Source: a virus. Taken from it: 22,166 bases of DNA. This document shows, one piece after another, positions 1 to 22,166 of the stretch. The notes under the pieces were generated by a model. It searched no databases. It worked only from the letters and a program-made list of their open reading frames with translations, and had not been told where the DNA came from. The stretch lies in UHGV virus genome UHGV-0117806, one strand, 5' to 3'. Positions within the stretch are counted from its first letter, which is position 1. Each line of letters starts with the position of its first letter. The translations under genes were made by a program, and so were the position numbers.

Positions 1-159
1 AAAATCGATACTGGAAAAACTCTAACTCGGTGGCCAGTTTTTGTTGACCACTTCATCTACACTCGCGGCATTGGAAGCAAAGATATGGTCGTCTGGCACC
101 TGATGCACATTGATAAGGCTATCAACCACACGCTGGAGAAGTTCTTTCCACCAGCCTGA
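1..159 (+). CDS. C-terminal fragment of an unidentified protein (gene starts left of the window)
   Basis: Frame 1 is open from base 1 to TGA at 157-159 (52 sense codons ending ...HIDKAINHTLEKFFPPA); no start codon visible in window. Confidence 0.3.
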   Translation, partial: KIDTGKTLTRWPVFVDHFIYTRGIGSKDMVVWHLMHIDKAINHTLEKFFPPA

Positions 160-227
160 ACACAATGATTGTGCGCCTTATAGCGCCCATTAAGATAGAT
201 AAGTACTTACCAACAAGGAAAAAACAC

Positions 228-503
228 ATGAAGACTTTGGTTCGCATTTCATCTAGTACCGACTATGACGTTTACCCGTTGTTCATGATCAAGTGCGACG
301 GGCTGAACGATGAAGAAATTCAAGCGGCAATTGAACGCAATCTAGTTGAATACACAGGAATGGATGCGGATTCTATTTATATCGATGATGACGGTGTTTG
401 TTGGCACAACGGTAGCTGCTGGTACGTTGACGACACAATGCTGGTAAGCGATGAAGACGCGGCCCATCTTGAGCGCATTTTGGGTATCAGCACTTTTAAG
501 TGA
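228..503 (+). CDS. hypothetical protein (91 aa)
   Basis: ATG 228 preceded by AAGGA (216-220); same frame as track ORF 165..503, whose earlier start at 165 has no SD. No recognisable motifs. Confidence 0.55.
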   Translation: MKTLVRISSSTDYDVYPLFMIKCDGLNDEEIQAAIERNLVEYTGMDADSIYIDDDGVCWHNGSCWYVDDTMLVSDEDAAHLERILGISTFK

Positions 504-542
504 TATTTACAGCAAAAATATATAAGTTAGCATTTACCTATC

Positions 543-722
543 ATGAAAATTTCATTAGATATCACGTTACTTATTATCTCGATAGCCTTTGTGCTCGACT
601 GCATCTTCACAGGGGCAATCCGTAAAGCGCTGGCGCCTGTTAATGATGTGATGATCAATGCGCTGGCCGTAGTACTGGTCTTCGACTCAGCATTAGGCGT
701 TTTCAAAGGAGTCGTGGCATGA
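543..722 (+). CDS. small hydrophobic (membrane) peptide, 59 aa
   Basis: Below ORF-track size cutoff. ATG 543; stop TGA 720-722 overlaps ATG 719 of next gene (ATGA coupling). Hydrophobic sequence MKISLDITLLIISIAFVLDCIF... Weak SD. Confidence 0.35.
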   Translation: MKISLDITLLIISIAFVLDCIFTGAIRKALAPVNDVMINALAVVLVFDSALGVFKGVVA

Positions 723-1054
723 AGAAAACAGCCCTGGTACTGGCGCTGCTCACTCTCCCCGTCTTTGCGGACACACATGTCTATGAGTGCGAAATGTTTG
801 TGGTCGAAGCGAAAAACGGCCTGATCCGCAACGTCGTCAAAGCTAATTACGGCGCGATGGTTGTGGACCGCGGCGAACAGTTTTATGTGGTACGCGATAA
901 TCGTGTCCTGTCTTCCCCGTTTCTCACTAAACGTAACGGCGAACTATCTGGCGTAGGTAAAGATAGGTTCGTTTACAACAAATCGGGTGATGTATACGGC
1001 GTTCACGCGAAGAACGACAGCTACCTTTTCGATGACTGCAAGGAGATTAGTTGA
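719..1054 (+). CDS. secreted/periplasmic protein with N-terminal signal peptide (111 aa)
   Basis: AAGGAG 705-710 then ATG 719; N-terminus MKKTALVLALLTLPVFA is signal-peptide-like. Confidence 0.7.
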   Translation: MKKTALVLALLTLPVFADTHVYECEMFVVEAKNGLIRNVVKANYGAMVVDRGEQFYVVRDNRVLSSPFLTKRNGELSGVGKDRFVYNKSGDVYGVHAKNDSYLFDDCKEIS

Positions 1055-1266
1055 TGGCGGTTACACTGACAGGTCTGGAAATCGAAAAAACAAGCGGCTA
1101 CTGGCGTGCCAAAGGGTTCAAGCAGTCCGGCGTACTGGAACGACTGGAACGTGAAGATGGGTATATTGTCCACCAGCGACGTGAATGGCGCATGTACGAT
1201 CCGGAAACAGGTAAGCTCGCAACGAAGGCCGGGACACTCTGGGGTCTGCTGAAGAAAATCCACTGA
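1051..1266 (+). CDS. hypothetical protein (71 aa), coupled to upstream gene
   Basis: ATG 1051 overlaps stop of 719..1054 (ATGA); ORF ends just before the iteron array. Confidence 0.55.
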   Translation: MMAVTLTGLEIEKTSGYWRAKGFKQSGVLERLEREDGYIVHQRREWRMYDPETGKLATKAGTLWGLLKKIH

Positions 1267-1275
1267 TAACACTAT

Positions 1276-1996
1276 CCACTGCGGTGAGTAGCCAGCTCAC
1301 CGCGTGTGAATCCGGCTCATAACCACTGTAGCGAGTAGAACACCCTTCAGGTATGCACCCCAACCACTGTAGTGAGTAGAACACCATTCGGGTATGCACC
1401 CCAACCACTGTAGTGAGTAGAACACCATTCGGGTATGCACCCCAACCACTGTAGTGAGTAAAACACCATTCGGGTATGCACCCCAACCACTGTAGTGAGC
1501 AACCCCCCTGCCACGATATCAACTATCCACTGCAGTGAGTAAATTGGTGATTATCGGGGTCGCTATACACTGTAGTGAGTAAACAGGCGTTCACTGACTA
1601 CAAACAACCACTATAGAGAGTGATGGAATGCCCCCTCCAGCGGATATCCACTATGGAGAGTAAATCTTCGCTGTTTTAAACGGATATCCACTCACTACAG
1701 TGGATAGAGGTCAAGTCAGCCAATTCTGCTCTTCACAGTGGATAGTCAACAATGAGGAGAGCGACGATAACCGCTGTAGAGAGTAGACTTAACAGAGATA
1801 CCCAGTGACCGCTAACCTCTCAGCCCTTGTTTTATCTATGTTTGCAACCACTAACATTTACTTCGCGATTTGTGCGCACTGCCTACAGTGGTTATTCTTC
1901 GGTTTCTTTTACTCACTACAGTGGATATTGCATTTCCGATAAACAAAAAGGCTCACTACAGTAGATAGTGAGCCTTTTTACTCTCTACAGTGGTTG
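1276..1996. repeat. iteron array downstream of repA (about 17 copies of a CCACTGTAGTGAGTA-type core; incA-like control locus)
   Basis: Core copies at 1276, 1323, 1364, 1405, 1446, 1487, 1527, 1567, 1608, 1648, 1771 in direct orientation (1323-1501 are exact 41-bp tandem units); inverted copies (CTCACTACAGTGGATA) at about 1691, 1731, 1880, 1911, 1952, 1982. Confidence 0.85.
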
Positions 1997-1998
1997 GG

Positions 1999-3054
1999 CT
2001 ATTTGCGAGCCTTTGCCTTGCGCAGCTCTTCGAGAATCGCTAGTTCTTCCTTGCTCAACATGACCATTTCCCCGTCTTTTTCTTCAGGGGCAACATCGAT
2101 AATGTCCTCCGGATCATCACCTGGCAAAATATCTTCTGGCTCTTCAGGCGTAGCCATAGATGGCGGCAGTGCCGAACGTAACTTCGGCCGTCTATAGTGG
2201 ATGACGAAGTAGACCGAGCTGCCGCGTTTCACTTCAGTGTAATCGAGATAGCCGATCTCTCGCAGCTGCTCCATCGCCTTCCTGACTGTCGCATTCTGGG
2301 TAATGGTGCGGCTGGTTAAGTTAAGTCTGGCGCGTAAGCGAGCCAATGAGATTGGCGCCGGGTCTGGTGGCAAACTTTCAATGAAGGTGTAGAGCGCCTG
2401 CGCGGATTCTTTTCTGGAGAGTTCGTTGATGGCCCGAAGTTGCAAAAGCACCTTTTTGTCGAACTGGTAAAGTTCGAAAATCTTAGGATCGGCCTTCAGT
2501 TCGACCGTGTCATTCTTGGTACTGTACTTTGCCGTCTGCACAAGGTGCGTAACGTAATACTCTTCAGAGCCTTTGCTGCGGAATGAGATGGTGTTTGTGG
2601 CGATACGACTTAGAGAGCTGTCCAGGCGCTTACGTAACTTCGCGGACGATCTGGCTGTTGGTATGCCACAAAGTCTGACGAACTCGACGAACGGCAACGT
2701 GACGGTGTCACCAACAACCTTGTGCTTGGCGAACGCGTGGATGATGCCCACCCATGTTTTGAAATCGTTATCCATATCAAGACGAAGACCAGCAATCCTT
2801 ATATCCTCGTACCCTTCGGCTTTGGCCAGAGACAGCTGTTTGAGTTCAGCGGAGGCGTCCATAGAGACCATTTGCCCCTTTCTACCCCTGGATGTCGATT
2901 TCAGCGTCGGAACGAAGAGACCAAGACGCATCAGAGCAACAGGCTGAACTGTGTTGTTGGTGTTAGGAACTAACGTAACAACTTCGCCGGTCTTTTTGTC
3001 TGTTTCGGAAAATGCTTCGCTTATCGCAATGTTTTTATTGTCGTTTACGCTCAT
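1999..3054 (-). CDS. repA: iteron-binding replication initiator RepA (RepFIB / phage P1 RepA family)
   Basis: 351-aa ORF with blocks recognisable from RepFIB/P1 RepA ([58 protein letters not shown]); flanked on both sides by iterons. Confidence 0.92.
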
Positions 3055-3097
3055 TCCAAATGTCTCTTTTTATTCGACGGCTTGGGTGCCTTTACTG

Positions 3098-3217
3098 ATT
3101 ACAGTGGATAGTAGCACCCATCACAGTGGTTATCCTACCGCCTACAGCGGTTTTTCTACTCTCCATAGTGGTTGATTTACTCTCTATAGTGGTTGTTATT
3201 CTCACTATAGTGGATAT
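3098..3217. repeat. iteron set 1 upstream of repA (6 copies, TACAGTGG-type orientation)
   Basis: ttACAGTGGATA 3100, tcACAGTGGTTA 3121, CTACAGCGG 3143, CTCCATAGTGG 3160, CTCTATAGTGG 3181, CTCACTATAGTGGATA 3201. Confidence 0.8.
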
Positions 3218-3254
3218 CGATAACCTCTAAAGCCATGTGGCACAACGGTTTGCA

Positions 3255-3335
3255 GGGGCCGGGGATCTCTTTGGGTCTTTGTGGTTCTCTTTGGTTCTAA
3301 CAGGGATCTGAATTACTGGATCGGGCCTGTGTATA
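3255..3335. other. candidate origin module 1 (GGGGATCTCT...TGGATCGGGCCTGTG; 3 GATC sites)
   Basis: GATC at 3264, 3305, 3319 in an AT-rich gene-free stretch between two iteron sets; diverged duplicate of 3636-3712. Confidence 0.45.
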
Positions 3336-3495
3336 AAAATCAGATAATTACAAAATCAGGCATCACTCCCCTTCTGGGGATAATGTGTGATCGAAATAAA
3401 CACGCCGCAACGCAAAATTTACAATATTTCCAAGAATATCAGCCATCTGCCGCAGAAAAACAGGCTCGGAGTTATCCAGTTAAAACATTGTCTCC

Positions 3496-3600
3496 TACTC
3501 ACTACAGTGGATACCGACTACTCTCCAGAGAGGTTGTTTTGCTCTTCATAGCGGTTATTATGCTCTCTACAGTGGTTATTTTGCTCCCTATAGTGGATAG
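3496..3600. repeat. iteron set 2 upstream of repA (5 copies)
   Basis: CTCACTACAGTGGATA 3498, CTCTCCAGAGAGG 3521, CTCTTCATAGCGG 3543, CTCTCTACAGTGG 3563, CTCCCTATAGTGGATAG 3583. Confidence 0.8.
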
Positions 3601-3635
3601 TAACCCCTTCTCAAGCCAGTAACCGCAAGCGCTGG

Positions 3636-3712
3636 AGACGATCGGGGATCTCTTTTGATCTTCTGTAGGATCTCTCTGGGGATCTAAATATTGGATCGGG
3701 CCTGTGAATAAA
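3636..3712. other. candidate origin module 2 (Dam-site cluster: 6 GATC within about 60 bp)
   Basis: GATC at 3640, 3647, 3657, 3669, 3681, 3694, followed by TGGATCGGGCCTGTG as in module 1. This density is far above chance and typical of Dam/SeqA-controlled origins. Confidence 0.5.
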
Positions 3713-3796
3713 GTGAATAAGTAAACAGGCATTTGCAAACTCCGGTGCGCCTTATCCGTTATCGTTGCCCCGGACAAAATTATTTGAACAAGAATT

Positions 3797-4441
3797 ATGG
3801 ATCTTAAACGCACGCGCTGGGTTCGCCGTCTTGAAGATGGCTCCTACACCATTGAATCAAACACTAGTCTGAACAAACAGAAGTTGCTCTGCGACCTTTG
3901 CGGCATTGCTTCGAAATGCCCGATTAACGAAACCCGGCTTAAACTCCACGACGCCGGTGCGCATTTCCACCTAAACAGCTGCATACGTTACGTGCCACTA
4001 CTAGCATTTCGTAAACCGATCATCGGATTGGATGCTCCCTACTTCAACACACTGCGCTCTGGTGTCACTTGGCGAGATCGTGTCGAACCTGGCAAACTCG
4101 TTTGTCTGGTTGAAGCTGATACCGGAAATATCATCCGGTTCGGGAGAGTTGATAAGGTCTACTCAGGGCCGGTGGATGAAATGCTGCGGAAACACAGCCG
4201 ATTTAACCATCTCTGCATGGGCGGAGAGAAGATTGAGAAGGTTGGCGAAGTAATTCGCAAATCTTACGGACACTTTCTGAATGATAACAGCCTTCTGACA
4301 GCCATTTACATTCGCCATGTCGATCGGGAGTTCGACACGGAGTATCACAGTGTTGAAGAGTTGAATCTTGTAGACCCTCGTCCAAAAGCTGGGGTAATAG
4401 ACATCAGCAGAGCGCGTCAGAAGCCCTCAGAGACGTTTTAA
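3797..4441 (+). CDS. hypothetical protein (214 aa)
   Basis: Long ORF with ATG 3797 (no clear SD); no family recognised. Confidence 0.6.
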   Translation: MDLKRTRWVRRLEDGSYTIESNTSLNKQKLLCDLCGIASKCPINETRLKLHDAGAHFHLNSCIRYVPLLAFRKPIIGLDAPYFNTLRSGVTWRDRVEPGKLVCLVEADTGNIIRFGRVDKVYSGPVDEMLRKHSRFNHLCMGGEKIEKVGEVIRKSYGHFLNDNSLLTAIYIRHVDREFDTEYHSVEELNLVDPRPKAGVIDISRARQKPSETF

Positions 4442-4837
4442 AGGCAAACTCATGCTTTTTACCGGGCATAAAATATGGTGTCTTAGAAAGACACTGAGAG
4501 CTTTAGGGATTAATGCATGAGTGAATTTTATTCAAGAGCAGAAACTGTGGCCGACGGATGCGTTTGAAGACGACGCACGCAAACGCCGTAAATGTCATCT
4601 CACAACTTCACCGTCCGTTCTCCTTTTTCATTTCTTGTCATCAGTAAATGACTGCTCTCATAAAATTGCTTGTGACGTTTAGAAATCGTTGCTGCTCTAT
4701 CTGATAAGTATTTACTTACTTATTTTTTTATCATTATCATGTACCTTTATATTCTTTTGTATGCCGTTTTGTATGGGTTGTACGCCTCTTATGCACGCTT
4801 AGAATTTGTATCAAAATAACCACAAAGGAAAAGACAC

Positions 4838-5268
4838 ATGACATTGCCATACGGGGTAATATCAGATCCCCATTATCATCGTTGGGATGCTTTTGCGACA
4901 ACCCGCCCTACTCCAAAATCACCCCCTGGATAGACGCAGCCATTCGCGAGCAGGCGCGTGGAGTGACGACGGTCATGCTGATACCACAATCCCTCGATAC
5001 GCAGTGGTACGAGCGTGCGGCTGAATGCGCCAACGAAACCGTCATCTTGTCTGGCGGCCGCGTGGCGTTCGTTGAGCCGGATGTTGAACTTGGGCTGGTG
5101 GAGGTGAACATCAACCCTGGTGGCAGCATGTTGCTTATCTTCCGTGGCTACTGTCAGGAAGCTGGGCACACCATCAGCAAGATACCGCTGGCGGTGATGA
5201 AAAAGCTGGGTGGTTATGATCCTGCCAATGTTGTCAGGAAGAAGAGACCACGTAAAAAGGCAGCGTAA
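4838..5268 (+). pseudogene. phage-type N6-adenine DNA methyltransferase (small Dam family), apparently frameshifted/N-terminally truncated
   Basis: Good start (AAGGAA 4825-4830, ATG 4838) opens frame 2 and stops after about 31 codons. The DNPPY catalytic motif and the rest of the domain (…DNPPYSKITPWIDAAIRE…GGRVAFVEPD…) are in frame 1 (track ORF 4882..5268, TTG start, no SD). Confidence 0.5.
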
Positions 5269-5470
5269 ACACCAGTCTGGGAGTTAGTTTGAGAACCTGC
5301 TTCCGTATATATAAATAACTAAGTACTAATTATTAATATATACAGACGCAGGCTTTTTAAGACGTTATTTCCAAACAACTCCCAGACCGTTTTACACCTC
5401 CAGAACCCACTGGAACCCCTCTTCAGACGCTCTAGAATCGATTTTATGAACCACAGTAAGGAAAACTATC

Positions 5471-5701
5471 ATGGTATACCCGACGAACGTCGTAGCGCTC
5501 GTTGAGAGCGATTTTCTGGCCACAGTGCGCGACATGATGAAAGATCGCGATAAGGCTTTCAGTCTCTACGAATGGTCGCTCAGATGTCTTCATTCAGGCG
5601 AGCACAAAGAGCTGGTGGAACAGCTGTTAGGGGAACTCATCAATGAGGTGTTTGCCCTGAACGTCCAGCTTCATGGGCGAGAAATTAATCAATCAATATA
5701 A
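5471..5701 (+). CDS. hypothetical protein (76 aa)
   Basis: AAGGA 5458-5462 then ATG 5471; no family recognised. Confidence 0.6.
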   Translation: MVYPTNVVALVESDFLATVRDMMKDRDKAFSLYEWSLRCLHSGEHKELVEQLLGELINEVFALNVQLHGREINQSI

Positions 5702-6294
5702 TAGGTAAGTACTTACCATTCAAAACGCCACTAACCAGTGATACAATCTATCCGCTTCCGGATACTTTCGGCAGCTCGACCTGATGGGTGGGGGATAGCG
5801 TCACTGGCGTCAGGTTTAAAAAAGCTCACTACCAGCGTAGAACCGGCACCGTTTAGGGGTTGGGGAAGGGGGAACCAAAGTGGGCAGAGAGAAGGGTCAC
5901 TTTATGATTGTCGAGTCTGGAGTGTTTCGAGAGGTTGAATCCAGTACTCCCCTTCATAAAGTGTGGGAAGATCTCGGTTCTGGGGTGCTGTCATCCATAA
6001 CTTCCCAAGCCTAAGCTGGCAGTAGACTTAGGTCATAACTTTTCAGGTTATGAAACGACCAGGTTGGTGAGGAAATTTTGTACTCACCTCACTGGGAGAG
6101 TATTACTTGAAAAGACAACCTCTCACTTCGTTCGAGGTGAACTTCACTCACTTCGTTCGTTCAGTTCAGGTTTTATTAAAACCTGTTCTGGGAAGTAATT
6201 TTTCTTTTCTAAAAAATTTTTAATATTTACACGCACGCGTGCGCACACGCGCGAGGGAAAAAAAATCGTCGCGGCGCGCGATTCTGGAGCCAAA

Positions 6295-6903
6295 ATGACG
6301 ACCAAGAACCCAGTCCGGCAACGCACTGGCTGCCGCACGAAGTCTAAAGCCAGATGCCAAACCCACCAGCATTCCTGTACCAATTTCAACACACCCGTAG
6401 TCGAGTTCAATCCCCAGCTCAAAACCGTAAAAGTATTCAGTGATGGCTCCTGCCTCAAAAATCCGGGCGGGCCGGGCGGTTACGGTATCGTTCTCCAGTA
6501 TCGAGGCGAAGAGCGCGAGCTTTCTGAGGGCTTCCACAGCACGACCAACAATCGGATGGAGATGATGGGCGCCCTGATTGCGCTGGAGCGTCTGAAGTAC
6601 CCCTGCAACGTGATCCTGCATTCCGACAGCCAGTATCTTAAAAACGGCATGACGCTCTGGATGAAAGGCTGGAAGCGTAACGGATGGATCACGTCTGAGA
6701 AGAAGCCAGTCAAAAACGTGGATCTCTGGAAACGTCTCGACGTGGCCGCCAGTCGTCATAATGTCCGCTGGAAGTGGGTTAAAGGCCATGCAGGTCATCG
6801 CGAGAACGAAATGTGTGACCGTCTGGCGAAGATCGCCGCCTATTCCGCAGCTGATATGCCTCACAAGCATGACATTGGGTTTTTGTCACAAAAGTATAAG
6901 TAA
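6295..6903 (+). CDS. rnhA: ribonuclease HI with about 45-aa N-terminal extension
   Basis: RNase HI catalytic-core motifs in canonical order: [40 protein letters not shown] 6286-6289 then ATG 6295; no alternative in-frame start before the core. Confidence 0.85.
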
Positions 6904-6995
6904 GTATTTACCTACTATAATAAATCAGGTATCTTATAAATCGTCAGGATGACGAAGTACCGGTTAGGTACGGTTCCAGGATGGAACGCCAAAAG

Positions 6996-7026
6996 GCGGC
7001 TGGCTTGGCCAGCCGCAACTCTTTCT
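6996..7026 (+). terminator. hairpin terminator after rnhA
   Basis: GCGGCTGGC-ttg-GCCAGCCGC (6996-7016) followed by CTCTTTCT. Confidence 0.5.
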
Positions 7027-7045
7027 GACACTGAATGGAATCCAC

Positions 7046-7546
7046 ATGGCCCGTCAAACGTCTTTCACTTCTTTCAATAAACGTCCCCGTTCAATTCGCC
7101 TGGTGCTGACCGAGCTGTTTAGTGGTCGTGTTTCCGCACGCCTTACGGAACTGGAAGAACGAGTGTTTGAACTGGAGAAGCGCATTAATGTGCAAGCTAC
7201 CGCCATAGCTAATCAGGGCACGACAGTAGGCATGGAGAAGGTGCGTAATAGCGTCGCTTCTCGTGTGTTGCGTGAAACCCGGACACACAAGAACAGTTCT
7301 CATGGAAAATTTTCAACGAAATCGACTGAAGTCAATGGCCTACGGAGTGATTTTGGCAACTCTGGCAGCGGTTACCGTACCAGCCGGTCAGAGCCTTTTG
7401 ATGCCGGGCACAACTACTTCCACTGCCACCACAGCCTTGCAGATGACACCCCTGCCCGAACGACCTCCTGTCTCTCTGGATGGGATGCTGATGGACACGA
7501 TTCCAGCTCGACCTGCGACTCCGGATCTTCCTTCTACAGTGACTGA
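7046..7546 (+). CDS. hypothetical protein; only the first ~70 codons look protein-like
   Basis: ATG 7046 with weak SD; N-terminal part is coiled-coil-like (LTELEERVFELEKRINVQ). From about 7260 this frame becomes Ser/Gly-rich and overlaps 7302..7559 in another frame. Confidence 0.25.
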   Translation: MARQTSFTSFNKRPRSIRLVLTELFSGRVSARLTELEERVFELEKRINVQATAIANQGTTVGMEKVRNSVASRVLRETRTHKNSSHGKFSTKSTEVNGLRSDFGNSGSGYRTSRSEPFDAGHNYFHCHHSLADDTPARTTSCLSGWDADGHDSSSTCDSGSSFYSD

Positions 7547-7559
7547 GGCTATTGTATGA
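7302..7559 (+). CDS. hypothetical Thr/Pro-rich protein with hydrophobic N-terminal segment (85 aa)
   Basis: ATG 7302 (MENFQRNRLKSMAYGVILATLAAVTVPAG…); stop overlaps ATG 7556 of next gene (ATGA). Start uncertain. Confidence 0.4.
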   Translation: MENFQRNRLKSMAYGVILATLAAVTVPAGQSLLMPGTTTSTATTALQMTPLPERPPVSLDGMLMDTIPARPATPDLPSTVTEAIV

Positions 7560-7744
7560 AATGGAACTTCCAGAAATTCACCTTGATGATTGTTGGCTTT
7601 ACCGTTTTTTTGTTTAACGGCTGGATCATGAATCTGGTGAAACTTGTGAACGATGGCGATCTCCAGTCTCATGCCGGAGTGACACTTGCGCGTGTCGTGG
7701 GAGTTTTCATTGTTCCAGTGGGCGGCATCCTCGGGTTCTTTTAA
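7556..7744 (+). CDS. small membrane protein (62 aa)
   Basis: ATG 7556 coupled to upstream ORF; two hydrophobic segments (FTLMIVGFTVFLF, VVGVFIVPVGGILGFF). Confidence 0.5.
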   Translation: MKWNFQKFTLMIVGFTVFLFNGWIMNLVKLVNDGDLQSHAGVTLARVVGVFIVPVGGILGFF

Positions 7745-7779
7745 CCGACGAATAGGGGGGGGCATTAGCCCCTCAATCT

Positions 7780-8739
7780 TCACTCCGGCGCATCCAGCCA
7801 ATTATTAATGGCGTCTATTATTAAGTGTATATCTTCATGGTGATACAGATAAACGTCCAGTTTTTTGGCTGCTTGTCTGGCGTGAGGGGTAAACTCGCTG
7901 TTGCTGACTACTATTGCGAGGGAGCAATCGTAGAACTGTTTCGCGGAAAATGCTTCCTGAATAGCTTTGTTGCCTACTTTAGACTGGTAGTGTTTGCACT
8001 GAACAGCCATTCGAACTTCTCTATAGGTTACAAGGATATCCAGACCGTGATCGCCGCTGCCCTTAGTTACTTGGGTGTCGGATCCATACTTCATAAACTC
8101 CCCAGCGACAAAATGCTCATATTCGTGCCCGGTCAGTAGCGAAGTGTACTCAGGTAATTCAGGTTCTGGTGTATTGTCTACCACCGTCATAATGTGATTT
8201 ATTGCGCAGCGATCAAATTGTTCAGGCAACTGGAATTTAAAGTAAACTGGCCGCCCCCAGGCATTCTTGTCCTCCGACTCTGCCAACCAAAGGTTGTTGA
8301 GCCGGCCTGTGTTCTCTTCGATCCAATCGTAAACTTTCTCTTTTACTACCTTGTCATAAAAGTAGTCTACTTCATCAAACCACTTGTCAAAGTTCCAGAC
8401 CCCGTATTCATCCTGTGTTGTGAGTGTTTTTTCTTTTCTTTTCAAAGTGGTGAGATGCATTTCATAGAACTGAGGTAAAACTTTTATGAGTAGGTATGAA
8501 GTGAAGGCGCTTTGAATAAGCTTCTCTTTGGCTGACTTATAGTAAAAATCGTTACGATCGAACGCGCCGTTTTGCGTGATGTAGCTTCTAACTTCCATAT
8601 TTCGAAAAATGATATTGCGTGTTTTTTCCCATGCTTCATGTAGATCATTTTCAGCAACGAAGCTCATGACTTTCTGATAATGAGACTCCAAGCCCTCCCG
8701 GGCCTTAGTTTCTTCCGTTTTGAAAAGATTACCAAACAT
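7780..8739 (-). CDS. Mrr-like PD-(D/E)xK restriction-endonuclease-fold protein with unrecognised ~200-aa N-terminal domain
   Basis: C-terminal ~110 aa match the Mrr_cat pattern: GHEYEHFVAGEF…GSGDHGLDILV…VQCKHY…AIVVSNSEFTPHARQAA. N-terminal domain has no motif I recognise. Convergent with 7046-7744. Confidence 0.85.
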   Translation of the reverse strand: MFGNLFKTEETKAREGLESHYQKVMSFVAENDLHEAWEKTRNIIFRNMEVRSYITQNGAFDRNDFYYKSAKEKLIQSAFTSYLLIKVLPQFYEMHLTTLKRKEKTLTTQDEYGVWNFDKWFDEVDYFYDKVVKEKVYDWIEENTGRLNNLWLAESEDKNAWGRPVYFKFQLPEQFDRCAINHIMTVVDNTPEPELPEYTSLLTGHEYEHFVAGEFMKYGSDTQVTKGSGDHGLDILVTYREVRMAVQCKHYQSKVGNKAIQEAFSAKQFYDCSLAIVVSNSEFTPHARQAAKKLDVYLYHHEDIHLIIDAINNWLDAPE

Positions 8740-8912
8740 TTTGCTCTCTCTTAGGGACTGACGTCTGAATAGAACTTCGGCAATGAGAACATTCTGCTAT
8801 GAATGCCACTTTAAATAAATGTCTGGTATGCCTGATTTTTCCTTTTGCGTGTCTTTTCGCCTTAATGCAACTCTTCACATCATCATAGAATTTGAGACAA
8901 TTAAACAATTAA

Positions 8913-8930
8913 GAAAACAACTTGTTTAAA
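8913..8930 (+). promoter_or_regulatory. palindromic operator-like motif (AAAACAA-C-TTGTTTAAA) 18 nt upstream of ATG 8948
   Basis: Member of the recurring AAAACAA-N(1-3)-TTGTTT family (see findings). Confidence 0.5.
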
Positions 8931-8947
8931 AGAATAAGGAAGAGCGC

Positions 8948-9526
8948 ATGTGTGAAAAATGCAAAAAAACTAATGCCAAAGTTGAAAGCGTGATTAAAAA
9001 AGTTGGTGCGGCCGAACTGGTTGAGATCATGGGTCTTGTGGTTGGTCACGAAGACGACGCCTCCCCTATTGACCGCCTTTTCAGCGTTCTCAAGTTCTCA
9101 AGCATGATTGATGATCCGATTGAAATTGTGATGCTGGCGCGTCATTTCGGCGAAGCGTATCTGGAAGAGAAAGAACGCGCCGACAAACTTAAGGCAACTC
9201 TGGAAATGGTAAGCAAGCCGAAGTGCTCACCGGATTCAGTCAAGGCAGATGAAACCAACGCCAGCAAAGATCGTGAAATCGCCGGGCTGAAGTCTTCTCT
9301 GGCGATGTTGCTGGCCGCTTTCAAACTGATGTCTTCCCAGGCTGGGTTCAAAATGCCTGAGCTGAACAGCGACGATCCGATGGCCCTTCGCCAGCTGTTG
9401 GGGGCAATGGCCGACCAGCTTGACGACACCAAGAGCCGTCTTGAAGACATGATGCGCGAGCTGACCCATCGCCACGACCTGAACAAACAGCCGCAGCCGC
9501 AAAAGATGCAGCCTTTACATCATTAA
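8948..9526 (+). CDS. hypothetical protein (192 aa)
   Basis: AAGGAAG then ATG 8948; preceded by the palindrome motif; followed by hairpin GGGGC-aaa-GCCCC (9534-9546). Confidence 0.7.
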   Translation: MCEKCKKTNAKVESVIKKVGAAELVEIMGLVVGHEDDASPIDRLFSVLKFSSMIDDPIEIVMLARHFGEAYLEEKERADKLKATLEMVSKPKCSPDSVKADETNASKDREIAGLKSSLAMLLAAFKLMSSQAGFKMPELNSDDPMALRQLLGAMADQLDDTKSRLEDMMRELTHRHDLNKQPQPQKMQPLHH

Positions 9527-9551
9527 TATATATGGGGCAAAGCCCCCTACT

Positions 9552-9971
9552 CTACTTTGCGGCGTCTAACAATAAGCCGCAATTTTCGCTCATGTATGCC
9601 GCAGTTGCCGGATTGCCTCTGTCATTATTCGAATTGTTCATTTCAGGGTGAGCGTCCCAGGCCACTGATTCCTGAGATGATAGATAGACGGCAAAGTCGA
9701 CGATTTCATCATCTCCGGTTTTAACGTTGCCAAGCAATTCATTTGCCTTTCTCCAGTGCTTCAGCGCGAGAATTCTGAACTGTTTTGCATTTTCAGCAGG
9801 CACTGCACTGGATTTGTCTGTGTAGATATTCGATATGTCGGCATAAAGAGCGCATTTAACATAGCTGGTTGCCCTGCCGGTCTCTTTAAAACCTTGCTCT
9901 GTGTTGTTGGCGTAGACATTCACAGCAAAAGCGCTGGCAATTCCCAGCAATATAATTTTCTTCATCATCAT
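9552..9971 (-). CDS. secreted protein with signal peptide (139 aa)
   Basis: N-terminus MMMKKIILLGIASAFAVNVYA is signal-peptide-like; no SD seen and exact start among three ATGs is uncertain. Confidence 0.55.
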   Translation of the reverse strand: MMMKKIILLGIASAFAVNVYANNTEQGFKETGRATSYVKCALYADISNIYTDKSSAVPAENAKQFRILALKHWRKANELLGNVKTGDDEIVDFAVYLSSQESVAWDAHPEMNNSNNDRGNPATAAYMSENCGLLLDAAK

Positions 9972-10096
9972 TACTCAATAAGGAGGCGACAAATATCTTA
10001 CGTGTAGTTGTCAGTTGAGTATTAAGCAAACTCAATAAACTTATAAGTATCTCCCTGTGCAGCTTGTGAATCCTTATTTATTACCTACTCAATTTT

Positions 10097-10130
10097 GAAA
10101 TAATAACACCAACAAAAAAACAATTTGTTT
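10097..10130 (+). promoter_or_regulatory. conserved promoter-operator module (TGaAATAAT extended -10-like box + AAACAATTTGTTT palindrome 10118-10130)
   Basis: gaaATAATAACACCAACAAaaAAACAATTTGTTT, 12 nt upstream of ATG 10143. Confidence 0.55.
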
Positions 10131-10142
10131 AATGGTGCAATC

Positions 10143-11828
10143 ATGAATACAGCCCTTTCCATCATTGACGCTATCACTCCAAACACTGATATCGACTACC
10201 GGCAGGAAATGAACGTTATCCACGAAATTGTGGCCGAGTGCGAGAAAGAGATCGCATTCATGCATCAGGTTCACGACTTCGTTTATGGCGACGAACGCCA
10301 CAGCATGATTAACCGCCTGCTGCGACTCAACCACCGGCCGGATGACGAGCGCACACGCTTTAACAGAGCCTGGTTGGACAAAGTCGACCTGGAATGGGTG
10401 AAACAGAACATCTGGGCTGAATACTGGAAGAAGGTCACGGATATGACCAACGTTCTGCTGATCATGCCAGCATCCCGCCGCGACGAGTGGCGTGAACAGT
10501 TTATCGAGGGCAAGCAGGAAACGATCAAGACTGACAGAACTGGCTATCAAATGAAGGTTAAAGAGTTCGTTGGTGTACCTGAGTTCAAAGCAGAAACGGT
10601 CATACCAACGATGCTTAATTTGCTGAATGACAGGCACAAATATCTCTCTGAGCGCGTGTATGGCTTGTTTAAGGCGTTGAGTCCTGCTCACAAGACCAAT
10701 AAGACGAACGGCTTCAGCGAGCGTCTGATCATCGCCGACTGCATTTCCGATTTCTGGCGGGACAGCGTCAGCGTTAACTACCGGAAAGAGGATTACATAG
10801 ACGACCTGCGCGTCATGTTGCATTTCTTTGCACACAAAGAATTTATCACCATCAACCGCACGGCCGAGATGCTGTCAGCTGCGTATCGAGCAAATGACTG
10901 CCAGACCGGCGACTGGATGAATGTCGACGGAAACCTGATGCGTGTGAAGATGTTTAAGAACGGCAACGTTCACTTTGAAATACATCCTGACGTAGCCTGG
11001 AAGCTGAATGAGGTGCTGGCTTACAGTATGCCTGCAGCAATCCCGGCGCCATGCCGTACTGCACCCAAAACACGGGCACCAAAAGAGTTCGGGTTAATCC
11101 AGAAGACGATCTCCGAGCCGGTTCGTACCGCGCTGCGCAACGGGCGATTCAGCAAAGATAAAGGCGTCTGGTACTTCTCTGATTCCAACCTCCAGAAGTC
11201 GCAGGTGGAAGAGCTTGAGCGCACACTGAACTTCATTGGCGGCGTGCAGGAGAAAAGGCACTGGCAGTTCCCGTATGAGATCGGCCATACGCTCAATACG
11301 ATTGTGGCCACCGGCTTAATACCGGATACAAAATCACACCAGTTCTACCCTACCCCGCGTTTGATAGCGGAGTACGTTGCCAGAGCCATCGAGCTGAAGC
11401 AAGGTGAGAAGCTGCTGGAGCCTGAAGCCGGGCGCGGAGATCTGCTGGCCTGCATCGACGCCAATCCGGAAGACGTTACCTGCATAGAAGTCGCACCTCT
11501 CTTCGCTGATATCCTGCTTGGCAAGGGGTACACAAATACGGTCTGCTGCGACTTCATGAAGTGGTCTGAGGTCAACGCAGGTTATCAGTTCGACAAAATC
11601 GTTATGAACCCGTCCTACTCTCTTGACCGTCACAGAGAGCATACGCTGGCCGCGCTGGAGCATCTTAAAGTCGGCGGGCGACTGGTGGCTGTATTGCCGG
11701 GTGATGCGCCAGTTCTGAACTGGATGTCGCTGGATAATTACGTTTATGCCAAAGGGAAGTCGTTTACTGACGAGTTTGAAGACACCGGAATCACTGTCAG
11801 CGTATACGTTTTCAAACGTGTAAAATGA
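10143..11828 (+). CDS. putative orphan DNA amino-methyltransferase with ~380-aa unrecognised N-terminal region (561 aa)
   Basis: C-terminal motifs in gamma-class order: FYPTP (motif X), LEPEAGRGDLL (motif I, SAM-binding), VCCDF, IVMNPSYS (motif IV variant NPSY). ATG 10143 in frame with track ORF 10125..11828. Confidence 0.8.
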   Translation: MNTALSIIDAITPNTDIDYRQEMNVIHEIVAECEKEIAFMHQVHDFVYGDERHSMINRLLRLNHRPDDERTRFNRAWLDKVDLEWVKQNIWAEYWKKVTDMTNVLLIMPASRRDEWREQFIEGKQETIKTDRTGYQMKVKEFVGVPEFKAETVIPTMLNLLNDRHKYLSERVYGLFKALSPAHKTNKTNGFSERLIIADCISDFWRDSVSVNYRKEDYIDDLRVMLHFFAHKEFITINRTAEMLSAAYRANDCQTGDWMNVDGNLMRVKMFKNGNVHFEIHPDVAWKLNEVLAYSMPAAIPAPCRTAPKTRAPKEFGLIQKTISEPVRTALRNGRFSKDKGVWYFSDSNLQKSQVEELERTLNFIGGVQEKRHWQFPYEIGHTLNTIVATGLIPDTKSHQFYPTPRLIAEYVARAIELKQGEKLLEPEAGRGDLLACIDANPEDVTCIEVAPLFADILLGKGYTNTVCCDFMKWSEVNAGYQFDKIVMNPSYSLDRHREHTLAALEHLKVGGRLVAVLPGDAPVLNWMSLDNYVYAKGKSFTDEFEDTGITVSVYVFKRVK

Positions 11829-11886
11829 TAGGTAAATACTTACCTAATTTATGTAAGAATAGAGCCACTTTATCAGAGGTAAACAC

Positions 11887-12576
11887 ATGAGCGAAAAATC
11901 GAGAATTACATTCGCCAGCGTTGATCAGGCGAAGCTGCCATTTAATTTAGTGCTACAGGGGAATGCAGGCGCGCCTGCCGGAACCATCAAAATCGACAAG
12001 GAGCTTGTGACGTTCGAAGGTAACTTTGATGAATCGGCGCAGGTTTTTATCGACCATCTGGCACGCCGTTGGAGCCAGCAGTGGAGAGACCTTGAGAAAT
12101 GCGCCAATGAGTTTGACCGGTTCATGGACGCAATGGACACAGCAAAAGAGGCTCTGGCTGCCGGCACTCCGTTAGATTTGGAGTCTCTGTTTAAAGGTGA
12201 AATGGCCTCTGCGATGTTCGCAACCATGTTTGCCGGTGAGTTTGTTCGTAGCGGGGCCAGAAACTACCTGGAGCTGGAGTACGACGTTCCTGAAATGGGT
12301 GAGTTTACCGTCACCATTCAACGCAAAGAAGGTAAGACTCCTGGCGAACGTATCGCTGAACTTGAGGCCGTTGTGGATCAGCGTAACGGCGAGTGCGTCC
12401 GTTTGATTAATGAACGTGATGCGCTGCGCGAAGAGCAGCTAAACAAAGGCTCGAACACACGCGCGGCCGCAGACATCTACTTCCAGTTGGTTGAGGAATG
12501 CCAGATCCCGCCAGGTGGCTCTTTGGTCGAGTTCGTTCGCGAATTGCAGGAGAAAGCAGAGAGGTGCGCGGCATGA
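11887..12576 (+). CDS. hypothetical protein (229 aa)
   Basis: ATG 11887, 58 nt after the methyltransferase stop; intergenic near-palindrome AGGTAAATACTTACCT (11830-11845). Confidence 0.7.
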   Translation: MSEKSRITFASVDQAKLPFNLVLQGNAGAPAGTIKIDKELVTFEGNFDESAQVFIDHLARRWSQQWRDLEKCANEFDRFMDAMDTAKEALAAGTPLDLESLFKGEMASAMFATMFAGEFVRSGARNYLELEYDVPEMGEFTVTIQRKEGKTPGERIAELEAVVDQRNGECVRLINERDALREEQLNKGSNTRAAADIYFQLVEECQIPPGGSLVEFVRELQEKAERCAA

Positions 12577-12812
12577 ATGATCTGCTTGTCGAGCGAGTCT
12601 CCGCTTTTGTTAAGTCCCCGCTGAATAATCCCCTCACCCGCGGTGAGCAGATGGAGCTGGCAAGGTGGTTTCTGCGTATCCATGAGCAGATGGAAGTTTT
12701 TAAACAGTTGCCGGATCTGCCCATTACAGACGGCCAAATTCAGTGTGCCACTTCAGTACGGTCGACGATGACAACGACGCAAACCTGCTTTTCGTCAAAT
12801 CCGAAATCATAA
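12573..12812 (+). CDS. hypothetical small protein (79 aa)
   Basis: ATG 12573 overlaps stop of 11887..12576 (ATGA). C-terminal ~20 residues look low-complexity, so a frameshift or shorter product is possible. Confidence 0.45.
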   Translation: MNDLLVERVSAFVKSPLNNPLTRGEQMELARWFLRIHEQMEVFKQLPDLPITDGQIQCATSVRSTMTTTQTCFSSNPKS

Positions 12813-12858
12813 AGTTGCCCAGGGAGAGAGAGAAATCGACGCAGAGCAGGCCCGCAAT

Positions 12859-13074
12859 ATGTGGGACGAGGCAGAAAACGCTGATGACGTAAAAGAAAGT
12901 TGCTGCTGTTTCGGTGTCGGTAACGAACTGCTGAGTCTGTTTGGTGACGATCCGTGGTATGCCGGTTGGCCAACAGTGCCAAACCCCAGATACCAATACC
13001 TAGAACGTATCATGAACGCGGTACGTGATGGGCTGAAAGAGCTTCACAATCAGATGAGAGAAGCAATTGGTTAA
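12859..13074 (+). CDS. hypothetical small protein (71 aa)
   Basis: ATG 12859 with weak SD; frame is open upstream to 12772 without an alternative start. Confidence 0.4.
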   Translation: MWDEAENADDVKESCCCFGVGNELLSLFGDDPWYAGWPTVPNPRYQYLERIMNAVRDGLKELHNQMREAIG

Positions 13075-13112
13075 GTGCTATAGTCAGGCGCTTTTATATT
13101 TATGGAGTGAAT

Positions 13113-13811
13113 ATGAAAAATATCCTACTGGCATCATTGTTGGTGGCATCGCCGGCTGTATTTGCAGCCAGCTTTGACTGCCAAAAGGCTTCGGCAGAAA
13201 TCGAACACAAAATCTGCGATAACGAACGCCTGTCAAAATTAGACGAACAACTTAGCTCTACCTATTCCAACGCACTCAAAGCAAACCCGGGGGACGCAGA
13301 CGCCTTAAAGACGGTTCAGCGTCAATGGGTAAGTATGCGTGGAAAACTCACTGGTGATAAGGCTCTGGAGTTGGCTTATCTAATCCAAATTAATGGCCTC
13401 AAGAGTTTGGATGGTTCGGCCAGCACTGCGGTGGTCAATGAGACACCAAAGCCTGTGCAGAAACAGCCTGAAGTTCAGGAAAAGACAAGCAAGGCAGACA
13501 CAAAGCAGGCTGAGAGCGGTAAAAAGCTAACTCTGGAGTCATTCCGAGCTAAGTATATTGAAGTTGACGGTGAATACTACAGCACGACATCCCTTCCCAG
13601 AGGGAGTTCGTTCTTGTTCACCTGCGCAAGTCGTATCGCAGATGACCAGGTGAATATTTGGAAGAAGGTGGCAGCCAAAGAGGGCAAGATCGATCTCTTC
13701 TTTGAACTTGAGAATCGAATACATACCGCAATGCTGAATGCCAATTTTCAGAAGCTGAATAGTGATTTAACTAAAACAGGCATTTGCGATCTGATTACCG
13801 CTGTTCCGTAA
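13113..13811 (+). CDS. secreted DUF1311 / LprI-like protein (232 aa)
   Basis: GGAG 13104-13107 then ATG 13113; signal peptide MKNILLASLLVASPAVFA; DUF1311-type pattern C-x2-A-x4-E-x2-IC…L-x2-LD…QRQWV. Confidence 0.7.
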   Translation: MKNILLASLLVASPAVFAASFDCQKASAEIEHKICDNERLSKLDEQLSSTYSNALKANPGDADALKTVQRQWVSMRGKLTGDKALELAYLIQINGLKSLDGSASTAVVNETPKPVQKQPEVQEKTSKADTKQAESGKKLTLESFRAKYIEVDGEYYSTTSLPRGSSFLFTCASRIADDQVNIWKKVAAKEGKIDLFFELENRIHTAMLNANFQKLNSDLTKTGICDLITAVP

Positions 13812-13818
13812 GCCAGAT

Positions 13819-13840
13819 AAGGCCACTAGTTGTGGCCTTA
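13819..13840. terminator. bidirectional hairpin AAGGCCAC-tagtt-GTGGCCTT
   Basis: Sits between convergent genes 13113..13811 (+) and 13867..14070 (-); immediately followed by palindrome AAACAATTTGTTT (13840-13852). Confidence 0.55.
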
Positions 13841-13866
13841 AACAATTTGTTTTATAGATGGTGAAA

Positions 13867-14070
13867 TTAATAGAACCCCAGGCGAACCAAATCCATTGGG
13901 CAGAATAGACCTTCCACACCTTCGATAGACACGCAGTCAGAGCGGCGTAATTGTTCTTCTGATTTGCCTTCTCCGCAGATTTCCTTGATGACTCCCGTTG
14001 CACCATTCGTTGCCACCATCACTCGGCTGCCGGTAGTGATAGCGTTACGGTTGCGATCATAGGTCTTCAT
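13867..14070 (-). CDS. hypothetical small protein (67 aa)
   Basis: Strong SD on minus strand (AAGGAGG, 5 nt before ATG at 14070). Confidence 0.65.
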
Positions 14071-14154
14071 CGTTTCCTCCTTTCACATGGGTCAAATCAG
14101 GTTTCAAAAATTGCCGTTTTCCATGTAGGTGCGATTTGCAAAATCTCAAGTGCC

Positions 14155-14169
14155 AAAACAAATTGTTTT
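14155..14169. promoter_or_regulatory. perfect 15-bp palindrome AAAACAAATTGTTTT in divergent intergenic region
   Basis: Same motif family as upstream of the small-gene array; about 85 nt from minus-strand ATG 14070 and 89 nt from plus-strand ATG 14258. Confidence 0.5.
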
Positions 14170-14223
14170 CACCATCTTGTTATTCAATTAACCCGTAAAG
14201 TTGACCAGTACCGTAATAAATAA

Positions 14224-14243
14224 TACTGTTTATATGTACAGTA
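14224..14243 (+). promoter_or_regulatory. LexA (SOS) box overlapping a sigma70-like promoter
   Basis: TACTGTTTATATGTACAGTA matches CTGT-N8-ACAG. TTGACC (14201-14206) + 17-bp spacer + TACTGT places the box over the -10; 15 nt upstream of ATG 14258. Confidence 0.65.
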
Positions 14244-14257
14244 TTGCGAGGCGAGCA

Positions 14258-14524
14258 ATGGGCAGCAAGAATTCTAAATATGTGATCGTCTATAGGGGCG
14301 AAGCACTCAAGCACCTAATACCCGGACAGTTCGTTTTCTTCCAACGTGAAAAAGAATACGGTGGGGGGTTCTGGCTTGGTAAAACGCATGAGGATGGGTT
14401 CGAATTTGTGCTGGAGCAACCCACTTCACTAAGTTACGGGCTTGCGTATCTGATCAGATTGTCGAGTGTCGAAGCCAGGTATATGGAGTTTGTTGATGAC
14501 ATAGACGACTTCAAACTCACCTAG
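14258..14524 (+). CDS. hypothetical SOS-box-associated small protein (88 aa)
   Basis: GAGG 14247-14250 then ATG 14258; track ORF 14201..14524 begins at a TTG that is the putative -35. Confidence 0.6.
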   Translation: MGSKNSKYVIVYRGEALKHLIPGQFVFFQREKEYGGGFWLGKTHEDGFEFVLEQPTSLSYGLAYLIRLSSVEARYMEFVDDIDDFKLT

Positions 14525-14564
14525 TCATCCCTTAAACATTTTGTTTTCTACCTTTTGTTATTTG

Positions 14565-14597
14565 AGATAATAACACAAATAAGAAAACAAATTGTTT
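14565..14597 (+). promoter_or_regulatory. conserved promoter-operator module (TGaGATAAT + AAAACAAATTGTTT)
   Basis: gaGATAATAACACAAATAAGAAAACAAATTGTTT then AAGGAG and ATG 14610; a second degenerate palindrome AAACATTTTGTTT lies at 14534-14546. Confidence 0.55.
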
Positions 14598-14609
14598 AAG
14601 GAGTTGATC

Positions 14610-14846
14610 ATGTTCGGAACCGCAAAAGACATCATCGAAAAGCTGGAGAACTACCCAGAAGATGAGCCGCTGCTGATGGTGATGTGGCACAAGGAAGATG
14701 TAGGTGAAGTGCGACCAGACCTGACTGACGAACAGTGCGTTCAGGTTTTGCGAAAAATCAAAGAGTGCCATGACACCAGCGTCGGCGTGAATTGGGATGT
14801 CATTTCTGACACGGCCAACATACTGTTTCCAAAGGAGAAGGCATGA
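14610..14846 (+). CDS. hypothetical small acidic protein (78 aa)
   Basis: AAGGAG 14598-14603 then ATG 14610; stop overlaps next start. Confidence 0.7.
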   Translation: MFGTAKDIIEKLENYPEDEPLLMVMWHKEDVGEVRPDLTDEQCVQVLRKIKECHDTSVGVNWDVISDTANILFPKEKA

Positions 14847-15163
14847 TGCTGAAAATCACCGAATCGTATAAGACGGCGGTGATCAGCACCGCCCACGTAA
14901 CGGCAGCGGATTCAGAACGGCTACCCATTGCCTGCTTCGACCCACTTACTGATCGCGGGTTGAATTGGGTACACGGTACACAGTACGGCTGGATTGTTCG
15001 TGCTGGAATGCGAGGGAATGACTGGAAGGAAGAACTGCGTGAGTACGGCATTTCCCAAGAGGCGATCTCCAACATACAGACCATACTGGATGACGGCTTT
15101 GACGTGGTTCACTTCGATTGCGACGCCGAGCTGGTGGATGGGCTACCTGCATGGGAATGGTGA
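14843..15163 (+). CDS. hypothetical acidic protein (106 aa), coupled
   Basis: AAAGGAGAAGGC then ATG 14843 overlapping upstream stop (ATGA). Confidence 0.7.
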   Translation: MMLKITESYKTAVISTAHVTAADSERLPIACFDPLTDRGLNWVHGTQYGWIVRAGMRGNDWKEELREYGISQEAISNIQTILDDGFDVVHFDCDAELVDGLPAWEW

Positions 15164-15239
15164 TCGCCCACTCGTTGAGTAATCATGTCATATAAGCGAA
15201 GAAAATTGGTAACATAGTACCGCTTTTTAATCTGATGGA

Positions 15240-15809
15240 ATGGATGTGATGGAAACCCAGAACCAACAAACAAAACCTCTGAATAATGCTTATGCGTGGC
15301 TTCTAGCTTTACTGCCTCTCTTCTTTGGAGCACCGCCAGATGAGTATTTGAATTATGCAATAGTGATAGGTGGAGTCGCTGGACTCGGCTTTCTGGTGGC
15401 TGACAGAATGGCATTGTCTGATGCAGGGTATGAACCACCGGCCATCCTGTGGGGAGTATTTCTCCTTCCGGTCTATCTCTGGAAACGTGCCACCGTTACA
15501 AAAGGCAGTCGACTTCCTTTTATCGTAATCGTCGCGTTGCTTGCTGGTAACATCTTCATCGGTATCACACACCAGGAAGAGGTTGCTCTTGAAGAAGCGG
15601 CTTGTCCTCTCGTAACGACCATTCTGAAAGAGAATAACGGAACCACAGCGCCGAAATGTATGAAGGTGACAATTCAGGACAAGGTGACGGACAAGTTCTA
15701 TAAAGCGACGGCTACGCTGGATAACGGCAACGACATAAACGTTACTCTGGAACTGACCGGCGAAAGAAACTTTTATGTGCGCGTTCCGGATGCCTATCTG
15801 AACAACTAA
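15240..15809 (+). CDS. hypothetical membrane protein (189 aa; start 15240 or 15249)
   Basis: Two or three hydrophobic segments near the N-terminus (AYAWLLALLPLFFGA, AIVIGGVAGLGFLVA, ILWGVFLLPVYLW) then a soluble C-terminal domain. Confidence 0.6.
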   Translation: MDVMETQNQQTKPLNNAYAWLLALLPLFFGAPPDEYLNYAIVIGGVAGLGFLVADRMALSDAGYEPPAILWGVFLLPVYLWKRATVTKGSRLPFIVIVALLAGNIFIGITHQEEVALEEAACPLVTTILKENNGTTAPKCMKVTIQDKVTDKFYKATATLDNGNDINVTLELTGERNFYVRVPDAYLNN

Positions 15810-16883
15810 CGGCTGCAGCTCGTTGATATTGGCGGTCACAAATTGAGGATTTCTATAAGAGTCCGTTGATCGCCACTTTCCCCACCACCCTACCCCACTC
15901 AATCCCAGGCGTGACAAGGCATTTAAGCCAATTACACCCATAAGAAAACAAATAAATAACACATCAACGTAAAGTCAACGCTTTCCCCTGATTTGGTCTA
16001 AAAAGTTGATGTTTTCGCACGCCATCTCTTATACCCAAATCCAGCGTACCAGAATCCATCTCCCTGCGACCAAAACGTCAAAAACGACTCGTGATACCAC
16101 CCAAAAACAGACACGCTCAGAAGCGCTCCCGTTGCGTTATATTGGACATCTAAACAAGTTGTTTTCAGACACAAGAAAACAAGCTAACCACACCCACAGG
16201 AAACCCAGAGACGCCATTACCCACATTCCCAAAAACAACCAACCTCTTTATGGCAGGCTACTGAAAAGACCCACCTCTTCTTCCCAGGCTACCGGACAAC
16301 CAACCTAACTTTCACAGGCAACTCGAAACATTCATACATGCGATACCCACTATACGCCATTCCCCAAACAGCGAATAAACACCAGAACCACTGAAACTCT
16401 AACGAAGCCTGTTACCGCAAGGACTCCCTCAATCACCAAAGACACGAAACAGAACATTCGCGGGGAAACGCCATTACTCAATACACGAATAACCACAAAA
16501 GCCTTTCACGCTCTCAAGGTAAACAACTCAAATACAATAACGAAAGGAATCGCCCACCTGCCATTACTCCATACACAGAGAAGAACAATCACCAAAACAA
16601 CGAGAACAACCCTGACGAAAACACAGAGATTAATCACCTCAAGAAGAACGAAACCACATACGCCGGTAGAGAGTACAACCCACCCATTTCACCCACAGGA
16701 ATAGTCGCCGTATTGAGCGTTATCAGAGAGAAGGTTTATACCCACATAAGAGAGAAAATTCGTGGGAGGTATAAGTGGGAAGGGAAGGAGGGGTATCGCC
16801 ACTTTCTTCGTATAAATTCAAGCCATAGTTTTCGTCCCCCGTAACGTCCCTATCCACCCCTTCGGTCAGCCTTCGGGCCATCC

Positions 16884-17063
16884 AGGGAAAAGGCCATGTC
16901 CCTTTTCAGGAACGGGAACGTCGCCGCAGGGAAAAGGCTGGAGGTTTTTCAGGGAAACGGTGGGAATCCCGCTATACGAACCGGGAAAAGGCTGGCTGCC
17001 GGTCGGGAAACGGGTACATCCCGGTACAGAGTGAGAGACGACTGCGGGAGCAGTGCGGGAAAT
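16884..17063. repeat. array of about 7 direct GGGAAA(A/C)GG-type repeats
   Basis: CAGGGAAAAGG 16884, CAGGAACGGGA 16908, CAGGGAAAAGG 16927, CAGGGAAACGG 16950, CGGGAAAAGGC 16982, CGGGAAACGGG 17004, CGGGAAATC 17055; spacing 23-32 bp. Track ORF 16896..17339 here is non-protein-like. Confidence 0.6.
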
Positions 17064-17330
17064 CTTCGGGAGTGCGCCTTACTCTTCACTCGCCTGAAAA
17101 TCGCGGGGGAGTGTCATTCCCTCTCGTGCAGCTACTGGACTCCAGTCTGCCAGACCATCATCGGATCTCAAGCGATTTCAGTAGGTTTTCGGGGAGAAGG
17201 ATATTCTGCCCACCAGCCCCGCGGCGCGCGTAGAGCAGAATATCGTAAATACTGGCTCCCGTGTCGTTCCCGGATATTCACTGCCCAGCCTGGCTTTCCC
17301 GACATAAAATCCTTTTTCGCCTTTGTCTTA

Positions 17331-17368
17331 TTGCGATAATAACACCAACAAGTAAACAACATATTTAG
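17331..17368 (+). promoter_or_regulatory. conserved promoter module (TGcGATAAT + degenerate palindrome)
   Basis: TTGCGATAATAACACCAACAAGTAAACAACATATTTAG upstream of ATG 17399. Confidence 0.5.
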
Positions 17369-17398
17369 ACGTTATAGAAACGAAGTGAGGATGAAGAG

Positions 17399-17617
17399 AT
17401 GATTAAGATGCCTGTGACGGTTGAGGTGTGGGGCGTGGATTCCCTGGCTGAGTGTCTGGATGCAGTGGGGCCGGAGTTGTACCGCAAGTTGTGGTCGTTC
17501 GTCCCGGCAGAAGGGGAATCGCCCAAAGGGAAGGATATCTGGCACCTGCTTAGTGAAGATGAAAAGCGGGAGCTGGTGGACGCGGTACACAGCGAGTTCC
17601 CGGACGACGAAGATTAA
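17399..17617 (+). CDS. hypothetical small strongly acidic protein (72 aa)
   Basis: GTGAGG then ATG 17399; about 18 Asp/Glu versus 7 Lys/Arg by my count, ending …EFPDDED. Confidence 0.7.
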   Translation: MIKMPVTVEVWGVDSLAECLDAVGPELYRKLWSFVPAEGESPKGKDIWHLLSEDEKRELVDAVHSEFPDDED

Positions 17618-17688
17618 GAGTGAGACCACCAGCACGGTGGCTTTTGTCGCTATTAACCTCCGGGGCAGCGCAGCACCGTAACGATATA

Positions 17689-17746
17689 CTTTGTGGCCGT
17701 TTTCTTACTGGTATTGTTTACGCAATTCAGAAAACAACATGTTTAA
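17689..17746 (+). promoter_or_regulatory. conserved promoter-operator module, class II (TTGTGG…TGgTATTGT + AACATGTT palindrome)
   Basis: CTTTGTGGCCGTTTTCTTACTGGTATTGTTTACGCAATTCAGAAAACAACATGTTTAA; near-identical to the 18180-18236 module. Confidence 0.55.
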
Positions 17747-17756
17747 GGATTGCTTT

Positions 17757-18086
17757 ATGTTTGCAAATATCGACATCAACCAAATCAAGAAAATGACTCA
17801 AAAAGAGTTTGACCAGTTTTATGAGTTAGAAGGTTGGTCTTCCACGCTGATCAATTCGCGCTGGGTGCTTGAGCTGATGACTCGTGATGATGCTCCTGCT
17901 TTGATTATTTGCGACATGGGTGAAGATGCTGACTTTATGGATATGAGCGAATTTTGTGTGGACACATACAACCGCAGCCAGAAGTACTACTTCACATGCG
18001 ATAGCGAGAATGACGTGATTTCTAAGCTCTATCTTCACCTTGTCCAGCATTGGGACGTGCAGGAATTCCTTGAGTTATTCGCGTAA
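17757..18086 (+). CDS. hypothetical acidic protein (109 aa)
   Basis: AAGGA 17745-17749 then ATG 17757; followed by hairpin AAGCCAGC-accgcct-GCTGGCTT (18096-18118). Confidence 0.7.
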   Translation: MFANIDINQIKKMTQKEFDQFYELEGWSSTLINSRWVLELMTRDDAPALIICDMGEDADFMDMSEFCVDTYNRSQKYYFTCDSENDVISKLYLHLVQHWDVQEFLELFA

Positions 18087-18179
18087 GCCCAACCAAAGCC
18101 AGCACCGCCTGCTGGCTTAACTTCTCTGTAGCCGCAGGGAAGAACCACCTTTAGATAATTCATGTGCCTGAGCAATATG

Positions 18180-18236
18180 CTTTGTAGCCGTTTTTACACT
18201 GGTATTATTTACGCCATTGAGAAAACAATTTGTTTA
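18180..18236 (+). promoter_or_regulatory. conserved promoter-operator module, class II (TTGTAG…TGgTATTAT + AAACAATTTGTTT)
   Basis: CTTTGTAGCCGTTTTTACACTGGTATTATTTACGCCATTGAGAAAACAATTTGTTTA; palindrome 18223-18235, 12 nt before ATG 18247. Confidence 0.55.
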
Positions 18237-18246
18237 CGGAGTGGTG

Positions 18247-18558
18247 ATGAATACTTCATTGGTGCTGGGTCTTGCTGAAGGCCAGGAGAGAAAAGAAAAA
18301 CCAACCTTAATGGGGCATCTCACATTGCTGGATATCGTAGCGAATGGGACTTCTATCCGTCTGTTTCGTGAAAAAGCCATTACCTTCGACGCGGGCAATT
18401 TTACGCGCTATGTGATGGTAGTTCGTCGCCAGCGTGGAAGAGGGTGGATGTCGGTCCAGAAAATGTGGCCAGAGGACCAGCTTGAACTGGCGCTGATGGA
18501 AGCCAACCGTGTCGCCCAACAAGAGATCCAACGAGCGTCTGTTCAGGCGGTAGCTTAA
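18247..18558 (+). CDS. hypothetical basic protein (103 aa)
   Basis: GGAG then ATG 18247; Arg-rich (VMVVRRQRGRGW), unlike its acidic neighbours. Confidence 0.65.
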   Translation: MNTSLVLGLAEGQERKEKPTLMGHLTLLDIVANGTSIRLFREKAITFDAGNFTRYVMVVRRQRGRGWMSVQKMWPEDQLELALMEANRVAQQEIQRASVQAVA

Positions 18559-18593
18559 ACATGTGCAAGCAGTAGTTAGTCGAATGTACGACA

Positions 18594-18620
18594 GCCCCGC
18601 CAATCCTTCGGGGCTTTTTT
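18594..18620 (+). terminator. Rho-independent terminator
   Basis: GCCCCG-ccaatcctt-CGGGGC followed by TTTTTT. Confidence 0.75.
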
Positions 18621-18679
18621 GTATTGTAAGTACTTACTTATGATAATAAAATTAAAAATTAAACACTAAGGAGAGTGAA

Positions 18680-19075
18680 ATGACCGTTAAACGCGAAAAT
18701 CTGACCCTGGATATGTATTATGCATCAGAGACGGAAAATGGAGACAAAGTTGCAAAAATTACAATTGTGCTACGCGATAATGCCTCCGGCGAAGAAGTTC
18801 ACACCAGTACCTTAACTCGCACCGGCGAGGCGACAAAGGGGAAATATTCGGTGCGTTACCAAAGCATCAGTAATGCTTCTGACCCTTTACTGATAAAACT
18901 GGAAACTCATTTCCGTGGCGCGGATCAGACGTTGTTTGAAAATTTGATGAAAAAGGTCGATACGGTTTATACATCGAGTTTAAATACCAATAGTACCTGG
19001 ATGGGACAACACGGTCTGCGAATAATCTCCGGCGAAAAGATCGACACCATTGTCCCTGAAAGCGTATTCGCTTAA
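18680..19075 (+). CDS. hypothetical protein (131 aa)
   Basis: AAGGAG then ATG 18680; preceded by TGTAAGTACTTACTTA (18625-18640) and a TTGTAA-17-TAAAAT promoter-like pair; followed by terminator 19088-19110. Confidence 0.7.
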   Translation: MTVKRENLTLDMYYASETENGDKVAKITIVLRDNASGEEVHTSTLTRTGEATKGKYSVRYQSISNASDPLLIKLETHFRGADQTLFENLMKKVDTVYTSSLNTNSTWMGQHGLRIISGEKIDTIVPESVFA

Positions 19076-19087
19076 TCCTCTTTGAAT

Positions 19088-19110
19088 GGCGCGTAAACCG
19101 CGCCATTTTC
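19088..19110 (+). terminator. Rho-independent terminator
   Basis: GGCGCG-taaac-CGCGCC followed by ATTTTC; then palindrome AACAATTTGTT (19122-19132). Confidence 0.65.
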
Positions 19111-19192
19111 TTATGCCCGATAACAATTTGTTTTCTGCCTTATCTGATTTGTGAAAATGATTTCACTGAAGCAACTTAATAAGGAAACCATC

Positions 19193-19567
19193 ATGGGACT
19201 TGATATCTATATCGAGACGCAGCCTAAAAACGATCTGAATAACGAGGCATCCAGAAAGCAGGTTGCTTACTTCCGTAAGTTCAATGCGCTCGTTGGGTGG
19301 ATGGAGCGCAACGTAGGTGAAGTCGAAAATTGTGAGCTTTTAGAATTAACGATGAATGACATTTGTTTTCTGAAGACTCATTTGATGCACATAAACGAAA
19401 GTAATTGCGAAGAGTACTTGCCTACCCAGGAAGGTTTTTTCTTCGGCAGTCAGGAGTACGATGAAGGTTACTGGCATGACGTGGGGGAGTTGAAAGAGAT
19501 TGTGGAAGATCTGATTAAGAACCACGACTTTCACAATAATAGACTGACCTTCTGCGCCTGGTGGTAA
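19193..19567 (+). CDS. hypothetical acidic protein (124 aa)
   Basis: AAGGA 19181-19185 then ATG 19193. Confidence 0.7.
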   Translation: MGLDIYIETQPKNDLNNEASRKQVAYFRKFNALVGWMERNVGEVENCELLELTMNDICFLKTHLMHINESNCEEYLPTQEGFFFGSQEYDEGYWHDVGELKEIVEDLIKNHDFHNNRLTFCAWW

Positions 19568-19569
19568 AT

Positions 19570-19713
19570 ATGGGCGATTTCAAGAAACGCCTGAAGGAGA
19601 GAGCCGAGATGGTCAGAAAGCGAAACGCCTCTTCTGTCATAAGATACGCAAGGCAGTTTAGTCGCAACAACAAATCAGTTGAGGAAAAGATCCTTAGCGT
19701 AATCGGGCGATAA
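19570..19713 (+). CDS. possible small basic peptide (47 aa; alternative start 19609 gives 34 aa)
   Basis: Below track cutoff. ATG 19570 two nt after stop of 19193..19567; internal ATG 19609 has AAGGAG 9 nt upstream; ends just before hairpin 19719-19742. Confidence 0.3.
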   Translation: MGDFKKRLKERAEMVRKRNASSVIRYARQFSRNNKSVEEKILSVIGR

Positions 19714-19718
19714 TTATT

Positions 19719-19742
19719 AAGGCCACCAGCATTGGTGGTCTT
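19719..19742 (+). terminator. hairpin terminator AAGGCCACCAG-catt-GGTGGTCTT followed by AAATGAC
   Basis: Near-identical to hairpin 20190-20213 and related to 13819-13840. Confidence 0.6.
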
Positions 19743-19850
19743 AAATGACTTTTAATAACCGAAGGTTAGTTTGAAACCTGGCTATCAACTTCCAGAACCT
19801 TTCTTGTGTATTCAGCCTGTATTAACTTCTTTTATGCCTTATCTACACTG

Positions 19851-19883
19851 CGATAATTACACCAACAAGAAAACAATATGTTT
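19851..19883 (+). promoter_or_regulatory. conserved promoter-operator module (TGcGATAAT + AAACAATATGTTT)
   Basis: CGATAATTACACCAACAAGAAAACAATATGTTTACG, then GAGG and ATG 19897. Confidence 0.55.
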
Positions 19884-19896
19884 ACGCAGTGAGGAT

Positions 19897-20184
19897 ATGC
19901 TCATGACTGATTTCACCATTACCCCTAAAGCACAAAATGTATTCCTTGAATCATGGCTGGACTTGCCGGAAACAGAACAGCAAGAAATGGATCATGTGGA
20001 ATATGACGAGCAGGTAAGCACGCGATTCTTCCACTTTGAGGGCTGCGTTTACGACATTGCCGACTTCATGCGAGATGACCGCTTCCCTGAATGGCACGCA
20101 AGCTATCCACTAAACGCCTTCGCCATGCTGATGATCCGTGTGGATGATTCAGGGGATACCATCGACATCGGTCTGCTCCACTAA
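19897..20184 (+). CDS. hypothetical acidic protein (95 aa; start 19897 or 19903)
   Basis: GAGG 19891-19894 then ATG 19897. Confidence 0.65.
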   Translation: MLMTDFTITPKAQNVFLESWLDLPETEQQEMDHVEYDEQVSTRFFHFEGCVYDIADFMRDDRFPEWHASYPLNAFAMLMIRVDDSGDTIDIGLLH

Positions 20185-20189
20185 AGAGT

Positions 20190-20213
20190 AAGGCCACCAA
20201 TGCTGGTGGCCTT
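20190..20213 (+). terminator. hairpin terminator AAGGCCACCA-atgc-TGGTGGCCTT followed by AAATGAC
   Basis: Perfect 10-bp stem directly after stop of 19897..20184. Confidence 0.65.
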
Positions 20214-20334
20214 AAATGACCATCCTGTTTCCCGCAGGCTAAAAACACCAACCTCTTACCTCCAGGCAACCGACAAACCCACCTGTTCCCGTCCGGCTAC
20301 CGCAACTTTCCACTTTGACGCCTTATTCGTACAA

Positions 20335-20367
20335 CGATAATTAACACCAACAAGAAAACAATTTGTT
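20335..20367 (+). promoter_or_regulatory. conserved promoter-operator module (GATAAT + AAAACAATTTGTT)
   Basis: CGATAATTAACACCAACAAGAAAACAATTTGTTATTTA, then AAGGA and ATG 20389. Confidence 0.55.
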
Positions 20368-20388
20368 ATTTACGATAAGGAATTAATC

Positions 20389-20871
20389 ATGAATTTTATC
20401 GCTACTGTAAACGCACCCGCACATGGCAATATCGCTGTAACGTTCTCTGATATTGAAAAACGAGTACTTGGTGCATGGCGCGACAATGAGACGGTAGAAC
20501 TGTCAGCACAAGAAAAATGCATTATTGCACGCGACATCATTTGCAATCGTCGTTACTCACGGGTAATTGAGAAAGCGTATGTCGCAAATTCTGGCTTCGG
20601 AACATTTGTCTTCCCGGTGCGCTCCGGGCGATTCTGCCAGTCCAAGCTGATTGAGTTCGCTACGCAGATTTCTGTCTGGATTAAAACTCAATCGTCGTTC
20701 AAATTTTCCGACGATGAAGCAGTATCGCAGGGGATGCGGATCGCCAACAATGCGATAAAATGCAAAAACATTACGTATGCCGCTGGCGTTGACACATGGA
20801 AACTGTTTTGCGCTAACTTTATGCTGAATGTATACGCAAGCAACCGCATCCACATCCTTGATGGCGTGTAA
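20389..20871 (+). CDS. hypothetical protein (160 aa)
   Basis: AAGGA then ATG 20389; followed by hairpin GGGCCAGAAACGGCCC + TTTCTCT (20881-20903). Confidence 0.7.
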   Translation: MNFIATVNAPAHGNIAVTFSDIEKRVLGAWRDNETVELSAQEKCIIARDIICNRRYSRVIEKAYVANSGFGTFVFPVRSGRFCQSKLIEFATQISVWIKTQSSFKFSDDEAVSQGMRIANNAIKCKNITYAAGVDTWKLFCANFMLNVYASNRIHILDGV

Positions 20872-20920
20872 CTGAGAAGAGGGCCAGAAACGGCCCTTTC
20901 TCTATAGCCACCAGCTGCCG

Positions 20921-21036
20921 CAGGGAAATTTTCAGAAACGGCGAGGAACGCATTCATGAGCCGACGGGAAACGGCCAAGATTTTTTCGGGAAACGGCGGG
21001 GGTCGCCTTTATGTAGAAAACTGAGCGGGAGAAACC
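20921..21036. repeat. second, shorter array of GGGAAA(A/C)GG-type repeats
   Basis: CAGGGAAATTT 20921, CGGGAAACGGC 20966, CGGGAAACGGC 20987, CGGGAGAAACC 21026; same motif as 16884-17063. Confidence 0.55.
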
Positions 21037-21470
21037 CGGAATCGCGCCAGAAATTGCGTAGCGGCGCTGGGGTAGCGCTGGTGGGGTTTCAGCCCCTGGG
21101 CCATCCAGATAGCTTTCGCTATGTGATTATGTGAATCCGTGGGTAAATCACTGTAAGCGCGTACACGTTGCCCAACGTGGCAATCATATGCGAGCGGATA
21201 CAAAACAACACAAAGAGCCGATCCGCGCCGACAAATAAACGCGGATCACATAGCAAGACTAAAAGCCAATGATTAACCATACTCTATAGCGCAATATAAC
21301 GCGTTTTAAGCGCGTTAATGTGTTAAGTAATGGGTATGTACTGACAAGGATATAAAAGCGCGTCTATGGCGTTATTTTGGTGCTTATTTTTATGTTGTTG
21401 GAGCGAGTTAAAGACAATAAAAAACGCGCCAATGATGGCGCGTTATGGTGGGAGTATTGGAAACGAAAAA

Positions 21471-21489
21471 AGCGCCCATAGTGGGCGCT
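21471..21489. repeat. 19-bp hairpin AGCGCCCA-tag-TGGGCGCT (copy 1)
   Basis: Identical copy at 21736-21754; the two flank the small minus-strand gene. This copy has A/T runs on both sides (terminator-like in both orientations). Confidence 0.6.
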
Positions 21490-21494
21490 CGATT

Positions 21495-21716
21495 TTATTT
21501 GTGTAAACTAATTTTGAATCCCATTTCTACAAACGCTTTTAACATTAAAAATATATCAGCGTCATTCACGTCTGCTTTTTTTCGCTCCTGGTCGTTCAAT
21601 AAGTCAATTTTGCGCGTTGTTTCATTTATAAACTCGACTGCGCGCCCAGCGATCCCAGCGATGCGATTAACATAATATTCATTATGGACGTTAACGCCAG
21701 CGATAAGAACAAACAT
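21495..21716 (-). CDS. hypothetical small protein (73 aa)
   Basis: Minus-strand SD AAGGAG 7 nt before ATG at 21716; flanked by identical 19-bp hairpins. Confidence 0.55.
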   Translation of the reverse strand: MFVLIAGVNVHNEYYVNRIAGIAGRAVEFINETTRKIDLLNDQERKKADVNDADIFLMLKAFVEMGFKISLHK

Positions 21717-21735
21717 GATTAAGCTCCTTAAAACT

Positions 21736-21754
21736 AGCGCCCATAGTGGGCGCT
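21736..21754. repeat. 19-bp hairpin AGCGCCCA-tag-TGGGCGCT (copy 2)
   Basis: Identical to 21471-21489; sits just upstream of the small gene's SD on the minus strand. Confidence 0.6.
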
Positions 21755-21798
21755 ATATCCATCTAATTACGCTTTGAAAGTATCAGCCAGATAGTTAT

Positions 21799-22166
<368 letters not shown>

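Follow-up and report, generated by a model that had tools for sequence, protein, structure and literature searches.

In the enterobacterial phage-plasmid P1, a single immunity repressor, the 283-aa C1, acts on operators dispersed over a genome of ~100 kb, at the promoters of lytic units and at the repressor gene itself. These operators are asymmetric 17-mers ("monovalent" in the annotation), several of which are clustered at c1/coi, and the late genes are controlled indirectly via Lpa. In the CI-Cro switch of lambdoid phages and 434, the operators form two clusters of 2-3 sites next to divergent genes for an XRE protein of ~130 aa and Cro. Plasmid RK2 carries 12 dispersed OB palindromes for the global repressor KorB at variable distances from promoters, and the dispersed centromere repeats of SopB are found in N15. 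In phage L5 and other Cluster A phages, more than 20 sites for the repressor gp71, located at promoters and in short gaps within operons, are proposed to stop both initiation and elongation, by which the entire prophage would be silenced (PMC9283540). The late promoters of P1 are thought to be served by Lpa through AAGTnACTT near position -22, which is followed by a -10 hexamer without a -35 (PMC10695390). T1-like phages (T1 and Stevie) contain a 22-bp intergenic repeat in 16-20 copies, which its authors compared with stoperators (PMC4319613).

The SSU5-type phage-plasmid family includes pHCM2 of Salmonella Typhi and pMT1 of Yersinia pestis. Its members are common in Klebsiella, E. coli, Salmonella, Enterobacter, and Yersinia, and family marker genes were present in ~800-1000 plasmid records; resistance genes can be carried by these elements. 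The control of lysis and lysogeny in SSU5-like phage-plasmids is essentially undescribed, and the reviews and papers searched contained no operator, promoter, or regulon for the SSU5 group. The palindrome analyzed here had no description in the searchable literature.

Results

Seven copies of a palindrome in the window

Alignment to SSU5 revealed that the window, which is the whole stretch of 22,166 nucleotides under analysis, was a segment of an SSU5-like phage-plasmid with a 14.6-kb deletion at ~4900. Gene positions were taken from the annotation of a 99.7%-identical plasmid together with homology to SSU5. The ORF 1999-3054, which appears as an IS transposase in plasmid annotations, was ruled out as such, and its homology identified it as RepA. 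The 14-mer GGTAAGTACTTACC, embedded in the full consensus aATA-GGTAAGTACTTACC-TATcAT, was present in seven copies (Table 1). Matches to the 14-mer were compared with 100 shuffles, and the window was also scanned with a position-weight matrix at a score threshold. With up to three mismatches to the 14-mer, there were 7 matches against 0.39 expected, and none of the shuffles reached 7. The matrix gave 8 raw matches, equal to 7 distinct sites, compared with 0.45 in shuffles. Exact AAGTACTT was found in only three of the copies (0.29 expected by chance). A further match at 21333 fell below the matrix threshold and was probably due to chance.

Table 1. Positions of the palindrome copies and of the promoter adjoining copy 4 in the window
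Feature	Extent	Core or sequence	Strand	Matrix score	Group or remark
Palindrome copy 1	195-214	198-211, GATAAGTACTTACC, 1 mismatch	.	26.3	
Palindrome copy 2	522-541	525-538, AGTTAGCATTTACC	.	20.0	G14
Palindrome copy 3	4703-4723	overlapping registers 4703-4716 and 4707-4720	.	15.7 and 20.1	
Palindrome copy 4	5701-5720	5704-5717, perfect GGTAAGTACTTACC	.	28.5	G19
Sigma-70 promoter (predicted)	5719-5747	TTCAAA-17-TACAAT	+		conserved, adjoins copy 4
Palindrome copy 5	6896-6915	6899-6912, AGTAAGTATTTACC	.	25.5	G20
Palindrome copy 6	11828-11847	11831-11844, GGTAAATACTTACC	.	29.4	G21
Palindrome copy 7	18622-18641	18625-18638, TGTAAGTACTTACT	.	18.3	G22

Six of these copies had been listed in a sequence-only reading of the window, and all six were found to exist after small corrections of coordinates, for example from 4703 to the better register at 4707. 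The copy at 525-538 had been missed and was added by the matrix scan. The copy described as a perfect 14-bp palindrome at 5705-5718 was indeed perfect, but its actual position was one nucleotide to the left. The intergenic placement noted there also held, as all seven copies were located between genes or over a stop codon.

Between copy 1 and the start codon of the SSU5_065 homolog (ATG at 228) there were 16 nt; the copy directly preceded the ribosome-binding site of this gene, and no -10-like hexamer was found downstream of the copy. Its orthologs were at SSU5 57749, Cyrano 59075, and pJN2-26 104674, and the site was also present in pMT1. Copy 2 was centered on TAGCAT, the -10 hexamer of a conserved promoter (TTTACA-16-TAGCAT/TAGTAT, 506-533), a layout that was the same in SSU5, Cyrano, and pJN2-26, with the site also found in pMT1. 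The next ATG (543) was only 4 nt past the core of copy 2, and the mRNA may therefore be leaderless. For copy 3, the register 4703-4716 had three mismatches, whereas 4707-4720 (AGTATTTACTTACT) was better and was the ortholog of SSU5 63083 upstream of sbcD; window 4607-4902 aligned with SSU5 62982-63279. A promoter-like pair, TTTACT-18-TATCAT (4711-4740), overlapped this copy.

Copy 4 began 3 nt past the stop codon of ORF 5471-5701 and ended 1 nt before the -35 of the promoter that had been reported to follow it, which was present as described; its center is therefore at approximately -44. The hexamers of this predicted promoter were kept in place in four genomes (TTTAAA/TAAAAT, TTTATA/TAAGAT, and TTTACG/TAGAAT as variants) while the spacer diverged, and it would drive a conserved structured region at ~5748-5900. 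Copy 5 overlapped the RNase H stop codon (gene at 6295-6903), with the next gene (7046) 133 nt further on. Copy 6 began 3 nt past the stop of the gene for a DUF4942 methyltransferase (10143-11828), 42 nt before the next ATG (11887). Copy 7 was immediately preceded by an intrinsic terminator (ccttcggggctttttt), and the ATG at 18680 was 41 nt downstream. The TTGTAA-17-TAAAAT pair that had been described as following copy 7 was present (18624-18652), but it overlapped the palindrome, the left half of which held the -35. In four genomes, the -10 of this conserved promoter kept a constant offset, with the sequences TAATAT, TAGAAT, TAGTAT, and TAAAAT.

Distribution over the replicon and the family

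Whole genomes of SSU5-like elements contained ~25-26 copies. The expectation that the sites would be enriched between genes over the complete replicon was borne out in SSU5, where 24 of the 26 sites were located in intergenic DNA, which makes up 11.6% of the genome (binomial P = 8.6e-21). The Klebsiella plasmid pJN2-26 had 26 sites compared with 1.2 in shuffles. The positions were orthologous in SSU5, Cyrano, and pJN2-26, and also in pHCM2 and pMT1, and the sites were sorted into 23 orthologous groups (G1, G2, and so on). Copies occurred among replication, nucleotide-metabolism, accessory, structural, and lysis genes, including positions upstream of the portal, tail, tail-fibre, and holin genes, and approximately one quarter of the intergenic gaps contained a copy. 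An intragenic copy in a cobT-like gene, ~1.1-1.3 kb downstream of the repressor region in SSU5, pHCM2, pMT1, and pJN2-26, resembles an auxiliary operator.

All stretches of IMG/VR with more than one copy of the conserved 20-bp dyad were SSU5-like, with two exceptions due to chance. These were the non-SSU5 loci L058 and L114, whose several matrix matches proved on inspection to be chance, as did single exact 14-mer matches in unrelated IMG/VR contigs. The repeat of T1 and Stevie is likewise mostly intergenic and present in many copies, in a siphovirus with many terminators, but it is asymmetric, lies in one orientation, has an unrelated sequence, and belongs to virulent phages.

Dispersed repeats of this kind could be recombination linkers or cassette boundaries that were spread by module exchange and have no regulatory role. 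Some sites did flank variable accessory modules, such as the stretch from 6899 to 11831, in which gene content differed among relatives. However, the site frequency was equal in the invariant structural and replication modules, and the 14.6-kb deletion, the one large rearrangement of the window, had no palindrome at its end. With the conservation described below also against it, such a by-product is scarcely credible.

Conservation and symmetry of the sites

Footprints were compared over 21 orthologous gaps of SSU5, Cyrano, and pJN2-26. The mean pairwise identity was 0.85 over the 20-mer and 0.50-0.54 in the flanks, and the arms of the palindrome were more conserved than its center. Judged by these alignments, the sites are under purifying selection relative to the flanks. 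The dyad was symmetric out to ~26 bp, rather than an asymmetric, oriented site of the L5 type. The L5 stoperators resemble the present sites in number, intergenic placement, and presence in both early and late operons. They are 13-bp, asymmetric, orientation-dependent sites for a two-domain monomer, whereas the sites here are symmetric and presumably bound by a dimer, and the elongation block proposed for L5 has only a putative counterpart here.

A palindrome of this length could also act in RNA, as an intercistronic hairpin of 8-9 bp with a GUAC loop that serves as a processing site, a stabilizer, or a translational operator for an RNA-binding protein of the phage. Many copies were in polycistronic units, where they directly followed stop codons or preceded a ribosome-binding site by 2-6 nt; the consensus was altered symmetrically between the enterobacterial and Acinetobacter versions, and the SSU5 copy at 27477 carried symmetric double changes. 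A symmetric change of the consensus is, however, equally expected for the half-sites of a dimer. Among 149 unique sites, the core pairs showed no excess of complementarity over column shuffles (z -1.5 to +0.9), and inner pairs were mismatched without compensation in 26-34% of the unique sites. Since non-consensus bases were uncompensated across the dyad, the arms behaved as two half-sites rather than as an RNA stem. The putative loop was the sequence-conserved part in enterobacteria, divergent promoter regions held some of the copies, one copy covered the start site at the repressor promoter, and neither the Rfam nor the tRNA scan of the window gave a match. An RNA-level element is thus highly improbable. 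The outer pairs showed a modest excess of complementarity, which was confounded by shared ancestry and was left unused.

Relation to sigma-70 promoters

Conserved hexamers of predicted sigma-70 promoters were overlapped or abutted by the palindrome in ~7 of the 23 orthologous groups (G2, G7, G12, G14, G16, G19, and G22). The palindrome covered the -10 in G14 (window 525) and the -35 in G22 (window 18625), filled the 17-bp spacer in G2 and G12 (TTGAAA-17-TATGAT/TATCAT) and in G16 (TTGATA-17-TAACAT), and abutted the -35 in G19 (window 5704) and in G7, at the holin gene. Approximately two thirds of the copies had no convincing sigma-70 promoter alongside. The conserved -10 was inside the palindrome in G14 and followed it by 3 nt in G2 and G12, 8 nt in G22, and ~23 nt in G7 and G19; no fixed -10 or -35 register was found across the groups. 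Such a variable register is tolerated by a repressor, but normally not by a promoter element or an activator box. Some copies cannot serve the next gene as promoters because they were only 16-20 nt before start codons (window 198; G1, G17, and G18) or, in G3 and G16, because a terminator directly followed. The TATnAT flank was mirrored equally on the upstream side and is therefore part of the dyad, and it was not conserved in the Acinetobacter version.

These geometries bear on a second reading, in which the palindrome serves as a box for an activator at phage-specific lytic or late promoters, after the model of Lpa in P1, and recruits RNA polymerase to the adjacent TATnAT after this phage activator has been produced. 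The half-sites AAGT/ACTT are common to both systems, the core AAGTACTT being followed by ACC and then TATcAT, and in many copies a TAnnnT hexamer stood a few bases downstream. The -35 position was usually merely A-rich, and the portal, tail, tail-fibre, and holin genes have upstream copies. The activator could be, for example, the 88-aa SSU5_130, which shows at least 87% conservation within the family and is encoded just upstream of terS, the position of lpa relative to pacA; in Pfam, PHROGs, and NCBIfam, it matched only a PHROG of unknown function. The annotated late promoters of P1, however, read AAGT(G/T)ACTT-N4-TAnnnT, a 9-bp box with a central base at a fixed 4 nt from the -10 (9 nt in LPhot) and without a -35, whereas an 8-bp core was set here in a 20-bp dyad, at a register that varied from inside the palindrome to ~23 nt after it, and with a good -35 at several copies. 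A start ~12 nt downstream would fall within the ribosome-binding site at the copies close to start codons (window 198; G1, G17, and G18) and would directly precede the terminator in G3 and G16. The mirrored flank, which the Acinetobacter version does not conserve, and the copy that covers the start site at the repressor's own promoter also argue against an activator box. No homolog of Lpa (PF25716) was found by tblastn (best E = 0.7), and an HMM of 42 family members gave a best E of 2.7 in SSU5, Cyrano, pJN2-26, and the window, compared with 2.6e-85 for the P1 control. Taken together, an Lpa-like box is unlikely. The SSU5-like genomes did contain true AAGTnACTT boxes, but these were confined to the apex of a separate long hairpin element.

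A candidate repressor and its co-variation with the sites

The CYRAN_45 family consists of 128-aa proteins encoded beside the integrase and divergent from a small cro-like gene. In Pfam, PHROGs, and NCBIfam, CYRAN_45 matched only the XRE helix-turn-helix, without an S24 peptidase domain, and the cro-like protein had no family match; a PDB sequence search with the repressor revealed no relative. In five lineages (Cyrano, pHCM2, pMT1, pJN2-26, and one metagenomic contig), the promoter of the XRE gene consisted of TTTACA, a divergent 16-nt spacer, TAATAT, 1 nt, the palindrome, and 23-33 nt before the ATG. The palindrome thus covered the predicted start site of the gene's own promoter, the classical position of an autoregulatory operator, which implies autoregulation. 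In an LF82 lysogen, the repressor was transcribed 10-fold above background while most Cyrano genes were silent (PMC9928086).

This arrangement is similar to that of lambdoid phages and 434, in which a protein of comparable size is also encoded next to the integrase and a dyad of 14-20 bp, less conserved in its center than in its arms, also sits on the repressor's own promoter. It differs from them in the missing S24 domain and in having essentially one site in the switch region and ~25 elsewhere. As in P1, one repressor would act on dispersed sites at lytic-unit promoters and at its own gene. The XRE protein is unrelated to C1, and the site is a 20-bp dyad that is found upstream of structural and lysis genes as well.

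The Acinetobacter relatives carried a co-varied dyad, AGTCAnnnnTGACT, in 13 copies in 40 kb compared with 1.8 expected. Three of these clustered in a 600-bp regulatory region upstream of the repressor homolog, which repeats the P1 layout of a cluster at the repressor with single dispersed sites. The homolog had 38-48% identity and an altered recognition helix (KRPNVLSMIK against KNANNLSLIK); the helix-turn-helix was conserved where the motif was conserved and altered where it was altered. The repressor alleles of E. coli and Klebsiella were only 56% identical with an unchanged motif, which can be reconciled only because conservation is concentrated in the helix-turn-helix. The K. variicola plasmid CP133154 carried the same motif, and this poorly assembled and annotated record was left out of the co-variation comparison. 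Phage SSU5 itself had perfect sites without the XRE module; this loss is explicable as a recent deletion and adds no support for the repressor reading.

Other DNA-binding candidates co-occurred with the motif equally, namely SSU5_130 and the ParB_N proteins SSU5_125/126. The sites could accordingly belong to a ParB/KorB-like global regulator or form a dispersed centromere, with SSU5_125/126 binding the dyads and coordinating repression, segregation, or both. These two proteins contain the ParB N-terminal domain (Pfam ParB_N) and were present in all motif-bearing lineages, including phage SSU5 and the Acinetobacter relatives (39% identity), and the divergent promoter region that immediately precedes their operon contained a copy (group G23). 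A short palindrome present about a dozen times, at variable promoter distances and with global repression, is typical of KorB on RK2, and SSU5-like elements likewise encode ParB-family proteins. However, the sequences are unrelated, and Pfam detected in SSU5_125/126 only ParB_N, without a helix-turn-helix or KorB domain. The G23 copy was among the weakest (score 12.6), and, with so many of the intergenic gaps holding a copy, the presence of one near a particular gene carries no significance. The best-placed copy was at the XRE gene and not at a par operon, and its tight, conserved placement on that promoter would be left unexplained. Plasmid partition is more plausibly performed by the ParA-like SSU5_033 locus, and a role of the sites as ParB/KorB-type targets appeared distinctly unlikely.

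Discussion

The palindrome is probably an operator bound by a phage-encoded dimeric transcription factor, which would exert negative control over the lytic units of SSU5-like phage-plasmids. The sequence-only reading had proposed a second operator class, and its interpretation as a protein-binding site gained support from the conserved dyad, the orthologous gaps, the uncompensated arms, the overlap with sigma-70 promoters, and the copy at the repressor promoter. The sites themselves were shown to exist, and their number, placement, conservation, co-variation, and overlap with conserved promoter hexamers were established; from these, we infer the binding of a protein, its repressive effect, and the identity of the binder, with the direction of regulation read from geometry. 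A bound dimer would cover the -10, the -35, the spacer, or the upstream edge of a host-type sigma-70 promoter and so block initiation. The most likely binder would be the XRE-family helix-turn-helix repressor next to the integrase, which would autoregulate through the copy over its own predicted start site. Most likely, one phage repressor would keep the whole virus silent through its ~25 sites.

Since about two thirds of the copies lacked a convincing sigma-70 promoter, a pure operator model needs an added assumption, namely that copies without an adjoining promoter would be auxiliary sites or roadblocks to read-through transcription. A stronger form of the operator reading, put forward here only tentatively, is that a small XRE dimer silences a phage-plasmid of ~100 kb through symmetric sites, many of which act as elongation roadblocks or looping anchors, as a dyad-symmetric Gram-negative counterpart of the stoperators. 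Further observations count against the operator reading. The ATnATA/TATnAT flanks resemble -10 hexamers, with an upstream -35 region that is usually only A-rich, which leaves some weight on the activator reading. The promoter next to copy 5704 serves a region with expression in Cyrano lysogens, although Cyrano's own copy at this position is degenerate.

Multi-operator phage regulons are already known from P1 and L5, and there is no new principle here. With a 20-bp site, a map of ~25 positions, and a candidate repressor with its putatively autoregulated promoter, binding, immunity, and induction become open to direct experiment. As a sequence tag, the site also makes it simple to mark lytic transcription units and to tell lineage-specific immunity types apart (enterobacterial GGTAAGTACTTACC versus Acinetobacter AGTCAnnnnTGACT). 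If the stoperator-like network is real, it would be common to pHCM2, pMT1, and the resistance-carrying phage-plasmids of Klebsiella and E. coli, and one repressor/operator pair would define immunity across the enterobacterial members of a clinically important family.

Palindrome copies in the window

Over 4900-21489 the window was 90% identical to Salmonella phage SSU5; its identity to E. coli plasmids was 96-99.7%. Gene positions were taken from SSU5 and from plasmid pLR-62-2_1, which was 99.7% identical to the window. A finer comparison placed window 55-4902 at SSU5 57.6-63.28 kb, the RepA region. Since this RepA segment was joined at ~4900 to SSU5 77.9 kb, the window was a segment of an SSU5-like phage-plasmid with a 14.6-kb deletion (SSU5 63.28-77.9 kb, including sbcCD, nrdAB, thyX, dhfr, an exonuclease gene and others). 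At the junction the 5' end of sbcD was fused to the 3' part of a dam-like methyltransferase gene (ORF 4882-5268), and this phage-plasmid is probably defective or reduced.

All six palindrome copies named in a sequence-only reading were present in the window, as were both of its promoter-like pairs; its perfect 14-mer stood at 5704-5717 and not at 5705-5718. The exact sequence AAGTACTT occurred three times (0.29 expected), and the 14-mer with up to three mismatches occurred seven times (0.39 expected), a count that 0 of 100 shuffles reached. A matrix scan, with the best sites in three genomes as its basis, added the copy at 525 and dropped a weak match at 21333. Two registers overlapped at 4703, and 4707-4720 was chosen because it was orthologous to SSU5 63083. 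The proposed intergenic placement held for all seven copies, which lay between genes or across a stop codon. The stretches 12000-18600 and 19000-22166, which carry small accessory genes (SSU5 equivalents 84.2-93.2 kb and 93.2-99.8 kb), contained no copies; the other motif family of that reading, AAAACAA/TTGTTT, had been placed there.

Distribution and conservation in SSU5-like elements

The complete SSU5 genome contained 17 occurrences of the 14-mer with up to three mismatches and 26 distinct matrix sites, spread from 2 kb to 99.8 kb. These sites stood before or between the portal, capsid, tail, tail-fibre and holin genes, and also those for helicase/primase, ligase, SSB, recombinase, nrdA, thyX, dam, RNase H and accessory functions. 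The proposal of a second operator class had been staked on intergenic enrichment across the genome, and such enrichment was seen in SSU5, with 24 of the 26 sites in the non-coding 11.6% of the genome (P = 8.6e-21). E. coli phage-plasmid Cyrano carried ~27 sites and Klebsiella plasmid pJN2-26 carried 26 (1.2 in shuffles), and the three genomes shared 21-23 intergenic positions. Sites were also found in pHCM2 of S. Typhi and pMT1 of Y. pestis, and in IMG/VR more than one copy occurred only in SSU5-like stretches, except for two inspected cases judged to be chance. In 21 orthologous gaps the 20-mer had a mean pairwise identity of 0.85 and its flanks one of 0.50-0.54, and the arms (0.86-0.92) were better conserved than the centre (0.74). 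The full consensus was aATA-GGTAAGTACTTACC-TATcAT, with symmetry reaching ~26 bp (26-bp form, ATGATAGGTAAGTACTTACCTATCAT).

Register of the palindrome relative to promoters

When orthologous regions were aligned with the palindrome as anchor, sigma-70 hexamers stayed fixed in place while the neighbouring sequence diverged, and their register relative to the palindrome varied from site to site. At window 198 and in G1, G17 and G18 the palindrome could hardly serve as the promoter of the next gene, because a start ~12 nt downstream would lie inside the ribosome-binding site. The copies at window 190-215 and SSU5 2030-2050 counted as promoter-less. A terminator hairpin directly followed the palindrome in G3 (after the capsid gene) and G16 (before nrdA), and judged by this layout these copies, too, could hardly drive the gene that follows. 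A variable register, together with copies where no promoter is needed, reads as repressor-site behaviour, from which promoter elements and activator boxes normally differ.

Palindrome sites and neighbouring elements (G1-G23, orthologous groups of sites across SSU5, Cyrano and pJN2-26)
Feature	Position	Arrangement
Copy; also G1, G17, G18	window 198	palindrome 16-20 nt from start codon
G14	window 525-538	conserved TTTACA, 16 nt, then TAGCAT/TAGTAT as palindrome centre; ATG 4 nt after palindrome
Copy	window 4707-4720	
G19	window 5704-5717	palindrome end abuts -35 region
Copy	window 6899	
Copy	window 11831	
G22	window 18625	left arm is -35 TTGTAA; -10 at equal offset in four genomes (TAAAAT, TAATAT, TAGAAT, TAGTAT)
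G2, G12		palindrome occupies 17-bp spacer of TTGAAA-17-TATGAT/TATCAT
G16		palindrome occupies spacer of TTGATA-17-TAACAT
G7 (holin site)		palindrome end abuts -35 region
Conserved stretch (G20)	window 6913-7045	downstream of palindrome 6899; tatcttaNNNcgtcaggatgacgaagtaccggttaggtac..., potential hairpin; retained in SSU5, Cyrano and pJN2-26
Candidate small RNA	window ~5748-5900	directly after promoter 5719-5747; just upstream of CYRAN_81 of Cyrano, with slight overlap
Imperfect palindrome, ~85 nt	window 5275-5358	GAACCTGCTTCCGTATATATAAATAACTAAGTACTAATTATTAATATATACAGACGCAGGCTTTTT; RNA fold -23.9 kcal/mol
Other copies of the ~85-nt palindrome	SSU5 33451-33520, 103242-103299 into 1-25; pJN2-26 38528-38609, ~74867; Cyrano record end	apex CTAAGTnACTTAT
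Direct repeats, A. baumannii plasmid NZ_CP155459.1	19604-19660, within 19360-19980	upstream of XRE gene; three TAAAC(T/G/A)GTTAATTTT, 14-28 bp apart

The candidate small RNA behind copy 5704 was G-rich, its identity was 95-100% in relatives from E. coli and Salmonella and ~90% in Klebsiella, and the hexamers of its promoter were kept in four genomes. RNAalifold gave 37 pairs, five of them with compensatory changes, and Rfam gave no match for this region. In lysogens CYRAN_81 was expressed 12-fold above background. The RNA is possibly analogous to P1 c4, since an antirepressor gene lies ~2 kb downstream in SSU5.

Protein-binding site, RNA hairpin or activator box

A role of the palindrome itself at the RNA level found no positive support. 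Among 149 unique sites, complementarity of the core pairs did not exceed that of column shuffles (z -1.5 to +0.9), ~26-34% had an uncompensated mismatch at inner pairs, and Rfam returned no match. Copies also lay in divergent promoter regions (pJN2-26 346, the helicase/ParB_N gap and the repressor/cro-like gap). Two half-sites that degenerate independently point to a dimeric DNA-binding protein, and the palindrome is very probably a regulatory DNA site bound by protein.

The late promoters of P1 contain a 9-bp inverted repeat taken as the site of the activator Lpa (PMC10695390), and the P1 annotation gives their sequence as AAGT(G/T)ACTT-N4-TAnnnT. A similar activator box was a serious rival because its half-sites were identical to those of the palindrome. 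However, the palindrome core was 8 bp instead of 9 bp, its distance to the -10 varied, and several copies had -35 hexamers. The TATnAT flank was mirrored upstream and was thus part of the dyad, and neither tblastn nor an HMM built from the family detected an Lpa homolog. An Lpa-like box therefore failed on its own defining features, and we consider it unlikely even when a non-homologous activator or some dual use is included. The ~85-nt palindrome was present in 2-3 copies per genome, one always just upstream of terS, and its apex outside the window was the exact P1 Lpa-box consensus AAGTnACTT. The GenBank records of SSU5 and Cyrano start and stop within this element, which might function as a terminator, in packaging or as an end site, or as a genuine late promoter of the Lpa type.

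The XRE repressor as candidate binder

CYRAN_45 of Cyrano encodes a 128-aa protein with an XRE helix-turn-helix (Pfam) and adjoins the integrase gene; its pHCM2 counterpart is WP_000224608. In the LF82 lysogen its transcripts were 10-fold above background while most Cyrano genes were silent (PMC9928086). Homologs occurred in ~1000 plasmids of ~100-115 kb from Klebsiella, Escherichia, Enterobacter, Yersinia, Salmonella and Acinetobacter. A comparison of Cyrano, pHCM2, pMT1, pJN2-26 and one metagenomic contig showed that the gene was preceded by TTTACA, a 16-nt lineage-variable spacer, TAATAT, one base, the palindrome, and 23-33 nt before the ATG. Such fixed hexamers around a changing spacer are the footprint of a promoter, and the palindrome would cover its predicted start point, the textbook autoregulatory position. 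Another conserved copy lay inside a cobT-like gene 1.1-1.3 kb from the repressor region.

Between E. coli, Salmonella/Yersinia and Klebsiella, repressor alleles were 56-66% identical overall and had the helix-turn-helix in common (YKNANNLSLIKSG / YKNPNILSLIKKG); the palindrome was likewise unchanged. In Acinetobacter phage-plasmids that shared this gene order, the homolog had 38-48% identity and an altered recognition helix (FKRPNVLSMIKSG). Their dyad, ATC-AGTCAnnnnTGACT-GAT, was related to the enterobacterial consensus but set apart from it by three symmetric changes. This dyad occurred 13 times in 40 kb (1.8 expected), with three of the 13 copies inside the 600 bp of regulatory DNA that precede the repressor gene. 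The co-variation supports the link to the XRE protein but falls short of proof, because all proteins of the Acinetobacter lineage have diverged. Among the other candidate binders, the ParB_N proteins SSU5_125/126 had Acinetobacter counterparts at 39% identity, and the 88-aa SSU5_130 was detected in Enterobacterales only. The direct repeats upstream of the Acinetobacter XRE gene look like iterons or a second class of binding site.

The integrase-repressor-cro-like module of pHCM2 was wholly absent from SSU5, which consequently keeps the sites without the repressor gene. Compared with pHCM2, a ~6.9-kb segment (phoH, grxA, integrase, XRE repressor and cro-like genes) was missing at SSU5 ~41.8-42.7 kb. 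The absence of the module agrees with the isolation of SSU5 as a plaque-forming phage, and SSU5, which is the group's type phage, may descend from a plasmid prophage resembling pHCM2 and have lost its repressor.

Proposed mechanism and significance

We propose that the palindrome serves a dimeric phage repressor as a dispersed operator. Among the candidates the XRE protein is the most probable repressor, an assignment that is itself tentative. A negative action of this kind is favoured, with less assurance than protein binding as such. The repressor would block initiation at sites overlapping promoters, and the remaining sites could be auxiliary or looping sites, or roadblocks against read-through; the last is a putative role suggested by the L5 stoperators (PMC9283540). 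Full-text searches returned no description of the motif sequence or of SSU5 operators, promoters or repressors. Multi-operator phage regulons are a kind of system already known from P1 and L5. The proposed regulon would add an example from a clinically relevant, little-studied family, and its interest would be greater if the roadblock reading were true.

Follow-up and report, generated by a model that had tools for sequence, protein, structure and literature searches.

The stretch of DNA analysed here (the window) is the 22,166 nucleotides of the UHGV virus genome UHGV-0117806, and the locus of interest combines a promoter, a structured non-coding RNA, an alternating pyrimidine/purine tract and the RNase HI gene rnhA (Table 1). 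Its identity to known elements places the window in an SSU5/pHCM2-like phage-plasmid: it shared 95.8% identity with phage SSU5 and 99% with IncFIB plasmids of E. coli of ~108 kb. About 690 plasmid records from Klebsiella, E. coli, Enterobacter and Salmonella (including pHCM2 of Typhi) match it, and among the matches listed none is shorter than 49 kb. These elements already have a RepA/IncFIB replicon together with a phage primase and helicase, and SSU5 encodes its own helicase, primase, polymerase, ligase and SSB. Phage-plasmids of this type carry resistance and defence cargo and are common.

Table 1. Features of the locus, in positions of the window.
Feature	Position	Strand	Remarks
14-bp repeated palindrome GGTAAGTACTTACC, extended form ATAGGTAAGTACTTACCTAT	5704..5717		left edge of the ncRNA-rnhA module
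Sigma-70-like promoter	5719..5747	+	TTCAAA, 17 nt, TG-n-TACAAT; promoter scan
5' stem-loop of the non-coding RNA	5754..5775	+	always pairs, though its sequence is wholly different between clades
Near-invariant structured ncRNA core (candidate)	5776..6199	+	95-99% identity, covariation, expression
T-rich, then A/T-rich variable spacer	6200..6227		alignment A4
Alternating pyrimidine/purine (mostly C-R) tract	6228..6253		26 nt; alternation kept at 16-29 nt
Predicted stem-loop	6238..6280	+	pairing of 6238-6250 (3' half of the tract) with 6271-6280 (GC box)
Shine-Dalgarno GGAG	6286..6289	+	5 nt 5' of ATG 6295; kept in all clades
RNase HI N-terminal extension, aa 1-41	6295..6417	+	basic, predicted disordered, variable middle
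RNase HI catalytic core and stop codon	6418..6903	+	aa 42-202, PF00075, invariant catalytic residues
Second copy of the 14-bp palindrome	6899..6912		overlaps the rnhA stop, right edge of the module

By profile and alignment, the ORF at 6295-6903 (+ strand, 202 aa) is an ordinary RNase HI of an SSU5/pHCM2-type phage-plasmid. Residues 44-182 matched the Pfam family RNase_H (PF00075) at E = 2e-45 with 154.7 bits (cut-off 25.8), covering profile positions 3-140 of 141, and the catalytic residues D50, E89, D111, H165 and D175 (the set tested being D10/E48/D70/D134 and H124 in E. coli numbering) were invariant in alignments A3 and A5, so that the core is complete, as an earlier note on this DNA had read it. 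The AlphaFold (AF2) model gives the core pLDDT values of 85-96, with strands and helices ordered as in the RNase H fold. RNases HI in the PDB matched down to E ~1e-64, their solved chains aligning only from aa 41-42 onward. With E. coli RNase HI (rnhA; PF00075; PDB 2RN2/1RNH), to which its core is 58% identical, the protein shares the D-E-D-H-D set, the predicted fold and the basic protrusion region. However, it has 41 extra N-terminal residues, outside every solved chain, and 5-10 extra C-terminal residues, and it is encoded by a phage-plasmid whose gene is silent in the lysogen.

The N-terminal extension had been described as about 45 extra residues, rich in Cys, His and Arg and with no alternative start. 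It holds up: it is translated and found throughout the homologues of this phage-plasmid lineage, with a length of ~41 residues if the point at which solved chains begin to align is taken as its end. Codons 2-49 of the window gene are free of ATG, GTG, TTG, CTG and ATH and the upstream frame stops at TAA 6196, so that within the window no other start is available. The intact genes of the 40+ relatives are all open (195-202 aa, with the indels in frame), which indicates that the extension is translated in all of them, and ATGACGAC and GGAG are kept across 35 distinct upstream regions. The A-run further upstream varies in length from 5 to 10 nt and shifts the upstream frame among relatives; the sequence 5' of the ATG is therefore non-coding. 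When homologues were compared for conservation of the extension, as the earlier note had proposed, it was found in every homologue of the lineage, with in-frame indels and dN/dS values below 1 (0.25-0.73, vs. 0.02-0.08 in the core).

We consider it next to impossible that the extension is an artefact (a wrong start or untranslated read-through) or a Cys/His zinc module. Three database entries of 157 aa (P0085, P0087 and P0089) do start at the core, and homologues that begin there with the upstream frame closed had been named in advance as fatal to the extension; the tail in the window also contains three Cys and two His besides seven Lys and Arg. However, that refutation fails: these 157-aa forms come from contigs cut inside the gene, 24-78 nt from the contig ends, and their GTG start is GTA in the window; no other start codon lies ahead of the catalytic D50, and the frame is kept among relatives through in-frame indels. 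The zinc-binding module was rejected because C21 is replaced by Y and C28 by R in the nearest relatives and Cys is absent from the extension in the E. coli (Cyrano), Klebsiella (pJN2-26), L043 and L013 clades; the Cys/His/Arg-rich composition thus holds for the window sequence, but its Cys/His part is not a family trait. Residues 1-43 matched no Pfam domain at E ≤ 0.1. An HBD (dsRHbd, PF01693) was likewise rejected, since the protein has no second Pfam family at that threshold and aa 1-32 are modelled with pLDDT < 50 and without secondary structure.

What is conserved in the extension is net positive charge and predicted disorder, and not sequence. The two ends (MTTK.P... and ...TPVVEFNPQ) are conserved around a variable middle, and all clades have a net charge between +6 and +9; more distant relatives (P0092, P0099, P0101 and L045, 49-66% identity) have Lys/Arg-rich extensions of 26-37 aa with an F[ND]PxLK junction. 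The pattern suggests that selection preserves the charge of the tail and its two ends, and not its sequence. The tail would tether the enzyme to nucleic acid by non-specific electrostatic contacts, or possibly to another protein of the replisome. Its dN/dS is also high enough for a merely tolerated appendage. The RNases H1 with an N-terminal HBD (eukaryotic, Bacillus halodurans, Thermotoga) share with it an N-terminal appendage that plausibly raises nucleic-acid affinity, but the tail in the window is devoid of the HBD fold or signature and conserves charge alone, so the resemblance is one of presumed function and not of family membership. Type-1 RNases H are known to raise their affinity for substrate in several ways, to which a disordered basic tail would add modestly.

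It is the surroundings of the gene that give the locus its value. The most conserved DNA in the ~3.4 kb compared is the element of ~450 nt at 5754-6200, whose core identity compares with ~85% for the flanking CDSs; this most conserved feature of the locus was absent from the earlier note. The -10 element TAnnAT (5742-5747) is invariant in all clades while its surroundings vary (columns T3, A4, A7 and T8, alignment A4). In helix 1, the 5' stem-loop, both sides have changed in four of the seven pairs, e.g., CG:16, AU:8, UA:7 and UG:4. The 131 pairs of the structure are paired in 99.3% of cases, with 16 double-sided covariations vs. 8.7 in shuffles. The core includes a G-rich block (5856-5872), two copies of UGGGAAG (5964 and 6189) each complementary to CUUCCCA (6001), direct repeats of CTCACTTCGTTCG at 6122 and 6147, and a 3' hairpin (6160-6192). 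Rfam 15 gave no match above the gathering thresholds in the window, a sensitive scan (E ≤ 10) returned just mir-375 (E = 2.2) and SNORD22 (E = 5.8), both chance matches, and a tRNA/tmRNA search found none. A coding reading was rejected because frameshifts or stop codons break the 44-aa ORF inside the element (CYRAN_81 in the annotation) in five clades; an in-frame fusion in Buttiauxella is a recombinant junction and was not taken as coding evidence.

The element is confined to phage-plasmids of the SSU5_pHCM2, pSLy3 and pKpn types. A search with nhmmer for remoter homologues of the RNA found none in 98 other loci, a scan of genome contigs added only Kluyvera and Buttiauxella, and in the relatives L045 and L017 a different non-coding segment of 580-710 nt occupies the same slot. 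A literature search retrieved nothing on the RNA or on the alternating tract. We regard 5754-6200 as an undescribed structured RNA, a candidate new ncRNA or leader. It shares large size, strong conservation and covarying helices, as well as location in mobile elements and expression in the prophage, with the GOLLD, ROOL, P1 c4 and put/EAR-type antitermination RNAs of Rfam 15, but has no match to any family.

Between this RNA and rnhA lies the tract. Re-reading and recomputing the sequence reproduced the strict Y/R alternation of 26 nt at 6228-6253 (TACACGCACGCGTGCGCACACGCGCG), the perfect palindrome CGCACGCGTGCG at 6232-6243, the second GC cluster (TCGCG-GCG-CGCGA, 6269-6281) and the AT-rich setting (6196-6227), all of them already noticed. 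It is the only Y/R run of at least 13 nt in the 22-kb window (the next one, at 21157, has 12 nt), and among 300 dinucleotide-preserving shuffles, whose longest runs had a mean of 14.5 and a maximum of 23 nt, none reached 26. In the 100 kb of SSU5 the tract is single-copy, for which reason a repeated-operator reading was rejected, and it lies ~25 kb away from the terminase genes, which speaks against the idea of a cos site. The other phage loci with an RNase H gene, 190 kb in all, contained no GC-type Y/R run of at least 15 nt.

An alternation of 16-29 nt was found in all 45 loci examined, while pHCM2 and two variants lacking rnhA have only 14-18 nt. Pyrimidines on the + strand are nearly all C, which makes the minus strand (Y-G)n. 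In the L043 and L013 clades the tract is non-palindromic, and the hairpins have z-scores of -0.84, 0.18, 0.01 and -0.86 against shuffles, that of L043 reaching only -3.6 kcal/mol; for these reasons a cruciform was rejected. The comparison thus shows that it is the alternation of the tract that is conserved, and not a palindrome. The tract could be a (CG/CA)n microsatellite of dinucleotide or hexanucleotide units, tolerated, kept by slippage and without function of its own, in which case the GAGG, the A-run and the GC box would be what matters, if anything does. We find this quite unlikely. As expected of slippage, 15 of the 26 columns vary, far above the ncRNA core, and length changes in units of 2, 6 or 9-12 nt, with CACACG three times over in L043 and a deletion between repeats in pHCM2. 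Thirteen of the 15 variable columns are transition-only (68:56 in the ncRNA core, p = 0.02), while the spacer at 6200-6227 has transversions in 26 of 28 variable columns, but the in-phase alignment of two alternating runs gives transitions only by construction. However, a GC-rich run of at least 16 nt stays in place despite a scrambled spacer and an RNase HI protein that falls to 66% identity, the 3' end of the tract (CACGCGCG then AGG; CACGCGCGAGG) is nearly invariant, and neither the 100 kb of SSU5 nor the 190 kb of other phage loci contain a comparable run.

The tract had also been called prone to Z-DNA and cruciforms, and only the first part can be kept: an uninterrupted CG/CA-rich alternation of this length is Z-prone by sequence, here and in the relatives. 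In E. coli plasmids, (CG)n tracts adopt the Z form, and in vitro they can stop RNA polymerase; alternating (CG)n/(CA)n tracts that form Z-DNA in bacterial plasmids, engineered or natural, have reportedly been studied as such. The tract shares with them a CG/CA alternation of 24-26 bp and a calculated transition threshold near plasmid superhelical densities, but it is natural, conserved, single-copy and located between genes of a phage-plasmid, and part of it is also predicted to pair with the downstream GC box at the RNA level. With energy parameters after the Z-Hunt and Peck and Wang literature, the B-to-Z threshold was estimated at sigma ~ -0.035 to -0.04 for all variants. A Z-prone, supercoil-sensitive element that turns to Z-form when negatively supercoiled and then blocks or modulates RNA polymerase on its way from the ncRNA into rnhA, or that buffers local supercoiling, is the reading nearest to the earlier note and is possible but unlikely. 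It would agree with the conservation of alternation instead of sequence or dyad, down to the non-palindromic L043 and L013, with the threshold, with the uniqueness of the tract in the genome and with the behaviour of (CG)n tracts just mentioned. However, E. coli is usually credited with less unconstrained superhelicity than this threshold calls for, the tract is located downstream of an active transcription unit, where positive and not negative supercoils gather, pHCM2 and the two rnhA-less variants retain just 14-18 nt, and slippage can preserve alternation without selection. If it were true, the supercoiled plasmid state and the lytic replicating state would not have the same expression. As a conserved Z-prone sequence on a mobile element of bacteria, the tract would also be a rare natural test case.

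At the RNA level, the 3' half of the tract is predicted to pair with the GC box in a stem-loop of ~ -20 kcal/mol just 5' of the rnhA Shine-Dalgarno, with GAGGG (6253-6257), the A-run (6258-6265) and UCGU in the loop. RNAalifold places the helix between columns 526-538 and 570-579, and the MFE folds predict it in nine clades, weakly in L043 and L013; the A-run of 5-10 nt is present in all clades. Two of its pairs are kept via G-U in 11 sequences of the E. coli clade. These are the only two wobble-preserving changes, both in that one clade, and there are zero double-sided compensatory changes; they favour a constraint at the RNA level over the Z-DNA reading. The helix leaves the alternation of the 5' half of the tract unexplained.

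The same sequences could be read on the minus strand as tandem terminators, formed by the GC box and T-run (6281-6269, then T8) and by (Y-G)n, that stop antisense transcription and guard the ncRNA gene from it, e.g., from cargo on that strand like the Mrr-like gene at 7780-8739. The terminator scan found no intrinsic terminator on the + strand between 5511 and 6995, its sole site being at 6281..6269 on the minus strand; the (Y-G)n complement of the tract, whose + strand pyrimidines are nearly all C, can always self-pair via G-C and G-U, the A-run provides a U-run in all clades, and some rnhA-less variants have minus-strand genes at that spot. Yet in the folds the U-run mostly lies in the loop of the larger helix and not after a hairpin, the Klebsiella and E. 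coli clades do not keep the GC-box hairpin, and the G-U changes suit a + strand fold but would turn into A-C mismatches in a minus-strand one. All this makes tandem antisense terminators very unlikely.

The fate of rnhA in other elements indicates to which neighbour the tract belongs. Where rnhA has been replaced by betT, JukAB or other genes, the tract, the GAGG and the A-run are all kept, and the conserved block reaches exactly as far as the A-run plus TCG. These variants have lost the GC-box arm, with short CGCG pairings left. The tract thus appears to travel with the upstream RNA gene rather than with rnhA. A recombination breakpoint at the tract was rejected, the junctions falling after the A-run or inside rnhA codon ~12. 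In a lysogen of one relative, the E. coli phage Cyrano (83% identical to the window), grown in LB, the element reached ~117 fpkm, against 8.4 for rnhA and 9.5 for the upstream gene (PMC9928086, S1 Table; the strandedness of the RNA-seq is not stated there), i.e., ~14-fold above rnhA. The earlier description of the tract as an unusual promoter context for rnhA finds no support: replacement of rnhA leaves the tract beside the RNA gene, and rnhA stays silent in a lysogen that transcribes the upstream element.

The best explanation of the whole, to which we give a probability of about 50%, would be a tailed RNase HI preceded by a structured RNA with the tract as a boundary element at its distal end. 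The RNase HI would clear RNA primers and R-loops as the phage replicates its DNA. The enzyme is translated from ATG 6295 and therefore carries the 41-residue, lineage-specific basic tail. The block upstream would consist, in this order, of promoter, 5' hairpin, ~450-nt structured RNA, A/T spacer, (C-R)n tract, GAGG and A-run, and pairing of the tract's 3' half with the GC box in the transcript of the + strand would place GAGG and the variable A-run in the loop. From the observed conservation, pairing potential and expression difference we infer that this stem-loop may form the boundary between the RNA expressed in lysogeny and the rnhA silent in it, by pausing, termination, processing or translation control.

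A structured transcript that runs into a GC-rich segment and an A-run next to an RNase H gene also resembles the ColE1 origin, which is primed by RNA II and RNase H. By analogy, a pre-primer of ~500 nt would form a persistent, GC-rich (C-R)n RNA:DNA hybrid, and RNase HI of the phage or the host would cut in the rA-run to leave a 3'-OH from which the leading strand is made. The -10 element ~505 nt upstream of the A-run, the strong structure and conservation of the RNA, its G-rich block at 5856-5872, the end of the rnhA-less block at A-run plus TCG and the position of the RNase HI gene as the next one in most lineages would all fit, and GGGAAAAAAAATCGTCGC is similar to the ColE1 transition sequence GGAAAAACGCC. 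However, the window has no sequence similarity to RNA II, Rfam gives neither RNAI nor any other family, and the promoter scan found no antisense promoter over the 5' part, such as an RNA I-type partner would have. The elements that carry the locus have other replication systems (RepA/IncFIB, phage primase and helicase), the shortest matching records listed are not below 49 kb, and a U-rich stretch and hairpins precede the tract. The GC skew of SSU5, a weak test for an origin, has no inflection at 79 kb. We regard such an origin as highly improbable.

Decidedly unlikely, too, is the broader idea that the block at 5742-6268 is a single device tied to the adjacent RNase HI, by either of two mechanisms. 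In the pre-primer version, the adjacent RNase HI would cut a ColE1-like, GC-rich hybrid at the rA-run, its basic tail helping to hold the R-loop, and these elements would have an RNA-primed lytic or auxiliary origin. In the leader version, a giant cis-acting leader or attenuator would gate read-through into rnhA, by means of the Z-prone, hairpin-forming tract and of a competition of both UGGGAAG copies for CUUCCCA; the gate would separate the plasmid state from lytic growth.

The interest of the locus is that an undescribed, lysogeny-expressed structured RNA is followed by a unique conserved alternating tract, in front of an rnhA slot that has been repeatedly overwritten by cargo, e.g., JukAB defence or betT. 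If RNA and tract prime replication, act in immunity or control read-through, this would matter for the maintenance of these elements and for their lytic switch. The module itself is delimited by the two copies of the 14-bp palindrome, the second one followed by TATAAT (6914-6919). The palindrome occurs at six sites in the window vs. 0.13 expected, and in SSU5 at ~10 sites, mostly at or near annotated gene ends.

The window is, judged by sequence, part of a phage-plasmid of the SSU5/pHCM2 type, since over positions 5900-7100 it is 95.8% identical to Salmonella phage SSU5 and 99% identical to non-mobilizable IncFIB E. coli plasmids of ~108 kb, and matches 686 plasmid records, mostly of Klebsiella, Escherichia, Enterobacter and Salmonella, including Typhi pHCM2. 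The strict 26-nt pyrimidine/purine alternation that the earlier note had reported upstream of rnhA is the sole run of at least 13 nt in 22 kb (longest run in 300 dinucleotide-preserving shuffles: mean 14.5, maximum 23), and the 12-nt palindrome and GC cluster described with it are also present. An alternating run of 16-29 nt occupies the same position in 45 of 45 related loci. The tract occurs only once in 100 kb of SSU5, which rules out a repeated operator, and among other phage RNase H loci (190 kb) we found no GC-type alternating runs of at least 15 nt.

Coordinates of features in the window and, where a locus is named, in relatives
Feature	Position	Strand	Remarks
-10 (TAnnAT)	5742-5747	+	invariant; within scan-detected promoter with TG extension
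Upstream structured RNA	5754-6200	+ (indicated)	~450 nt
5' hairpin	5754-5775	+	3' of the -10; sequence wholly different between clades, pairing always kept
UGGGAAG copies	5964-5970; 6189-6195		both invariant
CUUCCCA	6001-6007		invariant
Alternating tract	6228-6253		
12-nt palindrome	6232-6243		
Tract 3' half	6238-6250		
A-run	6258-6265		
GC cluster	6269-6281		TCGCG-GCG-CGCGA
GC box	6271-6280		
SD (GGAG)	6286-6289	+	5 nt 5' of ATG
rnhA	6295-6903	+	202 aa
Mrr_cat gene	7780-8739	-	319 aa
14-bp palindrome sites	198, 4703, 5704, 6899, 11831, 18625		
JukAB insertion	L124:4690-6302		also in L125, L072, L048
Further cargo in rnhA slot	L123:4842-8181; L116:5153-6762		
Fused ORF, Buttiauxella gaviniae	L104:5025-6188		387 aa
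Non-coding gaps before distant rnhA	L045:905-1485; L017:1765-2476		580-710 nt
Second RNase_H-like ORF	L017:2477-3004; L016:218-733		171-175 aa; also in L018

Fifteen of the 26 tract columns vary, 13 of them by transitions only (against 68:56 for the neighbouring RNA, p = 0.02). Since two alternating runs aligned in phase can differ only by transitions, what this indicates is that the alternation, and roughly its length, persists through changes of letter; a neutral microsatellite is one rival reading. At the 3' end, CACGCGCG and the AGG after it hardly vary. Cruciform formation, also proposed before, is not the conserved property, because the tracts of two clades, L043 (CACACG three times, then CGCG) and L013, are non-palindromic and hairpin energies are not better than those of shuffles. 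By sequence the tract is nevertheless Z-prone DNA. With literature parameters we estimate a B-Z threshold of sigma ~ -0.035 to -0.04, so that the rival reading as a Z-DNA switch involves a transition that is physically plausible, although not guaranteed in vivo. A motif (CG)n-CACGCGCG-AGGGAAAAA, with 14-17 nt of alternation, was seen in AT-rich intergenic DNA of four unrelated IMG/VR viral contigs (L138, L139, L157 and L175), once just upstream of a Terminase_4 small subunit gene, 16-22 nt from a contig end, and once upstream of a NusG-like gene; ~20 chance matches to the 17-mer are expected and coincidence is possible.

Where the tract belongs is indicated by relatives that lack an intact rnhA. 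In Klebsiella plasmids a JukAB defence pair (JukA, PADLOC E = 1e-65) is inserted after about codon 12 of rnhA, in an Enterobacter plasmid betT and a DUF2254 gene replace it, and Kluyvera and Buttiauxella contigs carry other genes in the slot, some on the opposite strand; in some relatives it is filled by two minus-strand genes. Every one of these relatives retains the upstream element together with the tract, GAGG and the A-run, and the cargo junctions fall after the A-run or inside rnhA, never in the tract. Three of these relatives share TCGCCCATCGTAATGTCTTCAATGTGCCA after the A-run and then diverge. By this comparison, the tract belongs with the upstream element and not with rnhA, and the rnhA slot is a cargo hotspot. 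Since it can be replaced or interrupted, rnhA is dispensable, at least for plasmid maintenance. Downstream of rnhA, the window itself has a gene, on the strand opposite to its neighbours and missing from the same position in SSU5, whose product has a C-terminal Mrr_cat restriction-endonuclease domain (Pfam E = 2e-21) and a PADLOC likeness to ZorD-nuclease/PDC-S02; it is probably defence cargo.

The upstream element is more conserved than its surroundings (5800-6150 is 95-99% identical across lineages, against ~85% for the flanking genes), the core being shared by phage-plasmids of Escherichia, Klebsiella, Salmonella, Enterobacter, Cronobacter and Kluyvera. A consensus structure from 35 sequences has 131 pairs, with 99.3% of cells paired, and changes on both sides at 16 pairs, compared to 8.7 ± 1.2 in shuffles (0/500) and 2-6 in slid controls. 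Fourteen predominantly G-U pairs and a better fold of the + strand (-177 vs -149 kcal/mol for the minus strand) indicate that the RNA is read from the + strand. A coding role for the 44-aa ORF inside the element was rejected, as it carries a frameshift or stop in five clades. In E. coli LF82 lysogenic for the related phage-plasmid Cyrano the corresponding ORF, CYRAN_81, annotated as a hypothetical protein, is listed as a "moron" expressed 12-fold above background (PMC9928086, Table 1), at ~117 fpkm where the upstream gene has 9.5 and rnhA 8.4, in data given without strandedness (PMC9928086, S1 Table), i.e., ~12-14-fold above its neighbours. Conservation, covariation, the broken ORF and this expression therefore make the element a structured RNA that is transcribed on its own, being made in lysogeny, when rnhA is silent. 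It matched no Rfam family, tRNA or tmRNA and lies outside the described families. A ColE1-like pre-primer is a rival reading of this RNA.

The one CUUCCCA is complementary to either UGGGAAG copy, of which the 3' one is followed by AA and a U-rich run, and alternative, mutually exclusive helices of attenuator type are possible; as none of the three sequences varies, covariation cannot speak for or against this idea. In L104, a metallophosphoesterase-like ORF replaces the first ~100 nt of the element and runs into it in frame, its last 44 residues being those of the spurious ORF, which suggests that recombination joined it to a degraded element. In L045 and L017 (RNase HI 49-62% identical) a 74-aa gene, a long non-coding gap and rnhA follow in the same order; the gaps, which differ in sequence from our element and have no Rfam match, have a significant 49-nt motif in common, TTAAATT..GAGGAACCTATACGAG.AAG..CTTTCCAC.AGAA.GA, and may encode a different RNA at the corresponding place.

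Something between ~6015 and 6295 ends or destabilises the transcript. The terminator scan predicted no canonical + strand terminator there, and the tract is not an intrinsic terminator. In RNAalifold and single-sequence folds the tract 3' half pairs with the GC box around a loop of GAGG and the A-run, whose variable length suits a loop. Two of these pairs are kept through G-U wobble in the E. coli clade, consistent with a + strand RNA, against which the rival reading as a minus-strand terminator has to be weighed. Support for the predicted helix is modest, because there is no double-sided compensation. We suggest that the tract, GAGG, A-run and GC box would form a stem-loop in RNA, possibly with a structure in DNA too, marking where the lysogenic RNA gives way to rnhA. 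Pausing, termination or processing are possible modes of action, as is control of access to the SD, which lies 5 nt downstream.

A 14-bp palindrome, GGTAAGTAYTTACC (extended form ATAGGTAAGTACTTACCTAT), occurs at six window sites against 0.13 expected and at ~10 in SSU5 (L126/L127), where most lie at or near annotated gene ends; a -10-like TATAAT or TATGAT comes after several of the sites. Regulator binding or the marking of transcription-unit boundaries is a possible role. Copies of 14-20 bp bracket the RNA-rnhA module at 5704 and 6899, with none between RNA and rnhA, an arrangement consistent with one unit in which rnhA would depend on read-through.

Most of the interest of the locus, moderate overall, lies in its conserved tract and the undescribed RNA beside it rather than in the RNase HI. 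That enzyme is complete, as previously noted (Pfam RNase_H over aa 44-182, E = 2e-45), with all testable defining features of an RNase HI member and a confident AlphaFold2 core. SSU5 rnhA lies in a DNA-metabolism region, in a phage encoding its own DnaB-like helicase, primase, ligase, polymerase, SSB, exonucleases and NrdAB, and from family and context the enzyme would serve phage DNA replication. It carries an N-terminal tail of 41 residues: chains of known structure align only from aa 41-42 onward, and chromosomal RNase HI proteins begin at the core. No start-capable codon lies between the ATG and catalytic D50, and the upstream frame is closed at 6196. From phage records, plasmids, IMG/VR contigs and assemblies we compiled 35 different sequences covering the upstream region and the start of the gene, and all 35 keep ATGACGAC and the SD. 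Every intact rnhA is open, giving proteins of 195-202 aa that differ by in-frame indels inside the extension. The A-run varies from 5 to 10 nt even at 98-99% identity, pointing to slippage; because of this the frame 5' of the ATG is not preserved and public start-codon annotations conflict, the 215-aa forms starting inside the tract ("MCARAR...") and the 254-aa SSU5 call being artefacts. Nor do homologues starting at the core reduce the extension to read-through, since the 157-aa database forms lie 24 and 78 nt from contig ends and use a GTG found only in the E. coli clade (GTA in the window).

The extension evolves faster than the core (67-70% vs 82-93% nucleotide identity; dN/dS 0.25-0.73 vs 0.02-0.08). 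Its Cys/His richness, stressed earlier, is not kept, C21 becoming Tyr and C28 Arg at 98-99% identity and several clades lacking Cys; what is conserved is the start MTTK.P, the junction to the core and a positive net charge, +6 to +9. In more distant relatives, at 49-66% identity, the extension is likewise rich in Lys/Arg, is 26-37 aa long and joins the core at F[ND]PxLK. As no Pfam family matches the first 43 residues, the extension is not an HBD and the enzyme does not belong to HBD-type RNase H1. It is a translated, lineage-specific basic tail, predicted to be disordered (pLDDT below 50 for aa 1-32), whose role we infer to be nucleic-acid tethering, by increasing or targeting binding. In the distant clade of L017, L018 and L016, where the alternating tract is absent, a degenerate second RNase_H-like ORF with a weak Pfam match lies directly upstream of rnhA and overlaps it.

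Follow-up and report, generated by a model that had tools for sequence, protein, structure and literature searches.

A candidate structured non-coding RNA of about 445 nt upstream of a cargo slot in SSU5-like phage-plasmids

Large RNAs of phages and plasmids

RNAs that exceed 400 nt and have a complex fold supported by covariation are seldom newly found in bacteria or phages, and among the earlier ones several proved to be ribozymes or large assemblies of RNA or ribonucleoprotein. The orphan large non-coding RNAs, ROOL, GOLLD, OLE, raiA and HEARO, are several hundred nucleotides long, have many covarying helices and are carried by phages or prophages. Further, their unpaired regions are strongly conserved, and their function is not deducible from context. 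The RNA that we describe here resembles them in all these respects. However, it is not similar to any of these families in Rfam 15 even at E<=10, its range is very narrow, and its neighbours are not tRNAs but a cargo hotspot and genes of replication and nucleotide metabolism.

Another related system is RNA II of ColE1/pMB1, for which RNase HI is the processing enzyme. Both RNA II and the phage-plasmid RNA, as predicted here, are structured transcripts of about 500 nt with a constitutive-looking promoter, G runs, and a GC-rich end followed by an A run. However, the phage-plasmid RNA has neither an antisense RNA I promoter nor sequence homology to RNA II, the phage-plasmid has its own RepA origin, and the RNA appears dispensable for plasmid maintenance.

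The c4 RNA of P1 and P7, the CI RNA of P4 and the CA RNA of N15 are phage-plasmid non-coding RNAs that, like the one studied here, precede genes of accessory or antirepressor type. SSU5 has an ant gene about 1.8 kb downstream of the RNA, and this gene is not a conserved neighbour. The RNAs of this type are about 70-90 nt long and have complementary sites in the same operon, while the phage-plasmid RNA is about 445 nt long, shows no such sites and does not match the Rfam C4 family. Finally, CsrB and RsmZ contain tandem hairpins that show one loop sequence, as does the phage-plasmid RNA, and the same loop in several tandem hairpins suggests multivalent binding of one partner. Here, however, the motif is UCACUUCGUUC and not GGA, and it occurs only two or three times. 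By a rough count GGA does not appear to be enriched in the phage-plasmid RNA.

The window analysed here is a stretch of 22,166 nt (UHGV-0117806) from an SSU5-like phage-plasmid. The RNA lies in the interval between a small ORF and rnhA, and the features of this region are the following:

5471 to 5701, plus strand: small ORF of 76 aa (SSU5_089, phrog_5343), the constant upstream neighbour of the RNA
5704 to 5717, no strand: palindrome GGTAAGTACTTACC, abutting the -35 box of the RNA promoter
5719 to 5747, plus strand: sigma-70 promoter TTCAAA-17-TACAAT with an extended -10 (TGnTACAAT), from a promoter scan
5754 to 5775, plus strand: 5'-terminal hairpin of the predicted transcript, from folding across lineages
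5776 to 6199, plus strand: structured RNA core of about 420 nt with at least 14 helices, from conservation and covariation
6121 to 6159, plus strand: loop motif (C)UCACUUCGUUC(G) in two copies (6122-6134 and 6147-6159), each in a conserved hairpin loop
6200 to 6228, plus strand: U-rich tail, then a variable AT-rich spacer (column conservation 0.58)
6228 to 6253, no strand: alternating pyrimidine-purine tract (CA/CG)n, perfectly alternating by direct reading of the sequence
6249 to 6265, plus strand: GCGCGAGGG and A run (6258-6265), the 3' boundary of the conserved module
6266 to 6294, plus strand: GC-rich hairpin ATCGTCGCG-GCG-CGCGAT, Shine-Dalgarno GGAG (6286-6289) and spacer to the rnhA start
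6295 to 6903, plus strand: rnhA, RNase HI of 202 aa (PHROG phrog_531 'Rnase H', E = 4e-75)

The RNA is present in 688 PLSDB plasmids, and in a sensitive blastn search against the 72,556 plasmids of this database SSU5-like replicons were the sole matches. It is carried by 232 of 5,426 complete E. coli genomes, where the matches are on SSU5-like plasmids except in 2 chromosomal places; a host-derived sequence is therefore rejected. The range is restricted to SSU5-like phage-plasmids of Enterobacteriaceae, whose hosts are E. coli, Klebsiella, Salmonella and relatives. There is one copy per genome, and the RNA is a core gene of these phage-plasmids. In some plasmids it has been lost by an IS3-associated deletion, and these plasmids persist, complete and circular. 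A metagenome scan gave three soil matches to a 23-mer, which are chance matches at a ribosome-binding site in GC-rich bacteria, and scanning a genome collection for the pattern CACTTCGTTCG-N-CACTTCGTTCG returned unrelated tandem repeats only.

An Rfam scan, one of the checks proposed with the original prediction, matched no Rfam 15 family at the gathering score over the whole window. At E<=10 the window and a divergent homologue gave only chance matches to miRNA, snoRNA and lncRNA families, which differed between the two. The families covered include ROOL, GOLLD, OLE, HEARO, C4, RNAI, group I/II introns, RNase P and tmRNA, and ARAGORN found neither a tRNA nor a tmRNA. In the 232 E. coli genomes PGAP annotates nothing over the RNA. 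Two public records contain spurious protein-coding genes at its position. In the literature we found no description of the RNA and no expression data for it.

Conservation and fold of the core

The identity of the core is 89-98%, where the third codon positions of the flanking genes are at 48-60%, and few other sequences of the replicon are as strongly constrained as the core. Both the sequence and the pairing of the RNA are under very strong purifying selection. Substitutions specific to a lineage agree with the phylogeny of the flanks, and those in helices compensate each other. Similarity falls to only about 160 bits in a divergent lineage, compared with about 540 bits in close relatives, and the fold is the same. 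Unpaired positions of the core are also very highly conserved. High conservation of unpaired sequence could also mean a DNA-level or co-transcriptional role.

That the interval holds no convincing ORF, as first proposed, is borne out by the homologues. Indels of 1 and 2 nt at about 5930-5938 break the reading frames, so the core is not protein-coding, and the conserved third positions likewise speak against coding potential. The frame at 5738 to 5938 (GTG start, 66 aa), described as the only ORF of the interval, is indeed the sole one of at least 60 aa on the plus strand. However, there are also shorter plus-strand ORFs (5880 to 6014 and 6064 to 6198) and ORFs on the minus strand (6144 to 6458 and 6220 to 6870).

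The plus strand has a folding z-score of -3.4. In the first alignment (A1) 99.7% of the cells in 120 pairs are paired, and 8 pairs are compensatory, a number reached in 0 of 500 shuffles. When the divergent lineage is included (A2), 97.4% of the cells are paired in the 121 predicted pairs. Compensatory double changes are then found in 33 of the 121 pairs (119 cells), against 3-6 in slid controls, and again 0 of 500 shuffles reach this level. The covariance analysis across homologues that had been called for therefore finds the pairings conserved. G-U pairs and exchanges between GU, GC and AU fix the strand, and this places the RNA on the plus strand; compensatory pairing on one strand is what marks a structured non-coding RNA gene. 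Much of the covariation comes from one deep split between two clades, and for this reason some helices have equally compatible alternative pairings, among them those of the CUCAC/GUGGG repeats.

In the modelled architecture a G-rich domain at the 5' side is followed by a multi-branch domain in the centre and by hairpins in tandem at the 3' side, with the following predicted elements:

5778-5793 / 5799-5816, plus strand: H1
5824-5829 / 5880-5885, plus strand: H2, enclosing H3
5843-5850 / 5856-5863, plus strand: H3, inside H2
about 5892-6113, plus strand: central multi-branch domain, to which the next eight entries belong
5898-5907 / 5954-5963, plus strand: H7
5913-5921 / 5940-5949, plus strand: H8-9
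5964-5970 / 6001-6007, plus strand: H11
5983-5987 / 5992-5996, plus strand: H12
6009-6018 / 6023-6033, plus strand: H13
6034-6039 / 6047-6052, plus strand: hairpin
6040-6046 / 6107-6113, plus strand: long-range helix
6059-6071 / 6083-6095, plus strand: H15
6117-6120 / 6135-6138, 6138-6143 / 6163-6168 and 6168-6175 / 6179-6186, plus strand: three 3' hairpins

Two of these stem-loops had been noticed before, CCTAAG/CTTAGG (6010-6015/6027-6032) and CAGGTTTT-ATT-AAAACCTG (6168-6186), and both are kept through compensatory changes. An alternative 3' closing helix, AUAACUUCCCA/UGGGAAGUAAU, was rejected: it is not kept in the divergent lineage, while the local helix H11 is.

The tandem repeat of the original prediction is found as well, reading CTCACTTCGTTCG in both copies. 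The copies are 25 bp apart in the window; the divergent lineage shows a loop of this kind three times (UCACUCCGUUC, UCACAUUCGUUC and CUCACUUCU), at spacings of 19-21 bp. The helix 6138-6143 / 6163-6168 contains 3 compensatory pairs.

Complementarity searches returned no target beyond chance. For exact complementarity of at least 11 nt between the RNA and the same genome we obtained 5 matches, with 2.4 expected, which is at chance level. The only one at a ribosome-binding site is an 11-nt match to the loop motif at 17379-17389, in front of an ORF at 17399-17617. This match is kept in SSU5; it is absent from the divergent lineage and the duplex energies do not exceed the background, so we rejected the ORF as an antisense target.

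Promoter and boundaries of the transcript

The promoter proposed at 5719-5747 is present, with a TG ahead of the -10 box. Across lineages the promoter-like site has 7-9 of 12 hexamer matches, and the TG is found in 12 of 14 representative lineages and also in the divergent one. The position of the promoter is constant, with the -10 ending 26-29 nt ahead of the core, although the spacer sequence has diverged (41-76% identity). All lineages thus have a promoter-like site of their own at a conserved position, as an independent non-coding RNA gene should.

From the extended -10 promoter the transcript is predicted to start at about 5753-5756. Folding of 11 lineages predicts a 5' hairpin in ten of them, with energies between -5 and -17 kcal/mol; for L054, the remaining one, the -10 used was misplaced, and its hairpin, TCCAGTC-GTA-GACTGGA, was recognised by eye. 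The arms are wholly different in sequence: GCT.CCGGA/TTCGG.AGC in the window, CTGGCAGAT/ATCTGCCAG in L016 and GATTTCGA/TCGAAATC in L064. The hairpin is conserved in structure and position, not in sequence. The promoter position, this hairpin and the covarying pairs strongly support the original proposal of a structured or regulatory non-coding RNA made from a good promoter.

The palindrome in front of the promoter exists, one base to the left of where it was first placed (5705-5718). It is one copy of a dispersed motif with the extended consensus ~TGATA-GGTAAGTACTTACC-TATCA. There are seven matches in the window, with 0.39 expected, and sixteen in SSU5 (100 kb scanned, 3300-103299 of the record). 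In the half of SSU5 that was compared with gene coordinates 9 of 9 copies are intergenic, and one copy in the other half lies just after the capsid gene. Since the intergenic motif recurs genome-wide, we rejected the palindrome as a dedicated operator of this promoter and class it as a punctuation hairpin or operator of a general kind, unspecific to the RNA.

At the 3' side no canonical intrinsic terminator was found for the RNA. A U-rich stretch is located 6 nt past the last helix, after GGGAAGUAA, in most lineages, and it is weak in the Klebsiella lineage. In the spacer, from after UUCUGGG (window 6193) to GCGCGAG, an A+T content of 65-85% is kept, while sequence and length are not. The alternation of the tract that follows is kept in the rnhA-bearing lineages though the sequence varies; the tract is longer in L068 and is reduced to a short CGCGCG remnant in the divergent lineage. 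Such a (CA/CG)n tract is Z-DNA-prone, and a short GC hairpin is also possible.

The boundary motif GCGCGAGGG is found 34-63 nt past UUCUGGG in 54 of 83 distinct downstream sequences, and most of the other 29 failed the search anchor (the Klebsiella lineage has ATCTGGG) yet show the motif in alignment A1. It occurs in nearly all lineages, genomes without rnhA also carry it, and L211 has the variant GCGCGAGGCGAAAA. The A run has a length of 3-10 A between genomes and is interrupted in the most divergent lineage (GCGCGAGGCGAAAA or GCGCGAGAAATTT). Further downstream, all rnhA-bearing lineages share an unchanged GCGGCGC. In minus-strand orientation the GC-rich hairpin with T8 resembles an intrinsic terminator.

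Possible roles of the RNA

We see an even chance that the plus strand of the interval is the gene of a discrete structured RNA of about 445 nt, non-coding and not described before, which has a role in its own right, most likely in trans. The RNA would then work beyond being a leader of rnhA, most likely as a scaffold or binding partner. The two or three UCACUUCGUUC loops and other invariant single-stranded segments would be shown to a protein or nucleic acid of the phage or the host, probably during phage-plasmid replication or the early programme, as the gene neighbourhood suggests. The 5' hairpin would protect the transcript, and in the lineage of the window transcription probably also continues into rnhA.

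The small ORF lies 77-108 nt upstream in all tabulated RNA-anchored loci with upstream sequence, the tabulated loci being those without adjacent rnhA and the divergent lineage, and it is also upstream in 65 aligned homologues. SSU5_089 is modelled as a three-helix protein (pLDDT 82). The fold search with this confident model gave no match at E<3, and the protein was rejected as a recognisable RNA-binding partner.

The RNA is conserved independently of the downstream gene. In 39 of 51 RNA-anchored metagenomic loci it adjoins rnhA, whose N-terminal extension (about 43 aa) evolves fast and which is the usual but not an obligate neighbour. In the remaining 12 rnhA is replaced by other cargo (GmrSD, HNH, Tad2-like) with the RNA intact, and in the divergent lineage a Tad2-like or unknown gene is found downstream. 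Distant phage RNase H homologues (147-180 aa) have neither an upstream non-coding gap nor a comparable RNA. The earlier suggestion of a 5' leader of rnhA is therefore insufficient, since there is no obligate linkage to this gene. Read-through is another matter: between the RNA and rnhA the window has no terminator and no separate rnhA promoter, which makes read-through into rnhA still likely.

A broader form of this idea is a cis-acting leader, where the RNA is the 5' part of the downstream mRNA, mostly that of rnhA, and acts on its own transcript or on the polymerase. It could do so by processive antitermination (as HK022 put and EAR), by transcript stabilisation or by sensing a signal for the cargo slot. 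The uninterrupted path into rnhA and the frequent adjacency of this gene fit such a leader. The RNA is also the left edge of a defence/anti-defence cargo hotspot, the conserved module does not end with the RNA but reaches the GCGCGAGG-A-run motif just ahead of the cargo, and replacement cargo is mostly on the plus strand, though sometimes on the opposite one. However, the next gene is convergent in L205, a convergent gene lies within about 500 nt in L206, and the divergent lineage has a sigma-70-like promoter site, matching at 9 of 12 hexamer positions, between the RNA and the cargo gene. Moreover, about 445 nt far exceeds known antiterminator RNAs or riboswitches, and no cis-regulatory family of Rfam was matched. 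We consider a cis-acting leader unlikely.

An origin-like region was also among the original suggestions, and the layout does recall ColE1 RNA II. Rather doubtful, too, is that the RNA is the pre-primer of an R-loop origin like that of ColE1 RNA II. Here, the structured transcript with its G clusters would form a persistent downstream hybrid and be cut by RNase HI at GCGCGAGGG-A-run to prime the leading strand in lytic or amplification replication, the RNase HI being encoded by the phage in most lineages and otherwise by the host. RNA II has its promoter 500-555 nt upstream of a GC-rich/A-run site, and at our locus this distance is about 505 nt (the A run occupies 6258-6265, and the -10 box stops at 5747), which is a likeness in geometry only. 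The local motif ACGCGCGAGGGAAAAAAAA may resemble the ColE1/pMB1 origin, ...ACGCGCAGAAAAAAAGG. There are G clusters (GGGTGGGGG and GGGGTTGGGGAAGGGGG) and a GC skew of up to 0.49, and the RNase HI gene is the usual neighbour. Further, the AT-rich spacer, the GC-rich tract and the polypurine run form the exact 3' boundary of the module, beyond which the sequence varies freely. RNA-primed origins unrelated in sequence to ColE1 exist, for instance in the MRB plasmids (PMC6380287).

Against such an origin, no minus-strand (RNA I-like) promoter within the RNA is conserved across lineages, and the PLSDB search showed no sequence similarity to ColE1-type plasmids. The G tracts sit in covarying RNA helices, and the A run is as short as three A in some genomes, besides being interrupted in the most divergent lineage. 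In SSU5 the GC skew climbs monotonically with gene orientation and has no inflection at the locus, and it was rejected as an origin signal. A RepA-type plasmid origin is already present in these replicons about 18 kb from the RNA, the helicase, primase and polymerase genes are far away, and plasmids without the RNA persist.

It is improbable that the block acts as DNA, be it as iterons beside an AT-rich region for unwinding, as a site of packaging or recombination, or as a single-stranded initiation signal, with the pairing reflecting ssDNA structure. The direct repeats, with an AT-rich stretch and a Z-DNA-prone tract behind them, would suit this, as would the conservation of unpaired positions and the fact that cargo exchange stops at the alternating tract, the left edge of the replacement being within or just past it. 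However, the G-U pairing is strand-specific across about 420 nt, and the repeats are in hairpin loops closed by covarying helices. A position-conserved promoter lies directly upstream, with a 5' hairpin at the predicted transcript start, and a GC-skew signal is absent at the locus.

That the block has no function and seems conserved through recent spread by recombination, phage-plasmids being mosaic and the adjacent region a recombination hotspot, can practically be dismissed, as its substitutions match the phylogeny of the flanks and compensate each other in helices, the divergent lineage with about 160 bits has the same fold, and the promoter and spacer joined to the core show the same degree of divergence as the flanks.

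Phage-plasmids of the SSU5 type are frequent in Enterobacteriaceae of clinical and animal origin and can carry resistance and defence genes. Current annotation misses the RNA despite its constraint, and the RNA, compact and highly conserved as it is, provides a marker of these plasmids. If the primer-origin reading were true, there would be a second, RNA-controlled replication mode for lytic growth or copy-number bursts. In general, the role of the RNA should expose a new layer of phage-plasmid biology, be it replication priming, control of the cargo slot or protein-binding regulation.

Conservation and folding of the interval

The 1.5 kb around the interval has 95.7% identity to Salmonella phage SSU5 and also matches 687 plasmid records from Klebsiella, Escherichia, Enterobacter, Salmonella, Citrobacter and Cronobacter, indicating that the window is part of an SSU5-like phage-plasmid. 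Nearly all matching plasmids are non-mobilizable and about 110 kb; the records inspected are IncFIB. In SSU5 the counterpart lies between the hypothetical gene SSU5_089 and the 'Rnase H' gene SSU5_090, where genes for nucleotide metabolism, replication and accessory functions form a long array on the + strand. The original prediction read 5719-6290 as a possible rnhA leader, regulatory RNA or origin-like region. The elements discussed here are:

5471-5701, ORF089 (SSU5_089), small ORF 5' of the RNA
5704-5717, palindrome GGTAAGTACTTACC
5719-5747, + strand, promoter of the RNA
5754-5775, + strand, 5' hairpin
5776-6199, + strand, RNA core
6295-6903, rnhA (RNase HI gene), 3' of the RNA

Homologues were gathered through RNase H protein matches in viral contigs, and 65 distinct ones were aligned. 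No part of the locus is better conserved than the block 5777-6199: column conservation is 0.93-0.98, compared with 0.80-0.92 in the coding flanks, 0.68-0.72 in the promoter and 5' leader and 0.58 in the AT-rich spacer. In pairwise comparison with the window, the core retains 89-98% identity in lineages whose ORF089 and rnhA third codon positions have dropped to 48-60%. The 1- and 2-base indels at about 5930-5938 disrupt every ORF of the interval and so exclude selection on an encoded protein. The ORF at 5738..5938 had rightly been called not protein-like; it is not the sole ORF, as some shorter and antisense ones exist.

Folding of the + strand is more stable than that of any of 100 shuffles (z = -3.4), and the two named stem-loops and the tandem repeat, a 13-nt direct repeat, are present. 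From 55 distinct sequences RNAalifold predicts 128 pairs. After trimming to 120 pairs, the paired cells amount to 99.7% (38-49% in slid controls), and 8 pairs carry double compensatory changes (63 cells), a level reached by 0 of 500 shuffles. As these sequences are close relatives, deeper homologues were sought, and found via homologues of ORF089 and their contigs: a divergent lineage of Enterobacter and Cronobacter plasmids (L208-L212), whose score against the core profile is about 160 bits, compared with about 540 for close relatives. With this lineage added, double compensatory changes are seen at 33 of 121 pairs (119 cells), and pairing holds in 97.4% of the cells; again 0 of 500 shuffles reach the observed value, and slid controls give 3-6 pairs. 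The covariance comparison thus bears out the predicted pairings, and nearly every helix of the consensus fold is supported. The many G-U pairs and GU/GC/AU exchanges show that the structure is specific to the + strand.

Helix exchanges in the core
ACCUGAUG/CGUCAGGU to GGCAGAUG/CGUCUGCU
GCCUAAG/CUUAGGU to ACCGGGA/UCUCGGU
UGGGAAG/CUUCCCA to AGGAAGG/CCUUCCU
UGAACU/AGUUCA to GAAACC/GGUUUC

The repeated segments CUCAC, GUGGG and CACUGG have alternative pairings equally compatible with both clades; the fine topology is one of several compatible pairings, and pseudoknots or switches are possible.

Promoter and transcript ends

The promoter TTCAAA-17-TACAAT is present as predicted, with a TG upstream of the -10. 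A promoter-like site whose -10 ends 26-29 nt before the core recurs at the same place in the divergent lineage and in 14 representative ones; the TG is kept in all but two lineages, and the sequence between the hexamers has diverged. Directly after the predicted start there is a hairpin that always pairs, with completely different sequence between lineages. This pattern is typical of a protective 5'-terminal stem and, by prediction, of a real transcript start. Together with the conserved core and the compensatory pairs, this supports the reading as a structured non-coding RNA.

No canonical terminator was found after the RNA; in most lineages AAGUAA separates the last helix from a U-rich stretch. 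No separate rnhA promoter was found in the window either, so transcription there probably runs on into rnhA.

The palindrome GGTAAGTACTTACC (extended, approximately TGATA-GGTAAGTACTTACC-TATCA) lies one base from its predicted position, 5705-5718. It is a dispersed intergenic motif, found 7 times in the window where 0.39 would be expected (14 nt each, at 198, 4703, 5704, 6899, 11831, 18625 and 21333) and 16 times in the 100 kb of the SSU5 record that was scanned, once just after the major capsid gene. All sites checked against gene coordinates lie at gene boundaries. The motif could be a hairpin for mRNA punctuation or processing, or else an operator bound by a global regulator.

Distribution and the downstream cargo slot

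Apart from matches at 2 chromosomal places in E. coli, the RNA is confined to SSU5-like replicons, with one copy per genome: 688 plasmids, 12 phage records and 232 of 5,426 complete E. coli genomes. PGAP annotates nothing at its site in those 232 genomes, and no description turned up in the literature library searched. In RNA-anchored loci ORF089 is always 77-108 nt upstream; its model, a three-helix protein, has no fold match and gives no clue to the role of the RNA. Two annotations over the RNA are probably misannotations: the SSU5 'Rnase H' CDS (SSU5_090, L001 8740-9504) starts about 156 nt 5' of the conserved ATG, within the RNA 3' domain, and CYRAN_81 of phage Cyrano (L002 4480-4614) is a 44-aa 'hypothetical protein' inside the core. 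On an Enterobacter plasmid of the divergent lineage (NZ_CP104015.1, L272), 1.9 kb at 11357-13259 has no listed gene; this may be an annotation gap, the PLSDB gene table being incomplete, or another non-coding region.

The RNA is independent of rnhA. Two complete plasmids carry promoter, RNA and spacer at 94-98% identity with different genes following, some of them convergent. Metagenomes were also scanned with a 23-mer within the RNA, an anchor unbiased as to rnhA. Here rnhA is next to the RNA in 39 of the 51 loci with enough sequence; the other 12 have different cargo, often with a C-terminal rnhA remnant 1.6-2.6 kb beyond. The replacements include a GmrSD type IV restriction enzyme, an HNH protein, a Tad2-like anti-Thoeris protein and unknown proteins. 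The RNA of the divergent lineage is followed by a Tad2-like or unknown gene, with a promoter-like site in between. Distant phage RNase H genes (about 46% identity) have no such RNA upstream and are tightly packed against the preceding genes.

The slot 3' of the RNA (window 6228-6903) is a cargo hotspot, with equivalent regions in the homologous records L205, L206, L208-L212, L246, L254, L262, L264, L265 and L269. The left breakpoint of exchange lies at an alternating (CA/CG)n tract or an A run. The conserved module ends 34-63 nt after the RNA in a GCGCGAG(G) motif and an A run of 3 to 10 between genomes, which looks like a slippage polymorphism; cargo replacement begins there. The alternating pyrimidine-purine tract 5' of this motif is found in rnhA-bearing lineages, with a short CGCGCG remnant in the divergent lineage. 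In the window (6228-6265) it is a perfectly alternating, Z-DNA-prone 26 nt, followed by GAGGG and the A run. On the minus strand, an adjacent GC hairpin with T8 resembles an intrinsic terminator facing the RNA gene. The rnhA N-terminal extension (6295-6423; about 43 aa, basic, with Cys and His) evolves fast, with in-frame indels and, in the more distant lineages, 56-72% nucleotide identity. Distant phage homologues of RNase HI, 147-180 aa long, lack the extension, which may bind nucleic acid or form a zinc knuckle.

Alternatives and proposed role

A cis-acting leader or antiterminator for the variable slot would fit the lack of a terminator and the place of the RNA at the hotspot edge, as well as the likely read-through in the window. 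However, the RNA is kept where rnhA has been replaced, some cargo is convergent and promoter-like sites precede cargo genes, so that the rnhA leader is at best an incomplete account.

The RNA can be lost. In the complete circular 119.7-kb Citrobacter plasmid NZ_CP056401.1 (L083 2560-3720) an IS3-family insertion sits right after the -10 of its promoter, and an adjacent deletion has removed the RNA and rnhA. Two viral contigs (L047, L056) lack the equivalent of window 4903-6353: an unrelated insert, about 830 nt long and ending with the same palindrome GGTAAGTACTTACC, has taken the place of the block of methyltransferase, ORF089, RNA and 5' part of rnhA; a second deletion (window 6845-12585) joins the rnhA 3' end to 12586. 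The RNA is thus not needed for plasmid maintenance. This dispensability counts against an origin-like role as a primer of the ColE1 RNA II type, as do the distance to the replisome genes, the variable A run and the absence of a conserved antisense promoter, ColE1 homology and a GC-skew signal. The geometry does fit: the A run is about 505 nt from the promoter, G clusters are present, AT-rich sequence passes into a GC-rich/polypurine boundary, and an RNase HI gene adjoins. RNA-primed origins without sequence relation to ColE1 exist (PMC6380287); the probability of this reading is low. Two further readings, an element acting purely as DNA and a recent sweep by recombination, are unlikely: there is a promoter followed by a 5' hairpin, the pairing is strand-specific, and the compensatory changes are lineage-specific.

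The sequence evidence shows a tightly folded RNA, predicted to be made from a promoter of its own and under selection whatever gene follows it. We favor a model in which it would act in trans as a scaffold or sequestering RNA of the early or replication programme of the phage-plasmid. Its unpaired segments are almost invariant, and a loop motif, UCAC(U/A)(U/C)YCGUUC, is displayed by two consecutive hairpins (three in the divergent lineage); both features suggest binding to a partner, not structure alone. No antisense target was found, complementarity to the rest of the window being at chance level. One candidate, GAAACGAAGTGAG at 17377-17389, lies in the ribosome-binding region of the ORF 17399-17617; 11 of its nucleotides are complementary to the loop motif, and SSU5 retains it despite a different sequence upstream. 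It is absent from the divergent-lineage homologue (L272 13259-13501), and the match is probably due to chance, from Shine-Dalgarno-like composition.

The RNA has no relative in Rfam and is a new family, in size and complexity comparable to the few known orphan large non-coding RNAs. Its carriers are a medically relevant group of phage-plasmids.

Follow-up and report, generated by a model that had tools for sequence, protein, structure and literature searches.

Epona is a validated anti-phage system, a one-gene cassette in the chromosomal integron of Vibrio cholerae, and its protein has a 2-TM ('holin-like') N-terminus and a C-terminal Mrr_cat domain (10.1101/2024.07.02.601686). In Shedu, N-terminal domains gate cleavage by the nuclease (PMC12904381). 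SNIPE, a nuclease bound to the membrane, cuts phage DNA as it is injected (10.1101/2025.11.03.685801); it has a cytoplasmic DUF4041 domain (PMC12904381). PDC-S02 is an unvalidated PADLOC candidate; the one representative that has been challenged with phages in other work did not protect against T7, T5 or T4. SSU5-type phage-plasmids carry variable defence systems (10.1101/2025.09.12.675607).

We analysed a stretch of viral DNA of 22,166 nucleotides (UHGV virus genome UHGV-0117806), referred to here as the window. The window is an SSU5-type (SSU5-like) IncFIB phage-plasmid of E. coli, in agreement with a preliminary description, made from the sequence alone, that had placed an Mrr-type nuclease gene on a mobile replicon. 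Among validated systems, Epona is the closest analogue of this gene by architecture; the two are likened by layout. Profile matches place the window protein in an unnamed DDYG-module/Mrr_cat subfamily, which is delineated here. We tentatively favour, at somewhat less than even probability, the reading of the protein as an exclusion (defence) nuclease that consists of a single polypeptide, is gated by its N-terminal part and travels as accessory cargo of the phage-plasmid.

Gene and domain organization

The coordinates of the gene, its domains and the surrounding cassette are given in Table 1. The RefSeq entry of the window protein, WP_089591471.1 in pYLPI6a, is labelled 'restriction endonuclease'. 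AlphaFold2 gave a confident model of the 319-aa protein (pLDDT 89). The pTM was 0.68 for the full model and 0.83 for the N-domain alone, indicating less certainty about the orientation of the N-domain relative to the nuclease. No TM segment was found in the window protein; no hydrophobic stretch attained the TM threshold.

Table 1. Features of the nuclease gene and its cassette in the window.
Feature	Position	Strand	Basis
CDS, 319 aa	7780..8739	-	ORF list; annotation in homologous plasmids; full-length homologues P0001-P0008
Order from N-terminus: input domain, DDYG module, insert, Mrr_cat nuclease	7780..8739	-	
Residues 1-85, clade-specific helical input	8485..8739	-	helices 9-30, 34-44, 50-57, 65-87 in models; soluble
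Residues 86-142, DDYG module	8314..8484	-	helix 89-105, beta-hairpin 108-116, helix 118-142 (models)
Residues 143-200, clade-specific insert	8140..8313	-	short strands and helix 175-189, PEPELPEY linker (models)
Residues 202-303, Mrr_cat PD-(D/E)xK nuclease domain	7831..8136	-	Pfam PF04471
Catalytic core D230-H-G-L-D234 ... Q247-C-K249	7993..8052	-	motif conservation; alignment to 1y88, LlaBIII 4xqk
Replacement cassette, ~1.15 kb	7743..8896	.	pairwise blastn: flanks 93-98% identical, interior unrelated
G+C-rich hairpin GGGGGGC-ATTA-GCCCCTC (+ strand letters)	7757..7774	.	read from sequence; between two convergent genes, inside cassette
Shine-Dalgarno-like AGAGAGA	8745..8751	-	read from sequence; 5-11 nt upstream of ATG
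Right cassette boundary: repeated ~40-nt promoter/operator-like motif	8890..8929	+	heads neighbouring + strand gene; context, outside nuclease gene

The C-terminal nuclease domain

Pfam Mrr_cat (PF04471) matched residues 202-303 with E=2.1e-21 and 76.6 bits, against a gathering cutoff of 21. The catalytic residues were intact and the GDHGLD...QCK pattern was conserved, which bears out the earlier assignment of an Mrr-type PD-(D/E)xK C-terminus. E208 lies on the helix 204-216, upstream of the D230 ... K249 core. E208, D230, D234, Q247 and K249 were invariant in 11 sequences and nearly invariant in 120. A PDB sequence search with the 120-sequence profile aligned the catalytic motif with 1y88 and with the LlaBIII nuclease domain 4xqk; the same search with the single protein or a narrow profile gave nothing significant. 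The predicted structure showed an alpha-beta-beta-beta-alpha-beta core (helix 204-216; strands 221-224, 235-239 and 242-249; helix 258-269; strand 274-279). The proposed Foldseek comparison matched the nuclease domain, and this domain only, to the PD-(D/E)xK folds of AF1548, VC1899, Cdn1, EndoMS, MspJI, AspBHI, Can2 and Hjc. Overall dN/dS was 0.05, indicating purifying selection. The C-terminus is evidently an Mrr_cat PD-(D/E)xK domain with an intact catalytic motif, and the window protein would be expected to cleave DNA in a metal-dependent manner.

The Pfam family NA-iREase1 matched the same region (E=3e-11), as would suit a catalytically dead or decaying nuclease fold that binds only DNA or protein. 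Its score was 43.6 bits, well below that of Mrr_cat. Together with the conserved catalytic positions and the low dN/dS, this makes a dead enzyme the least credible of the readings considered here. Assignment to NA-iREase1 as an inactive fold was rejected: the catalytic residues are kept, there is no NTPase, and the match is weaker than that to Mrr_cat.

The PADLOC search that the preliminary description had called for was productive for one part of the protein. The window protein matched the nuclease domains of ZorD, PDC-S02 and LmuA (E=1e-15 to 8e-11) over residues ~196-305 only; none of the PADLOC 2023 models extended beyond the nuclease domain, in the window protein or in its relatives.

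The N-terminal region and the DDYG module

The N-terminal 200 residues had been described as unrecognised and as lacking the winged helix of classical Mrr, and both statements stood: no match was found in Pfam, NCBIfam, PHROG, PADLOC or PDB, and Mrr_N had no match in Pfam at E<=1. The modelled N-domain was alpha-helical with one hairpin and had no PDB match. Its description as one novel 'sensor domain' did not hold for the region as a whole. By sequence comparison, the N-terminus is a composite, in which a widespread, Mrr_cat-linked module (~86-142) lies between two clade-specific regions (1-85 and 143-200).

In an exhaustive search, residues 1-85 were covered by only about 6 cluster representatives. 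They showed 29-62% amino acid identity and a dN of 0.27-0.69, relative to 0.11-0.17 for the nuclease. Residues 143-200 showed 40-62% identity and the highest dN. Non-synonymous change in the input and insert regions was 2.5-4 times greater than in the nuclease; this faster evolution could reflect relaxed constraint instead of an arms race.

The module has the signature H-x2-TL-x-RK-x3-L-x3-DDYG-x6-W-x2-E-x2-YF, with D or E at position 111. The corresponding residues of the window protein are H95, T98, L99, R101, K102, L106, D110, E111, Y112, G113, W120, E123, Y126 and F127. Across 165 module copies, the signature positions were 81-99% conserved. The exhaustive search detected the module in 391 protein clusters at E<=1e-3, and nearly all of these matched profile positions ~85-137 only. 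Mrr_cat was present in 113 of 120 module carriers, and no Pfam family covered the module in these 120. In nearly every case the module sits ~100 aa upstream of Mrr_cat (in the subfamily definition, ~90-125 aa upstream of the catalytic DxGxD), and in most cases TM helices precede it. From DDYG to the catalytic D, the window protein has 120 aa (family median ~101 aa, 10th-90th percentile 90-124). Tandem copies (2-3) occurred in at least nine proteins. The inputs ahead of the module vary, and include one TM, a TM hairpin, a signal peptide with ectodomain and TM, Sel1 repeats, zinc fingers and soluble regions. By the positive-inside rule, module and nuclease were predicted to be cytoplasmic in 58 of 74 proteins (p=4e-10). 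No Vibrio member was among the matches listed (at least 20) in a search with the family profile.

The cassette and its slot in the phage-plasmid backbone

The nuclease gene, which is on the other strand from the phage operons, is the sole gene in the cassette; seven of 26 related plasmids carry this cassette. The cassette sits where SSU5 and pNT1F34 have an Ant/Rha anti-repressor cassette, and its G+C content is 0.405 vs ~0.49 in the flanks. Three diverged alleles share the same SSU5-like slot. The gene had been called convergent with its neighbours, which is correct for one side and incorrect for the other. On the convergent side, the G+C-rich hairpin is a possible bidirectional terminator; a consensus terminator scan missed it because its T-run is weak. 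A consensus scan of positions 8740-8890 revealed no strong minus-strand sigma-70 promoter. At the other end, a promoter scan gave a + strand promoter-like site at 8874-8901, and the ~40-nt motif of the right boundary occurs in 8-9 copies in the window.

The surrounding genes belong to replication and nucleotide metabolism (RNase HI and methyltransferases; in relatives also thymidylate synthase and exonuclease). This neighbourhood, and the presence of Hjc resolvases among the weak structural matches, would be consistent with a nuclease of the phage-plasmid's own DNA metabolism, such as a recombination-intermediate resolvase or an enzyme for host-DNA degradation or genome processing in lytic growth. 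However, the gene is absent from SSU5 and most relatives, in which an anti-repressor fills the slot; it is on the strand opposite to the phage operons, its GC content is foreign to the backbone, and homologues occur in non-phage contexts. We regard such a function as highly improbable.

The main rival to the exclusion-nuclease reading is a type IV (modification-dependent) restriction endonuclease. Its helical N-terminus would be a new modified-DNA reader in place of the Mrr winged helix or the MspJI SRA, and its target would be phage or plasmid DNA in which hypermodified bases or foreign methyl marks are present. In favour, enzymes of the Mrr and MspJI types use Mrr_cat as their catalytic domain, the structural matches include MspJI and AspBHI, PADLOC mREase_IV models match 54 of 120 members of the wider family, and the cassette contains no cognate methyltransferase, as in classical Mrr. 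The Dam-like methyltransferase (MTase) of the phage-plasmid is full length in 273 of 275 related plasmids; the window has a truncated copy and pYLPI6a a frameshifted one. When its loss was compared with carriage of the nuclease gene, 2 of about 6 carrier backbones had lost it, a weak and indirect hint of modification dependence; it is intact in four other carriers (L013, L014, CP057716 and CP110979). The downstream DUF4942 MTase is also intact. The neighbouring MTases are SSU5 backbone, with or without the cassette. Moreover, neither Mrr_N, SRA, PUA-like nor any other known modified-base reader was found in the N-terminal region, the window protein had no mREase_IV match even at E<1, and a mostly membrane-anchored, receptor-like family is unusual for type IV enzymes. 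We hold a type IV enzyme to be a doubtful reading.

Distribution of the nuclease gene

The gene is rare and patchy, being present in six of 5,426 complete E. coli genomes and in eight of 72,556 plasmids. A profile search of genome contigs with a tighter N-domain alignment gave one full-length match only, on a Klebsiella chromosome. Five kinds of mobile element carry diverged alleles, in each case as solitary cargo. One homologue is in an integrative island that also carries PD-Lambda-2; other contexts are an IncFII region, a resolvase/helicase element and a prophage/bacteriocin remnant. That the gene stands alone, as first described, was borne out across six neighbourhoods, none of which had a conserved partner, antitoxin or immunity gene next to it. 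The upstream DNA differs between alleles.

An addiction or inter-element competition toxin, acting by post-segregational killing or by destruction of co-resident rival plasmids and not in phage defence, could explain why the gene is found on mobile elements only. A nuclease is potentially toxic, and the gene adjoins a resolvase in two contexts and the IncFII RepA in one. The six contexts share no adjacent antitoxin or immunity gene and no conserved upstream DNA, however, and most SSU5-type lineages maintain themselves without the nuclease gene; we consider a toxin improbable.

Two further candidates were rejected. A homing endonuclease does not suit the diversity of contexts or the event, which is a replacement and not an insertion. 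A toxin-antitoxin pair would have a partner gene, and no conserved one was found.

Proposed function

In the favoured reading as an exclusion nuclease, the Mrr_cat domain would act as a metal-dependent DNA endonuclease (E208, D230, D234, Q247-x-K249), and the N-terminal 200 residues would set when or where it cuts. The DDYG module would serve this Mrr_cat subfamily as its constant adaptor. Most relatives have TM helices ahead of the module, and there it would keep the nuclease on the membrane's cytoplasmic side; in the window clade, a soluble, fast-evolving helical input (residues 1-85 and the insert 143-200) would replace the membrane anchor. The input most likely restrains or targets the nuclease until it meets some protein or DNA structure that belongs to an invading phage or plasmid, in the manner of Shedu-type N-terminal gating. 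Because the gene is transcribed against the phage-plasmid operons, from its own cassette, the nuclease would act in the plasmid-prophage state, shielding host and element from competitors. Gating by the N-terminus, expression in lysogeny and an anti-phage or anti-plasmid role are what we infer for this protein.

A role in defence or plasmid competition had been suggested at the outset, and the circumstantial evidence fits: an opposite-strand cassette in a variable slot, a dip in GC (to 40%), carriage as mobile-element cargo, PD-Lambda-2 as a neighbour of one homologue, and an Epona-like architecture. Also in favour of an exclusion nuclease are the fold matches, which were confined to nuclease domains of defence and restriction enzymes, the variable defence systems known from SSU5-type phage-plasmids, and the precedents that Shedu and SNIPE set for nucleases gated by an N-terminal region or by location (PMC12904381).

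The non-protection by one PDC-S02 representative, the lack of a clear sigma-70 promoter and the nuclease-only coverage by PADLOC weigh against an exclusion nuclease.

A broader proposal, which we hold to be unlikely, is that there is a large, undescribed family of one-component 'sensor-nucleases' in which the DDYG module serves as the adaptor that passes on the signal, and that the soluble input of the window protein directly recognises a phage or plasmid component. In such a family, interchangeable inputs (TM anchors, a signal peptide with a ~180-aa extracytoplasmic domain and TM, Sel1 repeats, zinc fingers or soluble helical bundles) may activate a cytoplasmic Mrr_cat, with Epona as a possible membrane-bound branch. 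If this were true, both the single-gene defence family and its sensing domain would be new.

If the window protein is an exclusion nuclease, it would be new defence cargo for SSU5-type phage-plasmids, which are common in clinical Enterobacteriaceae, and the anti-repressor slot would double as an exchange site for such cargo. The DDYG module provides a handle on several hundred clusters that are annotated 'restriction endonuclease', uncharacterised and mostly membrane-anchored. It suggests ways in which Mrr-type nucleases that have no reader of DNA modification may be tethered or gated. The soluble protein from E. coli would be the easiest family member for biochemistry.

Comparison with known systems

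The window protein resembles ZorD, LmuA and Avs in its nuclease domain and is unrelated to them, and to PDC-S02, in its N-terminal 200 residues. ZorD, LmuA and Avs each belong to a multi-domain or multi-gene system, none of which is present at this locus. Membership of Zorya was rejected: the match was confined to the final ~110 positions of the ZorD profile, its nuclease part, there is no SNF2 helicase in the protein, and no helicase or zor genes (zorABC) are near the nuclease gene. LmuA/Lamassu was rejected too; the LmuA match covers the nuclease domain only. PDC-S02 has a homologous nuclease domain at the same position in a protein of similar size. Its best model (PDLC04819, 334 positions) aligned only over positions 190-297, with residues 196-299 of the window protein; neither the window protein nor its relatives had a full-length PDC-S02 match.

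The classical Mrr of E. coli and the MspJI family share with the window protein an Mrr_cat-type PD-(D/E)xK domain, the D...D...QxK motif and a stand-alone gene without a methyltransferase. The Mrr domain order (reader, then nuclease) is also similar; however, the window protein lacks the Mrr_N winged helix and an SRA-like reader, and an unrelated helical region fills the reader position.

Shedu (SduA) is similar in logic: a single gene joins a constant PD-(D/E)xK nuclease to N-terminal domains that are highly variable, TM helices among them. Its nuclease is of the DUF4263 family and it has no DDYG module; Shedu membership was rejected, as neither Pfam nor PADLOC gave a DUF4263 or SduA match in the window protein. 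SNIPE can be likened in concept to the TM-anchored proteins that make up most of the DDYG-Mrr_cat family, with a cytoplasm-facing nuclease at the inner membrane, although its DUF4041 domain is unrelated and the window protein itself is soluble.

The likeness to Epona comprises a single polypeptide, a C-terminal Mrr_cat, a non-nuclease N-terminus, the lack of a partner gene and a small mobile cassette. The window protein differs in having a soluble helical domain instead of a TM segment; the exact Epona layout, a 2-TM hairpin followed by Mrr_cat, is found in many of its module-bearing relatives.

Identity of the nuclease gene

The window protein is an Mrr_cat nuclease encoded by a single gene, and its N-terminal region is non-canonical; the preliminary description had given the position and sequence of its ORF exactly. 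Pfam assigned residues 202-303 to PF04471 (Mrr_cat; E=2.1e-21, 76.6 bits against a cutoff of 21), confirming the proposed C-terminal nuclease, with weaker overlapping matches to NA-iREase1, RRG7 and Mrr_cat_2. The winged helix of classical Mrr was missing, as described (no Mrr_N in Pfam), and NCBIfam gave no match to the protein. Matches in PHROGs (phrog_19856, and phrog_17577 "restriction endonuclease") and in PADLOC (nuclease ends of ZorD, PDC-S02 and LmuA) were confined to the C-terminal ~110 residues. Residues 1-200 had no significant match in Pfam, NCBIfam, PHROGs, PADLOC or PDB sequence searches, in agreement with their description as unrecognised. The RefSeq label is already a generic "restriction endonuclease".

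A search of 5.8 billion sequences revealed full-length homologues (308-326 aa) with identities as low as 37%. dN/dS was 0.05 in the one pair whose synonymous sites were not saturated. AlphaFold2 modelled the whole protein with mean pLDDT 89, and residues 1-200 alone with pLDDT 89 and pTM 0.83. The homologues, the dN/dS value and the full-length model indicate that the ORF is a real protein-coding gene.

Structural matches of the nuclease domain were all nuclease domains: AF1548 (1y88), VC1899, Cdn1, EndoMS, MspJI, Can2 and Hjc. The close family shows no substitution at E208, D230, G232, D234, Q247 or K249, and these positions are nearly invariant among 120 wider relatives. In a profile built from the latter, "gDQGvDviae...viqCKkY" aligns to AF1548 and to the Mrr-like nuclease domain of LlaBIII, a type ISP enzyme ("DTGVDLVAE...IQAKFY"). 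Because of these residues and alignments, the domain looks catalytically competent. A dead nuclease fold is a lesser alternative given the invariant catalytic residues, and the "inactive" reading that the NA-iREase1 match would imply was rejected on their conservation.

A conserved DDYG module in the N-terminal region

With the N-domain profile, HMMER was run exhaustively against 1.84 billion cluster representatives and gave 391 proteins at E<=1e-3. About six of these span most of the domain; the others match only profile positions ~85-137. The shared part, termed the DDYG module, comprises ~50 aa (window residues ~86-142) and is strongly conserved, including at polar positions: H95 (81%), L99 (98%), K102 (93%), D110 (96%), Y112 (98%), G113 (99%), W120 (94%), E123 (97%) and F127 (93%). 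No Pfam family covers it in 120 carrier proteins, 113 of which contain Mrr_cat; the median distance from module to catalytic DxGxD is ~101 aa. Tandem modules (2-3 copies) occur in at least nine proteins, indicating that the module behaves as an independent unit.

Regional divergence was compared within the close family. The nuclease (201-303) had aa identity of 77-81% and dN of 0.11-0.17, and the module (86-142) 51-70% and 0.17-0.37; values were 29-62% and 0.27-0.69 for the input (1-85), and 40-62% and 0.29-0.66 for the insert (143-200). Together with the module-only matches in most of the 391 proteins, this unequal divergence indicates that the "unrecognised 200-aa domain" is, as judged from sequence, a clade-specific input, a widespread adaptor and a clade-specific insert. 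The preliminary description was thus right that the region is unmatched, but not that it is one domain.

Segments ahead of the module are diverse: a single TM helix, a TM hairpin, a signal peptide with ~180-aa extracytoplasmic region and TM, Sel1 repeats, topoisomerase-type zinc fingers, or soluble segments. A TM-like segment lies upstream of the module in 63% of Mrr-bearing representatives, at a median gap of ~35 aa; no TM segment was found in the window protein. By the positive-inside rule, the module and nuclease of the TM-bearing relatives are predicted to be cytoplasmic (58 of 74 proteins, p=4e-10; 3.55 vs 1.11 K/R residues). Four wider-family proteins (P0016, P0020, P0024 and P0053) have the order signal peptide, ~180-aa extracytoplasmic region (no Pfam match), TM helix, 2-3 tandem DDYG modules and Mrr_cat. 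This receptor-like order suggests transmembrane signalling to the nuclease.

A replacement cassette in a phage-plasmid

Sequence comparison places the window in an SSU5-type E. coli phage-plasmid, a mobile replicon as had been claimed. The related records describe IncFIB plasmids, non-mobilizable and ~96-120 kb long, with genes for thymidylate synthase, DHFR, RNase HI and baseplate, and the window is ~90% identical to Salmonella phage SSU5 over conserved blocks. In the plasmid replicon (1321-1499, 1901-3599), the Rep3-type initiator is flanked by a 41-bp repeat in 4.4 tandem copies and by ~21-bp iteron-like arrays with core CTACAGTGG.

Features of the window
Feature	Position	Strand	Remarks
Plasmid replicon, Rep3-type initiator	1999-3054	-	Rep3_N, E=2e-11; left part of window
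SSU5_088-type Dam-like N6-adenine methyltransferase	4900-5268		5'-truncated, residues 84-195 left
G+C-rich hairpin	7757-7774		after nuclease stop codon
Nuclease gene	7780..8739	-	ORF list; ATG start, 319 aa
Shine-Dalgarno-like AGAGAGA			ahead of nuclease ATG
~40-nt motif copies	8890-8929, 10093-10132, 14560-14599, 15921-15960, 17329-17368, 17707-17746, 18198-18237, 19846-19885, 20342-20367		

Pairwise comparison revealed that a cassette of ~1.15 kb (7743 to ~8896) replaces the ~1-kb Ant/Rha anti-repressor cassette found in this slot in SSU5 (SSU5_093) and pNT1F34, with flanks 93-98% identical. It is carried by only 7 of 26 related plasmids, and its GC content drops to 0.405 vs about 0.49 around it. 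The nuclease gene is opposite to the surrounding + strand genes; the description "convergent with its neighbours" holds for the 62-aa gene at 7556..7744, but the gene at 8948..9526 is divergent. That the gene serves the DNA metabolism of the element itself is a lesser alternative, since it is absent from most relatives, lies on the wrong strand and has homologues in non-phage contexts.

No strong sigma-70 consensus was found upstream of the nuclease gene. A ~40-nt motif (consensus about ATTTGAGAtAATaACACcAAcAAGAAAACAAnTTGTTTAA) has 8-9 copies in the window, each placed before a + strand gene; within the motif, a -10-like GATAAT precedes the palindrome AAACAAnTTGTTT. The motif probably serves as the phage-plasmid's own repeated, repressor-controlled promoter-operator, and the nuclease gene is outside this predicted regulon. 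The right cassette breakpoint coincides with one copy; because two copies flank variable slots, they may in addition be recombination points for cassette exchange.

The next variable slot (~9496-10090) holds a second opposite-strand gene (9552-9971, -), present in pE16EC1016-4 and absent from SSU5 and the related plasmid pYLPI6a. Its 139-aa product has a signal-peptide-like N-terminus (MMMKKIILLGIASAFAVNVYA) and no match in Pfam or PADLOC. Separately, a strong strand-composition anomaly at 15501-17000 (GC skew about -0.23, AT skew up to +0.31) overlaps 30-31-nt repeats (16232-16328; also 20213-20276) and a 24-nt repeat (16573-16629).

Distribution and genomic neighbours

The nuclease allele is rare and was plasmid-borne in every case: among 5,426 complete E. 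coli genomes, 6 had it. The N-terminal domain occurred in 8 of 72,556 plasmids (seven of E. coli, one of Cronobacter sakazakii at 62% identity). Among species-representative genomes, a full-length homologue was found in one Klebsiella chromosome only. Diverged alleles, at loci L014 (62% aa identity; backbone 76-82% identical) and L031 (P0006, 65%), occupy the same SSU5-like slot in other lineages. At both loci, a TerB-domain gene lies directly downstream (L014 7149-7529, L031 2118-2701); L031 adds a DUF3927 mini-gene there, and the window has the 62-aa gene only.

Other homologues are cargo too, of mobile elements of other kinds. P0003 (70%) belongs to an integrase/DUF5906/resolvase island that has inserted at two different sites of the E. 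coli chromosome and also holds a complete PD-Lambda-2 system (B and C components, E=1e-187 and 1e-157). At locus L005 this system (2487-5111; HigB-like, Peptidase_M78, Beta_protein) is ~5 kb from the P0003 gene, with three unannotated genes on the other side, one with a tRNA_anti-like OB fold. P0004 (69%) adjoins IncFII RepA and TraX, P0008 (37%) a resolvase and RecD2-like helicase, and P0007 (50%) is found at the margin of a prophage-lysis and S-type bacteriocin remnant. No neighbour gene is common to these contexts, so the gene is predicted to work alone, as its description as solitary implied. An addiction or competition toxin is a lesser alternative, as no conserved antitoxin was found.

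Proposed function

We tentatively propose an exclusion/defence nuclease of the phage-plasmid, which would be expressed in the plasmid-prophage state and whose N-terminal region would restrain or target cleavage; taken whole, this reading falls somewhat short of an even chance. N-terminal inputs are interchangeable, the DDYG module is tightly coupled to Mrr_cat across several hundred protein clusters, and the gene is under purifying selection and carried singly in variable slots of mobile elements. The single-gene defence role suggested in the preliminary description is plausible; the function itself is inferred. Variable defence systems are already known on SSU5-type phage-plasmids (10.1101/2025.09.12.675607). 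In membrane-anchored relatives, specificity might come at least partly from inner-membrane location, an argument already made for SNIPE and Zorya. For the soluble clade, recognition of a feature of the invader or its DNA might fall to the helical input, as it does to the N-terminal domains of Shedu (PMC12904381).

The main rival, a modification-dependent (type IV) enzyme whose reader domain would be new, is unlikely though of real weight. The catalytic family fits and there is no cognate methyltransferase; moreover, the Dam-like methyltransferase is lost in the window, where homology to all SSU5-like phages starts at 4900, and in pYLPI6a, which also carries the nuclease (frameshift), vs full length in 273 of 275 related plasmids. 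However, four other carriers of the nuclease retain it intact, a known modified-base reader is absent, and the family architectures are mostly membrane-bound.

To a specialist, finding an Mrr-type nuclease on its own in a variable slot of a phage-plasmid would be no surprise. A concrete, testable lead is the conserved DDYG module and its family of Mrr_cat proteins, some membrane-anchored and some receptor-like.

Comparison with known systems

Several known systems were ruled out for the window protein: classical Mrr, from which it differs in lacking Mrr_N; Shedu (no DUF4263); ZorD and LmuA, whose similarity is confined to the nuclease domain; and PDC-S02 as a full-length match, whose one representative tested elsewhere gave no protection. 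By architecture, the closest experimentally validated system is Epona. This single gene of the Vibrio cholerae chromosomal integron confers phage protection on E. coli, and its product joins Mrr_cat to a 2-TM "holin-like" N-terminus (10.1101/2024.07.02.601686). The TM region is absent from the window protein, whereas many of its DDYG-module relatives have the same 2-TM and Mrr_cat layout as Epona.

Follow-up and report, generated by a model that had tools for sequence, protein, structure and literature searches.

The palindrome AAACAA-N-TTGTTT, hereafter motif 1, is an operator-like site that recurs throughout the genomes of SSU5-type phage-plasmids, at about twenty promoters. The window analysed here (22,166 nucleotides) is part of one such SSU5/pHCM2-like phage-plasmid and not of a conjugative plasmid. 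Indeed, 753 of 783 matching PLSDB records are typed as non-mobilizable, so there is no conjugative leading region for the earlier note's comparison; its alternative, a phage early region, agrees with an SSU5-like phage-plasmid as the replicon.

Scanning the window with up to one mismatch returned 12 sites, starting at 8915, 10118, 13840, 14156, 14534, 14585, 16152, 17732, 18223, 19121, 19871 and 20356. These are the same twelve that the earlier note had listed, with nothing more elsewhere in the window; shuffled windows averaged 0.72 sites and never had more than 3, and the strict pattern occurs at seven loci against none expected. The spacer, previously given as one to three nucleotides, is exactly 1 nt at all 12 sites. 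A thirteenth, degenerate copy (AAACAACATATTT, 17354-17366, two mismatches) belongs to the module at 17331, which was rightly recognised as a module but wrongly listed without a palindrome. Among 85 sites, many of them orthologous and therefore not independent, the core positions are invariant in 73-85 and the central base is free; the two half-sites are conserved to the same degree, and variants are single half-site changes that go uncompensated. The extended motif reads AGA-AAACAAnTTGTTT-A around the core, its AGA flank being found on either side and inverted where the site covers the -35 box.

In 82 of the 85 sites the -10 box has its final T 20 nt ahead of the palindrome centre, which bears out the proposal of promoter and palindrome modules at fixed distance and places the motif, by prediction, at about +8 to +20 (type A, centre near +14). 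In the inverted type B arrangement the site covers the -35 box with its centre at about -38 (14534 and 19121), which argues that motif 1 is recognised as DNA. The window contains the class I boxes (TGnGATAAT + ACACCAACAAG) as well as the class II boxes just as they had been described, and class I modules have some 45 nt in common beyond the palindrome. The -10 boxes are near consensus and often preceded by TG, and a promoter with this combination needs no -35 box. A generic sigma-70 scan found 5 promoter-like sites, below the 14.6 in shuffles, because most modules are missing a good -35 box.

Control by one regulator throughout the island, as first supposed, does not hold. Genes 11887 and 18680 have upstream a distinct operator-like palindrome family, motif 2 (GTAAGTACTTAC), and gene 14258 has a perfect LexA box, for which 0.03 would be expected by chance. 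The features of the island are these:

8896-8901: -10 box GACAAT with upstream TG, before site 8915
8915..8927, plus: motif 1 AAACAACTTGTTT, type A; serves gene 8948-9526
8948..9526, plus: 192-aa protein, phrog_5508, N-terminal CxxC; conserved with motif 1 upstream in SSU5, Cyrano, pLAO18, pJN2-26 and diverged relatives
10118..10130, plus: motif 1 AAACAATTTGTTT, type A, class I, TGAAATAAT + ACACCAACAA; serves the methyltransferase gene
10143..11828, plus: orphan 561-aa DUF4942 / class I SAM-dependent DNA methyltransferase (Pfam PF13708, E 1e-20; phrog_6263 'DNA methyltransferase'; annotation of a near-identical record agrees)
11832..11843, unstranded: motif 2 GTAAATACTTAC, upstream of gene 11887-12576
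13840..13852, unstranded: motif 1 where the lprI-like and ydfZ genes converge, directly 3' of terminator hairpin 13819-13839, serving no plus-strand gene; orthologues at SSU5 87625 and pLAO18 90063
14156..14168, minus: motif 1, type A, about 90 nt upstream of ydfZ (13867-14070); oriented minus, TTGAAT at -25 to -20
14224..14243, plus: perfect LexA box TACTGTTTATATGTACAGTA, covering the promoter of gene 14258-14524
14258-14524: gene for an 88-aa protein, phrog_2100
14534..14546, plus: motif 1 AAACATTTTGTTT, type B, over the -35 box; pairs with site 14585, 51 bp away, on one promoter
14585..14597, plus: motif 1 AAACAAATTGTTT, type A; TGAGATAAT at 14563-14571
14610-14846 (DUF1380 in RefSeq) and 14846-15163 (DUF5983): acidic gene pair behind site 14585
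15850..17330, plus: conserved, strongly strand-asymmetric non-coding region containing tandem units of 30 nt (16239-16322) and repeats of GGGAAAMGG (16884-17013)
16152..16164, plus: motif 1, starting a conserved A- and C-rich non-coding stretch, with 1.2 kb of non-coding DNA downstream; orthologues at SSU5 90740, Cyrano 94605, pLAO18 87755 and pJN2-26 25869
17354..17366, plus: degenerate motif 1, after class I box TGCGATAAT (17332-17340); the pLAO18 orthologue retains AAACAACGTGTTT
17399-17617: acidic gene behind the degenerate site
17732..17744, plus: motif 1, class II module; serves acidic gene 17757-18086
18223..18235, plus: motif 1, class II module; serves basic 103-aa gene 18247-18558
18626..18637, unstranded: motif 2 GTAAGTACTTAC in the TTGTAT–GATAAT spacer, promoter of gene 18680-19075
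19121..19133, plus: motif 1 TAACAATTTGTTT, type B, covering the -35 box of the TGTGAAAAT promoter, after terminator 19085-19109; serves acidic gene 19193-19567
19717..19744, plus: terminator hairpin TAAGGCCACCAnnnnTGGTGGCCTTA of a repeated kind, with related copies at 13819-13839 and 20189-20214
19871..19883, plus: motif 1, class I module TGCGATAAT
19903-20184: acidic 93-aa gene behind site 19871, pI 4.1
20356..20368, plus: motif 1 AAACAATTTGTTA, class I module; serves basic 160-aa gene 20389-20871
17626-17640, 18097-18119, 18594-18620, 19085-19109, 20880-20897: further hairpins

Eight plus-strand starts (8948, 10143, 14610, 17399, 17757, 18247, 19903 and 20389) lie 18-43 nt downstream of a site. 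The statement that most palindromes precede a plus-strand Shine-Dalgarno sequence and ATG thus stands for seven perfect or near-perfect sites and the degenerate copy, but not for the remaining sites, which occur in other contexts. For the genes themselves, the count of 18 D/E versus 7 K/R in gene 17399-17617 is exact, a pI below 4.7 is found in 7 of 21 proteins (7046-20871), and a hairpin with a T run follows at least eight genes.

Beyond the window, each of four complete relative genomes holds 17-20 copies of motif 1 (SSU5 20, Cyrano 18, Klebsiella pJN2-26 17, and pLAO18 18 against 2.3 expected), and in all genomes examined it ranks top in abundance among 6-mer palindromes. Its placement on the four full replicons is non-random, at gene starts, and not the random scatter against which the earlier note had set its proposal. 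Nor is the regulon specific to the island: motif 1 recurs at orthologous spots before terS, parA, dnaB and the cobT-like gene of the cobT/dnaE operon in 4/4 genomes, and upstream of nrdB in 3/4. Every IMG/VR contig with several exact copies is SSU5-like, and the motif is unchanged across elements from E. coli, Salmonella and Klebsiella. SSU5-like genomes hold both palindrome families in dispersed form, and the divergent region beside their HTH repressor gene has motif 2, not motif 1.

Comparison with relatives revealed that cassette content varies exactly at the modules. The breaks in homology with SSU5 along the window, at 8912, 10062, 17376, 17759/18176 and 19144/19830, all fall at modules, and homology picks up again at 8912, beside site 8915. 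The cassette of gene 17757-18086 is missing in SSU5 and has a module copy on each side, one SSU5 module aligning to both of the window modules that bracket the extra gene; the cassette of gene 19193-19567 is likewise missing in SSU5. The island may thus be a hypervariable slot in which small genes would move as cassettes of promoter-operator, gene and terminator, gained or lost via recombination between repeated modules.

What acts on motif 1 can be approached through Cyrano, a relative with 72-89% identity across the shared parts of the island. In its lysogen, RNA-seq gave 5-25 normalised reads for genes behind motif-1 promoters, where the background median was 9.8. The exception among motif-1 promoters is that of the parA operon, at 50-89 (PMC9928086 S1 Table). 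Motif 1 is probably, though far from certainly, a double-stranded DNA operator of a dimeric repressor from the SSU5-like phage-plasmid itself. The single repressor and operator of the earlier note remain the most economical reading. Motif 1 is built into predicted extended -10 sigma-70 promoters at one of two positions, +8 to +20 or over the -35 box, and a protein bound at either would collide with RNA polymerase.

Low lysogen expression could equally reflect a missing activator, and motif 1 might mark a promoter class that a factor of the element, absent in lysogens, switches on at a set lytic time. The poor -35 boxes of many modules and the type B centre near -38, a class II activator position, agree with this; yet we consider it unlikely, as most centres lie near +14, typical for repressors and rare for activators, the near-consensus -10 boxes make a -35 box dispensable, and the parA operon has motif 1 yet is expressed in the lysogen. 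Slightly less likely again is action in RNA, with motif 1 as the 5' leader target of a translational repressor, the suspect being an FljA-family protein. Salmonella FljA binds fliC mRNA, blocking its translation. Transcripts are predicted to include the type A sites, 5-30 nt ahead of the ribosome-binding site. Every SSU5-like element has an FljA-family gene, about 1 kb past the right window end (SSU5_121 and CYRAN_114 match PF03614 at E 1e-80). It is found in 12/12 SSU5-like phages of the collection, six of them from Klebsiella, a host without flagella, making host flagellin unlikely as the sole target. Against an RNA target, the perfect dyad with its 1-nt centre cannot form a hairpin and its variants are non-compensatory, and the extended motif is inverted at the sites covering the -35 box, which lie upstream of the start site. 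Nor does the leader of E. coli fliC have such a palindrome, although an fljA(z66) plasmid turned motile E. coli non-motile, an effect that the authors of that study credit to that FljA (PMC2652032).

The constancy of motif 1 across E. coli, Salmonella and Klebsiella elements would also suit a host protein common to Enterobacterales, IHF or another global regulator, tying the element to host physiology, and 7 of the 9 specified positions of the textbook IHF consensus (WATCAANNNNTTR) match. IHF sites, however, are asymmetric and degenerate, whereas the halves of motif 1 are almost invariant even at positions free in IHF; its clusters are restricted to SSU5-like elements, and we know of no enterobacterial regulator with such a site, leaving this explanation improbable. 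Finally, the cassette edges, the module duplicated around an inserted gene and the sequence common to class I modules might suggest a duplicated ancestral promoter with no regulatory role of its own, a mere recombination substrate for cassette shuffling. This we regard as very improbable, since the sites outside the island (parA, dnaB, cobT-like, nrdB, terS) have only the 16-nt core in common, not the whole module, and that core persists where overall nucleotide identity is 70-80%, even as central base and flanks drift.

If a repressor is indeed responsible, our leading but tentative candidate is a protein of about 118 aa encoded right after the type Ib parA, which by sequence pattern looks like a ribbon-helix-helix protein. 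Motif 1 follows the promoter of parA itself, and the surroundings of the par operon have no other repeat array. The candidate is nearly invariant among E. coli, Salmonella and Klebsiella elements; copies diverged by 48-64% retain KSRTMSxEDE and FTRSDVIRAAI, and their elements retain the palindrome. Searches did not bear this pattern out statistically: Pfam gave no match for it, hhalign against CopG a probability of 0.4%, and its AlphaFold monomer (pLDDT 64) no Foldseek match; nor was a lineage found in which both protein and site have changed. Were the repressor to come from the par operon, the release of lytic promoters at induction would be unexplained.

The arrangement recalls several known systems. 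In P1, one immunity-type repressor, C1, has more than a dozen operators dispersed over a large temperate phage/plasmid, at or just after promoters, and the stoperators of cluster A mycobacteriophages are similarly dispersed. The P1 operator is asymmetric, 17 bp long and has a known repressor, whereas SSU5-like elements have a 13-bp dyad with a candidate binder only, and two motif families. KorB (OB sites, IncP RK2) and omega (pSM19035) are partition-linked binders repressing many operons via short sites that are dispersed; motif 1 and the KorB operator TTTAGCSGCTAAA have a 6-1-6 layout in common, and SSU5-like parA has motif 1 behind its own promoter. In contrast to KorB, the candidate is small, follows a type Ib parA and is no ParB/KorB homologue, its binding to motif 1 being putative, and motif-1 targets, unlike those of KorB and omega, include phage lytic genes. 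The PeSL (promoter-early stem-loop) elements, which Arbiol, Comeau and Krisch in 2010 are said to have described as mobile regulatory cassettes of T4-type phages, resemble the island as a hyperplastic region of small unknown genes, each between a repeated early promoter and a stem-loop, with content differing at the repeats. They differ in phage family and sequence, and the SSU5-type repeat includes a palindromic operator and recurs beyond the variable region, on core operons.

Samuel et al. (2024, PMC11541004) described anti-defence islands in the leading regions of plasmids. The island shares with these its small, often acidic uncharacterised genes and orphan methyltransferase, predicted to be first expressed upon entry; however, the SSU5-like family is without a conjugation system or oriT, the island has ordinary double-stranded sigma-70 type promoters and no ssDNA promoters, and by Pfam and PHROGs it is without ardA, klcA, psiB and ssb. 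Pfam and PHROGs revealed no known anti-defence family beyond the orphan DUF4942 methyltransferase. An anti-defence function of the island is at most a suggestion from context.

Taken together, a repressor acting at motif 1 would control about twenty promoters per genome, for replication (dnaB, cobT/dnaE), nucleotide supply (nrdB), partition (parA) and packaging (terS), with 12-13 of them belonging to the island. During plasmid carriage, with repressor present, motif-1 promoters would be off; upon entry into a naive cell they would fire at once, because such a cell holds no repressor, and then shut down, so that the element may open its stay in a new host with a short burst of expression.

In nucleotide comparison, positions 8000-21500 of the window share 99.7% identity with E. 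coli IncFIB plasmids. Their matches comprise 783 plasmid records, from Klebsiella, Escherichia, Enterobacter, Yersinia and Salmonella, and 753 of these are typed as non-mobilizable. The same region aligns with Salmonella phage SSU5 (62% aligned, 89% identity), as it does with other SSU5-like phages, and in the complete relative pLAO18 (111,874 bp) repA is accompanied by genes for capsid, tail, terminase, DNA polymerase and partition. Judged by sequence comparison, the window therefore belongs to an SSU5/pHCM2-type phage-plasmid rather than to a conjugative plasmid, sharing homology and synteny with SSU5 and with non-mobilizable IncFIB plasmids that bear phage structural genes. Clinical E. coli, Salmonella Typhi, Shigella, Klebsiella and Yersinia pestis (pMT1) commonly carry such elements, whose gene control is essentially undescribed; the motif strings discussed below had no occurrence in the searchable literature. 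A deletion junction lies at about 4899-4902, within the ORF at 4882-5268. Its left side matches SSU5 at ~63.3 kb and its right side at 77.9 kb, so that the element lacks ~14.6 kb relative to SSU5, including the sbcCD-like, nrdAB, thymidylate synthase and DHFR genes, and a Dam methyltransferase gene at the junction is truncated to 128 aa.

A scan for AAACAA-N-TTGTTT (at most one mismatch; the strict pattern was scanned too) recovered exactly the twelve palindromes that the earlier note had listed and none elsewhere in the window, where 0.72 would be expected by chance from shuffled sequence. The palindrome, hereafter motif 1, is thus real, and the spacer that had been given as one to three bases is a single base in every site. 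The boxes described with it, TGnGATAAT-type extended -10 (class I) and TTGTrG…TGgTATTrT (class II), are present in the sequence, and a degenerate thirteenth copy, AAACAACATATTT at 17354-17366, comes after the class I box at 17332-17340. When all 6-mer palindromes were counted, motif 1 proved the commonest in every genome. Among IMG/VR contigs, those with several exact copies of AGAAAACAANTTGTTT were all SSU5-like, single matches elsewhere being unrelated.

Motif-1 sites in four complete relatives
pLAO18: 18 sites (2.3 expected)
SSU5: 20 sites
Cyrano: 18 sites
Klebsiella pJN2-26: 17 sites

About two thirds of these sites lie inside the island of small genes. The remainder stand directly upstream of terS (two copies), type Ib parA, a DnaB-like helicase gene, the cobT-like/dnaE operon, nrdB and a DUF2591 gene. 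Motif 1 therefore occurs in many copies at the promoters of separate operons, at 17-20 sites per genome against ~2 expected and with fixed spacing to the -10 box, and is not specific to the island.

The anatomy of the sites was derived by aligning 85 of them, taken from five sequences and oriented according to their flanks. Core positions are conserved in 73-85 of the 85 sites and the central base is free, with AGA preceding the core and usually A following it. In 82 of the 85, the base 20 nt before the centre is a T, which closes a -10 hexamer such as GATAAT or TATTAT, in many cases with TG in front of it. In this arrangement, type A, the predicted transcription start is ~13 nt before the centre and the palindrome covers about +8 to +20. 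In type B (14534, 19121 and 13840 in the window) the palindrome comes after a terminator hairpin and is centred near -38, overlapping the -35 box of the promoter that follows; its AGA flank is inverted there, reading TCT (within TTTTCT). Both types occur at the DUF1380 promoter, 51 bp apart. A generic sigma-70 promoter scan missed most modules, as promoter and motif 1 together are termed here, and is uninformative for extended -10 promoters.

The simplest reading is that a symmetric protein recognises the site on duplex DNA, since the dyad is unable to fold with a one-base loop, its variants alter one half-site without compensation in the other, and the extended motif is seen in both orientations. 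Overlap with RNA polymerase is the classical geometry of a repressor, and we infer that a protein bound at either the type A or the type B position would overlap the polymerase in this way.

The published transcriptome of E. coli LF82 carrying Cyrano, a relative that ciprofloxacin induces, lists every Cyrano gene (PMC9928086, S1 Table).

Expression in the Cyrano lysogen, in normalised reads (PMC9928086; background median 9.8)
terS, behind motif 1: 7
dnaB, behind motif 1: 21
cobT-like gene, behind motif 1: 8
nrdB, behind motif 1: 13
DUF4942 methyltransferase gene, behind motif 1: 8
Island genes CYRAN_101 to 111, behind motif 1: 5-25
CYRAN_109, without its own motif-1 site: 58
parA operon, behind motif 1: 50-89, on in the lysogen

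These data from a relative support repression of motif-1 promoters in the plasmid state. Promoters that are silent for want of an activator would give the same picture. The island promoters possess good -10 boxes and lack motif 2, a different palindrome family described below, and something must therefore hold them down.

The leading candidate for the protein that binds motif 1 is the ParA partner, a product of ~118 aa encoded outside the window. An ORF of 117-119 aa abuts the gene for a ParA of 221-222 aa in SSU5, Cyrano, pLAO18, pJN2-26 and the diverged relatives L016-L020, and the layout is that of a type Ib system, in which a small gene directly follows a Walker-type parA whose product lacks an N-terminal DNA-binding domain. 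A perfect motif-1 site follows parA's own promoter, and a search near the par operon for a centromere-like repeat array found none besides motif 1. The partner is almost invariant across hosts. Copies that are 48-64% diverged retain KSRTMSxEDE and FTRSDVIRAAI, and the elements that carry a diverged partner retain the palindrome upstream of parA and dnaB. A search for covariation of protein and site turned up no lineage in which both had changed: relatives at 48-64% identity keep the protein motifs and the site, and an IMG/VR peptide scan gave close relatives only. The pattern SRTMSLEDE...FTRSDVIRAAI, the one feature to do so, suggests a ribbon-helix-helix fold, as would be expected of a type Ib partition adaptor. 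The ParA partner had no match in Pfam or in a PDB sequence/profile search, and hhalign against CopG returned a probability of 0.4%. Its AlphaFold monomer (pLDDT 64) places a disordered tail before helices, and a Foldseek search with this model found nothing. The gene appears misannotated in Cyrano, where CYRAN_29 (29975-30334) is called a RelE/ParE toxin, and in SSU5, where SSU5_034 (31231-31521) has a late start that gives 96 aa instead of ~118.

Other proteins were considered as binders. A protein of 92 aa, whose gene adjoins that of a UvsW-like helicase, has a similar look by eye, is expressed in the Cyrano lysogen and is listed as a further candidate. Two ParB-like proteins were rejected as the lysogenic binder, being silent in that lysogen. 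The helix-turn-helix (HTH) repressor CYRAN_45 is unlikely, as motif 2 occupies its own control region; furthermore, SSU5 lacks the gene yet retains motif 1. An FljA-family gene ('repressor of phase-1 flagellin', PF03614, E 1e-80) lies ~1 kb past the right end of the window (SSU5 96897-97415; Cyrano 100780-101301; pLAO18 81094-81621) and is core in 12 of the 12 SSU5-like phages of the collection. Six of these are from Klebsiella, which is free of flagella, and host flagellin is therefore unlikely to be the sole target of the protein. The gene is conserved even in Klebsiella elements. Its product would suggest a rival reading in which the motif acts at the RNA level, but the leader of E. coli fliC lacks a palindrome resembling motif 1. 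Taking the ParA partner as the binder, it could conceivably be both partition adaptor and global silencer, with the ~20 sites of 13 bp serving as centromere and as operators. That single small protein would then underlie segregation, the silencing of lytic genes and, on entry into a new cell, a burst of island expression free of repressor that delivers the orphan methyltransferase and the changing acidic anti-defence proteins, a scheme that we consider rather improbable.

Two further regulatory inputs reach the island. Motif 2, (GATAG)GTAAGTACTTAC(CTATC), is found at 25-29 sites per SSU5-like genome (at most two mismatches), in intergenic regions that extend to the structural operon; one copy occupies the divergent region that separates the gene for CYRAN_45 from its neighbour. 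These sites are probably the operators of the immunity repressor, comparable to those of P1 C1 or to stoperators. Copies in the window include those upstream of genes 11887 and 18680.

Motif-2 copies in the window
199-210
4704-4719
5705-5716
6900-6911
11832-11843
18626-18637
21334-21345

A perfect LexA box, TACTGTTTATATGTACAGTA (TACTGT-N8-ACAGTA), lies at 14224-14243 over the promoter of gene 14258-14524, 15 nt before the start codon. This gene, which encodes 88 aa (phrog_2100, unknown function), could be an SOS-controlled antirepressor. Cyrano, although inducible by ciprofloxacin, lacks it.

Alignment of the window with SSU5 is interrupted at 8912, 10062, 17376, 17759/18176 and 19144/19830, in every case at a module. 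An extra gene at 17757-18086 lies between two copies of a class II module, both of which align to one SSU5 module, and another at 19193-19567 is flanked by a shared gccttatct promoter segment. Hairpin terminators follow the island genes as had been described, with the recurrent form TAAGGCCACCA....TGGTGGCCTTA. Cassettes of promoter plus stem-loop (PeSL) have been described for T4-type phages. The island resembles them in that a repeated promoter and stem-loop bracket small ORFs and relatives differ at the repeats; the likeness is functional only, without sequence relationship between the modules.

A separate insertion on the minus strand, 7780-8739, holds an Mrr-like restriction endonuclease gene (PF04471, E 2e-21). 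Its right breakpoint falls exactly at the palindrome, 8912, and SSU5 and pLAO18 have in this slot an Ant/Rha antirepressor-like gene preceded by motif 1. The 1.5 kb at 15850-17330, with motif 1 at its head (16152), has no consistent ORF, is 70-84% identical across the SSU5-like family and is silent in the Cyrano lysogen. On the plus strand its first 850 bp are enriched in A and C (GC skew -0.24, AT skew +0.31), after which the sequence is G rich; Rfam gave no match here or anywhere in the window. Two families of repeats, both confined to the plus strand, lie close to class I promoter modules: tandem units of ~30 nt, CCAACCTnnT...CAGGCWAC (16239-16322 and 20220-20301, three copies each), and (C/A)GGGAAAMGG (16884-17013 and 20911-20996, 5-6 copies at one and 2-3 at the other).

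With regard to cargo, seven of 21 proteins have a pI below 4.7, and the earlier count of 18 acidic against 7 basic residues in one protein was exact. Pfam and PHROGs returned only DUF4942, LprI, YdfZ, DUF5983, Mrr_cat and 'unknown function' for the island proteins, and no ardA, klcA/ardB, psiB or ssb among the 21 proteins of 7046-20871, in agreement with the earlier reading. The DUF4942 / class I SAM methyltransferase (10143-11828) is the only one with a clear activity class and is an orphan, with no adjacent cognate endonuclease. An acidic protein of 93 aa (19903-20184) has homologues confined to the SSU5-like family, and its structure model (pLDDT 44) was unusable. In having an orphan methyltransferase among its putative early genes, the island does agree with anti-defence islands of conjugative leading regions. 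In other respects the suggested likeness fell away: the island lacks the oriT-side location, the family is typed as non-mobilizable and its relatives are phages with virion genes. It is nevertheless reasonable to regard the cargo as putative anti-defence genes. According to a recent survey, known anti-defence systems are few in the SSU5 group (bioRxiv 10.1101/2025.09.12.675607), and the island cassettes therefore constitute a short list of candidates for new ones. The family is not devoid of known anti-defence genes: in the diverged SSU5-like metagenomic contig L018, Sequestin (PF21825) and Acb2/Tad1 hairpin (PF24729) domains are encoded at 20064-20357, within another variable slot.

Taken together, our findings confirm the observation made in the earlier note and bear out part of its interpretation: a multi-site, promoter-overlapping regulon is supported, whereas its confinement to the island and the likeness of the island's setting to a conjugative leading region are not. 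We place the feature in a known class as an undescribed case, in which the multi-operator regulon of a temperate element is joined to repeated regulatory cassettes in a hypervariable region; it is akin to the P1 C1, KorB and omega regulons in its many promoter-overlapping copies of one short site. An operator code of this kind, with motif 1 on ~20 promoters and motif 2 on ~25 sites, would give handles on the circuits of lysis-lysogeny and establishment in these phage-plasmids, and would likewise point to the genes that should be the earliest expressed when the element enters a cell.

Follow-up and report, generated by a model that had tools for sequence, protein, structure and literature searches.

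The locus analysed here, part of a 22,166-nucleotide stretch of viral DNA (the window), raises the question of what a 561-residue protein with methyltransferase motifs near its C terminus does for the element that carries it, and what the long region ahead of those motifs contributes. The window is from an SSU5-like phage-plasmid in which the gene is the homologue of SSU5 gp095, and the gene belongs, as an unremarkable member, to a family of mobile-element proteins that is widespread and annotated in databases. The gene and the parts of its product are as follows:

10143 to 11828, plus strand: coding sequence of the DUF4942-methyltransferase protein, 561 aa (homology to SSU5 gp095, dN/dS, exact protein in public contigs)
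10143 to 10388, plus strand: aa 1-82, a helical and variable N-terminal segment where conservation is lowest (in an alignment of 130 sequences the top residue has a mean frequency of 0.26; helices at 20-62 in the AF2 model)
10389 to 11078, plus strand: aa 83-312, DUF4942 core, with near-invariant polar residues T156, S180, H183, T185, N186, D221, R223, D262, H277 and N289
11079 to 11327, plus strand: aa 313-395, Pro/Lys-rich linker and small alpha/beta subdomain before the catalytic domain (AF2 secondary structure)
11328 to 11825, plus strand: aa 396-561, predicted gamma-class N6-adenine methyltransferase catalytic domain, with motifs X, I and III inside and no C-terminal target-recognition domain after it
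11343 to 11357, plus strand: motif X, FYPTP, aa 401-405
11415 to 11447, plus strand: motif I, LEPEAGRGDLL, aa 425-435
11541 to 11555, plus strand: motif III, VCCDF, aa 467-471
11607 to 11627, plus strand: motif IV, NPSYSLD (NPSY, aa 489-492)

In the ORF listing the frame begins at a TTG (10125 to 11828). Translation from the ATG at 10143 yields 561 aa, with the stop at 11828; this ATG is also the PGAP start in a plasmid that is 99.9% identical over the target stretch. The frame is real and not a chance ORF, because the Nei-Gojobori dN/dS of the gene is 0.05 to 0.12 in most pairs (0.22 in a single pair, window versus E. fergusonii) and there are hundreds of homologues. The gene is under purifying selection, and the same dN/dS values rule out fast or relaxed evolution; an excess of non-synonymous changes in the methyltransferase domain of the window comprises only four to six changes, too few to use. 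The exact protein is present on 30 public contigs, without frameshift or stop, the SSU5 counterpart is 97.5% identical to it (tblastn), PHROG 6263 matches across its full length (E=7.5e-295), and 529 records match the 2,978-bp target stretch. The gene is nonetheless dispensable, since in Klebsiella relatives a type I restriction-modification insertion has left only 71 aa of it. These 71-aa stumps, left where the cassette replaced the gene, also account for what might be taken as a swappable module of the first 62 residues common to other methyltransferases, and that idea was dropped. Rfam and tRNA scans of the window gave no matches.

The family comprises more than 600 clusters, with members in phage-plasmids, IncHI plasmids and temperate phages, and its proteins are normally built of DUF4942 with a gamma-class N6-adenine methyltransferase domain at the C terminus. 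The earlier note had thought the fusion not obviously described; this architecture is in fact the norm of PF13708 and PHROG 6263. Both RefSeq and SSU5 carry annotations of it, and it turns up in some 1,500 conjugative plasmids as well as in several temperate phages. The window protein has the same layout as its relatives, DUF4942 and then a methyltransferase domain of ~170 aa in a protein of about 510 to 590 aa. When the N terminus alone was used as query, 131 of 140 representatives were at least 480 aa long, and 127 of these 131 carry NPP[FYW]. IncHI plasmids have their DUF4942-methyltransferase gene near a Dam gene, Pseudomonas phage MR15 has it in the early region among other methyltransferases, and in phage H66 the same methyltransferase subtype lies inside a 3,787-aa protein; related phage proteins are annotated as virion proteins. 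In the part available, the record note for the H66 protein calls it verified by mass spectrometry. A possible further case is M.Sen2050ORF245P, a type II gamma enzyme carried on a plasmid, which was without a motif in SMRT data (PMC4393132). We note that M.Sen2050ORF245P lies two ORFs from a Dam-type gene, like the IncHI DUF4942 genes.

The C-terminal domain is, as judged from its sequence matches, a gamma-class N6-adenine methyltransferase fold. All four motifs lie where the earlier note had placed them, in the order X-I-III-IV, and the full gamma-class order X-I-II-III-IV is present when aligned with the M.TaqI motifs: FYPTP, EPEAGRG (426-432), E449 (II), D470-F471 (III) and NPSY. The assignment of the C-terminal ~166 residues to this class, also proposed earlier, is borne out by matches to M.TaqI and HsdM, Pfam N6_Mtase and PADLOC. 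The best solved sequence relatives are M.TaqI (9e-4) and then EcoR124 HsdM (7.5e-3), both DNA enzymes; Pfam N6_Mtase is the commonest weak match, in 17 of 23 family members, with Pfam MTS matching 15 of the 23 and RrnaAD 3, and the PADLOC matches of the catalytic domain are mad2 (9e-14) and MTase_II (5e-8). The fold is of the Rossmann-type AdoMet-dependent kind, with N6-adenine enzymes nearest. A target-recognition domain is lacking, as the protein ends at the last strands of the catalytic fold (aa 551-559), and the eight neighbouring genes scanned include no HsdS-like specificity gene.

Motif IV departs from its relatives. The window has N-P-S-Y, retaining N489, P490 and Y492, where the canonical form is (N/D/S)-P-P-(Y/F/W). 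The changes are P491S (codon TCC, 11613-11615) and G495D (codon GAC, 11625-11627), both derived, and G495D rests on the sole nucleotide difference in the gene relative to plasmid pLR-46_1. Within the family, motif IV is NPPF or NPPY in 115 of 120 close clusters and NPP[FYW] in 127 of 131 distant representatives; NPSY is found in 2 of the 120 close clusters and in none of the 127 motif-bearing distant representatives. The earlier description of NPSY as a non-canonical motif IV thus stands for the window but not as a family trait: it is a rare P491S in an NPPF/NPPY family and, on these alignments, is a lineage-specific derived point change. Because P491S hits a position at which P is at least 95% conserved in an alignment of 130 diverse homologues, the window allele may be weak or dead. 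We also considered NPSY as an escape from a neighbouring Mrr-type nuclease (see below), and rejected this, as four of the seven plasmids with that nuclease carry NPPY.

The first ~380 residues, previously left unassigned, contain Pfam DUF4942 (PF13708) at aa 140-295 (E=1.3e-20; 74.3 bits against a gathering cut-off of 25), and the whole N-terminal region is conserved in the family. Searches of the N terminus against Pfam, NCBIfam and PADLOC gave nothing besides DUF4942, and neither sequence nor profile searches of the PDB had a match below E=0.3. We found no solved structural relative for the N-terminal 395 residues; the suggestion of a ParB/Srx-like domain here drew no support from the domain, profile and structure comparisons. 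DUF4942 is the most constrained region (dN/dS 0.02 to 0.04). The linker is basic (aa 301-325 have a pI of 9.8), and the linker and alpha/beta piece travel with the methyltransferase domain, because PHROG 9133 (1259 aa) matches aa 332-560 of the window protein. DUF4942 also occurs without a methyltransferase domain, for example in a Pragia prophage, which argues that it has a function of its own. An alternative in which such a stand-alone DUF4942 sits beside a split methyltransferase gene does not hold, since the Pragia prophage keeps no trace of such a methyltransferase and has just a Dam gene at a distance of 1.4 kb; the stand-alone copy on a Pantoea plasmid has no methyltransferase neighbour. 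Our literature search returned nothing functional on DUF4942, which only 4 papers mention, nor on the methyltransferases of SSU5 or pHCM2.

The gene is preceded by a repeat that it has in common with other genes of the element, and is followed by three ORFs on the same strand:

10093 to 10132, plus strand: promoter/operator-like module (repeat families D2/D5/D7/D9, alignment; promoter-like match at 10095-10124)
11829 to 11846, plus strand: palindrome TAGGTAAATACTTACCTA directly after the stop codon (repeats D19, I11 and I24), one of six GTAARTAYTTAC copies
11887 to 12576, plus strand: 229-aa acidic protein, homologue of SSU5_096 (PHROG 8364), by homology
12573 to 12812, plus strand: 79-aa ORF, a truncated Eaa-like gene (SSU5_097; PHROG 10451 matches aa 1-58 only of the 126-position profile; blastn versus SSU5)
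12859 to 13074, plus strand: 71-aa ORF, the surviving C-terminal part of the homologue of SSU5_100 (in SSU5, 183 aa), for which PGAP makes no call in the closest plasmid
13073 to 13093, plus strand: terminator-like hairpin with a T-rich tail at the end of the gene string

The module consists, in order, of a -10-like AATAAT with an upstream TG, ACACCAAC, and the palindrome AAAAACAATTTGTTT (10116-10130), with 12 nt between its end and the ATG. At least eight other transcription units have it, with about a dozen copies in all, and the palindrome GAAAACAAnTTGTTT has 22 matches in the window versus 0.39 expected by chance, in agreement with the earlier proposal of a shared promoter-operator-like module upstream of the gene. 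The second palindrome, GTAARTAYTTAC, has 6 matches in the window versus 0.13 expected, most of them at or just past ORF ends; as RNA, TAGGTAAATACTTACCTA forms only a weak hairpin without a U-tract. No terminator-like site was found between 11828 and 11887, and the 229-aa gene is probably co-transcribed with the methyltransferase gene; a weaker, earlier terminator-like site lies at 12166-12184, inside the 229-aa gene. The downstream ORFs had been described as close-packed genes of unknown type. The ATGA overlap of the first two is present, at 12573-12576, but two of the three ORFs, 12573 to 12812 and 12859 to 13074, are remnants flanking a 1.45-kb deletion relative to SSU5 (junction 12743/12755), from which the last ~21 residues of the 79-aa ORF derive.

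A nuclease gene is encoded upstream, although none had been reported in the initial reading of the sequence:

7780 to 8739, minus strand: 319-aa protein with a C-terminal Mrr_cat (PF04471) nuclease domain, 1.4 kb upstream of the methyltransferase gene

This gene is inserted sporadically, at the place where relatives have the Ant/Rha gene; it is in 7 plasmid records, compared with the 529 records that match the target stretch, and SSU5 and most relatives are without it. The earlier claim that no restriction endonuclease partner is visible is incomplete as worded and holds in substance, in that no cognate nuclease is conserved beside the gene, and the methyltransferase is an orphan (solitary) one.

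The explanation that we favor, and to which we give about even weight, is that the gene, an accessory gene of an SSU5-type phage-plasmid, would be expressed from the shared module and specify an orphan N6-adenine DNA methyltransferase (gamma class, DUF4942 family) that methylates the element's own DNA against restriction. Its observed basis is the family membership and fold, the motifs, the purifying selection, the shared module and the lack of a conserved nuclease partner. We infer that DNA is the substrate and that the enzyme protects it, as well as what DUF4942 contributes and that the 229-aa gene is co-transcribed. The C-terminal 166 residues would bind AdoMet and transfer a methyl group to a flipped-out adenine. 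With no target-recognition domain attached to the catalytic domain, substrate engagement would have to come from the N-terminal 395 residues, that is the DUF4942 core, the basic linker and the small alpha/beta subdomain. DUF4942 matches the catalytic domain in conservation, so a single specificity, shared or relaxed, is more probable for the family than many different sequence specificities. Expression would be from one of about a dozen copies of the module, probably together with the downstream 229-aa gene, and methylation of the element's DNA, and incidentally of host DNA, would leave the element uncut by the restriction systems of a new host. From the genomic context of the family and by precedent, such an anti-restriction role is plausible.

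A somewhat unlikely alternative concerns the window copy itself, whose methyltransferase may be crippled by P491S, possibly together with G495D, the protein persisting either because DUF4942 does something independent of methylation or as a neutral passenger en route to decay. The conservation of P491 and the rarity of NPSY noted above fit this, as does the placement of two of the five lineage-specific amino-acid changes within five residues of each other in the catalytic loop, and so do the strong constraint on DUF4942, its occurrence without a methyltransferase domain and the state of the element's other methyltransferase, a Dam-like ORF at 4882 to 5268 that is 5'-truncated. However, the catalytic N489 and Y492 and every AdoMet-binding motif are intact, D495 is also present in an otherwise canonical Buttiauxella homologue, the exact protein is carried unbroken on its 30 contigs, and relaxed selection cannot be shown from so few lineage-specific substitutions. 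A broader proposal, speculative and in our judgment clearly unlikely, is that DUF4942 is a conserved new-fold module, not a target-recognition domain, that serves as a structure- or process-specific DNA-engaging device or as a second catalytic centre, coupling an adenine methyltransferase of relaxed sequence specificity to mobile-element DNA as it enters or replicates; as an alternative to the DNA-engaging device, candidates for the second centre would be S180-x2-H183-x-T185-N186, D221-x-R223, D262-G263 and H277.

That the enzyme instead methylates RNA (rRNA or tRNA adenine N6) or a protein amide, with DUF4942 recognizing that substrate, is quite improbable. RNA and protein amino-methyltransferases also bear NPPY/NPPF motifs, many RNA methyltransferases have a similarly small catalytic domain without a target-recognition domain, and the MTS and RrnaAD matches point the same way, but the best sequence-level matches are DNA enzymes, motif III is a D-F-x-x-W like that of M.TaqI, the genomic neighbours in phage early regions are other DNA methyltransferases and DNA-metabolism genes, and the same methyltransferase subtype is found in giant phage proteins annotated as virion or internal-virion components. 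Least probable by far is a joint role of the methyltransferase and the Mrr_cat nuclease in a two-gene defence unit, whether restriction-modification or another: the two genes lie close together and the nuclease matches the PADLOC candidate defence models PDC-S02 and the ZorD nuclease, yet the sporadic distribution of the nuclease gene argues against pairing, two unrelated genes lie between and the nuclease is on the opposite strand, and both NPPY and NPSY alleles are found alongside it. Mrr-type catalytic domains are, moreover, typical of modification-dependent enzymes.

For the window, then, the fusion that seemed novel has an architecture already known and annotated, the unusual motif goes back to a point mutation, and the downstream gene array is partly deletion debris. 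The family is large and rides on medically important vehicles, the SSU5/pHCM2-type phage-plasmids and the IncHI1/IncHI2 resistance plasmids, including an mcr-9 plasmid; if the DUF4942-methyltransferases do protect incoming DNA from restriction, they would help to set the host range of those elements. The DUF4942 region, without a solved structural relative and conserved to the same degree as the catalytic domain, is a reasonable target for structural and methylome work. If DUF4942 were a DNA-engaging or second catalytic module, SSU5-type phage-plasmids, IncHI resistance plasmids and temperate phages would have a mechanism in common, and the methyltransferase-less DUF4942 proteins and the NPSY allele would be cases that keep the DUF4942 activity alone.

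Among known systems, the closest is SSU5 gp095, annotated as a DNA methyltransferase (PF13708/PHROG 6263), with the same full-length architecture and the same gene neighbours; the window differs by P491S and G495D in motif IV and, in its surroundings, by the 1.45-kb downstream deletion, a 0.5-kb upstream insert and the Mrr_cat gene in place of Ant. Unlike M.TaqI, HsdM of type I systems, M.BseCI and CamA, the window protein is without a C-terminal target-recognition domain, specificity subunit or cognate nuclease, and it has a 395-residue N-terminal region in place of the target-recognition domain of M.TaqI-type enzymes. The best defence-library match is mad2 of the MADS defence system (PADLOC PDLC04134; E=9e-14), which covers the catalytic domain only, and a scan of eight neighbouring genes found no further MADS genes. 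In giant phage proteins, such as a PLxRFG-domain protein of Pseudomonas phage H66, an internal domain is 31 to 39% identical to aa ~400-520 of the window protein; these proteins have 1,200 to 3,900 residues and related ones are annotated as virion components, whereas the window protein has 561 residues and no indication of packaging. P1 DarB, which we take to be an analogous giant phage protein carrying a methyltransferase domain, was absent from the tblastn matches of the window protein. Precedent for a protective role comes from orphan methyltransferases of leading regions and phages (PMC7736820, PMC11541004, PMC3299994). The non-specific adenine methyltransferases Hia5, Hin1523 and Nme1821 of Mu-like prophages protect DNA from many restriction enzymes and are likewise phage-borne orphans with an atypical target-recognition region, but are Dam-related, have a DPPY motif, are much smaller and lack DUF4942 (PMC3299994). 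Our working model is M.EcoGIX/M.BceJIII, orphan m6A methyltransferases on mobile elements with an extra non-catalytic region, which are single-strand-specific and promiscuous, are encoded in plasmid leading regions and shield the entering element from restriction (PMC7736820). The likeness is one of proposed role and of layout, with no sequence relationship seen; single-strand preference and promiscuity are features of M.EcoGIX/M.BceJIII, and the window element, as a non-conjugative phage-plasmid, has no leading strand.

The window is part of an SSU5-type phage-plasmid, since Salmonella phage SSU5 aligns with half of it at 90%, three large E. coli plasmids are 99.9% identical to the stretch at 10097-13074, and 95-98% identity to that stretch is seen in many non-mobilizable IncFIB plasmids of ~110 kb from Escherichia, Enterobacter, and Citrobacter. 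The SSU5 counterpart of the methyltransferase gene, SSU5_095, is annotated as 'DNA methyltransferase.' The window also contains an RNase H gene, a DUF5983 gene, and the following:

1999..3054, minus strand: Rep3-type repA with iterons
4882-5268, plus strand: Dam-like methyltransferase ORF, 5'-truncated (PF05869, profile positions 64-153 only)

SSU5 and the rest of the listed SSU5-like phages are similar here only from 4899/4900 onward, so this second methyltransferase of the element has lost its 5' end at a recombination joint. Dense iteron arrays (core ACTCACTACAGTGGATA) flank repA on both sides (1271-1662, 1690-1996, and 3084-3600), with a 41-nt tandem repeat (4.4 copies, 1321-1499) within the iteron region, and for the left part of the window around repA the matches are to thousands of plasmids from Klebsiella and Escherichia, not to SSU5.

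ORF listing gives the methyltransferase gene a TTG start (10125..11828); the ATG at 10143, the start used by PGAP, yields the 561-aa product. The four motifs quoted in the earlier note all occur, ordered X, I, III, IV. Values of dN/dS are 0.05-0.12 in most pairs, and the gene is thus under purifying selection. The promoter/operator-like module upstream of it is confirmed as a ~40-nt unit repeated before at least nine ORFs, in which a -10-like GATAAT with an upstream TG is followed by ACACCAAC-AAG, the palindrome AAAACAAnTTGTTT, and then a Shine-Dalgarno sequence; the module palindrome has 22 matches on both strands, versus 0.39 expected by chance. Between 8913 and 20370 in the window the palindrome, within its promoter-like module, lies 10-30 nt ahead of numerous small ORFs on either strand, at about 12 sites such as:

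8913, 10116, 13838, 14154, 14534, 14583, 16150, 17730, 18221, 19119, 19869, 20354: palindrome GAAAACAAnTTGTTT

The palindrome-bearing modules look like a regulon under a putative repressor, and a literature search found no paper describing a GAAAACAAnTTGTTT palindrome regulon. Operator-like modules also lie upstream of a ~0.75-kb stretch (15960-16700, plus strand) in which a closely related plasmid has no annotated CDS. The plus strand of this stretch is extremely rich in A and C (GC skew -0.24, AT skew +0.31), with 30-nt direct repeats at 16232-16328 and a 24-nt tandem repeat at 16573-16629; the stretch could be an origin-like element or encode a non-coding RNA. Elsewhere, a 137-aa ORF (19771..20184) is flanked by 27-nt arms (19717-19743 and 20189-20215) that are 96% complementary, each a GC-rich hairpin; the arms may be a bidirectional terminator pair or the termini of a small cassette that inserted here.

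The N-terminal ~380 residues of the methyltransferase had been described as unassigned, but Pfam places aa 140-295 in DUF4942 (E=1.3e-20). When aa 1-392 alone were searched with phmmer against 1.84 billion representatives, 614 clusters were recovered. Of the 140 newly retrieved representatives, 131 have a length of 480 aa or more, and methyltransferase motifs occur in nearly all of these 131; the DUF4942-methyltransferase fusion is therefore the family norm. The architecture is known and annotated, and its claimed novelty does not survive. By tblastn, roughly 1,500 conjugative plasmids have full-length homologues at ~30% identity, among them IncHI2 and an IncHI-related MOBH plasmid typed IncFIA; the homologue there is near a Dam gene. 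Temperate phages that infect Aeromonas, Vibrio, Pseudomonas, and Marinomonas have full-length homologues too; in phage MR15 the homologue is in the early region among other methyltransferases. The methyltransferase domain alone also occurs within giant phage proteins, such as the PLxRFG protein of phage H66 (3,787 aa), which was verified by mass spectrometry according to the readable part of a truncated note in its record.

The DUF4942 core (aa 83-312) has the lowest dN/dS of the protein (0.02-0.04), and 25 of its 230 positions are at least 95% conserved, as are 19 of 166 in the catalytic domain. This sets the DUF4942 core apart from the recognition domains of sequence-specific methyltransferases, which are variable, and suggests a single activity common to the family or binding of one common substrate. 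Shorter DUF4942 proteins lacking the methyltransferase domain also occur, one of them in a lambdoid prophage of Pragia.

An AF2 model built from a family alignment of 23 sequences (31-92% identity) has a mean pLDDT of 82.6. The closest solved proteins by sequence are M.TaqI (9e-4) and then EcoR124 HsdM, Pfam N6_Mtase is the most frequent weak match (17 of 23 family members), and PADLOC matches are to mad2, the MADS methyltransferase (9e-14), and MTase_II. Because the catalytic domain reaches the C-terminal end, the protein lacks a C-terminal recognition domain such as that of M.TaqI. DNA and RNA enzymes are not separable by fold alone; the sequence matches and genomic company favor DNA, and an RNA or protein substrate seems improbable.

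The motif IV form NPSY is rare: it is present in two of 120 close clusters (NPPY 102, NPPF 13) and in none of 131 distant long representatives (NPPF 108, NPPY 18, NPPW 1). In an alignment of 130 sequences, conservation of P491 is 95% or higher. In a comparison with five relatives, five changes are private to the window protein (D333N, K372R, D477V, P491S, and G495D); they are not sequencing errors, because the identical protein is found on 30 public contigs. G495D rests on one nucleotide, the sole difference in this gene from plasmid pLR-46_1, and aspartate at this position is also found in a Buttiauxella homologue with a canonical motif. We consider the prospect that the NPSY allele is seriously defective to be about one in three; that the methyltransferase is crippled here and the protein retained for its DUF4942 function is a possible, if unlikely, explanation.

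The earlier note saw no restriction endonuclease partner; a nuclease gene is present upstream, together with a second small gene:

7780..8739, minus strand: 319-aa protein with C-terminal Mrr_cat (PF04471, E=2e-21, Pfam)
9552..9971, minus strand: 139-aa protein with a clear signal peptide (MMMKKIILLGIASAFAVNVYA), matching PHROG 7437

The N-terminal 200 aa of the Mrr_cat protein have no Pfam match, and the protein matches the PADLOC candidate defence models PDC-S02 and the ZorD nuclease. Its gene stands in place of the Ant/Rha gene of SSU5 and relatives in only seven plasmid records, four of which have the NPPY allele; it is neither a conserved partner of the methyltransferase nor linked to NPSY. 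Orphan status therefore stands in the sense of lacking a conserved partner, and it is very improbable that the two form a pair. The 139-aa gene, which separates the homologues of SSU5_094 and SSU5_095, is missing from SSU5 and several relatives and so has the look of a moron-type insert. Some SSU5-like plasmids of Klebsiella carry an inserted type I R-M system (HsdR, HsdS) at the site, and of their DUF4942-methyltransferase gene a stump of 71 aa is left (CP052264.1, 4001-8180, and one further locus). The locus is therefore a variable accessory spot where the methyltransferase gene is dispensable, and it is an exchange hotspot for defence and anti-defence genes.

Downstream, the ATGA overlap of 11887..12576 and 12573..12812 is confirmed (12573-12576), but the 'close-packed unknown genes' are in part remnants. 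Relative to SSU5, 1.45 kb is missing between 12743 and 12755; this leaves 12573..12812 as a truncated Eaa-like gene whose tail comes from the deletion junction, and 12859..13074 as the final 71 codons of an SSU5_100 homologue. Residues 1-103 of the 229-aa protein (11887-12576) match PHROG 3451 (287 aa), and positions 217-285 of that profile separately match the 71-aa remnant (12859-13074). In other phages the two are therefore parts of one protein, which points to modular shuffling of the gene string. No terminator-like site was found in the gap 11828-11887; there is a weak one inside the 229-aa gene (12166-12184) and a terminator-like hairpin ending the gene string (13073-13093), and co-transcription of 10143-13074 is plausible. 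Directly after the methyltransferase stop codon is a second palindrome, with six matches versus 0.13 expected, so that the 229-aa gene could be under its own control:

199, 4704, 5705, 6900, 11832, 18626: palindrome GTAARTAYTTAC

Most copies are at or just past an ORF end, ahead of the next ORF, often preceded by a TATAAT-like hexamer; the palindrome may mark a processing site or represent a second operator or promoter class.

The gene is thus a further member of a known, annotated kind, with neither fusion nor motif new as claimed. The best-supported reading is that it encodes an orphan gamma-class DNA adenine methyltransferase that protects the element's DNA from restriction. Its family, fold, motifs, selection, and context are shown by the analysis. 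As to substrate, role, and timing, we infer that the DUF4942 region would provide engagement of the substrate, that the gene would be expressed from the operator-controlled promoter common to other ORFs, and that methylation would shield the element's DNA from restriction. A protective role has been shown for other mobile-element orphan methyltransferases (M.EcoGIX and M.BceJIII, PMC7736820; Hia5, Hin1523, and Nme1821, PMC3299994; PMC11541004), with which the role proposed here would agree.

Follow-up and report, generated by a model that had tools for sequence, protein, structure and literature searches.

A predicted LexA-controlled small gene of SSU5-like phage-plasmids recurs as a cassette in unrelated Enterobacterales prophages

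Introduction

Small phage genes placed under control of the host LexA repressor have a classical role as antirepressors, and the C2 repressors of P22-like phages are RecA-cleavable. Phage-plasmids of the SSU5/pHCM2 type are common in Salmonella, Klebsiella, Enterobacter and E. coli, some of them carrying antibiotic resistance genes. The described systems closest to the locus analyzed here are the SOS operon of phage 186, the dinI-antirepressor operons of the Gifsy prophages and the antC region of the phage-plasmid N15. In the Gifsy operons, genes are arranged in the order dinI-antirepressor-irsA, and the antirepressors act in trans between prophages (PMC3121763). AntC of N15 is cited as a LexA-regulated antirepressor of a phage-plasmid (in PMC11652158 and PMC3121763). 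Some SSU5/pHCM2-type phage-plasmids are induced by DNA-damaging antibiotics (PMC9600943, PMC9928086), and no description of the route by which these elements sense damage was found in the literature searched.

In the present study, a 22,166-nt stretch of the UHGV virus genome UHGV-0117806 (in the following, the window) was analyzed with a focus on positions 14,155 to 14,524, comprising an 88-aa gene and its upstream region. The regulatory logic deduced for this locus is the one already known from 186 p95-tum, Gifsy dinI-antirepressor and N15 antC, but the encoded protein is not a member of any of those families. The literature search gave no description of this protein family or of a LexA site in SSU5-type elements.

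Results

Source Element and Gene Layout

The window shows 99.7-99.8% identity to non-mobilizable E. coli plasmids of about 110 kb and 87% identity over 77% of length to Salmonella phage SSU5 and, therefore, derives from a phage-plasmid of the SSU5/pHCM2 type. The 88-aa gene is annotated as encoding a hypothetical protein (WP_023135689.1; SSU5_103 in SSU5). Among 5426 complete E. coli genomes, 13 possess the cassette, with all copies located on plasmids.

By ORF and homology, the gene (SSU5_103/WP_023135689.1 family, phrog_2100) extends from 14258 to 14524 on the plus strand. Its ATG at 14258 is preceded at a distance of 6 nt by the Shine-Dalgarno sequence GAGG (14248-14251, plus strand), with a purine-rich block at this place also in relatives. 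Further upstream, a -35 hexamer TTGACC (14201-14206, plus strand) and a -10 hexamer TACTGT (14224-14229, plus strand) are separated by a spacer of 17 nt. The latter hexamer is at the same time the left half-site of the LexA (SOS) box TACTGTTTATATGTACAGTA (14224-14243, no strand assigned), leaving a gap of 14 nt between box and ATG. As TACTGT shares only three of six positions with TATAAT, this promoter escaped a simple scan for the sigma-70 consensus; its assignment is based on conservation across relatives and on the annotated p95 promoter of phage 186, which has an identical layout. The 187-bp intergenic region also serves ydfZ, which is transcribed in the opposite direction and has its start codon 154 bp from the LexA box.

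Strength of the LexA Box

The pattern CTGT-N8-ACAG occurs once in the whole window, which taken alone is weak evidence, as 0.33 matches per window are expected by chance and 31 of 100 shuffled windows contained at least one. Over the full 20-mer, TACTGTTTATATGTACAGTA deviates from the LexA consensus TACTGTATATATATACAGTA at 2 positions, and the 100 window shuffles yielded zero matches within 3 mismatches of this consensus. A weight matrix built from 22 E. coli SOS boxes assigns a score of 25.8 bits to 14224-14243, ranking it among the top 4 of the 22 training sites, and the second-highest score in the window is 12.1 bits. In 500 window shuffles, the maximum was 21.1 bits, so that none (0/500) reached 25.8 bits. 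Two sites outside the training set served as independent controls, the annotated LexA site of phage 186 p95 scoring 27.4 bits and the site before Gifsy-2 dinI, for which LexA control has been demonstrated by Lemire et al. (PMC3121763), scoring 24.5 bits. The matrix also recovers two N15 sites, one before the umuD-like gene and the other in the antC region. With its palindromic structure TACTG(TA)5CAGTA, incorporating CTGT-N8-ACAG, and a score within the range of proven sites, the element has the features of an E. coli-type LexA operator. In the complete SSU5 genome (103 kb), 27.1 bits are obtained for the box before SSU5_103, and no other site exceeds 12.1 bits.

An earlier note made from the window sequence had described a canonical LexA box at 14224-14243, unique in the window and overlapping the -10 of a TTGACC-17-TACTGT promoter in front of an 88-aa ORF starting at 14258, together with a perfect copy of a regulon palindrome in the same intergenic region (see below). 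All of these elements were recovered here, the box now with a matrix score and a shuffling background, the promoter with a design conserved among relatives and shared with 186 p95, and the ORF with a Shine-Dalgarno sequence at suitable position.

Conservation of the Box Upstream of Homologs

For comparison, 65 loci with a total of 448,817 bp were compiled, 35 of them from viral contigs (47-100% identity) and 30 usable ones from a set with one genome per species (38-95% identity), with host genera including Kluyvera, Pantoea, Serratia, Rahnella, Enterobacter, Citrobacter, Dryocola and Symbiopectobacterium. Boxes were counted at scores of at least 17 bits, and the 650 nt before the homolog were taken as upstream zone. 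A LexA box was found in this zone in 60 of the 65 loci, at protein identities of 38-100%. Moreover, 61 of the 62 boxes detected in the 448,817 bp fall in the upstream zones, which make up 9% of the sequence. Among the exceptions, the sequence available upstream of the match is merely 162 nt in locus L061, and in L006 a rearrangement breakpoint lies within the box. In L003-L005, a weakened box of 17.8 bits is present. In most loci, the start codon follows the box start at a distance of 28-43 nt, and one locus has a distance of 76 nt. For the remaining loci, the value is 245-600 nt, with small ORFs lying in between and forming an operon with the homolog.

The loci represent 57 distinct promoter contexts with flanks that are unrelated between groups and half-sites that persist, and at least ten unrelated flanking contexts can be distinguished for the combination of box and homolog. 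A 5-of-6 match to the -35 consensus is located 16-18 nt before the box in 31 of the 57 distinct contexts. In SSU5-like and P22-like copies, the -35 sequence TTGAC, the half-sites ACTG and CAGT and the spacing are invariant, with drift confined to spacer and box centre. Conservation of the box extends to loci devoid of ydfZ, such as L016, L019 and the P22-like, P2-like and L031-L037 groups. As far as sequence analysis allows, LexA control can be regarded as established, and it is very probable that the 88-aa gene is regulated in this way. Likewise, the more general proposal of the earlier note that the SOS response of the host governs a small gene of a mobile element gains support from the retention of the box in nearly all loci and from its being the sole strong site in SSU5.

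Mobility and Genomic Contexts

Promoter, operator and gene constitute a portable unit ("moron"), which, as the comparison of loci shows, has been copied into SSU5-like phage-plasmids, P22-like phages, SOS operons of P2/186-like phages and other Enterobacterales prophages. In the P22-like Salmonella phages SE1 and 29485, the cassette with TTGACC and TACTGT is found in the ea region beside xis/int, in phage 29485 with the upstream palindrome carried along. A group of prophages of about 40 kb possesses the cassette directly before the small terminase gene, here with a TTGACG-17-TACTGT promoter. In P2/186-like phages (Cartapus, L022 and others), the family is encoded after replication gene A inside a LexA-controlled operon with the order Tum-N-like ORF, often a DinI homolog, and then the SSU5_103 family member. 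The first ORF of this operon encodes 60-75 aa and is similar to the antirepressor part of 186 Tum, which is its N-terminal half, matching Tum residues 14-42 with a BLASTP E of 3e-4; the two subtypes of this ORF are related to each other at an hhalign E of 6e-5. The family gene immediately follows DinI in Cartapus, and in L022 it is itself followed by an unannotated 432-aa ORF.

Upstream Palindrome and Downstream Genes

The 15-bp palindrome AAAACAAATTGTTTT at 14155-14169 (no strand assigned), the regulon element mentioned above and a putative operator, has its centre about 75 bp before the position at which transcription of the 88-aa gene is predicted to begin. Related sites number 12 in the window, compared with about 0.7 expected, and 14 in the SSU5 genome, where some of them precede the terminase, parA and ant genes. 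By position, two classes can be told apart, with the sites placed either between a GATAAT -10 and the ribosome-binding site or overlapping a -35, an arrangement that looks like the pattern of a global repressor's operators. The palindrome is nearly invariant among SSU5-like relatives and is retained with the cassette even where ydfZ is absent (L016, L019) as well as in the P22-like phage 29485. It is likely that a second regulator, acting via this palindrome, adds another level of control to the 88-aa gene. Between palindrome and -35 lies another conserved element, GTTATT (14179-14184, plus strand), the columns of which are invariant or nearly so in 17 sequences. A search for the palindrome-binding protein brought up no clear candidate, as the helix-turn-helix match of SSU5_116 stays below threshold and the closest relative of the window has no annotation for this protein, and SSU5_121 is FljA-like.

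The next gene downstream, of the DUF1380 type, starts with the ATG at 14610, and a GATAAT -10 in front of it is flanked by two further palindrome operators at 14534-14546 and 14585-14597 (span 14534-14597, no strand assigned). The first of them is followed by TGTTATT, like the copy at 14155-14169. A search for terminator-like sites on the plus strand between 13800 and 14900 found none; hence, with no terminator-like site between the two genes, read-through from the LexA promoter is possible. LexA-dependent transcripts may thus cover the DUF1380-type and DUF5983 genes as well, provided that they are not stopped at the two operators (14534 and 14585).

Protein Family

The 88-aa protein is mildly acidic (pI 5.3). 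According to structure prediction, it consists of four beta strands and a single helix, behind which a conserved tail, DDFKLT, forms the C-terminus, with pLDDT values of 90-95 in the core and averages of about 57-65 for the last 20 or so residues. The alignment of 41 sequences contains 16 invariant residues, located within VVYRGE, VFFQR and GGGxWLG. Column entropy is 0.17 bits at L87 and 1.1-1.2 bits at D84 and F85, versus 2.3-3.2 bits in the linker. Accordingly, the product is modeled as a compact beta-sheet-plus-helix core, a variable linker and a conserved, flexible C-terminal tail of the type D-D-[F/L]-x-L-x.

Two classes of tail can be distinguished. The first, D-[D/N/E]-F-x-L-[T/V/E/Q/R], characterizes SSU5-like and P22-like members as well as others; DDFKLT, which lacks a terminal Phe, is the end of the window protein and of every SSU5-like member. 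The second, [D/N]-[N/Q]-L-[S/P/T]-L-F (class B), is found in Pantoea and related members with ends such as NNLSLF, DQLPLF and NFPLF. Besides, some family members read MDFDDDF. The beta-clamp-binding motif is QL[SD]LF, and the acidic tip of E. coli SSB is MDFDDDIPF. The class B tail resembles the former and MDFDDDF the latter, both likenesses being a lead only. The tail motif is short, and the two classes differ at the last residue.

With respect to known families, the protein matches phrog_2100 (function unknown) at E 8.9e-38, residues 1-84 aligning to profile positions 1-84 of 85. Searches of Pfam, NCBIfam and PADLOC returned nothing significant, the best PADLOC match having an E of 0.015 at 13 bits. 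A sequence-based profile search of the PDB gave no match at E values up to 10, and no fold relative of the predicted core was found in the PDB. An exhaustive profile search produced 102 matches among 1.84 billion representatives, all of them short proteins and none providing a link to a known family. The named sources of the family are Enterobacterales or their phages, except for a few oddly labeled contigs.

The UniRef label DUF2829/Tad2 attached to member P0085 was not reproduced, as neither a match to the Pfam model nor a Tad2-like fold was obtained. Regarding the DinI family, BLASTP found no match to Gifsy-2 DinI, Cartapus DinI or the C-terminal half of Tum, nor was there a Pfam match. Comparison with antirepressors gave hhalign probabilities of 0.1% for the ORF at the GftA position, 1.2% for Tum and 0.05% for the AntC candidate, and nothing by BLASTP; IrsA and orf97 were tested as relatives as well, and the homology comparison again gave nothing. 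Among the roles that the earlier note had listed as typical, i.e., SOS modulator, toxin, mutagenesis and anti-defence factor, the homology and fold searches select none; the classical antirepressor role did not figure in that list.

Discussion

The findings are, on balance, probably best explained by a functional LexA operator that at the same time provides the -10 element and that forms, together with promoter and gene, a portable unit supplying a host-directed SOS accessory product. In the undamaged cell, a host LexA dimer on 14224-14243 would occlude the -10 and exclude RNA polymerase. Upon DNA damage, activation of RecA would cause self-cleavage of LexA, and the 88-aa gene would be transcribed, possibly with read-through into the downstream genes. 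The product would then bind a target common to all hosts, which we infer to be most likely a protein of the host replication, repair or SOS machinery.

Concerning the product, an action directed at the host in the manner of DinI, rather than that of an antirepressor specific to the element's own repressor, is a plausible but tentative assignment. It is favored by the strong conservation of the core among phages whose immunity systems are unrelated, by the presence of the family besides a Tum-N-like gene in P2/186-like operons, and by its occurrence in P22-like phages, which have RecA-cleavable repressors. Moreover, its own LexA promoter would enable expression in SOS-stressed lysogens with or without prophage derepression, which is likewise counted for a host-directed role. 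Gifsy-type antirepressors, however, act on non-cognate repressors, and one of them resides in a phage not needing it (PMC3121763). The presence of Tum-N-like genes in the same operons thus does not settle the matter against an antirepressor. It also has to be noted that a sole strong LexA site in SSU5, which has no annotated self-cleaving repressor, suits an antirepressor at least equally well. In addition, the palindrome upstream points to a regulator other than LexA, which counts against this simple scheme.

A LexA-controlled, trans-acting antirepressor or inducer, analogous to 186 Tum, Gifsy GfoA/GftA and N15 AntC, is possible, albeit rather doubtful. The same grade applies to its specific version, in which the protein would bind the lysogeny regulator of the phage-plasmid, possibly the protein recognizing the AAACAA-N-TTGTTT operator, start lytic development and in this way account for damage sensing by SSU5/pHCM2. 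The box before SSU5_103 scoring 27.1 bits versus 12.1 bits for the next site would fit this idea, as would the lack of an annotated S24-type or LexA-like self-cleaving repressor in SSU5, where SSU5_121 is FljA-like. The small and mildly acidic protein (pI 5.3), the position of its gene outside any immunity region and a LexA box serving as -10 exactly like in 186 p95 point in the same direction. Nevertheless, similarity to GftA, Tum or the AntC candidate was detected neither by hhalign (at most 1.2%) nor by BLASTP, and in P2/186-like operons a Tum-N-like gene already occupies that position upstream. In addition, occurrence of the family in P22-like phages, with their RecA-cleavable C2 repressors, speaks against this role, and the strong conservation of the core among phages whose repressors are unrelated points to a single shared target. 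An upstream palindrome would, moreover, put the gene under the very regulator to be inactivated. From the literature, it can be added that all characterized small LexA-controlled genes of such design in enteric temperate phages are antirepressors or DinI homologs, and that antirepressors can cross-react and also reside in phages without need for them (PMC3121763). Mitomycin C or ciprofloxacin can induce SSU5-like phage-plasmids (PMC9600943, PMC9928086), but 39-fold induction by ciprofloxacin is also seen in the SSU5-like Cyrano (PMC9928086), in which the family is absent. Cyrano has two other LexA boxes, one before a umuD-like gene and one next to its putative repressor, and is related to SSU5 at 65% coverage and 81% identity (PMC9928086). 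Considering this distance, the case of Cyrano weakens an antirepressor function in general but not one that is specific to the SSU5/pHCM2 group.

Less probable still, and in our view unlikely, is an SOS-induced factor of phage-phage conflict, acting either in superinfection exclusion and defence or in anti-defence for the replicating DNA of the element. This idea draws on genome positions. The LexA-controlled operon of P2/186-like phages lies downstream of gene A, and the corresponding 186 operon includes orf97, whose expression blocks 186 infection according to the record annotation; the 432-aa ORF behind the family gene in L022 and the DUF1380-type and DUF5983 genes behind the one in the window could be seen in the same light. 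Genes of the DUF1380 and DUF5983 types are typical of plasmid leading regions. An own LexA promoter would also allow for expression in SOS-stressed lysogens before or without prophage derepression. Support from genome position is, however, circumstantial, and PADLOC gave no significant match (best E 0.015, 13 bits). Finally, the idea that the box is a chance or decayed sequence without function, or that it serves the divergent ydfZ, is extremely unlikely and a chance site is effectively excluded by sequence analysis, since, despite the loose pattern being expected 0.33 times per window and ydfZ sharing the 187-bp intergenic region, 0 of 500 shuffles reach the full-site score, the box is kept with the homolog in 60 of 65 loci including those without ydfZ, and it is 154 bp away from the ydfZ start codon versus 14 nt from the ATG of the 88-aa gene.

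Returning to the preferred host-directed SOS accessory product, its conserved tail might be imagined as a docking peptide that mimics the beta-clamp motif or the SSB tip, making the protein an SOS-induced effector which arrests or redirects the replication-repair hub of the host. This specific mechanism is improbable on present evidence. If true, tail mimicry would represent a DNA-damage-timed takeover in many Enterobacterales prophages and SSU5/pHCM2-type phage-plasmids.

Two traits make the family noteworthy. Across unrelated prophage backgrounds, LexA control appears to accompany its members nearly without exception, and the PDB holds no fold relative of it. The family is thus a candidate addition to the phage-borne SOS regulon, beside DinI homologs and antirepressors. 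Since LexA has no other entry point in the SSU5 genome, dissection of the damage circuit would most obviously begin with this cassette. Its importance would be higher if the tail docks on a replication-repair hub or if the protein is the damage sensor of SSU5/pHCM2-type phage-plasmids.

Compared with known systems, the promoter has its closest counterpart in phage 186, where the LexA box of p95 forms the -10 as well (in the record, -10 at 29044-29049 and LexA site at 29044-29063). As in the 186 SOS operon (p95, tum, orf97), the protein expressed from it is small and acidic, and the locus does not belong to the immunity region; in the P2/186-like Cartapus and L022 the family is even present at the position of this operon, downstream of gene A. 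In contrast to this similar setting, the 88-aa protein has no sequence relation to Tum or orf97, and in the P2-like operons the family is additional to the Tum-N-like ORF and does not replace it.

With GfoA, GfhA and GftA of Gifsy-1, -2 and -3, the family shares small size, LexA control (predicted for the family) and location away from the repressor; some of these antirepressor genes are co-transcribed with a dinI homolog (PMC3121763), and in Cartapus the family gene is a direct neighbor of DinI. It differs from them in that the 73-aa ORF at the gftA position gives an hhalign probability of 0.1%, the ORF that follows the family gene in Cartapus shows no likeness to IrsA, and the 88-aa core is, by prediction, mostly beta sheet and far more conserved across phage types than GfoA, GftA and FsoA (PMC3121763).

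N15 is a phage-plasmid as well and likewise has a LexA box before a small ORF, in this case a site of 21.7 bits at 39562 preceding an unannotated ORF of 75-79 aa, i.e., the AntC candidate. In contrast, the hhalign probability between this candidate and the 88-aa family is 0.05%, and N15 has, besides its CB repressor of the LexA family, another LexA box in front of its umuD-like gene, whereas SSU5 has only one box. DinI-type modulators, finally, resemble the family in LexA control, a length of about 80 aa, occurrence in many prophages and presence in the same operons, and the likeness proposed here for the 88-aa family would extend to action on a conserved host target instead of a phage repressor.

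Palindromic sites in the window and related phage-plasmids

The window carries 12 AAACAA-N-TTGTTT palindromes, compared with about 0.7 expected (positions 8915, 10118, 13840, 14156, 14534, 14585, 16152, 17732, 18223, 19121, 19871, and 20356), falling into two positional classes. In one, the palindrome lies between a GATAAT -10 element and the ribosome-binding site, and in the other it overlaps the -35 element and is followed by TTTTC..TGTTATT. The same motif occurs 14 times in SSU5, with some sites upstream of terS, parA, and ant, and 11 times in Cyrano. The set looks like the operators of a global phage-plasmid repressor. One such putative operator is found directly upstream of the start of the ORF at 10125–11828 (+), which is annotated in the closest relative of the window as a class I SAM-dependent methyltransferase (DUF4942 in some records); the same relative has a restriction endonuclease annotated for 7780–8739 (-). 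At 14534–14597, two palindromes 51 bp apart are located on either side of the putative promoter of a DUF1380-type gene (ATG at 14610), and this paired layout suggests cooperative repression. The pair could also act as a block to read-through from the LexA promoter.

Repressor annotations and LexA boxes in SSU5, Cyrano, N15, and P2/186-like elements

In SSU5, the annotated 'transcriptional repressor' SSU5_121 (L078, 2898–3344) belongs to the FljA family of phase-1 flagellin repressors (PF03614, E 1.4e-80) and is not of the CI or LexA type. The 88-aa family is absent from the ciprofloxacin-inducible phage-plasmid Cyrano (OV696614), where LexA boxes are present at 89275 (L080) and 41044 (L079); the box upstream of the umuD-like CYRAN_98 has a weight-matrix score of 25.9 bits, and that upstream of CYRAN_44, which adjoins the putative repressor CYRAN_45, reaches 22.5 bits. 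Between genes 47 and 48 of N15 (L082, 39562–39831), a 21.7-bit box precedes an unannotated ORF of 75–79 aa (39592–39831), presumably the antirepressor gene antC. In the LexA-controlled operons of P2/186-like elements, the first ORFs, Cartapus gp44 (L071, 2995–3183) and a phrog_1993 member (L022, 2642–2869), are both annotated as hypothetical; they show similarity to the N-terminal half of 186 Tum, its antirepressor part, at a BLASTP E of 3e-4, and the two subtypes align with each other at an hhalign E of 6e-5. Both are likely unannotated antirepressors.

Variation of the LexA box

Three contigs with homologs of the 88-aa gene are labeled Capnocytophaga gingivalis (L041), Micromonospora sp. (L051), and Paenarthrobacter aurescens (L067); their LexA boxes are of the enterobacterial type, and the labels probably stem from assembly contamination. 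In IMGVR_UViG_2718218135_000001 (L006, 2970–3000), the box is interrupted by a rearrangement breakpoint, and a breakpoint of the same type is found in the E. coli S56 plasmid NZ_CP010244 (hit H77). In both alleles, unrelated sequence replaces the left half-site, the -35 element, and everything further upstream; ...TTATATGTACAGTA remains, followed by the intact gene. In loci L003–L005, which encode a protein sharing 100% identity with the 88-aa protein of the window, the upstream box at position 2967 is a variant, CACTGTTTATATGTGCAGTA, with two substitutions and a score of just 17.8 bits; this variant may represent a partly derepressed allele.

P2/186-like SOS operons with the family have paired LexA boxes offset by 15 bp (L043, 3431 and 3446; Cartapus L071, 2935 and 2950; L020, 2400 and 2415), with example scores of 27.1 and 18.1 bits, in contrast to the one box in the window. 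Colicin promoters possess double LexA boxes, and the 15-bp-offset pairs of the P2/186-like operons are reminiscent of this arrangement.

Follow-up and report, generated by a model that had tools for sequence, protein, structure and literature searches.

The window, that is, the whole stretch of 22,166 nucleotides of the virus genome UHGV-0117806 that was analysed, is part of a phage-plasmid of the SSU5/pHCM2 type. Positions 15821–17398 are occupied by a tract flanked on both sides by variable small genes. On the left lies a variable cargo site starting exactly at 15820 (MetRS, DUF262, restriction-modification genes and others), and on the right the gene at 17399–17617. Hence a recombination hotspot, as suggested in the first-pass annotation, describes the flanks and not the tract itself. 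The tract is conserved and non-coding, has a skewed composition, repeats and an operator, and lacks marked RNA structure; none of the records examined carries an annotation for it. Our literature search found no description of this region, including in the text of the phage-plasmid and integrons-in-phages papers. It is a real non-coding element under strong purifying selection.

Distribution and conservation

Collinear copies of the tract 15821–17398 are present in no fewer than 858 + 31 plasmid and 12 phage records; in one plasmid collection, about 900 records of SSU5/pHCM2-type phage-plasmids of gut bacteria carry it. Clinical Escherichia, Klebsiella, Salmonella, Enterobacter and Citrobacter commonly harbour such elements, which also bear resistance and defence cargo at a few hot spots. 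The comparisons were based on 36 representatives (33 non-distant ones for the operator count), an alignment of ten sequences, eight diverse relatives for the PGAP annotation, and one complete relative of 113 kb.

The identity of the tract between clades is 66–85%, compared with 47–72% for the neighbouring orthologous genes and 30–48% for their third codon positions. In 20 out of 21 clade pairs, identity per alignment column is higher in the tract than in the 4.4 kb downstream of it. The conservation rises from 0.5 to 0.9 at 15820, forming an abrupt left boundary, and the tract is kept even in L010, where the left neighbour is divergently oriented. The 1.5-kb tract is the best-conserved sequence of its neighbourhood, situated right at the edge of a cargo hot spot, and is a useful sequence marker for the family. 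That the site has a function, cis-acting or otherwise non-coding, was put forward earlier in general terms and is supported by this family-wide excess of conservation over the neighbouring genes. Even a very distant clade among the 36 representatives, hardly alignable with the others, retains several parts of the tract:

at the left, an inverted repeat around TTTCTATAAG
an operator belonging to the local AAACAAnTTGTTT regulon
the 19-nt motif GCCATTACYCAATACAC, in 3–6 copies
three CACC..CAGGC units of about 30 nt
a purine/pyrimidine hairpin, pairing in the plus strand only
a GC-rich half rich in GGGAA
the promoter of the next gene

Coding potential

The tract had been described as gene-free, and this holds: PGAP reports no CDS in it in eight diverse relatives, and the substitution pattern is not codon-like. 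Substitutions are distributed over the codon positions as 411/387/428 (p=0.35), showing no three-base periodicity, and the lengths of indels (8–15, 29–33 and 254 nt) are not multiples of three. None of the open reading frames is common to all ten homologues. Six frames overlapping the tract, including 16006–16308 and 16896–17339, yielded no Pfam or PHROG families above noise; the sole protein-family match is a marginal one, to a PHROG (E=0.007), for the frame 15309–15962 on the minus strand, mostly outside the tract. Tiny minus-strand frames starting at the ATGGC of each GCCAT motif were rejected, as their length varies from 6 to more than 50 codons. The alternative offered earlier, decayed regulon modules or gene decay, is contradicted by the purifying selection, and none of about 900 homologues has an intact gene across the interval.

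The left block and the operators

The left part of the tract contains a conserved boundary block and two copies of the promoter/operator of the local regulon:

15821–15880, plus strand: left boundary block with an abrupt rise of conservation; its core is near-invariant in the 36 representatives
15830–15838 and 15867–15875: inverted repeat, TGGCGGTCA and TGATCGCCA, flanking the near-invariant TTTCTATAAGA (15850–15860)
15822 and 15865: copies of CGTTGA in the left block
15921–15960, plus strand: degenerate copy of the regulon promoter/operator, repeat family D2/D12
15962–15968 and 16006–16012: 7-bp inverted repeat CATCAAC/GTTGATG
15964 and 15975: two copies of TCAACG, 3' of the degenerate operator copy
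16133–16164, plus strand: TTGCGTTATATT with a −10-like TATATT (16138–16143), followed by the operator palindrome
16152–16164: perfect operator palindrome AAACAAGTTGTTT, with a variable centre base

The left inverted repeat has seven pairs, one of them being G·U in 25 out of 26 sequences. One GC-to-AU double change is seen in the distant clade; the covariation is weak. The TCAACG/CGTTGA inverted hexamers of the first 200 bp resemble binding sites in double-stranded DNA.

Both regulon copies had been considered decayed. The copy at 15921–15960 is indeed degenerate, yet it is conserved in this form, the region 15921–16012 being among the best-conserved blocks (0.89–0.95), and its equivalent in the distant clade is the perfect AAACAACTTGTTT. 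The copy at 16152–16164, on the other hand, is not decayed at all, but is a perfect conserved palindrome. Of the 33 non-distant representatives, 32 have it with at most one mismatch, the centre base being variable. The palindrome AAACAAGTTGTTT occurs 13 times in the window, whereas about two occurrences are expected. The −10 box at 16138–16143 scores well in some clades only, and a search for a strong conserved sigma-70 promoter serving the tract itself found none. All promoter/operator copies point rightward, like nearly all genes of the element. TATAAG was considered as a phage-specific promoter motif and discarded, not being spread genome-wide.

Repeats

Two types of direct repeats are present:

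16213–16231, 16356–16374, 16470–16488 and 16560–16578, plus strand: four direct copies of the 19-nt motif GCCATTACYCAATACAC(G)
16021–16039: weaker fifth copy of this motif
16235–16328, plus strand: three units arranged head to tail, each about 30 nt long and built on the core CACC-N12-14-CAGGC
20185–20388, plus strand: second small CACC..CAGGC module outside the tract, with three units at 20213–20305, repeat family D10

The four repeats noticed in the first-pass annotation start at 16213, 16356, 16470 and 16560. The GCCAT core is invariant in the ten-sequence alignment, and relatives have 3–7 GCCAT(T/C) cores with the spacing conserved clade by clade. The copies are 41–193 bp apart and unphased, and between clades the spacers differ by indels; the composition of the spacers is conserved, and their sequence is not. 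When the complete 113-kb relative was scanned with the motif PWM, scores of 24–31 were obtained inside the tract only, with at most 15 elsewhere. No sequence complementary to the motif was found within the 113-kb element.

The triplet of CAGGC repeats, also noticed earlier, is present at 16235–16328 with the period of 30–31 nt, and has extra copies at 20213–20305. The distant clade has three such units at 29-nt spacing, according to the unit catalogue of the 36 representatives. The spacer 20185–20388 is the one other C-rich, G-poor intergenic spacer of the window (C/G 1.97). Its units sit between a stop-codon hairpin (20189–20215) and the next regulon promoter, so that the promoter separates them from the next gene. 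The nhmmer matches to model positions of about 400–500 recur at the corresponding place in many relatives.

Several descriptions of the units were rejected. Three small minus-strand hairpins formed by them have pairing partners that are either invariant or lost in the distant clade. A boxA-like antitermination signal, CCTCTTTA, seen by eye in unit 1, is not conserved in other clades. The three tandem units of about 30 nt recall a type III toxin-antitoxin array (ToxI-like), but it has no toxin partner of the ToxN/AbiQ type: none of the neighbouring proteins is ToxN-like or matches any PADLOC model or Pfam.

Composition and lack of RNA structure

The repeats are embedded in a compositionally distinct core:

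15880–16720, plus strand: A+C-rich, G- and T-poor core, A+C 68.6%, C/G 2.2 over 841 nt

The strand skew reported initially is real, whereas the description of the plus strand as almost entirely A+C is wrong, as the A+C content of 15850–16700 is 68.4% (A 0.37, C 0.32, G 0.14, T 0.18). The window mean is 50.5% with the standard deviation of 5.4 in 200-nt windows, and the core is the sole stretch above 70%. The GC skew in the skewed region is −0.30 to −0.43, and the GC content across the core is 44–47%. The core is seen in all 36 representatives, with A+C of 65–71%, C/G of 1.8–2.65 and the length of about 794–866 nt. The distant clade retains A+C of 65–73% per 100 nt across most of the tract. The 78-nt windows with C/G of at least 2 are nearly continuous over 15826–16709, and no other such run in the window comes near this length. 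The substitution spectrum is uninformative as a test for selection on composition: A↔C changes comprise 20% and G↔T changes 5%, matching the base frequencies.

A plus-sense RNA of the core would be C-rich, G-poor and essentially structure-free, with the minimum free energy of −0.14 kcal/mol per nt (z=−0.2), and the energy of the consensus plus-strand structure is about zero across 16300–16780. No unusual folding energy was found in either half of the tract on either strand (z about 0). The whole window produced no Rfam matches at the gathering score; at E up to 10, with CsrB, 6S, GOLLD, ROOL, OLE, put and boxA-type elements included in the search, the lone match was a chance one to a eukaryotic lncRNA (E=2.6). 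A large structured non-coding RNA was rejected, given that z is about zero and only two local hairpins were found, both with weak covariation.

The hairpin, the GC-rich half and the right end

The second hairpin and the right half of the tract contain the following features:

16769–16819, plus strand: hairpin hpA, with the homopurine arm GGGAAGGGAAGGAGGGG (16777–16793), a pyrimidine arm and a UAUCGC loop
16816–16821: invariant ATTCAA, 3' of hpA
16880–17310, plus strand: GC-rich second half with GGGAA(A/C)(A/C)GG repeats, less conserved (0.46–0.84) and indel-tolerant
17210–17217, minus strand: Chi site, one copy
17311–17366, plus strand: extended −10 promoter with TG at 17332–17333 and GATAAT at 17335–17340, repeat families D2, D5 and D7
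17354–17366: operator-like sequence with two mismatches

In hpA, 89.5% of alignment cells are paired in register, compared with 54–67% when the arms are slid. G·U accounts for one in four paired cells, meaning that only the plus strand pairs. The covariation is weak (0.234 vs 0.209, attained by 11 out of 500 shuffles).

In the region 16880–17200, GGGAA occurs 8 times (0.6 expected) and GGA 16 times (7.9 expected). CAGGGA is missing from the distant clade, in which GGGAAC alone recurs, and there is no match to the CsrB model. SSU5 and pHCM2 have a 254-nt insertion after 17305. The promoter region 17311–17366 is conserved at 0.93, with the promoter score kept in all relatives; this promoter serves the gene 17399–17617 and closes the module on the right.

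Proposed function

Our best guess is that the tract stops transcription and carries repeated binding motifs. It would act via its plus strand as a single-stranded nucleic acid, most likely as an RNA co-directional with the flanking genes. The strand asymmetry kept in all 36 representatives favours such single-strand action, since dispersed sites in duplex DNA do not evidently require any asymmetry. The G·U pairs in both flanking hairpins, compatible with the plus strand only, point to the plus-strand polarity, as does the rightward orientation of all promoter/operator copies and of nearly all genes. That the tract is transcribed, and in this direction, that Rho takes part and that some factor recognises the repeats are inferences.

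Our specific proposal is tentative and may well prove wrong in this form: the tract would be a repressor-controlled plus-strand module, the RNA of which, free of structure, rich in C and poor in G, would load Rho and halt transcription next to the cargo hot spot. Transcription would come in from the variable cargo on the left, or begin at weak internal promoters with the operator of the neighbouring early genes. RNA polymerase would then enter approximately 850 nt of untranslated, C-rich, G-poor and structure-free sequence, and such RNA should be an ideal substrate for Rho loading (rut). The repressor bound to the internal operator would constitute an added roadblock, and the plus-strand hairpin at 16769–16819 an added pause. 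The combined barrier would insulate the downstream repressor-controlled genes from the cargo hot spot. The 19-nt motif (4–6 copies) and the three CACC..CAGGC units could be recognition sites for a putative phage or host factor, probably modulating the barrier. If true, this would explain how arbitrary cargo inserts near repressor-controlled phage genes without deregulating them.

A rut site is expected to comprise at least about 80 nt of untranslated sequence with more C than G and little structure in the transcribed strand; the core of the tract has these properties on the plus strand, the presumed transcribed one, and all 36 representatives are likewise C-rich and G-poor. The second C-rich, G-poor spacer with CACC..CAGGC units is situated where a terminator belongs, which supports the barrier, and the lack of a strong conserved sigma-70 promoter for the tract fits a barrier better than a gene for an abundant RNA. 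Known rut sites are about 80–100 nt long and poorly conserved in sequence. The barrier does not explain the 30–90-nt blocks with conservation above 85%, the 19-nt motif unique in the genome, and the conserved GC-rich half. Against it are also the retention of the tract in L010 despite the divergent left neighbour, the weak covariation of both hairpins, and the duplex-like inverted hexamers.

Alternative explanations

The tract could act as DNA. It is rather unlikely that it is an origin of lytic (phage-mode) replication, with the 19-bp repeats and the 30-bp units being initiator-binding iterons and the operator-controlled promoter providing transcriptional activation or an R-loop primer. The direct repeats are iteron-sized (17–22 bp), have one orientation and are unique in the genome, the period of the CACC..CAGGC units is about three helical turns, inverted hexamers and an inverted repeat lie at the left end, and the non-coding DNA of the tract is very highly conserved. 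Transcription-activated phage origins with a repressor operator are known in lambda and P1, and here, too, a repressor operator is situated inside. The plasmid replicon, RepA with its own iterons, is elsewhere, at 1270–3600, and a natural IS3 deletion derivative, a plasmid contig, has no tract, so the latter may be dispensable for plasmid maintenance. (The tract was rejected as the plasmid origin, since a Rep3-type RepA at 1999–3054 has its own ACTCACTACAGTGGATA iterons in that region.) The strand asymmetry may mark an R-loop-primed origin: leftward transcription may produce a G-rich RNA (GC skew about +0.4) displacing the non-folding strand, and a conserved extended −10 motif, TGTTATTAT, is present on the minus strand at 17336–17344. 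However, the tract has no DnaA boxes beyond three matches with one mismatch, no IHF consensus and only two GATC sites; its GC content is about 45%, and a long AT-rich unwinding element is absent. The repeats, 41–193 bp apart, are unphased with spacer indels between clades, both flanks are variable with no adjacent initiator gene, and an origin of 1.5 kb would be exceptionally large. The cumulative GC skew of the complete relative shows no switch at the tract beyond a local anomaly and follows gene orientation only, and the strict G4 motif (G3+N1-12)3G3+, present in the window, is found in only 5 of the 36 representatives. A DNA-level cis site for entry or packaging, similar to the T5 injection stop signal region and separating the first-entering early-gene block, is very improbable. 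Like the T5 region, the tract (1.59 kb) is non-coding, has ordered repeats and is better conserved than the adjacent frames, and on the genome map some 11–13 kb separate it from the terminase end; it adjoins many small genes each with its own promoter. On the other hand, paired DnaA boxes are what defines the T5 region, and the tract lacks them; the strand skew is also left unexplained. We know of no two-step injection or fixed genome ends in SSU5-type phages. We see hardly any chance that the tract is a partition (parS) or transfer (oriT) site, both suggested by the first-pass annotation, or decayed genes or regulon modules drifting neutrally. It holds repeats and two exact copies of ATCGCCACTTTC containing the P1 boxB hexamer TCGCCA, but P1/P7-type boxes are not above chance (one boxA ATTTCAC and two boxB TCGCCA, which is the window background), there is no IHF site, parAB of a close relative lies about 16 kb from the tract, and the IS3 derivative exists as a plasmid contig without the tract. 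As to transfer, we are dealing with a phage-plasmid replicon; typing places 829 of 858 carriers among the non-mobilizable plasmids, and no relaxase was found in a complete relative. Neutral drift is at odds with selection much stronger than at the synonymous sites of neighbouring genes, and with the absence of homologues having a frame across the interval.

Conversely, the RNA could act in trans. It is rather unlikely, in our estimate, that the tract encodes a plus-sense long non-coding RNA of about 0.7–1 kb, bounded by hairpins, whose 19-nt motifs (4–6) and three CAGGC units form a decoy, or sponge, for a single-stranded-RNA-binding factor or for G/U-rich small RNAs. The repeated motifs in unstructured spacers, with 3–7 GCCAT cores depending on the clade, resemble protein-sponge RNAs; the composition of the spacers is kept while their sequence changes, plus-sense-specific hairpins border the A/C-rich core on either side, GGA and GGGAA are over-represented in the second half, and the low U content would probably limit RNase E cleavage. 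However, Rho terminates untranslated C-rich, G-poor RNA, and should do so here before the transcript is complete. Moreover, no strong conserved promoter was found, no Rfam family, including CsrB, matches even at E up to 10, the CAGGGA motifs are lost in the distant clade, the 113-kb element contains no complementary partner, and RNA motifs bound by proteins are seldom as long as 19 nt. For an Hfq sponge, the counts compared with dinucleotide shuffles are 5 vs 5.9 for (ARN)3, 0 vs 1.1 for (ARN)4 and 3 vs 2.2 for AANAANAA; a CrcZ-type sponge was rejected, as neither (ARN)n nor AANAANAA is enriched. Quite unlikely, too, is a phage-plasmid RNA of a novel kind, C/A-rich and without structure, about 0.7–1 kb in length and with a hairpin at each end, that would act on induction as a trans decoy for a host factor binding single-stranded RNA, for instance by titrating Rho, which would give antitermination throughout the genome, or by sequestering G/U-rich small RNAs. 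Should the tract prove to be either a lytic origin or a decoy RNA, the switch from plasmid to phage would have a key control point here, and the element would be of a new type.

Comparison with known systems

Close parallels of the proposed transcription barrier include Rho-dependent terminators with their rut sites, such as lambda tR1. Like these, the tract is untranslated, C-rich, G-poor, structure-free and co-oriented with the presumed transcription, with a hairpin following, its Rho dependence being predicted. It differs in being about ten times longer and in having long conserved blocks and an array of 19-nt motifs, absent from rut sites. The satellite phage-plasmid P4 is likewise temperate, can live as a plasmid and has repeated elements in a long leader; its untranslated immunity leader undergoes Rho-dependent premature termination. 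In P4, however, the repeats complement one another (seqA/C with the CI RNA); those of the tract are all direct.

Iteron origins and copy-control arrays (P1 oriR/incA, lambda ori) resemble the tract in having direct repeats of 17–22 bp in one orientation at one locus, in conserved non-coding DNA with a repressor-controlled promoter nearby. In contrast, the repeats of the tract are dispersed and unphased, with no DnaA, IHF or AT-rich element and no adjacent initiator, and the Rep3-type RepA has different iterons 13 kb away. With sponge RNAs (CsrB/RsmZ, CrcZ of Pseudomonas) the tract shares a short motif multiplied among poorly conserved spacers in a lineage-dependent copy number, and CrcZ presents its motifs in single-stranded, A-rich RNA. 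Unlike them, the tract has no Rfam match, (ARN)n enrichment, strong promoter or terminator, and its motif is 19 nt long; unlike in CsrB, GGA is confined to the second half and is not conserved in the distant clade.

In cluster A mycobacteriophages, stoperators are repressor sites that block elongation (PMC9283540). They share with our case a repressor site in a promoter-poor region that is transcribed, presumably so in the tract, and many sites genome-wide in one orientation to transcription. The site of the tract differs from the stoperators in being a symmetric 13-bp palindrome, usually just 3' of an extended −10 promoter, and its role as a roadblock is only presumed.

The last parallel is T5, to which, to our knowledge, SSU5-type phages are not related. 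The T5 region, untranslated repeat region 3, or the injection stop signal region of Davison, contains eight paired DnaA boxes (bioRxiv 10.1101/866236). It is a non-coding region of 1662 bp with direct and inverted repeats in a conserved order, more conserved than the adjacent frames (bioRxiv 10.1101/866236). The tract has no DnaA boxes, and in T5 no 850-nt A+C strand skew is reported; there is no sequence similarity between the two. Nevertheless, both are gene-free stretches of about 1.6 kb, with a family-wide order of repeats, variable adjacent frames, and small early genes nearby.

Conservation and distribution of the tract

The region 15821–17398 contains no called genes. PGAP calls none there in eight diverse relatives, and the first-pass annotation had placed this gene-free tract correctly. 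In an alignment of ten sequences (66–85% identity), substitutions show no three-base periodicity (411/387/428, p=0.35), the indels are of 8–15, 29–33 and 254 nt, and no open frame is common to every sequence. Against Pfam the ORFs of the tract have no match, and against PHROG none above noise. The minus strand of each GCCAT motif reads (G-rich)-TAATGGC, a possible ribosome site and start codon; since the resulting peptides vary in length from 6 to more than 50 residues and show no relationship from clade to clade, this reading was rejected.

Sequence comparison indicates strong selection on the tract. The window's copy is 66–67% identical to that of the Klebsiella relatives over about 1525 nt, whereas the downstream orthologous genes are 57% and 47% identical, their third codon positions (30–35%) being at saturation. 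For the Enterobacter relative, the corresponding values are 85% in the tract and 63–65% in the neighbouring genes (third positions 41–43%). The share of identical columns is higher in the tract than in the downstream 4.4 kb in 20 out of 21 pairs of clade representatives. Conservation begins sharply at 15820. The cargo to the left differs among relatives (MetRS, DUF262 and restriction-modification genes; a 1.2-kb unknown gene in SSU5), and the small genes immediately to the right also vary between clades.

In a profile search of 80 viral contigs, nearly all carried the tract at full length and in collinear order. The collinear matches include a distant clade of 31 further Klebsiella and Citrobacter plasmids, where the protein neighbouring the tract is only 48% identical. 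The distant clade keeps the whole architecture, from the left end to the right promoter: an inverted repeat around TTTCTATAAG and an intact operator (the palindrome of the local regulon) in the left part; a core of about 800 nt in which A+C is for the most part 65–73% per 100 nt, with three CAGGC units at 29-nt spacing and three or four GCCAT(C) motifs; and, in the right part, a G-rich block, a AAATTCAAGC box, GGGAAC repeats and the terminal promoter. The selection and the retained architecture contradict the earlier reading of the tract as decayed regulon modules. No homologue with intact genes across the tract was found, and gene decay and partition are essentially excluded, while a transfer site is very unlikely. 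Of the first-pass interpretation, a functional non-coding site in the broad sense is retained, while the specific options are not supported. The element lacks annotation in about 900 public records and matches no known sequence family; no mention of it was found in the literature searched.

Some individual records stand out. Large Klebsiella plasmids (190–305 kb; records L011 4001–4470, from NZ_CP138774, and H75–H80) carry no more than the initial 470 bp of the tract (window 15821–16294), adjoining a DUF262 gene and a type I restriction-modification system. As the right breakpoint of these partial copies falls inside the CAGGC units, it suggests recombination at these repeats. Record L051 (1–3340) is a deletion derivative mediated by an IS3-family element. 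Starting at the terminal promoter it is 98% identical to record L052; in place of the tract and about 12 kb upstream of it stands the IS, adjoining a phage adenine methyltransferase gene. The 29.6-kb contig L013 (JAEWTL010000044.1), labelled "MAG: Bacillota bacterium", has a full-length tract about 87% identical to that of the window and a neighbouring protein that is 100% identical; the contig was probably mis-binned and comes from an enterobacterial phage-plasmid.

Host element and regulon

The tract and its surroundings match plasmids of about 110 kb, mostly non-mobilizable, from Escherichia, Klebsiella, Enterobacter, Salmonella and Citrobacter, and also Salmonella phage SSU5 and related phages. 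A typical complete relative, NZ_CP010244 (113 kb), encodes terminase, portal, capsid, tail, DnaE, a DnaB-like helicase, ligase, a RepA replicon and Phd/Doc, nearly all genes being oriented as the window plus strand. Based on these matches and this gene content, we assign the window to an SSU5/pHCM2-type phage-plasmid. The plasmid replicon is inside the window at 1270–3600, far from the tract. The first 7.7 kb of the window departs from plasmid CP088502, which is 99.7% identical elsewhere. Two cargo genes upstream of the tract have a defence or anti-defence flavour.

Replicon and cargo features
1270–1700, 1878–1996, 3084–3600: ACTCACTACAGTGGATA iterons, at least 10 copies, flanking RepA
1321–1525: four 41-nt tandem repeats within the iteron fields
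1999–3054, minus strand: RepA, Rep3-family, between two iteron fields
7780–8739, minus strand: Mrr-like nuclease domain protein with a ZorD-like C-terminus
10125–11828, plus strand: DUF4942 protein, C-terminal half methyltransferase-like (PADLOC mad2 / MTase_II matches)

The palindrome AAACAAnTTGTTT has 13 matches in the window, against about two expected (8915, 10118, 13840, 14156, 14534, 14585, 16152, 17354, 17732, 18223, 19121, 19871 and 20356). Outside the tract, an extended -10 promoter (TGnGATAAT) precedes it by about 13 nt, and the pair stands before nearly every small gene at 8.9–20.4 kb, forming a regulon over 8890–20368. The promoter core ATTGCGATAATAA resembles the P1 C1 operator consensus. 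On the opposite strand, the regulon motif also has the form of an extended -10 (TGTTATTAT).

Other repeats are dispersed over the window. Exact Chi sites (GCTGGTGG) number 13 in 22 kb on both strands, compared to about 0.7 expected by chance and at about three times the density of the E. coli chromosome (148, 1170, 5094, 5611, 6363, 15130, 17210, 17572, 17626, 19723, 20202, 20908 and 21077); several are inside terminator-like hairpins. The gene at 19771–20184 is bracketed by a 27-nt inverted repeat (19717–19743 / 20189–20215, 96% complementary), each arm being a perfect GGCCACCA..TGGTGGCC hairpin with Chi inside; the whole resembles a cassette. A second palindrome family, GGTAAGTACTTACC, is situated mostly directly after gene ends (188–212, 523–544, 4705–4729, 5694–5725, 6890–6914, 11821–11852, 18617–18645) and may represent bidirectional terminators or another operator set.

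Anatomy of the tract

The anatomy was derived from 36 representatives, mutually less than 96% identical.

Features of the tract
15821–15880: left inverted repeat around invariant TTTCTATAAGA, arms 15830–15838 / 15867–15875, seven pairs
15921–16012: degenerate promoter/operator copy, then TCAACG/CGTTGA hexamers in both orientations
16133–16164: -10-like TATATT (scoring well in some clades only), then operator
15880–16720: A+C-rich core, 794–866 nt among representatives
within the core: 19-nt motif GCCATTACYCAATACAC, four copies
within the core: three head-to-tail units of about 30 nt, CACC-N12–14-CAGGC
16769–16819: hairpin with a homopurine and a pyrimidine arm
16880–17310: GC-rich, GGGAA-rich half, indels tolerated
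17311–17366: extended -10 promoter and operator of the next gene

The first-pass observations are largely right. A repeat finder recovered the four GCCATT repeats (near 16212, 16355, 16469 and 16560) and the three CAGGC units (16254–16330) where they had been reported. The palindrome at 16152–16164, described as decayed, in fact matches AAACAAnTTGTTT perfectly; this operator has at most one mismatch, with a free centre base, in 32 of the 33 non-distant representatives. The base skew holds up and is seen nowhere else in the window, although "almost entirely A+C" was an overstatement: at 15850–16700, A+C is 68% (A 0.37, C 0.32, G 0.14, T 0.18), the window mean being 50.5% (sd 5.4). The core has A+C of 65–71% and C/G of 1.8–2.65 in every representative. 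Relatives have three to seven GCCAT cores with clade-specific spacing. In a complete 113-kb relative, the 19-nt motif scores 24–31 inside the tract only, and at most 15 elsewhere.

Strand and structure

The A+C asymmetry is kept in spacers whose sequence diverges, which points to function as a single strand, as double-stranded binding sites do not obviously require it. Since A and C cannot pair together, the plus strand forms only very weak structure (-0.14 kcal/mol per nt, z about 0); over 16300–16780, the energy of the consensus structure for the family is essentially zero. In the left inverted repeat, 25 of 26 sequences have a G.U at one of the pairs, and the distant clade shows one GC-to-AU double change. 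The 16769–16819 hairpin is 89.5% paired in register, compared to 54–67% with the partner slid. A quarter of its pairs are G.U, hence the minus strand or a DNA cruciform would pair no better than the controls; its covariation is weak (0.234 vs 0.209, reached by 11 of 500 shuffles). The promoter/operator copies all point rightward. Taken together, the asymmetry, weak folding, G.U pairs and promoter direction favour action as a putative plus-sense RNA.

Possible function

In an enterobacterium, a long untranslated, structure-free, C-rich and G-poor RNA loads Rho. Here, 78-nt windows with C/G of at least 2 are nearly continuous over 15826–16709, with nothing comparable elsewhere in the window. The sole other C-rich, G-poor spacer, 20185–20388 (C/G 1.97), has three more CACC..CAGGC units, situated after a hairpin abutting the stop codon of the gene at 19771–20184 and before the next regulon promoter, exactly where a terminator would belong; this small copy is also present in relatives. 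The tract has no strong conserved promoter of its own. Given the composition suited to Rho loading, the 20185–20388 copy, the location beside a cargo hot-spot and the lack of such a promoter, the best-supported model, still a tentative one, is a transcription barrier. It would block read-through from arbitrary cargo into the repressor-controlled genes downstream. The internal operator could be a repressor roadblock or control a weak internal start, the 16769–16819 hairpin could act as a pause, and the conserved blocks, the 19-nt motif array and the GC-rich half are putative recognition sites for a further factor. However, the barrier itself does not explain the conservation of the 30–90 nt blocks, the array and the GC-rich half.

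The genome-unique, iteron-sized repeats, the inverted hexamers, the operator inside the tract and the fact that an IS3-mediated deletion derivative lacks the tract would suit a lytic replication origin. This is unlikely, as the tract has no DnaA or IHF sites, AT-rich element or adjoining initiator, the repeat spacing is unphased and indel-tolerant, and the size is 1.5 kb. Motifs within unstructured spacers are also a design consistent with a trans-acting decoy or sponge RNA, a doubtful reading too: the tract has no strong conserved promoter, Rho should terminate such an RNA, no Rfam relative was found, and Hfq motifs are not enriched.

Of the systems described in the literature, the nearest in kind is an untranslated repeat region of 1662 bp in phage T5, which contains the injection stop signal and is better conserved than the variable neighbouring ORFs (bioRxiv 10.1101/866236). 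The tract resembles that region in being more conserved than its variable neighbours. The T5 region is defined by paired DnaA boxes, absent in the tract, and a T5 iss-like site is very improbable.
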